From: a virus
Lineage: Duplodnaviria; Caudoviricetes
Direction: 5' to 3' (one strand)
Length of the DNA: 64,000 bases
IMG/VR virus record: IMGVR_UViG_3300005077_000001
Coordinates: 192,336 to 256,335 of that record
Shown: positions 1 to 64,000 of the stretch, piece by piece
Numbering within the stretch: the stretch's first letter is position 1
Layout: every line of letters begins with the position of its first letter
Notes under the pieces: model-generated
What the model was told of the DNA's origin: nothing
The model's database searches: none
The model's input: only the letters and a program-made list of their open reading frames with translations
Made by a program: the position numbers and the translations under genes

Positions 1-9530: not shown

Positions 9531-10540
9531 TGGCAAAAAATCCTAATTGGACGGAAAAAGAATTAGATATCCTTATTAAGAATTATAATCATTTAAGGAT
9601 GAAAGACTTATGCAAACTATTTTTTAATAGGACTCCAGAATCTATAAAGATAAAAGCAAATAGAATAGGTTTATCCAGAGATTTTTATAATTATTGGTCC
9701 GAGGAAGAAGATAGTCTTTTATTAGAATTTTATAATAAAGCCAGTATAGAGGAAATTAGTAATAAGCTACATAGAAGTAAACAATCTATAAAATCTAGGG
9801 CAACCTTTTTAAAAATTACTAATCCAAAAACAAAAGAAGATGTCTTAGATTTTACTATTATAGATACAGAAGAAAAAGCCTATTGTTTAGGATTTATAGC
9901 AGCAGATGGCTGTTTAAGCAGATATAAAGAAGAAAACAATTATAATTTACGAATAAAATTATCTATTAAAGATGAATCTCATCTTATAAACTTATGTAAT
10001 ATTATAAGTCCTAAATCTAAAATACGATATTTGGAACAGAAAGGATTAAAATACATAGAATTTTATATTACCCATCCTAACTTAAAATTTTTATGTTTGC
10101 ACAATATATATCCTAGAAAAACATGGAATCCTAAACCCCCTTCTGCTTTAAAATATCATTTAATTCCTCATTATATTAGAGGTTATTTTGACGGTGATGG
10201 GCATATTGGAGTCATAAATAACAATTACAAAAAACTAAACTGTACTATAATAACTAAGCATAATCCTGGAATTAATATAAATCCTATTTTAATGTTTATT
10301 AAGGATGTTTTTATAGAATTATTTTATAATTGCAGTGTGAGTCTTACAACAAATAATAAGGTAGATAGATTAGTTATTTCTGGAAGAAATGCTTTCTATT
10401 TTGTTAATTGGATTTATAAAAATTCTAACTTATATCTATTTAGAAAGTATGATATAGCAAAAAATTATTTTATGGAAGTATCAGACATTGAAAATTATTT
10501 TAATAATAGGAGGAGATATGATAATAAAACAAATTGTTGA
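9530..10540 (+). CDS. free-standing LAGLIDADG homing endonuclease with two N-terminal Myb-like repeats
   Basis: DFTIIDTEEKAYCLGFIAADG, HYIRGYFDGDG, LFRKY. Confidence 0.85.
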   Translation: MAKNPNWTEKELDILIKNYNHLRMKDLCKLFFNRTPESIKIKANRIGLSRDFYNYWSEEEDSLLLEFYNKASIEEISNKLHRSKQSIKSRATFLKITNPKTKEDVLDFTIIDTEEKAYCLGFIAADGCLSRYKEENNYNLRIKLSIKDESHLINLCNIISPKSKIRYLEQKGLKYIEFYITHPNLKFLCLHNIYPRKTWNPKPPSALKYHLIPHYIRGYFDGDGHIGVINNNYKKLNCTIITKHNPGININPILMFIKDVFIELFYNCSVSLTTNNKVDRLVISGRNAFYFVNWIYKNSNLYLFRKYDIAKNYFMEVSDIENYFNNRRRYDNKTNC

Positions 10541-11207
10541 AAATAATATAGGTATAACTGATGTGGTAAATGATGGATCTTTAACCTATAAAGGATATGT
10601 TCACCACAGTGGTTTTGATTTTGTTCCTGAATTATTAGGTAATTTTTGTAAGTTTATTAATGAGTTTTGTAATAGATTTGGTATTACAGATAATTCAAAA
10701 ATAATAGAATTCGGATGTGGTTCTGGAGTTTTAGTAAATTGTTTTCCTAATGACTGCCTTTATGTTGGATTGGATGGTAATTTAGAGGGAGGAAAATTTA
10801 TTAAGGAAAAAAATAATAAAAATAAAAATTTTATTTCTGTAGATTTAACTAAGGATTTTTGTTTAGAACCTTATTTGAAATATGATGCTTTGTTTTCTTT
10901 TGATTTTATGGAACACTTGGATTTAGAAAACATCTCTATTGTATTAAATCATATGGATAACTTATTGAATAAAAATGGAATTATGTTATCATTAATAGAT
11001 ACTATTGAATTAGAAGCCCATCGAAGTAATCATCCTTTACCTTGGTGGATTGATAAAATAAATTCACTAACTAATTGGCAATTAGTAGATGCTTGTTGGA
11101 GACATCAAAATAGAGAAAGCTATTGGTGGCAACTTTTTGAAAAAACAATTCCTCCTTTTTGGCAACCAAATATAAACAATCAAATGATTGTTATTTATAG
11201 GAAATAG
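10518..11207 (+). CDS. class I SAM-dependent methyltransferase
   Basis: IIEFGCGSG motif I, VGLDG, SVDL, FSFDFMEHL; ATG 10518 behind AGGAGG. Confidence 0.8.
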   Translation: MIIKQIVENNIGITDVVNDGSLTYKGYVHHSGFDFVPELLGNFCKFINEFCNRFGITDNSKIIEFGCGSGVLVNCFPNDCLYVGLDGNLEGGKFIKEKNNKNKNFISVDLTKDFCLEPYLKYDALFSFDFMEHLDLENISIVLNHMDNLLNKNGIMLSLIDTIELEAHRSNHPLPWWIDKINSLTNWQLVDACWRHQNRESYWWQLFEKTIPPFWQPNINNQMIVIYRK

Positions 11208-11216
11208 GAGATAAAG

Positions 11217-11927
11217 ATGGATTACAAAAATAAAATAAATAGTTTGTTAGGTGAAGATCTGCTTATATTCAAAGGGGATAAGGAGTCAGAAGAATTCATA
11301 GATAAATATAATGCTATAGATACTACAGAGTTTGATAATAAGATAGCTGCATTTCATGAAGATTCTAATAATATACTCTATATGAAAGCAATTTATAAAT
11401 TTGCTAAATGTGCAGAAGTAACATCGGTAGTAGAGTTGGGTACTAGAGGATGCTATTCTTCTCTTGCTTTTTTGGAAGCTATGGGAGCAGAAGGAGAATT
11501 GTATAGTTTTGACCCAGTAATAGGTGGTAACTCTTTACTAAAAGCAGATGAAGTAAATCCTAGATGGAATAGATATGAAAAATTTGATTATGATGGTTAT
11601 GCAGAATTATCTGATAGCATAAAAAATTTTGATATGCTTTATATTGATACTGACCCCCATTCCTATGATCAGCTATTTCAGCAACTTAGAAATTGGTGGA
11701 TTAATAATTTAAAGTCTGGTGGCTATCTGCTGTTGGATGACCATTCCCCATTGCACCAAGTAGAGACTTTTGGTAATAGACCTGCTGGATTATTTAATGT
11801 TAATGCTCAGTTTGGAACATTACGTGCAACCCTAGAGTTTATTGAAGAGAGATATGATGATATACATTGGGCTTTTAGTGTTGAAAATAATTATTCTAAT
11901 GGGATTGCTATAATAAAGTTTAAATAA
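11217..11927 (+). CDS. class I SAM-dependent methyltransferase (Methyltransf_24-like, sugar O-methyltransferase type)
   Basis: VVELGTRGCYSS, YSFDP, MLYIDTDPHSY, LKSGGYLLLDD. Confidence 0.75.
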   Translation: MDYKNKINSLLGEDLLIFKGDKESEEFIDKYNAIDTTEFDNKIAAFHEDSNNILYMKAIYKFAKCAEVTSVVELGTRGCYSSLAFLEAMGAEGELYSFDPVIGGNSLLKADEVNPRWNRYEKFDYDGYAELSDSIKNFDMLYIDTDPHSYDQLFQQLRNWWINNLKSGGYLLLDDHSPLHQVETFGNRPAGLFNVNAQFGTLRATLEFIEERYDDIHWAFSVENNYSNGIAIIKFK

Positions 11928-12797
11928 ATGTCTTTCTTAATGAATAATGTTAAATGTGAATACGTACACTACAATCCAAATCCTAATGCCAAATACGGGA
12001 TTGCGTTATCTTTCGGTAAGCGTAACTGGGTAGATACTATCTTTCAAGGACAATTAGTTAATAACACTTTCTATAATAAAGAGTTAATTGAATTATCTTG
12101 TTGTAGTTATATTAAATTTCCAGATGAATGGATGGAAGAAGCTAAAAAATTATTTAATTATATAATATACGTAGATACTGATTTAGGTAAAGAAAATGGT
12201 ACAACTTTACAATCAAATTCAGCTATTTATCCATTAATGCAAAATGAAAATATAAAAGCTGTTTGGCACGGAGATGGTGATACAGTAATTATAAGAGATG
12301 TATATTTGTATGCTTTTTCAAATATGCTTTTAGATACTAATAAAGTAATTTTAACGACTAATGTTTCTTACCAATACAACCATCAACAAGGAACTAGATA
12401 CGAATTTGCTTTATTGGGAAGTAATACCCACGTTGTAAGACAATTTGGTGGGATGTTTGTACTAAATAGAAAACGTGCTTTAGAAACTGGATATTTTCCA
12501 AGACCTTGTATGGGTCATTTTGAATTTGATGGGTATACCCATTTTATTAATTGCGGACTAACCTTGGAAAAAGATGCTATAATTGTACCTCGTTTGCCAT
12601 TTGACCAACGAGGAGAAGAGTGGTTATTGTATAGTATTGATTTTCATTCTGGTGTACTACATTGTAGTAATGCTTATAATCCTAATGTTGAAACTACAAA
12701 AGAAGATAGGAAACTTAGACTTTTGAGAGCGACGGGGTTTAATAAATGGGAGAATATAGCAACAGGAATTTTAATGGGGGTGGATTATGGACTTTAA
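11928..12797 (+). CDS. uncharacterised DxD protein, putative GT-A glycosyltransferase (paralog 1)
   Basis: VWHGDGDT motif; alignable by eye to the next ORF. Confidence 0.5.
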   Translation: MSFLMNNVKCEYVHYNPNPNAKYGIALSFGKRNWVDTIFQGQLVNNTFYNKELIELSCCSYIKFPDEWMEEAKKLFNYIIYVDTDLGKENGTTLQSNSAIYPLMQNENIKAVWHGDGDTVIIRDVYLYAFSNMLLDTNKVILTTNVSYQYNHQQGTRYEFALLGSNTHVVRQFGGMFVLNRKRALETGYFPRPCMGHFEFDGYTHFINCGLTLEKDAIIVPRLPFDQRGEEWLLYSIDFHSGVLHCSNAYNPNVETTKEDRKLRLLRATGFNKWENIATGILMGVDYGL

Positions 12798-13713
12798 TCT
12801 ATTAGATGTTTCCTATTCGTATTTACATTTTAATCCAAATTCTAAGGCCAAGTACGGATTAGGAATTGGTATACATACTACAAACTTTTTAGATGGTGTA
12901 TTTTTTCTTAACTATATAAATAAATATTGGTATAATCGTGAATTCATAGATATTGGAATTTGTACTTCTTTACCGATTCCTGAAAATTATTTAGAAGATA
13001 TGAAATTGAATGCGAATTACATTGTAAAGTGTGAGCAAGATAGAGGGAAAGAATTAGGTACCATGGATAATTTAAATGGAGCCTTCTTTCCTTCCTACCA
13101 AAATGAATCTGTGAAAACAATTACTCATGTTGATGGAGATGAAATTATTCTAAATGCACAGTACTTTTTTGGTAATGCAATTATGCTTTTAGATTCTAAT
13201 AAAGCAATTCTTAACACTCAGGAAACGTTTTATTATGACCAAGAAACAATGACCGAACGGCCGGCTGAGTATAATGAAGCGTGGAAAACTAAATTTAATC
13301 ATTTGTTAATTATTAATAAGGAACGTGTACCATTTGAAACTTACTATCCTATAAAGTGTTATGGGGATTTTCATAGTGATTTATATCGTCATTTTATTGA
13401 TTCAGGATATACTATGGATGATGTGCTGCTACTAAAACGAAAAGTCTTCAATTGTGATATGCCTACTAATTTTCTACACGGGTTTAATTTCCAATTGGGG
13501 ATGGTGCATGCCACTAATCAAATACAGTATCCTGAAACTGAGGATAGAAAGATACGTATACTTAGACTACACTCTGACTCTATTTGGGAAGATAACTCAG
13601 TTGGGGCACATCGTTGGTGGGATGAAGAAAAAGGATTAAAACCACCTTATAAAGGATATAATCCAAAATTATATAGCGTAAAACCAAAAAAGGATACATA
13701 TGATAACAGATAG
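12787..13713 (+). CDS. uncharacterised DxD protein, putative GT-A glycosyltransferase (paralog 2)
   Basis: ITHVDGDE motif; shares HFNPN.KAKYG, GKE.GT and EDRK.R.LR with the upstream ORF. Confidence 0.5.
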   Translation: MDFNLLDVSYSYLHFNPNSKAKYGLGIGIHTTNFLDGVFFLNYINKYWYNREFIDIGICTSLPIPENYLEDMKLNANYIVKCEQDRGKELGTMDNLNGAFFPSYQNESVKTITHVDGDEIILNAQYFFGNAIMLLDSNKAILNTQETFYYDQETMTERPAEYNEAWKTKFNHLLIINKERVPFETYYPIKCYGDFHSDLYRHFIDSGYTMDDVLLLKRKVFNCDMPTNFLHGFNFQLGMVHATNQIQYPETEDRKIRILRLHSDSIWEDNSVGAHRWWDEEKGLKPPYKGYNPKLYSVKPKKDTYDNR

Positions 13714-13734
13714 CATAGGAGAAAAGGTTAAACC

Positions 13735-14451
13735 ATGGTAAATATTATTATTTCTATTCCAAAAAGTGGAACCCATTTTTTAAATGAAGTTTTAATCCAC
13801 GCATTGGATAATAATTGCGATTATTCTTTTAGTAAGCAAACATTTGGTGGGAATCTACAAGAGGTTAGAGATGGATTAAATAAAGTTTTAGATAATAATA
13901 AGAAATCTAATCTCAATTACTTAGCTCATTGGGCTTATTCTGAAGAATTGGCAGATTGGCTAATTGATACAGATTACAATGTGTTTTTTATTTATAGGCA
14001 CCCTTTAGATGTTGCAGTTTCTTTTATAGAAGGTGCTCTATTGAAGCTCTTTGATGACCCTATTGCAAATAAGATAAGAAGAATAAACAATAAGGATTTA
14101 AATTATATCTGGTTATTGGAAGGCTATCGTAATATAAAACACCCAAATGCTGTTGGATTGAGGAAAATAATAGAAGAGAGATTAAAGTGGGCCGAGATAT
14201 TTTTTAATGTTAAGTATAGGCATTTGTATGATATAAATCATTGTAATAAACTACAATTATGTATGTCTAATTTAATTGGATGTGATACTAGCCACCTTTG
14301 TAATGCTGTAAATGAGGCTAAAAATACTATTACCAAAACTTTTAGAAATCCTGGTGTTGATAATTGGAAAAATGAAATGCCTGAACATATACAAAATAAG
14401 TATATATCTTCTTTAAATGACTTAATTGTGGATATGGGATTCCAATGTTAA
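13735..14451 (+). CDS. PAPS-dependent sulfotransferase
   Basis: 5'-PSB loop SIPKSGTHFL, 3'-PB YRHPLDVAVS, C-terminal FRNPGVDNWK. Confidence 0.85.
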   Translation: MVNIIISIPKSGTHFLNEVLIHALDNNCDYSFSKQTFGGNLQEVRDGLNKVLDNNKKSNLNYLAHWAYSEELADWLIDTDYNVFFIYRHPLDVAVSFIEGALLKLFDDPIANKIRRINNKDLNYIWLLEGYRNIKHPNAVGLRKIIEERLKWAEIFFNVKYRHLYDINHCNKLQLCMSNLIGCDTSHLCNAVNEAKNTITKTFRNPGVDNWKNEMPEHIQNKYISSLNDLIVDMGFQC

Positions 14452-14954
14452 AACAGGTAATATGGCTATTTGGAAAATCTGGAACTGGAAAAACTACATT
14501 AGCTACTGCTTTATCAAATAAGATAAACGTTCCTTTACTAGATGCAGATAAGATTAGATTAGTGTTGGGAATTGAACCAGATTTTTCTCTTCAAGGTAGA
14601 TTAAAATTTCAAAAAGAATTTAGAAAGTATATAAAAAACTATGATGCTCAGACTGTTGTGGTAGCATCAATAACACCACTACAAGAAATGAGAAATAAAA
14701 ACAGAAAAGAATTTAAAAATTATTATGAAATATATCTTCATTGTAGTATGGATAAACTAATAGCACGAGATCCAAAAAGATTATATGCAAAGGCGCTCAG
14801 AGGAGATATTACTAATTTTACAGGGTTATCTTCAGTGTTTGAAAAACCTTATAGTAATTATCCAGATTTATACATAGATACGGGGAACATGAGTATTGAT
14901 TCATCTTTGAAAATTGTATATGATTCCTTAATAAAAAAATACGGAAAGGATTAA
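14445..14954 (+). CDS. cysC: adenylyl-sulfate (APS) kinase
   Basis: IWLFGKSGTGKT P-loop, LLDADKIR, ASITP, RDPKRLY, NFTGLSSVFEKP. Confidence 0.92.
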   Translation: MLKQVIWLFGKSGTGKTTLATALSNKINVPLLDADKIRLVLGIEPDFSLQGRLKFQKEFRKYIKNYDAQTVVVASITPLQEMRNKNRKEFKNYYEIYLHCSMDKLIARDPKRLYAKALRGDITNFTGLSSVFEKPYSNYPDLYIDTGNMSIDSSLKIVYDSLIKKYGKD

Positions 14955-14956
14955 CT

Positions 14957-15940
14957 ATGAAAATACTTGTTACAGGAGGCTCCGGTTACATAGGCTCAGT
15001 GCTGATTAAATATTTATTTAATTATGGCAAAGAACTAGGTGATTTAAAACCAATTGAAAAAGTTACAGTTGTTGATTCCTTATTATTCAATCAAAATACT
15101 CTAGGACAATATGCAGATAATCCAAAGTTTGAATTTATTTGTGGGGATGTTTCTGATACTAGTCTGATGTGGCCTCTGTACGAAGAAGCAGATGTAATAA
15201 TTCCTCTTGCGGGACTAGTTGGATTTCCTATTTGTGCTAAGCATCCTGACTTAGCTTGGAAATTAAATTGTGATGTAATAGCGGATATGGTTGAGTTCCT
15301 ATTTGTCCATGATTGGTTAAAGAATAAGAAGATAATCTATCCCTGCACTAATAGCGGTTATGGAAGTTATCCTGATGGAAGAATGGTTACTGAAGAAGAT
15401 AAATTGAATCCTATTTCTGTGTACGGTCAAAGTAAGGTAGAAGCAGAGAGTATTTTGTTAGCAGCAGGAGCAGTTTCTCTTCGTCTTGCGACAGTTATGG
15501 GGTACAGTCCTTTTATGAGAGTAGGGCTTTTAGTTAATACCTTTTGTTGGAACGCGTCTAAACAAAGGAATATAGTACTGTATGAAAAAACCGCTAGACG
15601 TAATTATATACACGTGGAAGATGTATGCCAAGCATTCATATTAGCTTTACATAATTATGATTGGGTAAAAGGAGAAGCATTTAATGTAGGCTTATCCACT
15701 GCTAATTTAAATAAAGAAGAATTAGCTAAGAAAATAGCAGAGCATACGGAATTACATATTGTTGAAGCTCCTTTTATGACTGACCCAGACCAACGTGACT
15801 ACTTGGTATCTAATGAAAAAATAGAAACAAGGTTGGGATTTAAACCAAAATGGGATTTAGATAGAACTATAAATCAATTACTAAAATTTTATAAAGGGGT
15901 ATCTGAGCATTCATCTAATGTTTATTTTGGAACAACTTAA
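14957..15940 (+). CDS. extended-SDR NDP-sugar epimerase/dehydratase
   Basis: VTGGSGYIG, YGQSK (YxxxK), SLRLATV.G.SP.MR, RNYIHVED. Confidence 0.85.
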   Translation: MKILVTGGSGYIGSVLIKYLFNYGKELGDLKPIEKVTVVDSLLFNQNTLGQYADNPKFEFICGDVSDTSLMWPLYEEADVIIPLAGLVGFPICAKHPDLAWKLNCDVIADMVEFLFVHDWLKNKKIIYPCTNSGYGSYPDGRMVTEEDKLNPISVYGQSKVEAESILLAAGAVSLRLATVMGYSPFMRVGLLVNTFCWNASKQRNIVLYEKTARRNYIHVEDVCQAFILALHNYDWVKGEAFNVGLSTANLNKEELAKKIAEHTELHIVEAPFMTDPDQRDYLVSNEKIETRLGFKPKWDLDRTINQLLKFYKGVSEHSSNVYFGTT

Positions 15941-16032
15941 GTGTTAAAACAAATATACAAAAATCTATTTTACTATTTATTCATTATTGGATTAGCAGAA
16001 GACTACACAGAATTTGAAAAGGAGAATAAAAA

Positions 16033-16464
16033 ATGGGATTTGTATCAAGAGAAATTGAAAAGATTAGAAAAGAAATAGTCAAGGAATTGGAAAAAAACGA
16101 TACAGAAGGAAGAACAACAAGCAGTCTATATGAAAAATTAGCAATTGCTAACCAAGCTTTGGGTTGGGCATTAGAACCTAACGGGGTAATGTCACCTTAT
16201 ACTTATATTATGAATGTTAATTCTCATGGAGAAGATTATAAAGAACCAGAAAAAGAAGAATAGGAAAAAATGAAATTAAGTAAATTTAAACAATTACGTA
16301 GAGATACCCATTGGTCTGAAGATGCTGTGTATTGTTGCAGTGACGAATTATGTGGTTGGGTTGGAACAGGCCCTGATTTAGTAAGCGATTCTGGCTTTGA
16401 TTCTTGGTGGATGCAGCCTACTTGCCCTTTGTGTGGTGAAGATGCTTATGAGGAAGGTATATGA
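16033..16464 (+). CDS. two small hypothetical proteins (16033-16263; 16270-16464 with Zn-ribbon CxxxxC...CPLC)
   Basis: ORF track; AAGGAG RBS before 16033. Confidence 0.55.
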
Positions 16465-16865
16465 CTAAAACCTGTCCTTTAAATAATAATAAATGTGTAG
16501 AATCTTGTATGTGGTTTGACACAGGTTTTATGAATTGTAAAATTATTTATTATATGGGGGAATTATCTAAAGATATTGCAGACATTAACAGTTTATTATT
16601 TGAGATAAATAAGAAAACAGAAGAAAATAATAAAAAGCTTGTTGCTGTTGCATCTACAATAAAACCAGGCCGCCCACCAAAATCAAGTAATAAGAAGACC
16701 AAGGGTAAATATGTTTCTAATTGGAATGAAGAGCAGGCACAGTTACTAAAAGATAATTGGAACAAAGTATCTAAAGAAGAATTAGAACAAATAGTTGGAA
16801 AGAAATGGAGACAGATATTAGGAAAAGTTGCTAGATTGAATCTAGGAAAATGGAAAGGAGAGTAG
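16461..16865 (+). CDS. hypothetical DNA-binding protein (Cys-rich N-terminus, PGRP AT-hook-like motif, C-terminal Myb-like repeat)
   Basis: CP..NNKC...CMWF, KPGRPPK, WNEEQAQLLKDNW...GKKWRQI.GK..RLNL. Confidence 0.5.
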   Translation: MTKTCPLNNNKCVESCMWFDTGFMNCKIIYYMGELSKDIADINSLLFEINKKTEENNKKLVAVASTIKPGRPPKSSNKKTKGKYVSNWNEEQAQLLKDNWNKVSKEELEQIVGKKWRQILGKVARLNLGKWKGE

Positions 16866-16893
16866 ATGGAAGATACATATGGTAGAAGTAATT

Positions 16894-17673
16894 ATGAATA
16901 GAAAAATAATCTCTGCTTCTCGTAGAACAGATTTACCAGCATTTCATTCGGAATGGTTTTTAGATGGAGTAAATAAAGGGTATGTGGATGTAGTAAACCC
17001 TTACTCAAAAGAAAACCAGATAATATCTTTATTACCAGAAAATGTTAATTTTATTGCGTTTTAGACTAAAAACTTTATTCCTCTTATGAAAGATTCTTTA
17101 TTATTACAAAAACAATATAACTTTTATATTAATTATACTATTAATAACTACGAAAAAGATATAGAACCAAATGTACCTAATTTAGATTTAACAATAGGCG
17201 CTGTTCGCATCTTAAATGAAAATAAAATACCAATTAGATGGCGATATGATACTATACTTTTGACAGATTATTATACCAAAGATTGGCATTTAAGTAATTT
17301 TAAACAATTATGTAAAAGTTTGGAATGTTCAGTATCATCCTGTACTTTTAGTTTTTGTAATTGGTATCCTAAAGTAGAAAAACATTTACAAAAAATTGGA
17401 ATTGATTATTATAAACCAACTGATGAAGAAAAAAAAGAAATGGCTTCAAAGATGTTAGAGATTGCTTGTGCTTATGATATTTCGTTATTATCTTGTTCAG
17501 ATTCTTCGGTTTTAATTCCTGGTATTGGGCAGGCTCATTGCATTGATCCTAGTTTTTCACAAATTAATGTTGGGAAAGGAAATAATCGTAAAGAATGTGG
17601 TTGTGCTAAAGCAGTCGATATTGGAACATATGGAACTTGTAATCATGAATGCATTTATTGCTATGCAACTTAA
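16894..17673 (+). pseudogene. DUF1848-like (radical-SAM-related Fe-S) gene interrupted by in-frame TAG at 17062-17064
   Basis: IISASRRTDLPAF...NPY...F*TKN (family FWTKN)...RWRYD...CGCAKAVDIGTYGTCNHECIYCYA; both halves in one frame. Confidence 0.8.
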
Positions 17674-17688
17674 AAAAAGGAGACTGAA

Positions 17689-18069
17689 ATGACTGAAACA
17701 TTAAGAGGGCTATCGTCGGTAAGAGTTACAAAAGAGTTTTTATTAGAGAAGTTACAAGCAAATCGTGAAGAGCATTCTGTAGTTTATGAAGAGGCAATGC
17801 TCGGATGGAATACAAAAGTACTAGAATTCCTAGAGTCATCAATTGAGAGAGTAAAATCTGATTTAAACTTTAATCCATTCATTAATATCAATCTTCCTAA
17901 ACCAGACAATCACTTGCTGGATTATGATAGAGCGATTGATTTATTGAAAGCTAGCTTAGATACTGAGTTTGTTTTAACTTCTAAAGAATTCGCTCAGTAC
18001 GTAAGAGACGAATGGGATTGGAAAGATTACTTTAATGCTACTATCTCTGGGTGTGGGTATATAAGGTAA
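17689..18069 (+). CDS. hypothetical protein
   Basis: 126-aa ORF with AAGGAG RBS. Confidence 0.6.
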   Translation: MTETLRGLSSVRVTKEFLLEKLQANREEHSVVYEEAMLGWNTKVLEFLESSIERVKSDLNFNPFININLPKPDNHLLDYDRAIDLLKASLDTEFVLTSKEFAQYVRDEWDWKDYFNATISGCGYIR

Positions 18070-18073
18070 TAAG

Positions 18074-19117
18074 ATGGAAAAGGACTATATAGGGGAACAC
18101 CCCGCTAAGCAGGTACCTAAAGTTGGATTTAAAAGAGGAATAAGATATCAACCTCGAATTTTAGTCTTAGGCGGTAATGGTTTCTTCGGTAAAAACTTAC
18201 GCCCATATTTAGAATCATATTGGCCAAATGCTGATATCATAGATGTTCAAGGTAGACGCTTTTTTGATTTGACCATTCAAAATGAATGTAGGATTTGCTT
18301 TGAGCGTGCTGCAAGCCAAGGACCAATTAATATAGTAATTAATCTTGCTGCTTATAGCGGTGGTATGTTTGAAAACATGAATCATCATGCTAGATTCTAT
18401 TATCAGAATTCTATGATTAATTTGAATGTGATGGATGAGTGTGCTAGATATAAAGTAAACAAATTACTTGTGCCTATTGGAGGTTGTAGTTATCCAGATA
18501 CTAACGAGTACAACGGTGGCACATATACTGAAGATGAGATATGGAATGGGTTTGCAAATAAGAATAGCTATGGATATTCGATGGCAAAACGTAATGCAAT
18601 AGTAGGAGCATTGGCTTATAGTTCAGAATTCAATTTGAATACCACTGTTGTAATTCCTACGAATCCAATTGGACCGTGGGATAATGTAGATGAAAAAAAT
18701 GCACATCTTCCGATGGCATTAATAGGTAGGTTTTTAGAAGCAATTGCTGAGGGCTATTCGACAGTAACTGTTTATGGAAGTGGTAGACCAGAAAGAGACT
18801 TTTTATACATAGGAGATATAGTGAGCTTATATCCTGCAATTATTGATCACTATGGGGAGATAGGCCCTTTAAACATTAGTTCTGGTAAAGGAACAACTAT
18901 TGCAGAGATGGCAGAGCTTATAGCAAAAACTACAGGGTTCACCGGTAAAATTCATTTTGATAGAAGTAAACCAGACGGCCAGATGAAAAAGGTCCTTGAT
19001 AACAGTAAGCTCTTAGAATTTGTGAATGAGTATAGCATCAAGTGGGAACCTATGGGGTTAGAAGAAAGTATTGAAACGACTGTAGAATGGTATCGTAAAA
19101 GAATTCTAGGAGAATAA
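18074..19117 (+). CDS. fcl: GDP-L-fucose synthase-like epimerase/reductase
   Basis: LGGNGFFG, NLAAYSGG..EN, GCSYP, YSMAK, PTN..GPWDN, AHLPMALI, GSGRPERDFLY, KPDGQMKK. Confidence 0.88.
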   Translation: MEKDYIGEHPAKQVPKVGFKRGIRYQPRILVLGGNGFFGKNLRPYLESYWPNADIIDVQGRRFFDLTIQNECRICFERAASQGPINIVINLAAYSGGMFENMNHHARFYYQNSMINLNVMDECARYKVNKLLVPIGGCSYPDTNEYNGGTYTEDEIWNGFANKNSYGYSMAKRNAIVGALAYSSEFNLNTTVVIPTNPIGPWDNVDEKNAHLPMALIGRFLEAIAEGYSTVTVYGSGRPERDFLYIGDIVSLYPAIIDHYGEIGPLNISSGKGTTIAEMAELIAKTTGFTGKIHFDRSKPDGQMKKVLDNSKLLEFVNEYSIKWEPMGLEESIETTVEWYRKRILGE

Positions 19118-19118
19118 A

Positions 19119-19985
19119 ATGACTACTATAGACTTGGAATATGTTATTACAAATCCACAATCTTATATAATTGTTATAGGTTGTGATGGGTTTATTGGTA
19201 GTGCTTTTGTAAGATTTTCCAAATCTAATCCCGATTTTGAATATAAATTTATTTTTATTAATAGAAAAAATTATAAAGAGTGGAAAGAGTATATAGAAAA
19301 ATACCAATTAGAATTTAAATCTACTATTTGGGCAGCGGGATTGTCGTCTAAAATATATTGTGAATCTAATTTTGAATGGTGCTGGGAACAGAATGTGGAT
19401 AATTTAATATTGGCAATTGATGATTTTCCTGCTGATTTGTTTGTTTATATTTCTTCATATGATGTATATCCTAGTTTTTGGATGCCGGAAAAAAAGGAAG
19501 AGAATGCAGAAATAGATATTAATTTGCTATCTAACTACGGGAAAACAAAACTTGAAGGAGAAAATATTGTTAAGAGATGGGCATATAATAGTTATTTAAT
19601 ATTAAGACCAAATGCTTTTGTGGGGGATGGACTAAGAAAAAATATAATTTATGATTTATTGCAAGAAGAAAAAAATATTTATGTAACTTTAGATTCTATT
19701 TTTCAATTTATAAATACAGATGTTTTTGTGGAAATACTTTTAACTTTTTTAATTAATAATTATAGAGATACTATATTTAATATATCTGGTTCTAAATCAA
19801 TAAGTGTAAGTTCTATTTTATCTATTATGGGAGTGAATACAGATGAGGTCATATTTAATAATTCTTCAAAAATAATAGCCGAAATGAACATATTAAAATT
19901 ACAAAAAAGTATTGTAGATAATTATAACTTGCTTACAAGCGAAGATTACATATCTAATTGGAGAAGAAATGAGATGGTCAAATGA
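19119..19985 (+). CDS. NAD-dependent epimerase/dehydratase (SDR)
   Basis: IGCDGFIG, YISSYDVY, YGKTK, ILRP. Confidence 0.75.
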   Translation: MTTIDLEYVITNPQSYIIVIGCDGFIGSAFVRFSKSNPDFEYKFIFINRKNYKEWKEYIEKYQLEFKSTIWAAGLSSKIYCESNFEWCWEQNVDNLILAIDDFPADLFVYISSYDVYPSFWMPEKKEENAEIDINLLSNYGKTKLEGENIVKRWAYNSYLILRPNAFVGDGLRKNIIYDLLQEEKNIYVTLDSIFQFINTDVFVEILLTFLINNYRDTIFNISGSKSISVSSILSIMGVNTDEVIFNNSSKIIAEMNILKLQKSIVDNYNLLTSEDYISNWRRNEMVK

Positions 19986-21042
19986 AGAAATAGATTATTT
20001 AATTCAAAATTATTCTAAGGAACCTATAGATAATTTATGTTTTAATTTAAATCGTAGTTGGAGTGCTGTTAGATGGAAAGCTTTTGATTTGAGATTGTTT
20101 AGACCAAGCCATATAAAGAGAATAGACACTTCTTACTTTGAAAAAATAAATAGCGAAGATAGATCTTACTTTTTAGGTTTACTATATGCAGATGGGAATG
20201 TTTGTCAAAACAAACTCGATCTTCGTTTAGTAGAGTCAGGTGGTTATATTCTTGAAAGACTTGCTAAACATATTTATTTGTATGACTTTACTATATATGA
20301 TGTTCCTTCAAAGGTAATGGAAGGTGGTTATATAACAAAACCTCAAAAAAGGTTAAATATTTATAGTAAAAAAATATGTGATGATTTGATAAAATTAGGA
20401 TGCACTCCTAATAAATCTCATTCTATTATTTTTCCCACTTTCATTTCTGATGAGTTAATGCCTCATTTTATTCGTGGTTATTTTGATGGAGATGGATGTA
20501 TATCCTTTTCTATTACTAAAGATAATAATCTGTCTACGAGCTTTACTATATCTTCTGTCTCACATGGTTTTTGCAATTCCTTTAAAAATTATTTAGAAAA
20601 AATATTAAATATAACTTTATACTTATCTAAAAATAAAACTGCATTTGTTGTTAGAACAAGCAAATTAGAAGATATAATTAAAATAAATAATTATTTATAT
20701 GAGAATATGACCACAGACCTATTTTTTGAAAATAAGTATAAGAAATTTGTCCTATTAGAACAGATGTTTTTAGATAAAAATTTTAAATTTGATTTTGTAG
20801 GAAAAGATCCTGATTCTAGAAAGGCACGGAATAAAAAAATATCTGAAGGAGTAAGAAAACTAACTTCAGAAGATGAAAAAGATATTTGTAATATGTACAT
20901 TAATGGGAAAACGATGAATGAGATAGCATCATTATTTAATGTTTATCAATCTACTATAAGAAGGTATTTGTTAAAAAACGATGTTATCATAAGAAGTAAT
21001 TGGGAAAGCAGGAGATTTAATAAGAGTAATAACGAGGAATAA
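19969..21042 (+). CDS. free-standing LAGLIDADG homing endonuclease (Myb-like N-terminus, HTH C-terminus)
   Basis: YFLGLLYADG, HFIRGYFDGDG, RWSNEE repeat, C-terminal EIASLFNVYQSTIRRYL. Confidence 0.85.
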   Translation: MRWSNEEIDYLIQNYSKEPIDNLCFNLNRSWSAVRWKAFDLRLFRPSHIKRIDTSYFEKINSEDRSYFLGLLYADGNVCQNKLDLRLVESGGYILERLAKHIYLYDFTIYDVPSKVMEGGYITKPQKRLNIYSKKICDDLIKLGCTPNKSHSIIFPTFISDELMPHFIRGYFDGDGCISFSITKDNNLSTSFTISSVSHGFCNSFKNYLEKILNITLYLSKNKTAFVVRTSKLEDIIKINNYLYENMTTDLFFENKYKKFVLLEQMFLDKNFKFDFVGKDPDSRKARNKKISEGVRKLTSEDEKDICNMYINGKTMNEIASLFNVYQSTIRRYLLKNDVIIRSNWESRRFNKSNNEE

Positions 21043-21044
21043 TT

Positions 21045-21275
21045 ATGACATATGACTGCATTATTTGTGGCTACACATGGGTTACTGATAATGAGCCTTC
21101 AGAAATTACTTCGAGTGGGCTATGCAAACCCTGCCTAAAGAAAAGATTAGAACCGATAGCTCATAAAGAACAAATAAAATACAGTGGTATTCCTTGCTAT
21201 GCTACGGCTAAAGGGTATTGCGACCAATATGCTTGTAAGTATTATAAAATCTGCGTAGAGGTAGCAGATATATAA
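21045..21275 (+). CDS. small Cys-rich (Zn-binding) protein
   Basis: CIIC, CKPC, CYATAKGYCDQYACKYYKIC. Confidence 0.6.
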   Translation: MTYDCIICGYTWVTDNEPSEITSSGLCKPCLKKRLEPIAHKEQIKYSGIPCYATAKGYCDQYACKYYKICVEVADI

Positions 21276-21284
21276 GGAAAAAGG

Positions 21285-21959
21285 ATGACACGTAAGGCTA
21301 AGCCTAAACCAAAGCCTGATTTTAGGCATGAACTTAAACTGCGTAAAGAAGGGAATCACAATATTTTAGGAATAGATGAGGCTGGAATGAGTCCTCTAGC
21401 CGGTCCTGTTACAGCTGCTGGTGTAATCTTCTTAGAAAACCCCTACATAAAAGGATTAAATGATTCTAAATTACTAAGCCCAGAAAAGCGTGAAGATTTA
21501 TATGAACAGATAATAAATAAAGCTTATAAATACCAAGTTATTTCAATTGGAGTAAATGACATTAATAACTTGAATATATTTAATGCTTCCCAAAAAGCAA
21601 TGCGTACGATTATATATACCTTATACGGCTATTATAATGCTATTTTAGTAGACGGCAATAAAAAAATAAAGCATTTAATGCCACCATACGATTTAATTCC
21701 TCAATTTCCATTAGTAAAAGGAGATCAGCGTTCAATATCCATTGCAGCGGCTAGCATATTAGCTAAAGTAACTAGGGATAGGTATATGTGTAAATTAGCA
21801 GAGAAATATCCCTGGTACGGATGGCAACAAAATAAAGGATACCCAACTGCTATGCATAAAGAGGCAATAAGAAAGTATGGAACTACAGAGCATCACAGGG
21901 TTGGGTTTAAAGGAGTTAGAGAATACATTGGCAAATTATACAAAACTTCACGAAGATAA
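21285..21959 (+). CDS. rnhB: ribonuclease HII
   Basis: GIDEAG..PLAGPV, LNDSK, VDG, KGD..SISIAAASILAKVTRD, KGYPT..H, HR. Confidence 0.92.
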   Translation: MTRKAKPKPKPDFRHELKLRKEGNHNILGIDEAGMSPLAGPVTAAGVIFLENPYIKGLNDSKLLSPEKREDLYEQIINKAYKYQVISIGVNDINNLNIFNASQKAMRTIIYTLYGYYNAILVDGNKKIKHLMPPYDLIPQFPLVKGDQRSISIAAASILAKVTRDRYMCKLAEKYPWYGWQQNKGYPTAMHKEAIRKYGTTEHHRVGFKGVREYIGKLYKTSRR

Positions 21960-22093
21960 AGATTGGATTATCAGCATAGAAGATAATCCCAAAGATAATA
22001 AACAAGTTATTGTGACTTACAAAATGATAGATGGGACTACTGCAAAAGCATACATTAGTAAATCACCCATTAAAACTAAGAAGAAAAAAAATA

Positions 22094-22951
22094 ATGAATT
22101 CAAAATTAAATGAACATATAGTTACAGTTTCAGAAGTTGTACTTAACCAAACTTTAGCACATCATCAAAAAGAAATATTAGGAGGAGTAACTAGCAATAA
22201 AAACTCTATTATAATTATGAATAGAGGCGGAAGTAAAACTTTTATGATAGCGTATTTGGCACTTATAAATGCTTGGACTCATCCTGGTATAAGAATAGGG
22301 TGCTTTGCTAGTAGTTTTAGACAATCTAAACTTATATATGAACAAATAAAGAAAATAATAGAAGCATCACCAATCCTACAATCAAATATTTATGAAAAAT
22401 TTTCTTCTTTAGATAATTGGAGTATAACTTTTAATAAAGGATTGAATAGCAAGTCTTCTATAATTCAATCATTTCCATTAAACGATGGATGCAAATTAAA
22501 AGGTAAAAGATACGACCAAGTGTATATAGATGAAGGTTATACTTTACCTGAAGATGTATTCGATATGGTAATAAGACCGATGGTTATGACTTCCCAAGAT
22601 CCTTTTCAGTTTATGAAGCATACTGAGTTAAAAGAATATATTAATAATTGTGCTTTAACAAGAGCAAACAAGGATAAATGCCTTGCTGTTGCTGAACAAG
22701 ATTATAATGAGTATTTAACTAAATTTCCTCCTAAAAAAATAGTTATATTTTCTACTGCTTATTATGATAATTGGCTGTATACTCTATATAATTCTTACTA
22801 TAAAAAAGATGATTGTTTTACTGTTACTTATAGTTATTTGAATATGCCTAAAGGTTGGTTCGATGATGAATATTTAAAAAATCAAAGATCTAAAGACGAG
22901 GAACTTTTTCGTATGGAATATGGAAGTGTTTGGCTAGCGAGGACTATTTGA
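22094..22951 (+). CDS. terminase large-subunit-like ATPase domain (no nuclease domain)
   Basis: HQ Q-motif, RGGSKT Walker A, FRQSK, VYIDEG Walker B, IFSTA motif III; ends at FRMEYGSVW. Confidence 0.65.
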   Translation: MNSKLNEHIVTVSEVVLNQTLAHHQKEILGGVTSNKNSIIIMNRGGSKTFMIAYLALINAWTHPGIRIGCFASSFRQSKLIYEQIKKIIEASPILQSNIYEKFSSLDNWSITFNKGLNSKSSIIQSFPLNDGCKLKGKRYDQVYIDEGYTLPEDVFDMVIRPMVMTSQDPFQFMKHTELKEYINNCALTRANKDKCLAVAEQDYNEYLTKFPPKKIVIFSTAYYDNWLYTLYNSYYKKDDCFTVTYSYLNMPKGWFDDEYLKNQRSKDEELFRMEYGSVWLARTI

Positions 22952-23482
22952 TGGGCGAATGGGTGGAAGCATACATAGAAAGTAAAAATAATGAACCTAA
23001 CCATTTAGGAGATATGAAGCCTACACTACGAAAGTGTTGGGGAGTAATGGATAGGAAAGGAAAATGTGAAAATACTTTTGTATCCGCAATACGTGTATAT
23101 TGTGATGACTGTATAAGGTATTATAACAGTGGAGCATGGAAAAATAAATGAAGTATAAATGTCCTTGGTGTGGGTTTGTATCTGACCAAGTAAATTGTAA
23201 CTATTCTTATGGCATAGATGAATACGTGGAATTTATTTCTTGTAGTAAATGTGGAAGCCAAATGGGTTATACGAACTATTATTTTGATGATAGACGTGAT
23301 TGTGAAGAGAACGGAGTCTTTAATTATCTAGATACTAATAGTAGTAAGAACAAAGGAGGTGTTTGAACATGGACATTATAATTAGTTTTGTTGCGGGGCT
23401 ATTAGTTGGATGGTGGGCATTAAAACAACCTCAATGGGTGGCCGACTTAAAGGATCGTATTTTCAATAATCAGAATAATTAA
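22930..23482 (+). CDS. three small proteins (22930-23151; 23148-23366 Zn ribbon; 23369-23482 37-aa membrane peptide)
   Basis: ORF track plus hand-read MDIIISFVAGLLVGWWALKQPQWVADLKDRIFNNQNN. Confidence 0.5.
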
Positions 23483-23493
23483 GAAGGGGTTTT

Positions 23494-24480
23494 TTGATGA
23501 TTATATCTAGTTCTCCTACTCGTTTGAGCTTAGGCTCAATGGATCATTCGCCGTTCGCTGAACGATTTGGTGGAAATGCTTTAAACATAGCTATTAATAA
23601 GAGAATTTATATTCTCATACGAAAACGTAATAATATTGAAGATTTTAAATACCGAATTTCATACTCTAAAACAGAGTTATGTAATGACATAGATGAGATA
23701 GAGCATCCTTTAGTGAGAGAGTCAATAAGATATGTAAATGTAAAAGATCCTATCGAAGTCGTTTATTCTTCTGATGTTCCAACTCAATTAGGTATGGGAA
23801 CTAGTTCTTCTATGACAGTTGCTTTACTCAAAGCTCTGTACTATTTTAATAATACAGCCATATCGTCTGAATTACTATTTGATAGGGCTTACCTTATCGA
23901 ACGAGAATTAGTAAAAGAACAAGGCGGTTTTCAAGATTTTAGCTGTACTTGGGGAGGATTAAATTACTTAGAAGGAAGTCCTTATAAGATTAATCGCATA
24001 CCTGTAGTTTTATCTATGGATAAATTAGAAGAATTGAAGCAACATATACTCCTACTATACACAGGAAAAAGGGAAAATTCCAATGATGTATTGAAAGAAC
24101 AATTAAAAAAAATGAAGAAAGGTCAAACTCTAGAAGAGTCCTTGAGAATCAAATCTTTAGTATCGGAAATGTATTCTTTATTCTTACAGCCTGATTTTCA
24201 TCCAATGCACTTATGCCCTGCTATTAAGGAAGGATGGGAATTAAAAAAGAAGTTATCATCCACAATGACTTCTGAATTAATAAATAATGTCGAGCATGTA
24301 ATTTATGGTATTGATTCTTATGCAGGGGTAAGATTAGTAGGTAGTGGCGGCGGTAGAGGATTAATCATGGTTATTACTAAACCGAGAAATCATGATGAGA
24401 TTATAAGAAAAACTAAATTAAAATCACTAGATTTTGATTGGGATTTTGACGGATGTAGAGTCAGAAAGGTAGAGGGATAA
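23494..24480 (+). CDS. hddA: GHMP sugar kinase, D-glycero-D-manno-heptose 7-phosphate kinase (HddA)-like
   Basis: SPTRLSLG, YSKTE...EIEHPLVRE, SDVP..LGMGTSSS, GGFQD, WGG, LLYTG, LVGSGGG. Confidence 0.7.
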   Translation: MMIISSSPTRLSLGSMDHSPFAERFGGNALNIAINKRIYILIRKRNNIEDFKYRISYSKTELCNDIDEIEHPLVRESIRYVNVKDPIEVVYSSDVPTQLGMGTSSSMTVALLKALYYFNNTAISSELLFDRAYLIERELVKEQGGFQDFSCTWGGLNYLEGSPYKINRIPVVLSMDKLEELKQHILLLYTGKRENSNDVLKEQLKKMKKGQTLEESLRIKSLVSEMYSLFLQPDFHPMHLCPAIKEGWELKKKLSSTMTSELINNVEHVIYGIDSYAGVRLVGSGGGRGLIMVITKPRNHDEIIRKTKLKSLDFDWDFDGCRVRKVEG

Positions 24481-25398
24481 ATGGAAGGTGTGTCAATATG
24501 CTTGACTCTTAAAAACAGAGCACACTTACTAAAATATTGCTTGGAGTCTATTTCTAGACAAGATACCAAATTAGATATCGAGATATGCGTTATAGATGGA
24601 TTTTCTACAGATGGGTTAATCCCACTATTGGATAGATACAGCGACTTGTTTACAATTAAATATGCATGTGCTGATAGAACAAAATCAGATATTCCTATTT
24701 TAACAAATAATCCTGCCAAAGAACATAATTTAAATGTGCGTTGGATGGCGTCTTATGATACTGTTATTAAGATAGACCCAGAGATTGTAATAAAAGACCC
24801 TTGGACCATACAAGAAATTTACGATTTAGTATGTGCAGATTATAATAAGCATTATAATGCGAGAGCTTGGTTCACAAACGGGGATTCTTGGTATTCTAAT
24901 TATGAAGATATAATTGATAACTTTTATATGCACCCAATGGTTGAGAGTAATGAGTTTTTTAGTAGGAGCCAGTTTTATTTTTGTAGTGGATTTTCTCGTA
25001 CAAGTTTTATAAAAATGGGTGGAATAGAAGAACTGATGGTAAGTGGGGACGGGTTTGATGATACTACATGGTTATCAAATTGGCAAAATCATTATAATAA
25101 TGGAGGGCTTATAGAGGTAAGTGGGCAATGTATTCATTTGTGGCATTCTGCAACTCCAAACCACAGTAGTAGTTTATTTGAATTAAATAGAAGGAAATAT
25201 GAATTATTTAAAAATAGGAAGCAAGCTAATAGCATTTGCTTAGAAGAAAAATCAAATGGGGAACTATCTATAATTGAGTGTACTCGTAATTGGGCAAACC
25301 CAGAGATGCTTAGTACTGTCTACACTATTAAGGATGGCAAAGTAATTAATGAAGAAAAGATTACAGAAGATGCTATAAGTTTGGATTTATCTATATAA
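24481..25398 (+). CDS. GT-A (GT2-like) glycosyltransferase, paralog of 6687-7556
   Basis: LTLKNRAHLL, DGFSTDG, NPAKEHN, KIDPE, MGGIEE...GFDD, HLWH. Confidence 0.85.
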   Translation: MEGVSICLTLKNRAHLLKYCLESISRQDTKLDIEICVIDGFSTDGLIPLLDRYSDLFTIKYACADRTKSDIPILTNNPAKEHNLNVRWMASYDTVIKIDPEIVIKDPWTIQEIYDLVCADYNKHYNARAWFTNGDSWYSNYEDIIDNFYMHPMVESNEFFSRSQFYFCSGFSRTSFIKMGGIEELMVSGDGFDDTTWLSNWQNHYNNGGLIEVSGQCIHLWHSATPNHSSSLFELNRRKYELFKNRKQANSICLEEKSNGELSIIECTRNWANPEMLSTVYTIKDGKVINEEKITEDAISLDLSI

Positions 25399-25414
25399 GG
25401 AAAGGAAAATTATT

Positions 25415-26482
25415 GTGGATAAAATAAAGGAATTGGAATTACTAAAATACCATGCTAATAAGATAGGGCATACTGGAATATCAGATCGGATAGACTCTAT
25501 TGTAAATTTATTTAATGAGTATGATATCACTGACGAGTCAGAGAGGTCTTACAACCCTTTGTATATTGTATGGTCAATCGCTCACACTGATATAAAATCA
25601 TTAAAGTATAAATTAGGACAATTCGTTCAAAACGCACAGACTATTGCTCCAGATTTTATTCACTTTGTTTGTGATAAGAGTATCAAGAGAGACGTTTATA
25701 GTATTGTTGATAGTCTAGTTGAAGAATATGGAGTTAAGTTTACATGGTATCTTACAGGTGTTGATAGAAAGTTTAAGGGAAATTCTAATATACTAAATTG
25801 GGAAATTGGTCTTTATTCTGATTTAGTAAATGAAGATAGGGTGTTGTTTTTAAATGATAGTATATTATTTTTTGATGTGAATGCTCTATTGAATTATGCA
25901 AGGATAGCAAATCTAAATTATATTACAAATTTTTCTACTATTATGGGTCAGCATCTAGCATATAAAATTCTTGATTGGTCTTGGGGAGTGCACTCAAAAT
26001 GGGCACCTACTCCAGTTCTTAATGCCTGGGTTTCTAGTAGAGCAAAATTAAAAGAAATTGGTGGATTTGATATTAGATTTAGATTAGGGTCTGGGTATAT
26101 GGGAGAATTAGATTTACTTTTACGATGGGTATTGAATAAAGACTATATATCTTATAAAATTGAAGATAGCGTATCTGTTTTAAGAACACCTCAATTAATT
26201 ACTACATTAGAACAAAAGCAAATAGTAGACTTACAAGTAAGCCAATTATTTCCTATTTTTAGAGATAAGTATGGAGAAATCAATCCGTTTATGCAGGTAC
26301 CTTTTCGATTAGATACTCCTTTAATTAGAGTAACTGAAGCCATGACAGACCATCCGTTCTCAGTGATAGAATGGGAATCAAAGTTTATTGAAAACATACA
26401 AAAATTAGGTAATCAGTTGATAGATAATAAAAGATATATTTATGATTTTCATAAGCCTAATTTAAATCTATTTATGGAGTAG
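25415..26482 (+). CDS. divergent GT2-like protein
   Basis: VLFLNDS and LKEIGGFDIRF...GELDLLLR; GTG start. Confidence 0.5.
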   Translation: MDKIKELELLKYHANKIGHTGISDRIDSIVNLFNEYDITDESERSYNPLYIVWSIAHTDIKSLKYKLGQFVQNAQTIAPDFIHFVCDKSIKRDVYSIVDSLVEEYGVKFTWYLTGVDRKFKGNSNILNWEIGLYSDLVNEDRVLFLNDSILFFDVNALLNYARIANLNYITNFSTIMGQHLAYKILDWSWGVHSKWAPTPVLNAWVSSRAKLKEIGGFDIRFRLGSGYMGELDLLLRWVLNKDYISYKIEDSVSVLRTPQLITTLEQKQIVDLQVSQLFPIFRDKYGEINPFMQVPFRLDTPLIRVTEAMTDHPFSVIEWESKFIENIQKLGNQLIDNKRYIYDFHKPNLNLFME

Positions 26483-26487
26483 CGGCA

Positions 26488-26709
26488 GTGAGAATAGATT
26501 TATCATACATGTATGTGTGTGAATACTGTGGAGCAGGTTCTTATATGGAAGATGATGGTGATGGATGGATGTTGCATTTTGAATGTAGTTGTTGGGGAAG
26601 ATGCTGGTGTCTAGGTCATCCTGAAGATTGGATAAGGTGGAAAGATAAGAATTTAATTCCTTATATTCCATATATTGAGAGTAATGCTATAAAGGAAAGG
26701 GGAGAATAA
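26488..26709 (+). CDS. small Cys-rich hypothetical protein
   Basis: CEYC...CSC..C.C; followed by RBS of the next gene. Confidence 0.45.
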   Translation: MRIDLSYMYVCEYCGAGSYMEDDGDGWMLHFECSCWGRCWCLGHPEDWIRWKDKNLIPYIPYIESNAIKERGE

Positions 26710-27620
26710 TGGGAAGTCTTACTGCATACGGAGTGGTATTTGAAGGAATAACTGGAAAAGTACCAGTAGAAGAAAGTATTGAATCCATTATTGATGAAGT
26801 TGATTCTTTTATTATAGTAGATGCATCAAAGTATGATAGGTGGAATGGGTGGCATAAATATAGTAAAGTTAAGTATATAAAGACAGAGTTTCCTATACAC
26901 GATAACCCATTTGGAGCATTGTGGACTTTGGGATTAAAAAATGTGAACACAGAGTATGCTTGGTTCGTAGATTTAGATGAAATCCTTGAGCTACCTTCTG
27001 GTAAATCTATTAAAGAAATCATGGCAAACTATGATTTAAATCAATACGCTATCTCGTTTAGATTAATACACTACTATTGTTCGAGGAATTTTGCATTTAA
27101 ACCAGAGGTGGTTCCTACGAAAGGAGCTTCTATTTTTAAAACATCGCCTGATTTGATTCATGATTTCATTCCTATATACACAGAAACTGATGGATTTAAA
27201 AGGTATAGTAAAGATATCAATCTACAGGATGGTGTAAGGATAGTCAATACTAGAACCAATGGTACACTTGAGCATTATCCTACTGTTGATATGAATGACG
27301 CCTTTTTACATCATTTATCTCATTTGGATTATTATGGAAAGATAGTGAAATCATTTAACCAGATGGGGCATGTACTAAGTATTGATTCTAAATACTATTA
27401 CCCAAATGATATTCGTTTGACTCCAGAAATTGCTGCAAAAATTTATGAAGCTGGAGAAGAACAAATAGAAGAAAACAATGTTGAATTCTTCCAACAGGAA
27501 GCAGTACCTTACGACTATATTTCTAATGTATATGTTGATAGGTATATAGAAAAATACAATATTAAAGAGTTTAATCCATATGAACAAAAAGGATATAAGG
27601 AAAAGTATGGAGATAGATAA
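26709..27620 (+). CDS. GT-A (GT2-like) glycosyltransferase
   Basis: ESIESII..VD..IIVD, AWFVDLDEIL (DxDE), LHHLSH. Confidence 0.7.
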   Translation: MGSLTAYGVVFEGITGKVPVEESIESIIDEVDSFIIVDASKYDRWNGWHKYSKVKYIKTEFPIHDNPFGALWTLGLKNVNTEYAWFVDLDEILELPSGKSIKEIMANYDLNQYAISFRLIHYYCSRNFAFKPEVVPTKGASIFKTSPDLIHDFIPIYTETDGFKRYSKDINLQDGVRIVNTRTNGTLEHYPTVDMNDAFLHHLSHLDYYGKIVKSFNQMGHVLSIDSKYYYPNDIRLTPEIAAKIYEAGEEQIEENNVEFFQQEAVPYDYISNVYVDRYIEKYNIKEFNPYEQKGYKEKYGDR

Positions 27621-27825
27621 AAAAGTTTACCTACATATAACAGACTGGATTAAAAGTCTAGAAAAAGAATTAAAATATTTTGAGATGTTTGACAAAGTTG
27701 GATATGATGCACGTAATTTAAGGCATAAAATATCTATTTTAAGAAGAACGCTGTCGTGGTATTCAATTGGTAACTATTATGTACCACATATGTTTTTGGA
27801 AGAAAAAGAGGAAATAAATGAGTAA
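27607..27825 (+). CDS. hypothetical protein
   Basis: Short coupled ORF; ATG 27607. Confidence 0.45.
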   Translation: MEIDKKVYLHITDWIKSLEKELKYFEMFDKVGYDARNLRHKISILRRTLSWYSIGNYYVPHMFLEEKEEINE

Positions 27826-28963
27826 ATTTTTAGTAATGGATAGAGTTTCACCTACTTCAGTTGAAACTTTTCTTCAATGTCAATTAAAGTACTACTATAA
27901 TTATTTTACTAAAGAAGAACCTATAATGAATAGAGAACCTATGGATTTTGGTAGTAGTGTTCACTCTGCTCTTGAGTTCATTGCTAAGCAAATGATGAAA
28001 GGAAAATCTTTAACTGAGCCTTTATGTGAGAAAGCATATAAAGTATTTTTAAAAGAATGTGCTAAATATAAGATATCTAAACCTTCTTTACTTGATGAAG
28101 GGCAAAAGATAATCATGGCTAGAATCAAAAAGCATAATGCTAATTACAAAATTAAAAGTGTTGAACACTGGTTCAATGCTACTACGGAGGGCGGAACTAA
28201 TATATTTGGAAAAGGAGACATTATATTAGATATTGCTCCTAATCAAGGATTCATTGTGGATTATAAAACTTCGAAAGTAGCAAAGACTCAGCAAGAAGCC
28301 GACGAAGATCTCCAGCTTTCTTTTTACGACTATATGTTTAATAAGCAATTCCCTGATTATGACCATGTATGGGTGGGATTAGAATATTTAAGATTAGGAA
28401 CAGTTATAAGTTCAAGAGATGAAGACGAACGTACTAAATTTGGTAAATACATTGATTTAATTTATGAGGAGATGGGGGATTTAACAGAAGCTAATGTAAA
28501 AGCATCAACAAATAAGTTTTGTAATTGGTGTGGTTTTAAACATTTATGCTCTACTTATAGTGACTTGCTAAAAAAAAACTTCGAAAGTAACCCGATATCA
28601 CTAATGACGGAAGACGATTTCGTTAAGGAAATGGAGCAGATATCTATTATTGAAAAAGCAGTTAAGCTTAGAAAAGATGAGCTGAAATCTTGGGCGGGGG
28701 CTAAAATGAAAGATACTTTGGTTGATAATTTGGAAACCAAAGATAAGAACATTTGTCCTATACAGAAGGAAACTATCAGTTATGATTTAAAGTCTCTTCT
28801 GCCACATATAGATATTGAGGATTTACCTAAGTTTGTAAAGATAGATAAGAAACCATTTGAAACATATGTCGAAGAAGAAGCTCCTCATTTAGCAATGATA
28901 CTCCAACAAATTTCTCAATCAAAGTTTAGTGAACCATACTTTAAAGTAAGGAAAAAGAAATGA
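27818..28963 (+). CDS. PD-(D/E)XK exonuclease (RecB/AddB/Cas4-like) with putative Fe-S cysteines
   Basis: SPTSV.TFLQC, FGSSVH, GKGD, IVDYKTS, QLSFY, FCNWCGFKHLC. Confidence 0.8.
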   Translation: MSKFLVMDRVSPTSVETFLQCQLKYYYNYFTKEEPIMNREPMDFGSSVHSALEFIAKQMMKGKSLTEPLCEKAYKVFLKECAKYKISKPSLLDEGQKIIMARIKKHNANYKIKSVEHWFNATTEGGTNIFGKGDIILDIAPNQGFIVDYKTSKVAKTQQEADEDLQLSFYDYMFNKQFPDYDHVWVGLEYLRLGTVISSRDEDERTKFGKYIDLIYEEMGDLTEANVKASTNKFCNWCGFKHLCSTYSDLLKKNFESNPISLMTEDDFVKEMEQISIIEKAVKLRKDELKSWAGAKMKDTLVDNLETKDKNICPIQKETISYDLKSLLPHIDIEDLPKFVKIDKKPFETYVEEEAPHLAMILQQISQSKFSEPYFKVRKKK

Positions 28964-29127
28964 CAGGTTATGTAACAAAAGAACTTATAGAAAGGATGAT
29001 TTATGAAATGCCTAAAATGTGTAATGCGGATTTAAAAATATACATTTCTAAATCTGAAGCAGAGTTTTTAGAGAGTAAAGGTTTAGTAGTTAGAAACAAT
29101 CCGATATTTGTTGTTGGAGAAAGATAA
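28960..29127 (+). CDS. small hypothetical protein (55 aa)
   Basis: Hand-read ORF filling the gap, with ATGA and TAATG overlaps. Confidence 0.5.
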   Translation: MTGYVTKELIERMIYEMPKMCNADLKIYISKSEAEFLESKGLVVRNNPIFVVGER

Positions 29128-39758: not shown

Positions 39759-40202
39759 ATGGAAATTAGAAAAAAGAAAAGAATCGCATTGGTTGCTCAT
39801 GATAATCAGAAAATAAATTTATTAGAATGGGCAGAATACAATAAGCTACTTTTAGCAGAACATAAGCTATATGCTACCGGGACTACTGGTAAGCTACTAG
39901 AAGATAGATTAGGATTAAAAATAAATAAGTTAAAGAGCGGGCCTCTTGGTGGGGACGCTGAATTAAGTTCAAAAGTTGCAAATGGTGAAATTGATTTGCT
40001 AATATTTTTTAATGATGGTCTTCAAGCACATTCACATGATGTAGATATTAAAGCTTTATTGAGAATAGCTACTGTGTGGAATGTTCCAATTGCTTGTAAT
40101 AGAGCCACAGCAGATTTTATTATTTCATCCCCTTTAATGAAATCAATTTATACAAGAATTATTCCAGATTATACTGGTTATATTGAAAGATTCAATGAGT
40201 AA
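39759..40202 (+). CDS. mgsA: methylglyoxal synthase
   Basis: IALVAHD.QK, ATGTTG, SGPLGGD, AHSHDVDIKALLR, PIACNRATAD. Confidence 0.95.
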   Translation: MEIRKKKRIALVAHDNQKINLLEWAEYNKLLLAEHKLYATGTTGKLLEDRLGLKINKLKSGPLGGDAELSSKVANGEIDLLIFFNDGLQAHSHDVDIKALLRIATVWNVPIACNRATADFIISSPLMKSIYTRIIPDYTGYIERFNE

Positions 40203-40216
40203 TGGAGGGTTAGAAA

Positions 40217-42187
40217 ATGAGCGGCTATCAAGTATTATTATCTTATGAAGATGATTTTGTAAAACTTATGAATAAACTACAGAAAAAATATCCACCTGAA
40301 TTATTTGATATTCACGGAATTGCTAATAAACATTTAGATATAAATGAGTTTTCAAAGCATTTCTTTAGAAAAACTGCTGAAAGTGTTGCTGATATGTCAG
40401 TTGACCCTAATGCTAATATTTCTGAGAAAACTATTGCACAGTGGGGTTATGAGCATAGTAAAGGTATAGCAAAAGTGAATGGGCTATACCTAATGTGGAA
40501 ATATATTTCTAAACTTTATAGTAAAAAAGACGCTAGTGAGGTTATTGAATTGGTTTTGAACGGTACTATTTTTGTAAATGATTTACATATGTTAGAACGT
40601 CCATACTGTTTTGGATTTGACTTGATGCCTCTTTGTATGGATGGTTTAAAATTCTTTAAAGGCACAATGAAGATTAAAGCACCTACAAGAGCTGATAGCT
40701 TTGTAGATTTGGTTATTCAAGCGACCGCTTATTTAAGTAATCAAATCGCAGGAGCAGTATCTTTTCCTACATTTTTTGTTAATCTTGATTGGTATTTTCG
40801 TAAGGACTACGGAGATGATTACATAGAGAAATTTAGACAAGATACTTCATTAAAGTATAAAATAACTAATCTTTTTCAAAGATTTATTTATTCTGTTAAT
40901 TACCCGTTTAGGGGTGCTCAAAGTCCGTTTACAAATCTAAGTATTATGGATAAGGGATTTCTTAATTCTCTATTTGGAATTGAAAAAGGAATACCAAAAT
41001 ATGTAAATTCAGATGGAACGTCTGTTAATATTGATTCTGTTTATGAATTACAAAAAGAATTTTATATATTTTTAAATGAAATATTTGGTAAAGAGGGTAT
41101 ATTTACCTTTCCAGTAACTACTTTAGCAGCATCCATAGATAAAAATAATAATTATATTGACCCAGACTTTATTCAATGGGTGAGTGAAGTTTATCCTGAT
41201 AAGTGTTTAGCCAATATATATATAGGGCAGCCTAATAGTTTTTCTTCTTGTTGTAGGATGAAAAATGATTATAAAAAAATAAATAAATATAAAGAGTTTC
41301 AGAATTCATTTGGTGTAGGAGGAATTAGTATAGGCTCTACTAGAGTTGCTGGTATTAATTTTCCTAAACTTGCATTTATGATGAAAGAGAATAACGACAC
41401 TGATTATTCTGAATATGTAGACTATGCTTTATCGGTTTGCAAAAAAGTATTATTAGCACATAGACAGATTATTAAAAACCATATTGAGGCAGGGGTACTT
41501 CCTTTATATGATGCCGGATGGATACATCTAGATAAACAATATTCTACCTTTGGTTTTATAGGAGCATATGAGTTTCTTGATATCTTAGGAAAAGATATAA
41601 CGAAGGAAGAAGATGCAGATTATCTTATTAAAATGATGAAATATATTGAAAAAGATGTGGAATCTTGGGCGAAACAGTATAAGATACCTACTAATATAGA
41701 ACAGATTCCGGGTGAAAGTATGGCAGTAAGGTTGGCTGATATTGATAAACTACTTGGTAATAATAAAGATTATGAAGTTGATTTATATAGCAATCAATAT
41801 ATCCCACTATCTAAAAATGGAAGCATTTATGATAGGTTTAAAATTCAAGGAAAATTAGACCGGCTTACATCAGGTGGTTCTATTTTACACCTCAATATTG
41901 ATGATGGTGGGGTTATTACCCCAAAACAAATGTTAAAATTGATGGATGTAGCAAGGCAAACCGGAACAGTTTATTTTGCTGTTAATAGAGTATTTGTTAA
42001 ATGTGTAGATGAACACTATTCTATTTCTAATAATGGAATGTGCCCTGTTTGTGGAAAAGAAGTTATTCAACAATACTCTCGTGTTGTTGGATTTTGTACT
42101 CCAGTTAAGAGTTGGCATCCTGCTCGTAGACAAGAGTTTAATAATAGGGTTTTCTATTCTAATTCGGACCAGGTATTTGCTGCTTGA
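40217..42187 (+). CDS. nrdD: class III (anaerobic) ribonucleotide reductase, no ATP cone
   Basis: NQIAGA, QSPFTNLS, FTFPV, SSCCRM thiyl loop, EQIPGES, TSGGSI, C..C Zn site, SRVVGF glycyl-radical motif. Confidence 0.93.
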   Translation: MSGYQVLLSYEDDFVKLMNKLQKKYPPELFDIHGIANKHLDINEFSKHFFRKTAESVADMSVDPNANISEKTIAQWGYEHSKGIAKVNGLYLMWKYISKLYSKKDASEVIELVLNGTIFVNDLHMLERPYCFGFDLMPLCMDGLKFFKGTMKIKAPTRADSFVDLVIQATAYLSNQIAGAVSFPTFFVNLDWYFRKDYGDDYIEKFRQDTSLKYKITNLFQRFIYSVNYPFRGAQSPFTNLSIMDKGFLNSLFGIEKGIPKYVNSDGTSVNIDSVYELQKEFYIFLNEIFGKEGIFTFPVTTLAASIDKNNNYIDPDFIQWVSEVYPDKCLANIYIGQPNSFSSCCRMKNDYKKINKYKEFQNSFGVGGISIGSTRVAGINFPKLAFMMKENNDTDYSEYVDYALSVCKKVLLAHRQIIKNHIEAGVLPLYDAGWIHLDKQYSTFGFIGAYEFLDILGKDITKEEDADYLIKMMKYIEKDVESWAKQYKIPTNIEQIPGESMAVRLADIDKLLGNNKDYEVDLYSNQYIPLSKNGSIYDRFKIQGKLDRLTSGGSILHLNIDDGGVITPKQMLKLMDVARQTGTVYFAVNRVFVKCVDEHYSISNNGMCPVCGKEVIQQYSRVVGFCTPVKSWHPARRQEFNNRVFYSNSDQVFAA

Positions 42188-42816
42188 AAATAGTAAACAT
42201 AATATCAGAGTCTTTTCAAGAATACGAAGACCACTGTAGTATCGTCTTGTTTTCATACGGATGTAATTTGAGATGCAAATTCTGCTATAACTATGATTTT
42301 GTTTCTGATGAAAACAATATTATTAATAAGTCAGTTGAAGAATTGATTGATGAGGCTTATAATCCTATGATAGATGGGCTGGTTTTTTTAGGTGGCGAAC
42401 CGACTCTTTATCCAAAGAAAATACACGAAGTTTCTATGTACGTTAAATCAAAATATGATTTAAGTACTAAATTGTACACTAATGGTAAAAATCCTCTAAT
42501 TGTTATGAGAGGGTTAAGAGAAGGGTGGCTAGATAGTGTCAGTATAGATTTTAAATGCATATCAGATATAGATATTTTAGGCCCTAAAATAAATATTGAA
42601 AATACTTTTTCTATGCGGGATTATTTTGGGACTATTCATTTGCTTTTAAGAGCAATTAATAAATACAAGGTTAATGATAAAGTAGAAATAAGAACTACTT
42701 TATATAAAGGAATGCCAGAAGAAGATTTAAATAAGATAAAAGAAATTTGTAATAAATACAAATTAAAACATATAATCCAAAAAGAAATTACTTCTTTTAA
42801 TTATCCTTCTGCTTAA
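42184..42816 (+). CDS. nrdG: anaerobic RNR activating radical-SAM enzyme
   Basis: GCNLRCKFCYN, FLGGEPT, LYTNG, EIRTT; TTG start overlapping the nrdD stop. Confidence 0.9.
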   Translation: MKIVNIISESFQEYEDHCSIVLFSYGCNLRCKFCYNYDFVSDENNIINKSVEELIDEAYNPMIDGLVFLGGEPTLYPKKIHEVSMYVKSKYDLSTKLYTNGKNPLIVMRGLREGWLDSVSIDFKCISDIDILGPKINIENTFSMRDYFGTIHLLLRAINKYKVNDKVEIRTTLYKGMPEEDLNKIKEICNKYKLKHIIQKEITSFNYPSA

Positions 42817-42859
42817 TTACAGAATATATAAAAATATTAATAAAACAAAGGAGTTTGTT

Positions 42860-44155
42860 TTGAATTACTCTTATTGGAATTCTGAAGATATTAAAATCTT
42901 AGGAGAGGGATTTTTTGATTGGACTAGAGAAAAACTTGAATTAAAGTTGGGAAGACGTTGGGATGCAATAGAAACAAAAGCACAGTCTCTTGGTTTAAAA
43001 AGGCAGAAAGGTCCTTGGTCTGAATTAGAAGAAGAAATATTATTAGAAAAATATGACAACCACAACTGGGAAGAACTTAAATTTTATTTTCCTAAAAGAA
43101 GCATTAAAAGTATACAAATGAAGTCTTTTAAGCTGGGACTACTTCATAAAGAGAAAAATATATTAGATTTTACAAATATTGATACGGAAGAAAAGGCTTA
43201 TTGTTTGGGCTTTATCGGGGCAGACGGTAATGTAAATAAAGAACTAGAGTGTATGAAAATAATGCTACAATTTAGGGATGTAAGCTTACTTTGTAAAATT
43301 AGAGATATTATTGACCCGAACAATTTGATTTATGCTGGAAGTAAAGGCTTTACAAAGAAAAACAAACCAATACTTTGGTGTAGATTAATAGTTTCTTCTA
43401 AAGAATTTTGTGAGCAGATATATTCTCACGGTATTGTACCTAATAAAGGCTATATTTTGGAACCTCCTTCTTCATTACCAAGTAGTTTGGTGAATCATTG
43501 GGTAAGAGGAATGTTTGATGGGGACGGATGTGCATATATTAAAAAGAATTGCAAAAAACTACAATTAAGTAATTTTAGATGTGATATTGTAAACTCCATT
43601 CCTATTGTTGAATACATTTATGAATGGTTTGTAAGAGAAACACAAGGTAGATTTTCTGCTACAATAAGCCCATATGTTTGTTCAAAAGGCATAATGGGTA
43701 AGTTCATTGTTAATGGAAAATCTGCTATTGAGTTTTGTAAACTTATATATAAGAATGCAACCGTTTATTTAGAAAGAAAATATCAAAAAGCAGAAAAATA
43801 TCTGATTCGTCATCCTAAATTAAGTCACAACGATTATTGGTCTGAAGAGCAACTTTATATAATTGAAGAAAATTATTCTGTGATGGATAAAAAAGAACTG
43901 GTAAAGATTATAGGTAAAGATTGGGAAACGATAAAAGTTAAAGCCTGTCGTTTAGGTCTTAAAAGAAGAAACTTGTGGAGTAGTGAAGAATTAAAAAAAC
44001 TTAAAGAACTTTATCCTAATTTAAATCTAAGTAAAGAAGAGATATTGACCCATTTCCATAAAAGGAACTGGCATTCATTAGAAGACAAGGCTAGTCAGTT
44101 AGGAATTAGGAGAAAAAACATAAGTGCAAAAGCTAGAAATACCAAATCTATTTGA
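42860..44155 (+). CDS. free-standing LAGLIDADG homing endonuclease with 2+2 Myb-like repeats
   Basis: DFTNIDTEEKAYCLGFIGADG, HWVRGMFDGDG, LERKY. Confidence 0.85.
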   Translation: MNYSYWNSEDIKILGEGFFDWTREKLELKLGRRWDAIETKAQSLGLKRQKGPWSELEEEILLEKYDNHNWEELKFYFPKRSIKSIQMKSFKLGLLHKEKNILDFTNIDTEEKAYCLGFIGADGNVNKELECMKIMLQFRDVSLLCKIRDIIDPNNLIYAGSKGFTKKNKPILWCRLIVSSKEFCEQIYSHGIVPNKGYILEPPSSLPSSLVNHWVRGMFDGDGCAYIKKNCKKLQLSNFRCDIVNSIPIVEYIYEWFVRETQGRFSATISPYVCSKGIMGKFIVNGKSAIEFCKLIYKNATVYLERKYQKAEKYLIRHPKLSHNDYWSEEQLYIIEENYSVMDKKELVKIIGKDWETIKVKACRLGLKRRNLWSSEELKKLKELYPNLNLSKEEILTHFHKRNWHSLEDKASQLGIRRKNISAKARNTKSI

Positions 44156-44798
44156 TTTCATAAGTGAATATGAATCAGTAAATAGATTTTCTAGGAATCA
44201 TCTAGTTAGACCAGAAAATTTAGTGCATCATGTTGGAGTTGTTTCTATTATATGTGCGTATATTTTAAACAAGATGACTGAAGAATATGGTCAAGAGATA
44301 TTCAAATCTGGTGAATGTTGTAGCTTGTTAATGAGATGTGTAACCCACGATATGGAGGAGATAATAACGGGCGATTTGGTTCGCCCAATAAAATACTCAA
44401 GTGTTGAAATGATAGAAGTAATTAAAAAATTAGAAGAGGAGAGTATTAGTAAAGTTATTGAACGGTTTGATTTACCTGTACGTTGGGAAGAAGATTGGAG
44501 ACAGGCTAAATCAGACCAAATAGGTCTTTTATTAAAGGTGGCAGATACACTTGCTGTAGTAATGACTTGTTATCGTGAAATTAGCTTATATTCCAATAAT
44601 CAATTTAGAAAAGTAGCAGAAGAATGTTATGAATATTTAGATACTTTTATTTCTAAAATTGAAAAGATGAGAGATTTAGCATTTATTCCAGAACAATTAT
44701 TTATTTATCAATTTTTGATTAAGTGTTTACTCCAAGGCAAAGGCCTATTAAAACCCGTATTACCAAACTCTCGTTGGATATTACCCAATGCTACTTAA
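44124..44798 (+). CDS. HD-domain 5'-deoxynucleotidase (YfbR-like)
   Basis: R...ENLVHH, THDMEEIITGD, KVAD. Confidence 0.8.
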   Translation: MQKLEIPNLFDFISEYESVNRFSRNHLVRPENLVHHVGVVSIICAYILNKMTEEYGQEIFKSGECCSLLMRCVTHDMEEIITGDLVRPIKYSSVEMIEVIKKLEEESISKVIERFDLPVRWEEDWRQAKSDQIGLLLKVADTLAVVMTCYREISLYSNNQFRKVAEECYEYLDTFISKIEKMRDLAFIPEQLFIYQFLIKCLLQGKGLLKPVLPNSRWILPNAT

Positions 44799-44968
44799 AC
44801 CTAAAAAGAATATTTGTCCTCATTGCAAAACTATAAAATCTCTGAAAAAAATTGTTGTTAAGTCTAAAGTAGTTCGTACAATTCTAGAATGTAGCAATTG
44901 CGGATACAGCCGCCTAATTAACAGAAAAGAACCTGATTAAAATTAAATAAACACAAAGGAATAAAACG

Positions 44969-45413
44969 ATGGAAGGTATTTGCTCAAACTGCCAAGGTAT
45001 TAAAGGTGAAGATGGTTTGACAGGATACTATATTTATAATGCATATGATGAAGATTATAAGGAATTTATCGTTTGCGAACTATGTGGAGGAACAGGAATC
45101 TCTAATACCCAAGTTCAAAATTTAACTCTATCACAATTAGAATTCTTAATGATGAGAGATTCTAATGCGTAAAGAGCAGACACTCACTTGTAAAGTAGGG
45201 AAATGCCCTTCTTGCAAAAAGGAAAGAATGCTTTATAATAAATGTGCTAAGTGTGGTAAGTACTTTTGTAAATCTTGTGGGTCTTATTCACTAGTAAAAG
45301 ATGAAACACAAAACTATAAAACACCAGAATTAGCTGTATTTATGTGTCATAGATGCCAAGGATTAAGCCATGGATACTCACAAACTAGAGCAACTATACG
45401 AAAATATATCTAA
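44969..45413 (+). CDS. two small Zn-finger proteins (44969-45172, 45165-45413)
   Basis: CSNC/CELCGGTG DnaJ-like Cys motif; CPSC..CAKC..C..C..CHRC. Confidence 0.5.
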
Positions 45414-45951
45414 CTGTTACGATTGTGATATAAGCTATTCTTGCATTCAAAAAGTAATGGGTAGATACGAAAACCCTTCTAATTATTTAGGAATTATGTC
45501 AATTGCTGAAGCTCCTGGTAAGACTGAAGATAAAACTGGATTAAATTTTAGTGGAGATGCCGGTAAGGTTTGGGAAGATATACTAAACACTTCTGATATA
45601 AAGAGAGAAAATGTTTATACTACTAATTCAATCCATTGCAGACCTACTAATAATGTGCTTCTTAAAGACATGAGTGAGCTTAAAAATTGTCAGGAATTTT
45701 TATTTAGAGAAGTTGAGATTGTACAACCAAAGGTAATTCTACTTTGGGGGAAGGTAGCGGTTAATTCATTATTTAATTTCGGATATGAAAAGGTGCCCAT
45801 TAAAGTTCTAATGAAAAGCACGATAGCTTATAATAAAATTCCTTGTATAATTAATTATCATCCAAGCTATATAATGCAATATCCAAACAAAGTAAACTTT
45901 TGGGATATTATTTTTAATGTGGAGCGTGTATGGAATTATGTTGGAAATTAA
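45370..45951 (+). CDS. udg: uracil-DNA glycosylase, family 4 (Fe-S)
   Basis: CYDC..C, AEAPG..ED..G..F.G.AG, TNSIHCRP, HPSY. Confidence 0.85.
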   Translation: MDTHKLEQLYENISNCYDCDISYSCIQKVMGRYENPSNYLGIMSIAEAPGKTEDKTGLNFSGDAGKVWEDILNTSDIKRENVYTTNSIHCRPTNNVLLKDMSELKNCQEFLFREVEIVQPKVILLWGKVAVNSLFNFGYEKVPIKVLMKSTIAYNKIPCIINYHPSYIMQYPNKVNFWDIIFNVERVWNYVGN

Positions 45952-46813
45952 TAAAATTATTCAAGGAGATTGCTTAGAGGTATTATCTGCATTCCCAGAT
46001 AATTGCATAGATTTTATTATTACATCTCCTCCTTATGCAGATAATAGAAAAAGCACTTATGGGGGTTCTCCTCCAGAAAAATATATTGAATGGTTTCTTC
46101 CTATTTCTGAACAGTTACAAAGAGTCTTGAAACCTAATGGTTCTTTTATTCTAAACATAAAAGAAAAGGTTGTAGATGGAGAAAGGCATACTTACGTGAT
46201 AGAATTAATACTTGAGTTAATAAAGCAAAGGTGGTTGTGGATAGAAGAATATATTTGGTATAAGAAAAATAGTTTCCCTGGTGAATATAATGGTAGGCTT
46301 AGAGATGCTTGGGAACGTTGTTTGCATTTTACTAAAGATAAAGAGTTTAAGATATTTAAAGAATCGGTAATGGTACCAAAAGGGGATTGGGCTAATTCTA
46401 GATTTAAAAAATTAGATAAACGTACTGGATTATACGTAGATAAGTCTTTAGAAGAACTATCTACTAATGATAAAATGACTAATCATCCTGCGACGGGAAG
46501 CGGGATGAGAAGAAACATTTCAAATTGGAAAGATAAGGAACTTGTTTACCCAGACAACGTATTATATACAGCTACTGAGTGTAGTAATCAAGGCCACCCT
46601 GCTGTTTTCCCTATTGAATTACCTAAATGGTTTATCAGATTATTTACAGAAGTGAATGATCTCGTGCTAGATCCTTTTATGGGATCTGGTACAACGGCCG
46701 TCGCCGCTAAATTATTAAAAAGAAATTATATTGGAATTGAATTAAAACAGAGTTACATAGATGGTGCATTAAAAAGATTAAATAAAACAAGGAGTCCACT
46801 ATATGCTAAGTAA
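45938..46813 (+). CDS. beta-class DNA methyltransferase (SPPY, probably N4-cytosine)
   Basis: IIQGDCLE, ITSPPY, HPAVFP..LP, VLDPFMGSGTT, IGIE. Confidence 0.9.
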   Translation: MLEINKIIQGDCLEVLSAFPDNCIDFIITSPPYADNRKSTYGGSPPEKYIEWFLPISEQLQRVLKPNGSFILNIKEKVVDGERHTYVIELILELIKQRWLWIEEYIWYKKNSFPGEYNGRLRDAWERCLHFTKDKEFKIFKESVMVPKGDWANSRFKKLDKRTGLYVDKSLEELSTNDKMTNHPATGSGMRRNISNWKDKELVYPDNVLYTATECSNQGHPAVFPIELPKWFIRLFTEVNDLVLDPFMGSGTTAVAAKLLKRNYIGIELKQSYIDGALKRLNKTRSPLYAK

Positions 46814-47543
46814 AGAAAGAATAAAAGAAAGCTTATCTTCTATCGCAGAGAGAGTTTTCAGTAAAACAACTGCAAAGTTGATGAGATCTCATCCTCTTGA
46901 AATTATAGAAGATCAGAATATAATGTCAAGACAACTTTGTGGATTAGTTAGAGTAGAAGACTTTGTAGATGATATGATGTATACTAGATTAAGAACTTCT
47001 AGAGACACAATAATGGGGAACGAGCTAGAAGAGTTTGTATGGTTGTTTATCAAAGAAAGATTTAATGGAAATAAGGTTGAAAAGAAATGGGGCATCGATT
47101 TTGAATTTATCTATAATGATATATTGTACCTACTACAATTGAAAAGTGGTCCTAATTGGGCAAATTCCGATCAGAAGAAAAAACTAAAGGACAATTTTAA
47201 TTCTAGAAAATTTTATCATAGAAAGAATGGGTATAAAGGTAGGATTAAATGTATTTTAGGTATCATGGCAAATGATCCCAAGAAGAGAAACAAGTCTAAC
47301 AGTACATACACTTGTTTAGCTGGACAAGATTTTTTTACATTTTTATCTGGAGATGAAACTTTATTTCTTGAATTACCTAACTACTTGAATGAAAAGGTTG
47401 TTGATTATTCATACTGTATCAATGTAATTAGAAGAAGAATGATAGATTATTTTGGTCCTTGGTATTCCGTAAATGGGATGTTAGATTATTCTAAATTGAT
47501 GCGAGATTTAAAAGCAGAAGAAGATGAAATGGTTAGACGATAA
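46803..47543 (+). CDS. type II restriction endonuclease-like protein (PD-(D/E)XK, EcoO109I/PmeII-like)
   Basis: MGNELEEF, GIDFE, LQLKSGPNWANSDQ, GQDFFTFLSG; overlaps the MTase stop. Confidence 0.7.
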   Translation: MLSKERIKESLSSIAERVFSKTTAKLMRSHPLEIIEDQNIMSRQLCGLVRVEDFVDDMMYTRLRTSRDTIMGNELEEFVWLFIKERFNGNKVEKKWGIDFEFIYNDILYLLQLKSGPNWANSDQKKKLKDNFNSRKFYHRKNGYKGRIKCILGIMANDPKKRNKSNSTYTCLAGQDFFTFLSGDETLFLELPNYLNEKVVDYSYCINVIRRRMIDYFGPWYSVNGMLDYSKLMRDLKAEEDEMVRR

Positions 47544-48174
47544 ACTAGAACATAGCGAATTTATAACTGCTGAAGATTTTTATAATCATTTTGGATTTAA
47601 TAATGTGGTAGGTGTTAGCCATGCAGGTCTTAATGCTATTGCTGGACCGATATATGTAGCGGCTGTAATTATCAGTCCTTTTAAATTAATTGATGGATTA
47701 GATAAAAAATCTTACAGTGAAAAAGAAATTGATAGGCTGGCTACTACTATTTGGAATAATGCAGTCTATGTACGAACCGGAGTTATAAGTAACCTTGATA
47801 TAAATAGTAGAGGAAAATTAGAAGCTTTACAATTTGGATTAATAGAAAGCTTATTACCTTTTTCCCAATATAATCCTGTAAGCTGCATAATAATAGATAC
47901 AATTAAAATGGAACCAATAAGGTACCAATTTGAGGGGATTCCTATTATTGTTAGAAAAAAAATATCAGATAAAATAGATTGTTTATCCGCTGCTTCTCTT
48001 ATAGCTAAGCAAGCCCACATAGCTTTTATGAAAAATATTAGTTTAGTCTACCCCGATTATAAATGGGAAAGTAATTATGGGTATGGCACTAAAGAACATA
48101 ATAAAACAATAAAGGAACTTGGATGGACTCTGTTTCACAGAATGCCTTCTAAATTAAAAAAGGAGTCTTCATGA
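47524..48174 (+). CDS. RNase HII-like paralog with degenerate active site
   Basis: GVSHAG..IAGP (DE->SH), SAASLIAK, YGYGTKEH, FHR. Confidence 0.75.
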   Translation: MKWLDDKLEHSEFITAEDFYNHFGFNNVVGVSHAGLNAIAGPIYVAAVIISPFKLIDGLDKKSYSEKEIDRLATTIWNNAVYVRTGVISNLDINSRGKLEALQFGLIESLLPFSQYNPVSCIIIDTIKMEPIRYQFEGIPIIVRKKISDKIDCLSAASLIAKQAHIAFMKNISLVYPDYKWESNYGYGTKEHNKTIKELGWTLFHRMPSKLKKESS

Positions 48175-49316
48175 AAATAGTAATATTAGCTAGTGATGAA
48201 GGAAAAAAGCTATGGCCCTTGACTTCTTCGGATACCCCTAAGTCTTTTCTACCCCTGTATAGCCCATTTAGCTTGTTGGTAGAATCTATATTTAAGATAT
48301 CTGCTTTGTTAGATTTTGAACAAGATTTATATATTGTGCTTCCTGAAGAGACTAAAGGGACATTTAATTCTAATGTTGTTGCTTTAGCAAACGGCAATCT
48401 TATATATGAACCTTACTATATTAATGATAGTATCTCTATGATGTACGCTACTAAGCATTTGAGATCAGTTAAAAATATACCAGAAGAGGAACCTATCCTA
48501 TTCATTCCATCAGATTTATATTTAATGCCACAAGAGATTTTGGCATTCCACATAGATAATGCAGTTAATTTTTGTCTTGACCATAAAGAGGATTTAATAT
48601 TTTTTATGAAGGAACCTTTTCTTCCTTCAACAAAGCAGTCTTACTGTATTATGGATGAAACTGTATCTGTAACTCAAGGAGATATAGTAGAAGTAGAAGA
48701 AGATGTAGCTCTACATTCAACTTTTATTGCATGCAACGAGGTAGTGAACAACCCATCTTATTCTGAGGCAGAAAGATTAATTGATAAAGATTGTTATTGG
48801 GTTGCAAATATCTATGTAGCAACATTAGGAGCATGGGTTAATATATGGGATAATACGAATGACATTTGGGGTGCATTAATAAACAATATTTCTCCTAGTA
48901 AAGAGAAGTTAAAAAAAGGATGGCGTGGGTGGTTCTCTAATATTAAAATTCCTATACTAAATAGGGATGAATCTAAGCAAGTGTACCTACTTATTGATAA
49001 AAAGTTTCCTAACTTTGAATCTACGCTTAAATTAATATCTGATAATAACATTACTAGAATGCATGGGTGTGATTTAGTAGGTATGTATTGGGCTAAATTA
49101 GATAACTGGGCGATTCTAAAGCATCTTCTTTGTGATTCTGGATTGTTTGAAGCTCAGCCAGATTCGGAGTTGCATTTAATTGAGTCTGAAAATAATTATG
49201 TTTTTAAACCTTTGGGAAAACAAATTGCTTTGTTTGGAATTAAAGATTTAGTAATTATCGATTCAAAAGAATGTTTATTAATAGGTACTCCTGATAGTAT
49301 ATATGAAAACTTATGA
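48171..49316 (+). CDS. mannose-1-phosphate guanylyltransferase (ManC)-like protein, divergent
   Basis: VILA....K.LWPL...PKSF, PSD, W..LDNW, C-terminal IALFGIKDLVIIDSKECLLI. Confidence 0.65.
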   Translation: MKIVILASDEGKKLWPLTSSDTPKSFLPLYSPFSLLVESIFKISALLDFEQDLYIVLPEETKGTFNSNVVALANGNLIYEPYYINDSISMMYATKHLRSVKNIPEEEPILFIPSDLYLMPQEILAFHIDNAVNFCLDHKEDLIFFMKEPFLPSTKQSYCIMDETVSVTQGDIVEVEEDVALHSTFIACNEVVNNPSYSEAERLIDKDCYWVANIYVATLGAWVNIWDNTNDIWGALINNISPSKEKLKKGWRGWFSNIKIPILNRDESKQVYLLIDKKFPNFESTLKLISDNNITRMHGCDLVGMYWAKLDNWAILKHLLCDSGLFEAQPDSELHLIESENNYVFKPLGKQIALFGIKDLVIIDSKECLLIGTPDSIYENL

Positions 49317-49325
49317 GGAGAAGAA

Positions 49326-49888
49326 ATGGAAAGAGAAGACATTTATAAATTAATAAACAATGAGTGTAGCCATTGTAAGAAGTATGGTTTATTCCCAGAA
49401 TCAAAATATAAGGCTGACTATATTATACAAATGCAATCAATGATGAACAATATAATAAATGACTACTCTTTTGACAAAGATAATGAAATTATATTTTCTC
49501 TGATATTAAAATTAATTTCTTTGGGTGTTGATTGTTTAGAAAATATGCCAATAAAATCATTATTAAATCCTTTTACTCCTATATATTCCCAGTTACAAAC
49601 AGCAAATGGAGAGGAAATAAAATGACAAGAACGGAAGTTTATAAAATTATAGATGGTGAACGAGATTACCAGGATGAAAAGTGGGGTGGCCGTAATCATG
49701 GTAAGACGCATGACTTAGAATCTTGGATTTTTTATATGGAGTATTTTTTAGGACAAACTAAAGAGATTTTATCGACTGAATTGTATACGACTTCTTATCC
49801 TAAAGCCATGGAGTTTATTCGTAAAGTTACTGCTTTAGGTGTTGCTTGCATGGAAAATTATGACTGTCCTCCTAGAGAAGTTAAATGA
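49326..49888 (+). CDS. tandem paralogous all-alpha proteins (49326-49625, 49622-49888), possible MazG-like NTP pyrophosphatases
   Basis: M.R.(D/E)(I/V)YK.I..E and K...LGV.C(L/M)EN shared; ERDYQDEKWG in the second. Confidence 0.45.
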
Positions 49889-50517
49889 TTGCTTTTGACA
49901 TTGATGGTATTATACTGAATACGTCTGGATTGATGGTGGAAAAGTATAATGAATTGTACGGTACAGATATTAAAGTAGAAGATTGGACTATATACGAATT
50001 TGAAAAATGTTTTAATTTACCTAGAGAGAATTTATTAAAAGCTTTTAGGGAAGCTGTGGTAGATACACAGGATTCTCCTATATTTTATGAAGGTGCAGTA
50101 GAAGCATTACGAACGTATAAAAATCATTACAAAAGTATAACTCCGTTGTTTATAACAAATAGACGGCAAGAATATGCAGAGATTGCAAAAAGACAAATTG
50201 AAACTGCTATAGACACAGAAGTTATAGTAGATTATAAGTTAAACGACTTACCTGTAGGTAAAACAGAAAGATTAAAATATTTTAGAGTTCATATCTTTTA
50301 TGAGGATAAACCTACTTACTGGAAACATTACATTGATAATGGAGTTAATATAAGAACTTTTTATAGACCTTATAATACAAAAGAGATAGAGGATTTATCT
50401 ACAAAATGTAATTTCATAAAGTTTAATGCTTATAAAGATTGGAATGAAGTATTAGAGTATTACTATGAAGACGCTATGACTAAATCATCAGAAATATCAA
50501 GGATGTATTATGGATAA
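49885..50517 (+). CDS. HAD-family 5'(3')-deoxyribonucleotidase-like protein
   Basis: IAFDIDG, FITNR, FYEDKP, RPYN, DWNEV. Confidence 0.75.
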   Translation: MIAFDIDGIILNTSGLMVEKYNELYGTDIKVEDWTIYEFEKCFNLPRENLLKAFREAVVDTQDSPIFYEGAVEALRTYKNHYKSITPLFITNRRQEYAEIAKRQIETAIDTEVIVDYKLNDLPVGKTERLKYFRVHIFYEDKPTYWKHYIDNGVNIRTFYRPYNTKEIEDLSTKCNFIKFNAYKDWNEVLEYYYEDAMTKSSEISRMYYG

Positions 50518-51073
50518 TACTTACAAATTTGGATTCATTGGGGAGATGGGAAGTGGGAAAACTACAGCAGTGGGTTTAATAAAGTTAGTTTTGCAATCCA
50601 TATTTGGAGTAGAGAATACCTATTCTTATGTATTAAAATTTGCTACACCTATATATGCTGCTGTAAATTCCCTTGGTATTGAAGGTGAAAAGCCAAGACA
50701 ATTTATGCAGAAATACGGAACATTATGTAGAGAAGAATTTGGTGATGACGTATTTGAAAAAGCTTTTGAAAAAGATTATTTTAACTTGATACAAGAATTA
50801 CCTTTACCTATTAATCCTATGAAGCGAGCTTTTGTATGTGATGATGTTAGGTTTATAGGAGAAGCTCAATTGCTTAGAGACTTAGGGTTTAAATTAATAC
50901 GAGTTGAAGCAGAGCGTGGCGTGAGACAAGAACGTATAGGGATTACTTTTAAGAATGAGACACATAGGTCTGAACTTGAATTAAAACAAATAGTTCCTGA
51001 TATTGTAATAACTAATAACAGACCAATAGAGTATTTAAAAAACGAAATTGAAAAATTAATTATAAATTATTAA
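50510..51073 (+). CDS. deoxynucleoside monophosphate kinase-like P-loop protein
   Basis: GEMGSGKT, FATPI, RQFMQKYG, DDVRF..E, H.SE. Confidence 0.75.
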   Translation: MDNTYKFGFIGEMGSGKTTAVGLIKLVLQSIFGVENTYSYVLKFATPIYAAVNSLGIEGEKPRQFMQKYGTLCREEFGDDVFEKAFEKDYFNLIQELPLPINPMKRAFVCDDVRFIGEAQLLRDLGFKLIRVEAERGVRQERIGITFKNETHRSELELKQIVPDIVITNNRPIEYLKNEIEKLIINY

Positions 51074-51082
51074 GGGAGTCCT

Positions 51083-52006
51083 ATGCTAAAAAAATGTTCT
51101 AGTTGTAAAATAGAAAAACCACTAGAAGAATTTCACAAAGACAAACAAGGTACTTACGGAGTTAGGTGCTACTGTAAGGAATGTTATAAAAGCATAGATA
51201 AGAAACGTAGAAATACAATGTTACAAAGAACTACAATCTTAGATATACCATTAGAAACTATATTTAGAAGATGTGCCATATGCAAAATAGATAAATCATT
51301 AGTTGAATTTTCTAATAGCAAGTATAGTAAGTATGGTAAAGGGCATTGGTGTAAAGAATGTAATAAAATGAAACAGAAAGATTATAAAAGGAAGTTAGTT
51401 AAAAATAGACGTTGCACTAGTTGTGGTAAAAAATTATTAGAAAATGAATTGCAAAAATGCGACACTTGTAGAAATAAAAAAATTAATCTTAGAAAAGAAC
51501 TCAAACAACAAATGATAAATTATTTAGGAGGAAAATGTAATAGATGTGGTTTTATAACTGAATATCAAGGTGCATATAGTTTTCATCATAGAAATCCACT
51601 AAATAAAAGTTTTGAAATCTCTACGTTAATCAATTCCAATATTTATAATACAGATAAAGAATTGATTTTAAAAGAATTAGATAAATGTGAATTGCTTTGT
51701 GAGAATTGTCATAGAATAGAGCATTTTAATATAAAAAACAGAGAGAAGTTACTACATCTTAAACGATTCAGACTGAAAAAGAAAGCAATAGAATTAAAAG
51801 GTGGAAAATGTCAACGTTGCGGATTAGTAACAGAGCAACACTCTGTATATGACTTTCATCATGTGTCTGGAAATAAAAAAGGTATTTTATCAAAAATGTT
51901 TCTTAAAAATAAATGGAATGACATAAAAGCTGAACTTGATAAATGTATCTTAGTTTGTGGTAATTGCCACCAGATTTTACATGAAAAATTAAAGGAGAAC
52001 TACTAA
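51083..52006 (+). CDS. HNH endonuclease with two Zn ribbons and two tandem HNH modules
   Basis: GGKC.RCG...FHH...ELDKC.L.C.NCH..(E/L)H occurs twice. Confidence 0.8.
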   Translation: MLKKCSSCKIEKPLEEFHKDKQGTYGVRCYCKECYKSIDKKRRNTMLQRTTILDIPLETIFRRCAICKIDKSLVEFSNSKYSKYGKGHWCKECNKMKQKDYKRKLVKNRRCTSCGKKLLENELQKCDTCRNKKINLRKELKQQMINYLGGKCNRCGFITEYQGAYSFHHRNPLNKSFEISTLINSNIYNTDKELILKELDKCELLCENCHRIEHFNIKNREKLLHLKRFRLKKKAIELKGGKCQRCGLVTEQHSVYDFHHVSGNKKGILSKMFLKNKWNDIKAELDKCILVCGNCHQILHEKLKENY

Positions 52007-52008
52007 AA

Positions 52009-52425
52009 ATGGCTATATACTATGATCCGATTGATTTCCAACGTGATAATTTTGAAGTTATACCTAGAAATGAATGGCGTATAATGGGTATTTACCAAGC
52101 TAAGAAACCTATTAAAATTCCTCGTTGGTGCCGACCAAATTGTGAAGCTTTCCAAATGGATTTTGATAAAAAGCCAATATGTCAATTTGGGTGTAAAGAA
52201 TACATATTTGAACAACATATTATTGACACTGATGAAAAAGTATACAATCTTTTGTTTGCTGTAGACACTACAGACGTTCATCAAGGTTTTGCTACTCTTA
52301 TAGGAGAAAAGTATTTAAGAAGTTTTTTAGGAGATAAAAAAGTAGATAGAATGTTACAAGATTATAATGAATTAATGAAACCTCCAGAAACTAACTTGGA
52401 GGATTATATTGAGGAGGATGATTAA
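52009..52425 (+). CDS. hypothetical protein
   Basis: 138-aa ORF with AAGGAG RBS. Confidence 0.6.
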   Translation: MAIYYDPIDFQRDNFEVIPRNEWRIMGIYQAKKPIKIPRWCRPNCEAFQMDFDKKPICQFGCKEYIFEQHIIDTDEKVYNLLFAVDTTDVHQGFATLIGEKYLRSFLGDKKVDRMLQDYNELMKPPETNLEDYIEEDD

Positions 52426-52545
52426 AATGTGGACAACTCGTAAATGGGCACTGCCTATGGTAAGGTTATGTAGGCAAGGTTGTTTGTAGAAGTCGTTAGG
52501 AGAAGCGACATTAAATAAATTTTCCAATGAATAAGGAATGAATTA

Positions 52546-52832
52546 GTGATGGAAGAATTACTTTCTAAAAAATGTACACGGTGTGGTATTTTAAAAACTT
52601 TAACAAATTTTGAAAAGAAAAAAGATGGAAAATATGGAAGAAGGTCCATATGTAAAGAGTGTAAAAAGAAAAAAATTAAAAAATATATTGGAGTTCCTAT
52701 TACAACAAAAGAATGTCATGGAATTATTCTTGGAATAATATCCAAAAAGAATTAGATAATTGTATTCTACTTTGTCATAACTGTCATAGGATTATACATC
52801 AAAAATTAAAAGAGGAGGAATTAGGTGAATAA
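52546..52832 (+). pseudogene. degenerate, frameshifted HNH remnant
   Basis: Zn ribbon KKCTRC...CKEC, then the -1 frame gives ELDNCILLCHNCHRIIH ending TAA 52830-52832 over the next start. Confidence 0.65.
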
Positions 52833-53712
52833 AACACAAGAGGAAATGTTAAAGGATTTAATGGCAGACTTTGATTCTGATGCCATTAATACAGTCCAAG
52901 GTTACGACTATATACGCTCTCATTATATTATTAAGAGGCTGATTGATGTTTTTGGAATTAAATGGAGTTCTGAAACAATTCAAATGCCTATTGTACACGA
53001 AGACCCGATAAGTGGTAAACAGTGGCTAGCAATGGGCGTAAGATTTAGTGTGGAGATTGATGGAAAATCATATTGTAAAGACGGGTGGGATGCAATAGAG
53101 ATTAAAACCTATACCGATAAGTATCCTAATGGGCAACCCAACCCAAAGGCAGGGTACATTGTAGATTTGGGGAATAACTATAAAGCCTGCTATACTTCGG
53201 CGTTAAAAAAGGCGGTTACACAAGTAGGTATTGGTCTTTACCTGTATTTTGGTGGAATTCTTCCTGATGATGAATTTGGATATGCCGAAGAAGAGCCTGT
53301 AGAGATTCAAGCACCAAAGAAAGAGAAAATGATACCTTCTAAACCAGAGTGGGGTGGAGATGAACCAATATTCGATACTCCTAAAGCAAAGAAAGGTTAT
53401 TCTGCAAATAAAAAAGTTGTAGATGATTTTTTTCAGGCTCCTAAAAGTAGTGGAGTAGGACTTTCAAAGGGGTCTAATACTGTATCGGCCAGTGTTACAG
53501 CAGCTCAATCTAAACCAAATGTATTCTCATTAAATGCTGTGTTGAATGGTTTTAAAGATTTGATTTCTGCTGGTACTATTGAAAGTAAACCTTTAGAAGA
53601 AATGATTTTTGATTTAACAGGTTTTGAAGGTATTGACGACATTCATAAATTAACTCAAGAGGAAGCATATGAAATTATTCAAAATCAAAAGAAGCTTCTT
53701 GGAAACAGGTAA
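52825..53712 (+). CDS. Rad52/Sak-like single-strand annealing protein
   Basis: GYDYI..HYIIKRL.DVFG..WS, D.GN.YKA..TSALKKA..Q.GIGLYLY, acidic/Pro-rich tail. Confidence 0.75.
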   Translation: MNKTQEEMLKDLMADFDSDAINTVQGYDYIRSHYIIKRLIDVFGIKWSSETIQMPIVHEDPISGKQWLAMGVRFSVEIDGKSYCKDGWDAIEIKTYTDKYPNGQPNPKAGYIVDLGNNYKACYTSALKKAVTQVGIGLYLYFGGILPDDEFGYAEEEPVEIQAPKKEKMIPSKPEWGGDEPIFDTPKAKKGYSANKKVVDDFFQAPKSSGVGLSKGSNTVSASVTAAQSKPNVFSLNAVLNGFKDLISAGTIESKPLEEMIFDLTGFEGIDDIHKLTQEEAYEIIQNQKKLLGNR

Positions 53713-53718
53713 GTAAAT

Positions 53719-55647
53719 ATGAGCATTGAAGAAGTAATTTTAAGTGACTATAACCTAGCATTAAGAATAAAGTCTATTAATGGTGAAGACATATCAGATT
53801 TTTTGTCTAAACTAACTTTCAGTGAAGGTATTTCTAAAATTGATTATGAAGACTTTCTAAAAAATAATTTACTAGAACCTACTCAAGATTATCTTGATAC
53901 ATTAGATTCTTTTAAAGAAGATAGGGATAAGATAGATTCTTTTAGTATGGATGTTATACTAGCTGTGTATGATGTTAACCCTGGATTAGACCCATCCAAA
54001 ATTGTTATCGTAGATAATCAAGTATTGAGGAAAACAGATGCAGTTAAATCTAAAATTTATGACTATCTACCACTACCCCTGAATCCAAAATGGTCTACAA
54101 TGGATGGGGATTGGCGTCATAAATTAGCAAACCCAGATTTAGTTAATGAGGTAGTAGATGAGATATGGACTGATTTAATTGAACAAAATCCTACTGAAAC
54201 TTATTGTAAAGTGTATATAGATGCTTTGAAAATAAATATACCTATACGAGAAGTTGGAGAAGATATGGAATGGATTATAAAAACATATATAGAAAATGTA
54301 TGTAAAGGTAATTGGTCTTATGCAAAGAAACATAAATTTAATTATACTGCCCATTTAGCAGGAGTTTTAATTGTTGATTCTGCTCGTGTGCTAGAGGCGA
54401 TGCAATCTGCTAGCTTTGTATTAGCATTCTCAGAACAAGTATTAGCTAATTTATTATACAAGGCTATTGTTGAGATTAATCCTGCATTAAAATGGGAATC
54501 TATTAATTGGAACGCTTATAAGACTACTAAACCTAAGTCAGAAGAGAAGAGAAAACCTGGTGCAGGAACTCCTCAGCCAAAAATTGTATCGTCAAAAGAT
54601 GTGATAGAGGAGCAAAAGAAATTCTCTGATGTATCCCATGAAGATATTCGTAATCTTAAAGATAGGATTAAGAAAAGATTAATTGGGCAAGATGCCGCTG
54701 TAGATGAATTATGTGATGCTATTAATGTTGCTCGTGTTGGTCTTAATCCTCCTCAAAAACCTATAGGAGTATTTCTATTTATTGGTCCTACTGGTGTAGG
54801 TAAGACTGAATTGACTAAGGTATTAGCAGAAGAATTAACGGATGGTAATTTAATACATTTGAATATGAGTGAGTATCAGATGGAGCACGAAGTAGCTAAA
54901 CTGTATGGCAGTCCCCCCGGCTTTGTCGGTTTTTCAGATTCTGACGATGTACGTAGTGGTAAAAGAGCACCGCTGACATTAGCTAATAAAATCAGGAAGA
55001 CGCCATTCTGTGTTTGTAATTTTGATGAACTAGAAAAAGCCCATGAAAAAGTCTATAATGTTTTATTAGGTATATTTGATGAAGGTTTTATAGAATCTGG
55101 GAGAGGGGATAAGTGTAGTTTCAATCAAAGTATTATTACTGCTACTAGTAATGTAGGATTACAAGATGCTATGAGAGAATGTGAATCAAATAAGTTAGGG
55201 TTTGGGGAAGATTGCAGAGATTTTAATAAAATTACAAAAGATGTGGTTGATAAAGCAGTAAGAGATAGGTTTAAACCTGAGTTTAGAAATAGACTTACAA
55301 AAATAATTTATTTTAATTCTTTATCAAAGGAAGCGTGTCTTAATATTGTGGAGGTTCTTTTAGATAAATTAAAAAATAATTTAGAAAAAAACCAACAGTC
55401 TTCCTTAAAGTGGACTTCAAGAGTTTGTGAATGGGTAATCGAAGAGGGTTTTGATGAGAAATATGGTGCCAGGAATTTAGAAAGAACTATTAGCACTCTA
55501 ATAGCTCTTCCATTAGCAAATGATATTTTGGAAAAAGGGGTAGAATCTAAATCTGAAATTAATCTAGATTATATTGATGGTAAATTAAAAATTGATTATA
55601 ATATTAAAGAAGAGGAAAAAAATGAATGTCAAGAAGAATTGGATTAG
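53719..55647 (+). CDS. single-AAA+ Clp/Hsp100 ATPase (ClpA/B/C D2-like) with novel N-terminal domain
   Basis: IGQD, FIGPTGVGKTE, MSEY, GSPPGFVG, FDELEKAH, TSNVG, LGF loop, FKPEF.NR, YGARNL. Confidence 0.88.
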   Translation: MSIEEVILSDYNLALRIKSINGEDISDFLSKLTFSEGISKIDYEDFLKNNLLEPTQDYLDTLDSFKEDRDKIDSFSMDVILAVYDVNPGLDPSKIVIVDNQVLRKTDAVKSKIYDYLPLPLNPKWSTMDGDWRHKLANPDLVNEVVDEIWTDLIEQNPTETYCKVYIDALKINIPIREVGEDMEWIIKTYIENVCKGNWSYAKKHKFNYTAHLAGVLIVDSARVLEAMQSASFVLAFSEQVLANLLYKAIVEINPALKWESINWNAYKTTKPKSEEKRKPGAGTPQPKIVSSKDVIEEQKKFSDVSHEDIRNLKDRIKKRLIGQDAAVDELCDAINVARVGLNPPQKPIGVFLFIGPTGVGKTELTKVLAEELTDGNLIHLNMSEYQMEHEVAKLYGSPPGFVGFSDSDDVRSGKRAPLTLANKIRKTPFCVCNFDELEKAHEKVYNVLLGIFDEGFIESGRGDKCSFNQSIITATSNVGLQDAMRECESNKLGFGEDCRDFNKITKDVVDKAVRDRFKPEFRNRLTKIIYFNSLSKEACLNIVEVLLDKLKNNLEKNQQSSLKWTSRVCEWVIEEGFDEKYGARNLERTISTLIALPLANDILEKGVESKSEINLDYIDGKLKIDYNIKEEEKNECQEELD

Positions 55648-56669
55648 AATATACAAATGAAATAATAAAAGACTACAGAAATAATATTTTATTAAAAGAT
55701 ATGATAATTAAATATAATTGTTCTAGAAAAGTAATTCATAGAATTTTAAAAGAAAACAACATAGAAATCAAGGACAGACAAATAGGTTCTAAGTACATAG
55801 ATAAGTATAATATTGACTTTGAAATTATTGATACACAAGAAAAGGCGTACATACTAGGGTTGTGGGCAGCGGACGGTAATACTTATGAGGTTGATTATAC
55901 TGTTAAACTAGGAATGTCTGATTACGATATTATAGAAAAAGTACGAAATGCTATTTGTCCAGAAAAACCAATTCGTACAATTAAGAGTGGTTTTACTTAT
56001 TTTAAAAATAGTAATAAACTTTATGCTCAAAAAAATCACTATGCTGTGGTATTCAATAATAAGAAGTTATATATGAATTTTATTAAGCACGGAGTTGTAC
56101 CTAGGAAATCCTCAATAATAAAACCTCCTTCGGGTCTTCCAGATAATTTGATTAATCATTGGATAAGGGGTTATTTTGATGGAGACGGCCACATTACTTA
56201 TGCAAATAAAACTTTGGTTTTTGGTATCTCTTCTAGTAGTAAGGATTTAATTGATTTTATTTATAATGTTATTTATAGTATCTTTGGTATTAAAGGGTGT
56301 ATAGATACTTCTACTAAAAGTAAGTTTACAAATCAAATTTGTTATAAGATTATTTATAATTCTCATAATGCCATTAGAGTTTTAAAATGGATTTATGAAG
56401 ATGCAACTATTTATATGGAGAGAAAATGGAATTTAGCAAAACAATATGTAAAAAATTCTTTGCCTGATACTACTAGGCACTTTTGGTCTGAAGAAGATAA
56501 GGAAGTATTAAAAGAAAAATATCCTAATTCTTCTAAAGAGGAATTATTAAAATTATTTCCCTATACATCTTGGTGTGCAGTTATGAGTATGGCAAGTACA
56601 CTAAAAATAAAGAGAAAATATAATTGGAGGAAGGATAATGAGAGGGAGGAACAGTTGGACGTGCAGTGA
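55626..56669 (+). CDS. free-standing LAGLIDADG homing endonuclease (HTH N-terminus, Myb-like C-terminus)
   Basis: IDTQEKAYILGLWAADG, HWIRGYFDGDG, MERKW, FWSEED repeat. Confidence 0.85.
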   Translation: MSRRIGLEYTNEIIKDYRNNILLKDMIIKYNCSRKVIHRILKENNIEIKDRQIGSKYIDKYNIDFEIIDTQEKAYILGLWAADGNTYEVDYTVKLGMSDYDIIEKVRNAICPEKPIRTIKSGFTYFKNSNKLYAQKNHYAVVFNNKKLYMNFIKHGVVPRKSSIIKPPSGLPDNLINHWIRGYFDGDGHITYANKTLVFGISSSSKDLIDFIYNVIYSIFGIKGCIDTSTKSKFTNQICYKIIYNSHNAIRVLKWIYEDATIYMERKWNLAKQYVKNSLPDTTRHFWSEEDKEVLKEKYPNSSKEELLKLFPYTSWCAVMSMASTLKIKRKYNWRKDNEREEQLDVQ

Positions 56670-58208
56670 AATTGAAAAACTAATAGAGGAGTACAATGCT
56701 CCTATTCAGGAATTGGAGAAAATGTTCCCACGACATAATAAAGAAAGTTTGAGAAGAAAAATTAATGACTTACGTAAGTTAGGTAAGATAGGAATGAAAA
56801 CAAGTGACGTTATAGAGGAGTCGTACAGATTGAGACATGTCAAATCAAAATGATTATAAAAATAAATATATGAATAACCCCAATAAGGATGCTTTGACAG
56901 CGGCTTTTCGCCCACGGGAGGCCGCTGCCATCCGGCGTTATGTTAGTAATCTTCTTAACTTGAAAGCTCTGAATGTAGAAGAAATGAATCCTTTTGAAAT
57001 TAGGAAATCTCCTCCTAAACTACCTGTAGATGATTTAGATGTAATGATAGGTAGAAAACTTGAAGGAAATCTAGTTAAAGAAGGAACATTTGAATTATTA
57101 CAATCTATTGTTTCTGATTGGTATGAAGAGAATAATGAGCATCCGCTGGAAGAGAATGATTTCGAATCTATTATGGGTCATATAGCAGAAGAAACTTATA
57201 GGTGTAATATAAAAGTTGAAGATGAGCTAGAATTAGAAGCAAAAATTCTTATTCATTTATTGGAATGTTTAGAACTTAAAAAGAAAAATGTTAATGATTT
57301 AATCAAAAGTGCTTGGAAAATACATAGAAAAAATGTCGAACTAAGACAAAGGAGATTAAATGATTCTAATTAATTGTGATTGCGGATGTAGCTTTGAATG
57401 TTCTAACGATGACTGGTTAATTGTGTGCCCATCTTGTAGAGCAAAAGGTAATTTGGATGTTTTAAAAGGAAGAAATAATGTACAATCAAGTAACGAAAGA
57501 CAGAGTAGCGTCTATAACTCAATCTATAATATCAGAACTAGTAGCTTTCCAAATAGAAAGGAAGGAAATTAAAAAAACTTTTTTCGGAGTAGTGGACGTA
57601 CCCCTATTCCGATTAAGGTTTAGAATGATAGCGGAAGAGGATATTAGAGATGATGTTGGGTATGAGGTAGTTAGAATACAACAACCTGAAGATGTAACAT
57701 TTGATTTAATCTTTTGGCCCATTGCACGAAAAGGTTATTTGTGTTACATTAGAAATCGTTTACCTGTTACTATGTTTCAAATACTATTGCAACATAAAGA
57801 TTTGTGGCAGACTATACTAAAAGCTTCTATGGAAGAAGCAAAAGGAGTTAATCCTTTTAAGTATAATTACATAAAGTTGCTGATAAAAAAACCGCTATAT
57901 GAAATATTATCAACTAATCCGGCAGCTTTTGATTGGATTATCTAGGAGGGGCTATGAGAAAAATGATTATTCCAAGGAAAGATTTTTATACAATGAATTT
58001 AAAAGAGGGATATAAGATAAAGCATCGTCCTTCTGAATTATCAGTTGTATCTTATGGAGTAATTATAGGAACTTATCGCAGTGTTGAATGCGGAGAAAGT
58101 AAATTTGATGATTGGAATTGGGAAGGCACTATAGTAGAACAAGAAGCTTGGAAACAGATGAAGGAAAAGCTCAGTGAACATTACAATTGTGAGATAGTAA
58201 TTAAATAA
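56638..58208 (+). CDS. five hypothetical proteins (56638-56853 stand-alone Myb-like; 56837-57373; 57360-57572 Zn ribbon; 57478-57945; 57933-58208)
   Basis: ORF track; coupled overlaps. Confidence 0.55.
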
Positions 58209-58741
58209 TGGGTAATAAGCAATGGTCTTCTAAAGAAATGGGTATTCTTAAATATGCTTTAGAAAGAAATCAACAAGAAAACCTTTATGCAGTAGCACGA
58301 GAATTAAATAAGACAAAATTAAAAAATCGTACTGTGCGTGGTATATACTCCAAATTAAAAGAATTAGTATCTGAAGCTGAGTTTAAAGATAAGATAATAG
58401 AAATTGATGGCATAACTTATGAAGTAGAAATTATAAGTGGGTATGTTCATATAACACTACCTGATTTGGGAAAAGTTCCTTTGCATATATATCTTTGGGA
58501 AGATAAGTATGGTAAGGTTCCAAACGGATTTGATGTACACCACAGAAACAGTAACAGATTAGATAATAGATTAACCAACTTAGTAATAATAGATAGTGCA
58601 GAACATAAACTTTTACATAGCAAAACTGGTCATTTACCAGAGACATCTTTGATGTTCTATTATTTACAATCTAAGAATTTATGGAACGAGTACTTGGAGT
58701 ACCGTAATAAAAACAAAGGGGTGGTTCTTAATGCAGAGTAG
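58208..58741 (+). CDS. HNH endonuclease with N-terminal Myb-like repeat
   Basis: QWSSKE...; LHIYLWE...VHHRNSNRLDNRLTNL...EH. Confidence 0.75.
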   Translation: MGNKQWSSKEMGILKYALERNQQENLYAVARELNKTKLKNRTVRGIYSKLKELVSEAEFKDKIIEIDGITYEVEIISGYVHITLPDLGKVPLHIYLWEDKYGKVPNGFDVHHRNSNRLDNRLTNLVIIDSAEHKLLHSKTGHLPETSLMFYYLQSKNLWNEYLEYRNKNKGVVLNAE

Positions 58742-58871
58742 TGATGCTGATGTCTGATAAACAAAGGTTTAAATCTATTAATGCTACAAAAAAATCTTCT
58801 GTTAGTTACACAAAGTACAGGAAATGGTATAAATCGAAAATTACTAAAAGGCTATGTGACGGATGTAAAAA

Positions 58872-59288
58872 ATGACTGATTCAACAAACAACTTAAATTG
58901 TGTTCATTGCAATTCAGAGCTTACACTAATTGCTACTGATGTTTTAAGTGATTGGGCTGGTCAAAATATACTCGTATGCTTTAATAATCAATGTCCTTTC
59001 TATTTAAATTCTGAAAAGACAATGTTAAAGCAAGGAGTATCTCTTAGATATAGATACAGATACAATCCAGATAACGGCGATGAGGGTGCTCTATTAGTTT
59101 TAGATGAATGCTCTTACAAAGATAGGATTATAGATTGGGAAGAAATCATATGCCCTAAAGAAGAAAAAACAACTCTAGATGAAGTTGTTTTTAAAGATGA
59201 TATCTTAGATTATTTAGCTAAATTAGATAGAAAAATAGACCAGATACTAATGATGTTTAAGAATAATCCAAGTTTAATTAATAAATAA
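58872..59288 (+). CDS. Zn-finger hypothetical protein
   Basis: CVHC...VCFNNQCPFY...YRY.YNPDNG. Confidence 0.55.
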   Translation: MTDSTNNLNCVHCNSELTLIATDVLSDWAGQNILVCFNNQCPFYLNSEKTMLKQGVSLRYRYRYNPDNGDEGALLVLDECSYKDRIIDWEEIICPKEEKTTLDEVVFKDDILDYLAKLDRKIDQILMMFKNNPSLINK

Positions 59289-59319
59289 AGGACCGGACAA
59301 AAAGACCGCTTAGTGTATT

Positions 59320-59344
59320 GGGCACCCCGAAGGGTGCCCTTTTT
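59320..59344 (+). terminator. intrinsic terminator at the convergent strand switch
   Basis: Perfect 8-bp stem GGGCACCC-CGAA-GGGTGCCC followed by TTTTT; the minus strand reads a C(UUCG)G tetraloop. Confidence 0.85.
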
Positions 59345-59359
59345 ATTCATACCATATTA

Positions 59360-64000: not shown

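What the first reader, a model, noticed from the sequence alone, without database searches (positions are those of the whole stretch)
13735..14954. Sulfotransferase-APS kinase cassette lacking ATP sulfurylase
Seen: overlapping sulfotransferase and cysC genes, with no sat/cysDN in the window. Known: CysC converts APS to PAPS, the sulfotransferase donor, and dissimilatory sulfate reducers make abundant APS but route it to APS reductase. Inference: the phage needs only CysC to divert host APS into PAPS for sulfating its glycan, consistent with an anaerobic, possibly sulfate-reducing host. This would be biosynthetic use of a gene often labelled a sulfur-assimilation AMG.
Basis: partly seen in the sequence, partly recalled or inferred. 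Interest (0 to 1): 0.75.

Follow-up and report, generated by a model that had tools for sequence, protein, structure and literature searches.

The report
Phage sulfation cassette: sulfotransferase plus APS kinase
A 256-kb uncultured phage has a sulfotransferase gene overlapping a gene for the enzyme that makes its sulfate donor (PAPS), inside a sugar-chain synthesis island, so this "sulfur-assimilation" gene most likely serves to sulfate a phage-made glycan; nothing points to a sulfate-reducing host.

Summary
ORF 13735-14451 is a PAPS-dependent sulfotransferase (ST). ORF 14445-14954 is a stand-alone APS kinase (CysC) that overlaps it by 7 nt. The roughly 97%-complete 256-kb genome has no Sat-type or CysD-type ATP sulfurylase, no HxGH mini-nucleotidyltransferase and no CysH.

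The biosynthetic reading is supported:
- The pair lies among soluble glycosyltransferases, methyltransferases and GDP-deoxyhexose enzymes.
- Five related contigs keep the ST-then-cysC order (L009 is cut after 25 cysC codons).
- Three long relatives have ST1-cysC-ST2, and this phage keeps an ST2 homologue elsewhere.
- An unrelated virus encodes an ST-CysC fusion.
- Of 23 other viral records with full-length cysC, 17 carry a sulfotransferase (14 within 5 kb), none carries CysH/CysD and one carries an ATP sulfurylase.

The four viromics papers I read call viral cysC an assimilatory gene and never mention sulfotransferases.

The host inference is only partly supported. An anoxic niche fits, because NrdD is the only ribonucleotide reductase and one relative comes from wetland sediment. 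A sulfate-reducing host has no support, since cysC without a sulfurylase is the general viral pattern. The acceptor is inferred from context only.

This scan had already noted phage ST plus APS-kinase cassettes on other DNA (72 notes, at least 61 genomes).

The parts
13735..14451 (+). ST1: PAPS-dependent sulfotransferase, 238 aa
   Evidence: PF00685 at E 1.2e-6. Motifs PKSGTH (5'-phosphosulfate loop), YRHPLDVAVS (3'-phosphate motif) and FRNPGVDNWKNE. Subfamily invariants P9, G12, H65, R88, S96, W211, with K10, T13, T202 and R204 nearly invariant. AF2 model pLDDT 95.3. The top 20 structural matches are all PAPS sulfotransferases, SULT1B1 at Z 16.2.
14445..14954 (+). CysC: stand-alone APS kinase, 169 aa
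   Evidence: PF01583 at E 2.7e-25. Solved APS kinases match at E 1.3e-24 (8a8h) and 5.4e-24 (7yq0). P-loop GKSGTGKTT, LDAD, and lid RDPKRLYAKA...NFTG. AF2 pLDDT 94.0. Best fold match is the PAPSS1 kinase domain, Z 21.1, rmsd 2.0 A.
14445..14451 (+). 7-nt overlap of the ST1 stop and the cysC start (translational-coupling geometry)
   Evidence: Sequence. Relatives show overlaps of 11, 11 and 8 nt or gaps of 1 and 11 nt.
14957..15940 (+). SDR nucleotide-sugar epimerase/dehydratase, starting 3 nt after cysC
   Evidence: PF01370 at E 1.1e-27. phrog_540 nucleotide-sugar epimerase at E 4.9e-35. The same position is conserved in L002 and L007.
11928..13713 (+). Two GT-A (GT2-like) glycosyltransferases directly upstream of ST1 (11928-12797 and 12787-13713)
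   Evidence: No Pfam hit. ESM Atlas feature and structure neighbours are GT2-type glycosyltransferases, mostly viral clusters.
10488..11927 (+). Two SAM-dependent methyltransferases (10488-11207 and 11217-11927)
   Evidence: PF13489 at E 3.6e-9 and PF13578 at E 2.1e-7. Homologues lie upstream of ST1 in L002, L005 and L007.
8547..9530 (+). Glycosyltransferase (Glyco_trans_1_2 / RXYLT1_C-like)
   Evidence: PF13524 at E 1.5e-7. Syntenic in L002 and L007.
983..7556 (+). Start of the island: two GT4-type glycosyltransferases, intein-containing GDP-mannose 4,6-dehydratase (3969-5972) and a GT2 (6687-7556)
   Evidence: PF00534, PF16363 at E 3.7e-113 and PF00535. Intein boundaries read.
18074..19985 (+). 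GDP-L-fucose-synthase-like SDR (18074-19117) and a further SDR (19119-19985)
   Evidence: NF047922 GDPFucSynFcl at E 4.7e-51, below its cut-off. PF01370.

Best explanation
This is a two-gene PAPS supply-and-use module inside a roughly 19-kb cytoplasmic glycan-synthesis island of a jumbo phage.

Proposed course of events:
1. The infected cell's own ATP sulfurylase makes APS (inferred; the phage has no sulfurylase of any known or proposed type).
2. Phage CysC phosphorylates the 3'-OH of APS to give PAPS. Family, fold and motifs are shown; activity is inferred.
3. ST1, translated from the overlapping upstream gene, transfers the sulfate from PAPS to a hydroxyl of the acceptor. A second phage sulfotransferase, ST2 at genome 42224-43036, does the same.
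4. The acceptor is most likely a sugar of the O-methylated 6-deoxyhexose glycan built by the neighbouring enzymes (inferred from context).
5. The phage encodes no membrane protein in the island, no lipid-carrier initiating transferase and no flippase or polymerase. The glycan is therefore probably assembled on a cytoplasmic acceptor such as a virion protein, or it depends on host export (inferred).
6. The by-product PAP would be cleared by host enzymes (inferred; there is no phage CysQ-type gene).

So the gene is a biosynthetic donor-supply gene, not a sulfur-assimilation gene. Having cysC without a sulfurylase is the normal viral arrangement and says nothing specific about the host.
For: Identity of the two enzymes.

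No sulfate activation or PAPS reduction genes in the 97%-complete genome.

Conserved ST-then-cysC order with overlapping or abutting genes in L002, L003, L005, L007 and L008 (40-50% CysC identity; L009 is cut after 25 codons, 56%).

cysC is flanked by two sulfotransferases in L002, L003 and L007, and this phage keeps the ST2 homologue (27% identity, E 1e-25; PF03567 over its cut-off).

Natural ST-APS kinase fusion in an unrelated 59% G+C virus (P0299; hhalign 92.7% for the N-terminal half, PF01583 at E 1.8e-43 for the C-terminal half).

Co-occurrence in 23 other viruses with full-length cysC: a sulfotransferase in 17, within 5 kb in 14, PAPS_reduct in 0, ATP sulfurylase in 1. A conservative control set gave 8 of 25 and 3 of 25, Fisher p 0.005 and 0.0007.

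Glycan context: glycosyltransferases, methyltransferases, Gmd, an Fcl-like SDR and other SDRs around the pair.

Cytoplasmic pathway: only one borderline hydrophobic stretch among the island proteins, no PF02397 or PF00953, and no protein with 8 or more TM segments in the genome.
Against: No activity, expression or acceptor has been shown for any of these proteins.

The sulfotransferase fold resembles small-molecule and tyrosylprotein sulfotransferases at least as much as carbohydrate ones, so a glycan acceptor rests on gene context alone.

CysC scores below the curated NCBIfam cut-offs (112.5 against 127). It also departs from the canonical DRxxNxRR stretch, reading GRLKFQKEF.

One close sulfotransferase relative (L006) has no cysC within 16 kb, and one near-complete cysC virus (G005) has no detectable sulfotransferase.

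The co-occurrence sample was chosen by similarity to this CysC, contains near-duplicates (G006 and G007), and includes four records with only sub-cut-off sulfotransferase hits.

The record is linear, and about 3% of the genome may be missing.
Confidence: 0.7

Rival explanations
1. Assimilatory AMG, the reading in the literature: phage CysC boosts the host's sulfate-to-sulfide-to-cysteine pathway during infection, and its position next to a sulfotransferase is incidental.
For: Four viromics papers file viral cysC under assimilatory sulfate reduction. A host that reduces PAPS rather than APS would gain flux from extra CysC.
Against: There is no CysH or CysD in this genome, in the 211-kb relative or in any of 23 other cysC viruses. 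The gene overlaps a sulfotransferase, is flanked by two in relatives and is fused to one elsewhere. Those papers never examined sulfotransferases: the word occurs zero times in each.
Confidence: 0.07
2. The donor supply works as described, but the acceptor is not the glycan. ST1 would sulfate a protein tyrosine, a small metabolite, a lipid or a nucleic-acid modification.
For: The nearest folds include cytosolic small-molecule sulfotransferases (Z about 16) and tyrosylprotein sulfotransferases (Z 14.5), ahead of heparan-sulfate enzymes (Z about 12) and Stf0 (Z 9.2). Fold cannot assign the acceptor.
Against: ST1 sits between glycosyltransferases and methyltransferases on one side and a sugar SDR on the other in this phage and in L002 and L007. 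The fusion protein in L030 is followed by an FkbM-type methyltransferase.
Confidence: 0.17
3. One reading: the phage lacks a sulfurylase because its host is a dissimilatory sulfate reducer with a large APS pool, which CysC diverts.
For: NrdD is the only ribonucleotide reductase. One relative comes from sulfate-rich wetland sediment. The nearest cultured-phage NrdD is from Desulfovibrio phage ProddE, though at only 35% identity.
Against: 22 of 23 other cysC viruses also lack a sulfurylase. None of them has NrdD, and 4 of the 5 near-complete ones have class I/II reductases. Published viral cysC is almost all from marine and fresh water. The close NrdD relatives, at 60-67% identity, are unnamed contigs. 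The genome is 33% G+C, which from general knowledge is well below typical Desulfobacterota. APS is made by every sulfate-assimilating cell.
Confidence: 0.08
4. The kinase is not an APS kinase but a diverged P-loop kinase for another substrate, such as a sugar or nucleotide of the glycan pathway.
For: It scores below all NCBIfam APS-kinase cut-offs. The DRxxNxRR stretch is altered. Gluconate kinases score Z 17.3-17.5, not far below.
Against: The Pfam APS_kinase match is full length, far above shikimate kinase (2.7e-25 against 2e-9). It shares 27-29% identity and Z 19.7-21.1 with solved APS kinases, against 16% identity with gluconokinases. Both Asp of the DGD motif, Arg38, Arg52, the lid and NFTG are retained. 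It is consistently linked to PAPS-dependent enzymes.
Confidence: 0.06

Closest known systems
Rhizobial nodPQ-nodH (Nod-factor sulfation), with the analogous RaxPQ-RaxST of Xanthomonas and mycobacterial CysDNC-Stf0 (from general knowledge)
   Same: A dedicated PAPS-supply gene is clustered with a PAPS-dependent sulfotransferase so that a specific product is sulfated, separately from sulfur assimilation.
   Different: Those loci encode ATP sulfurylase as well as APS kinase. This phage encodes only the kinase and must take APS from the host. The genes overlap, and the module is carried by a virus.
Viral cysC 'auxiliary metabolic genes' (Kieft et al. preprint 10.1101/2021.01.05.425418; COBRA, PMC10914622; Challenger Deep, PMC9529941; mudflat large DNA viruses, PMC13172472)
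   Same: The same gene family in uncultured phages. Those papers note that cysC phages have large genomes and that one 210-kb lake phage expresses cysC.
   Different: They interpret cysC as assimilatory sulfate reduction and never mention sulfotransferases. Here cysC is linked to sulfotransferases (17 of 23) and never to CysH/CysD (0 of 23).
Phage sulfotransferase plus APS-kinase cassettes noted earlier in this scan (for example e1-3408483, e1-5355820, e1-1938665)
   Same: A phage-borne APS kinase next to a sulfotransferase, read as PAPS supply for sulfation.
   Different: Some of those carry a full CysD/CysN-like set, a tiny HxGH nucleotidyltransferase proposed as a new sulfurylase, or a lidless kinase. 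This phage has none of these: no HxGH gene and an intact lid. Its cassette sits in a large deoxyhexose-glycan island, with a second sulfotransferase elsewhere in the genome.
Bifunctional PAPS synthases (human PAPSS1, PDB 1x6v; Aquifex Sat-APS kinase, 2gks)
   Same: The kinase domain is the closest fold: Z 21.1 and 17.8, with 29% and 23% identity.
   Different: Those enzymes are fused to an ATP sulfurylase domain. The phage protein is a bare 169-aa kinase. Among viruses only G009 had a Sat-CysC fusion.
Phage- and virus-encoded glycosylation of virions (mycobacteriophages, Freeman et al. 2023, cited in PMC12619734; chlorovirus and mimivirus glycan machinery, from general knowledge)
   Same: Soluble, virus-encoded glycosyltransferases and sugar-nucleotide enzymes without export machinery, which suggests glycosylation of viral proteins in the cytoplasm.
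   Different: I found no report of sulfate on such glycans in the library I searched. The acceptor here is not known.

Membership tests
APS kinase (CysC, PF01583) | Family profile score above the curated cut-off, over the full length | tested here: met
   Pfam: 89.6 bits against 21.1, model positions 4-149 of 152. It is below the stricter NCBIfam cut-offs, for example 112.5 against 127.
APS kinase (CysC, PF01583) | P-loop GxxGxGK[ST] and the two Asp of the LDGD motif | tested here: met
   GKSGTGKTT and LDAD. D33 is nearly invariant, and D35, G15 and K16 are invariant in alignment A4.
APS kinase (CysC, PF01583) | APS-site residues: Arg after DGD, Phe-Ser, Arg and Asn of DRxxNxRR, ISP, NFTG (roles recalled from general knowledge) | tested here: inconclusive
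   R38, DFS, R52 and NFTG are present, and ISP reads ITP. The Asn position is Phe or Gln depending on the alignment. Archaeal solved APS kinases also vary at this position.
APS kinase (CysC, PF01583) | Mobile lid RDxKGLY | tested here: met
   RDPKRLYAKALRG. R108, D109, K111 and Y114 are invariant, and the region is modelled at pLDDT 87-93.
APS kinase (CysC, PF01583) | APS kinase fold | tested here: met
   PAPSS1 kinase domain at Z 21.1, rmsd 2.0 A, 163 residues aligned. A. pernix APS kinase at Z 19.7.
APS kinase (CysC, PF01583) | Catalyses APS + ATP to PAPS + ADP | not testable with these tools
   Needs an enzyme assay.
PAPS-dependent sulfotransferase (PF00685 superfamily) | 5'-phosphosulfate-binding loop PKxGT | tested here: met
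   PKSGTH at residues 9-14. P9 and G12 are invariant, K10 and T13 nearly so.
PAPS-dependent sulfotransferase (PF00685 superfamily) | 3'-phosphate-binding motif R...S | tested here: met
   YRHPLDVAVS, with R88 and S96 invariant.
PAPS-dependent sulfotransferase (PF00685 superfamily) | Catalytic base (His in cytosolic enzymes) | tested here: inconclusive
   H65 is invariant in 23 sequences and lies just after a strand. Its equivalence to the SULT catalytic His was not checked by superposition.
PAPS-dependent sulfotransferase (PF00685 superfamily) | Sulfotransferase fold | tested here: met
   Model pLDDT 95.3. The top 20 matches are all PAPS sulfotransferases, Z 16.2 to 11.4.
Assimilatory sulfate-reduction gene set | PAPS or APS reductase (CysH) to use the PAPS | tested here: not met
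   No PF01507 in G000, in G001 or in 23 other cysC viruses.
Complete PAPS-synthesis module (NodPQ / CysDNC / PAPSS type) | An ATP sulfurylase (Sat, CysD/CysN or the proposed HxGH mini-enzyme) | tested here: not met
   No PF01747, PF01507, PF01467 or H.GH small ORF in the 97%-complete genome.
Lipid-linked surface polysaccharide locus (O-antigen / capsule type) | Initiating phosphoglycosyl transferase and a Wzx/Wzy or ABC exporter | tested here: not met
   No PF02397 or PF00953. The island proteins show only one borderline hydrophobic stretch, and no genome ORF has 8 or more hydrophobic segments by a simple hydropathy scan.

The most novel reading that the evidence does not exclude
Viral cysC is in general a sulfation gene and not an assimilation gene. 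This jumbo phage would decorate a cytoplasmic acceptor, most likely its own virion proteins, with a sulfated, O-methylated deoxyhexose glycan. That would be a negatively charged coat of a kind not yet reported for any phage. ST1 and CysC would act as a coupled unit that hands PAPS directly from kinase to transferase, as the natural fusion in another virus suggests.
Probability: 0.3. Interest if true: 0.75.

Novelty: new variant of a known kind. Interest (0 to 1): 0.55.

Why it matters
Viromics surveys routinely count viral cysC as evidence that phages drive sulfur assimilation. If the gene instead feeds virus-encoded sulfotransferases, those biogeochemical readings need correcting. Sulfated glycoconjugates would also become a previously unrecognised phage product, with likely effects on adsorption, on particle charge and stability, and on recognition by hosts or grazers. 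The kinase-only design shows the minimum a phage needs: it takes APS, which nearly every cell makes, and supplies only the step that commits it to the sulfate donor.

Tried and rejected
- Sequencing runs: none was listed for window 10000-19900, so expression could not be examined.
- Complex prediction of ST1 with CysC: no verdict. It is not used as evidence either way.
- Promoter and terminator scans across 8000-21500 were at chance level.
- A single-protein CysC scan of viral contigs found nothing.
- tblastn of ST1 against 50,697 phage records found nothing, and CysC matched only 6 records at 34% identity or less.
- A plain sequence search of the PDB with ST1 was insignificant (E 0.26). The fold search was needed.
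- The scan of named bacterial genomes found only 20-24% identical sulfotransferases, in Mariprofundaceae and Babeliales MAGs. That gives no donor or host lead.
- Host assignment through PolA and NrdD failed. PolA relatives are 25-30% identical and come from many hosts. The best cultured-phage NrdD match is 35% (Desulfovibrio phage ProddE). The 60-67% relatives are unnamed contigs.
- The 'moraphage' paper (PMC12619734) could not be tied to this lineage.
- PHROGs has no family for ST1, ST2 or an APS kinase.
- The control set for co-occurrence is contaminated: some of its 'partial kinase' records also have nearby sulfotransferases. It is therefore a conservative baseline only.
Full report
**What is there.** The window is the last 64 kb of a 256,335-bp viral record that CheckV estimates as 97% complete. 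The genome is 33% G+C and has four tRNA genes. On the + strand, ORF 13735-14451 (238 aa) and ORF 14445-14954 (169 aa) overlap by 7 nt, so the cysC ATG lies inside the last codons of the upstream gene. Pfam assigns the first to Sulfotransfer_1 (E 1.2e-6, above its cut-off) and the second to APS_kinase (E 2.7e-25, full length).

**The sulfotransferase (ST1).**
- It has the 5'-phosphosulfate loop PKSGTH, the 3'-phosphate motif YRHPLDVAVS, and a C-terminal FRNPGVDNWKNE stretch.
- In an alignment of 23 subfamily members, the invariant or nearly invariant residues are exactly these, plus His65.
- A plain sequence search of the PDB was not significant.
- An AlphaFold model built on that alignment is very confident (pLDDT 95.3, pTM 0.92).
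- An exhaustive structural comparison gives PAPS-dependent sulfotransferases as the 20 best matches, led by SULT1B1 at Z 16.2 with 212 residues aligned. The Foldseek search agrees.
- The acceptors of those matches range from steroids to protein tyrosines to heparan sulfate. The donor is therefore settled, but the acceptor is not.

**The kinase (CysC).**
- It matches solved stand-alone APS kinases at E about 1e-24.
- It keeps the P-loop, both Asp of the DGD motif (as DAD), the following Arg, Arg52, the RDPK-LY lid and NFTG.
- It models at pLDDT 94.0. Its nearest structures are APS kinases: the PAPSS1 kinase domain at Z 21.1, rmsd 2.0 A and 29% identity, and A. pernix APS kinase at Z 19.7. Gluconate kinases follow at Z 17.3-17.5 and 16% identity.
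- It is divergent. It scores below the NCBIfam cut-offs and has an altered DRxxNxRR stretch. A change of substrate cannot be fully excluded, but I rate it unlikely.

**What is absent.**
- The genome has no Sat-type ATP sulfurylase and no PAPS_reduct domain, which rules out both CysD and CysH. It has no CysQ-type phosphatase.
- Earlier notes of this scan proposed that a tiny HxGH nucleotidyltransferase beside phage APS kinases is a new kind of sulfurylase. I tested this and found no cytidylyltransferase-like gene and no H.GH motif in any small ORF.
- So the phage really does encode only the APS-to-PAPS step.

**Context.** The pair lies in an island (about 983-19985) of soluble enzymes:
- two GT4-type glycosyltransferases, a GT2 and a further glycosyltransferase;
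- a GDP-mannose 4,6-dehydratase interrupted by an intein;
- two SAM methyltransferases;
- two GT-A proteins directly upstream of ST1, recognised only through ESM Atlas neighbours;
- a sugar SDR starting 3 nt after cysC, a GDP-fucose-synthase-like SDR and one more SDR.

A second group follows at 23494-30074, with a GHMP kinase, a GT2 and an SDR. LAGLIDADG homing endonucleases are scattered throughout.

A simple hydropathy scan found only one borderline hydrophobic stretch among the island proteins. The genome has no WbaP- or WecA-type initiating transferase, and no ORF with enough hydrophobic segments to be a flippase, polymerase or sulfate permease. The glycan is therefore probably built on a cytoplasmic acceptor, or it relies on host export.

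**Conservation in the lineage.**
- An exhaustive profile search found about 13 close sulfotransferase representatives within a superfamily of 1,742 hits.
- Wherever sequence continues past the close homologue, a CysC homologue at 40-50% identity starts at or within 12 nt of its stop. This holds for L002, L003 (a 211-kb viral contig), L005, L007 (149 kb) and L008. L009 is cut 25 codons into cysC, at 56% identity.
- L006 is the one exception: it has two sulfotransferases and no cysC within 16 kb.
- In L002, L003 and L007 a second sulfotransferase of the Sulfotransfer_2 type follows cysC. This phage has the homologue of that ST2 (27% identity, E 1e-25) at genome 42224-43036, about 164 kb away. 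One kinase therefore serves two PAPS consumers.
- The 211-kb relative also lacks a sulfurylase and PAPS reductase.

**Generality.** I collected viral contigs with CysC-like genes and kept the 23 records whose match covers the whole APS-kinase model.
- 17 carry a hit at E 1e-3 or better to one of three sulfotransferase families (13 above the curated cut-offs).
- In 14 the hit lies within 5 kb of cysC (10 above the cut-offs).
- None carries PAPS_reduct.
- Only one, a 409-kb record with a Sat-CysC fusion, carries an ATP sulfurylase.
- Five of the six records without a sulfotransferase are fragments at or below 38% completeness.
- A control set of 25 records from the same scan, which have only partial kinase hits, gave 8 of 25 and 3 of 25 (Fisher p 0.005 and 0.0007). 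The control is contaminated by probable divergent CysCs, which makes it conservative.
- The sample was chosen by similarity to this CysC and includes near-duplicates, so the counts are indicative and not a census.
- One record (L030, 59% G+C) encodes a 393-aa protein whose first 205 residues align end to end with the sulfotransferase profile (hhalign 92.7%, with its own RKSGT and RRDPKNIAVS motifs). Residues 213-358 are an APS kinase (E 1.8e-43), and an FkbM methyltransferase gene follows. This is a natural fusion in the same order as the overlapping genes here.

**Literature.**
- Four viromics papers treat viral cysC as an assimilatory sulfate-reduction gene. None contains the word sulfotransferase.
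- Their own observations fit a glycan role: cysC phages have larger genomes (PMC10914622), and viral cysC is almost all marine or freshwater, with one 210-kb lake phage expressing it (10.1101/2021.01.05.425418).
- Searches combining cysC or APS kinase with sulfotransferase and phage or viral returned nothing relevant.
- Within this scan, however, phage sulfotransferase plus APS-kinase cassettes have been noted repeatedly on other DNA (72 notes, at least 61 genomes). The idea is not new to the scan.

**Host.**
- The phage's only ribonucleotide reductase is the oxygen-sensitive class III enzyme NrdD (E 8.6e-90). It has no class I/II large subunit and no class I small subunit.
- One relative (L008) comes from the Mai Po wetland sediment metagenome 3300010413. 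An anoxic niche is therefore plausible.
- No host could be named. PolA and NrdD give only distant or unnamed relatives. The 35% NrdD match to Desulfovibrio phage ProddE is too weak to use.
- Among the close relative G001 and the 23 other cysC viruses, none has NrdD, and four of the five near-complete records have class I/II reductases.
- The kinase-only design is therefore not a mark of anaerobes or sulfate reducers. It is simply how viruses carry this function, because APS is available in any cell that activates sulfate.

**Verdict.** The biosynthetic interpretation is well supported by context, conservation, a fusion protein and co-occurrence. The glycan acceptor is likely but unproven. The sulfate-reducer inference is not supported. 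The finding is a new variant of known sulfation loci and of the known viral cysC 'AMG'. Its main value is in correcting how that gene is read.

Noticed in passing
window 40217-42187 (+): Anaerobic class III ribonucleotide reductase NrdD (PF13597, E 8.6e-90) is the only ribonucleotide reductase in the genome. There is no class I/II large subunit and no class I small subunit. Relatives at 60-67% identity sit on unnamed contigs of up to 320 kb.
   Followed up: partly
window 3969-5972 (+): The GDP-mannose 4,6-dehydratase carries an insert of about 350 aa in the conserved NHE|SPRRG motif. The insert starts with Ser, ends in ...IHN before a +1 Ser, and contains a LAGLIDADG domain. It looks like a typical intein.
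   Followed up: partly
window 16879-17673 (+): A DUF1848 gene is interrupted by one in-frame TAG at 17062-17064: a 61-aa N-terminal part, then 195 aa matching profile positions 68-262. TAG ends 21 of 150 long ORFs, so there is no genome-wide recoding. It could be a pseudogene, an assembly variant or read-through.
   Followed up: partly
window 7576-8595, 9530-10540, 19969-21042, 31962-33263, 42860-44155, 55626-56669 (+): At least six free-standing LAGLIDADG homing-endonuclease genes, several with Myb-like DNA-binding N-termini, are interspersed among the glycan and replication genes.
   Followed up: no
genome 42224-43036 (+), outside the window (locus L016:1462-2274): A second sulfotransferase (Sulfotransfer_2, E 4.8e-5, over its cut-off) stands alone on the + strand among small minus-strand genes. 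It is homologous to the ST2 that follows cysC in relatives L002, L003 and L007.
   Followed up: partly
L030:2630-3811 (IMGVR_UViG_3300033153_002979): A natural sulfotransferase-APS kinase fusion protein (393 aa) in an unrelated 59% G+C viral contig, followed by an FkbM-type methyltransferase gene.
   Followed up: partly
G009 (IMGVR_UViG_3300028029_000006, 409 kb), about 361968-363608 (-): A 735-aa open frame combines ATP sulfurylase (E 7e-95) and APS kinase (E 4e-61), a PAPS-synthase-like fusion. The same huge viral record has a second stand-alone cysC.
   Followed up: no
window 22031-22951 (+): A 306-aa ORF has only a weak match to the N-terminal half of a T4-type large terminase (E 1.8e-5). 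It lies between the two parts of the glycan region and may be a fragment or a split gene.
   Followed up: no
window 36153-36923 and 37977-38777 (+): ThyX (flavin-dependent thymidylate synthase) and a Dam-type N6-adenine DNA methyltransferase lie downstream of the island. No hydroxymethylase was seen in the window, which argues weakly against DNA as the glycan acceptor.
   Followed up: no
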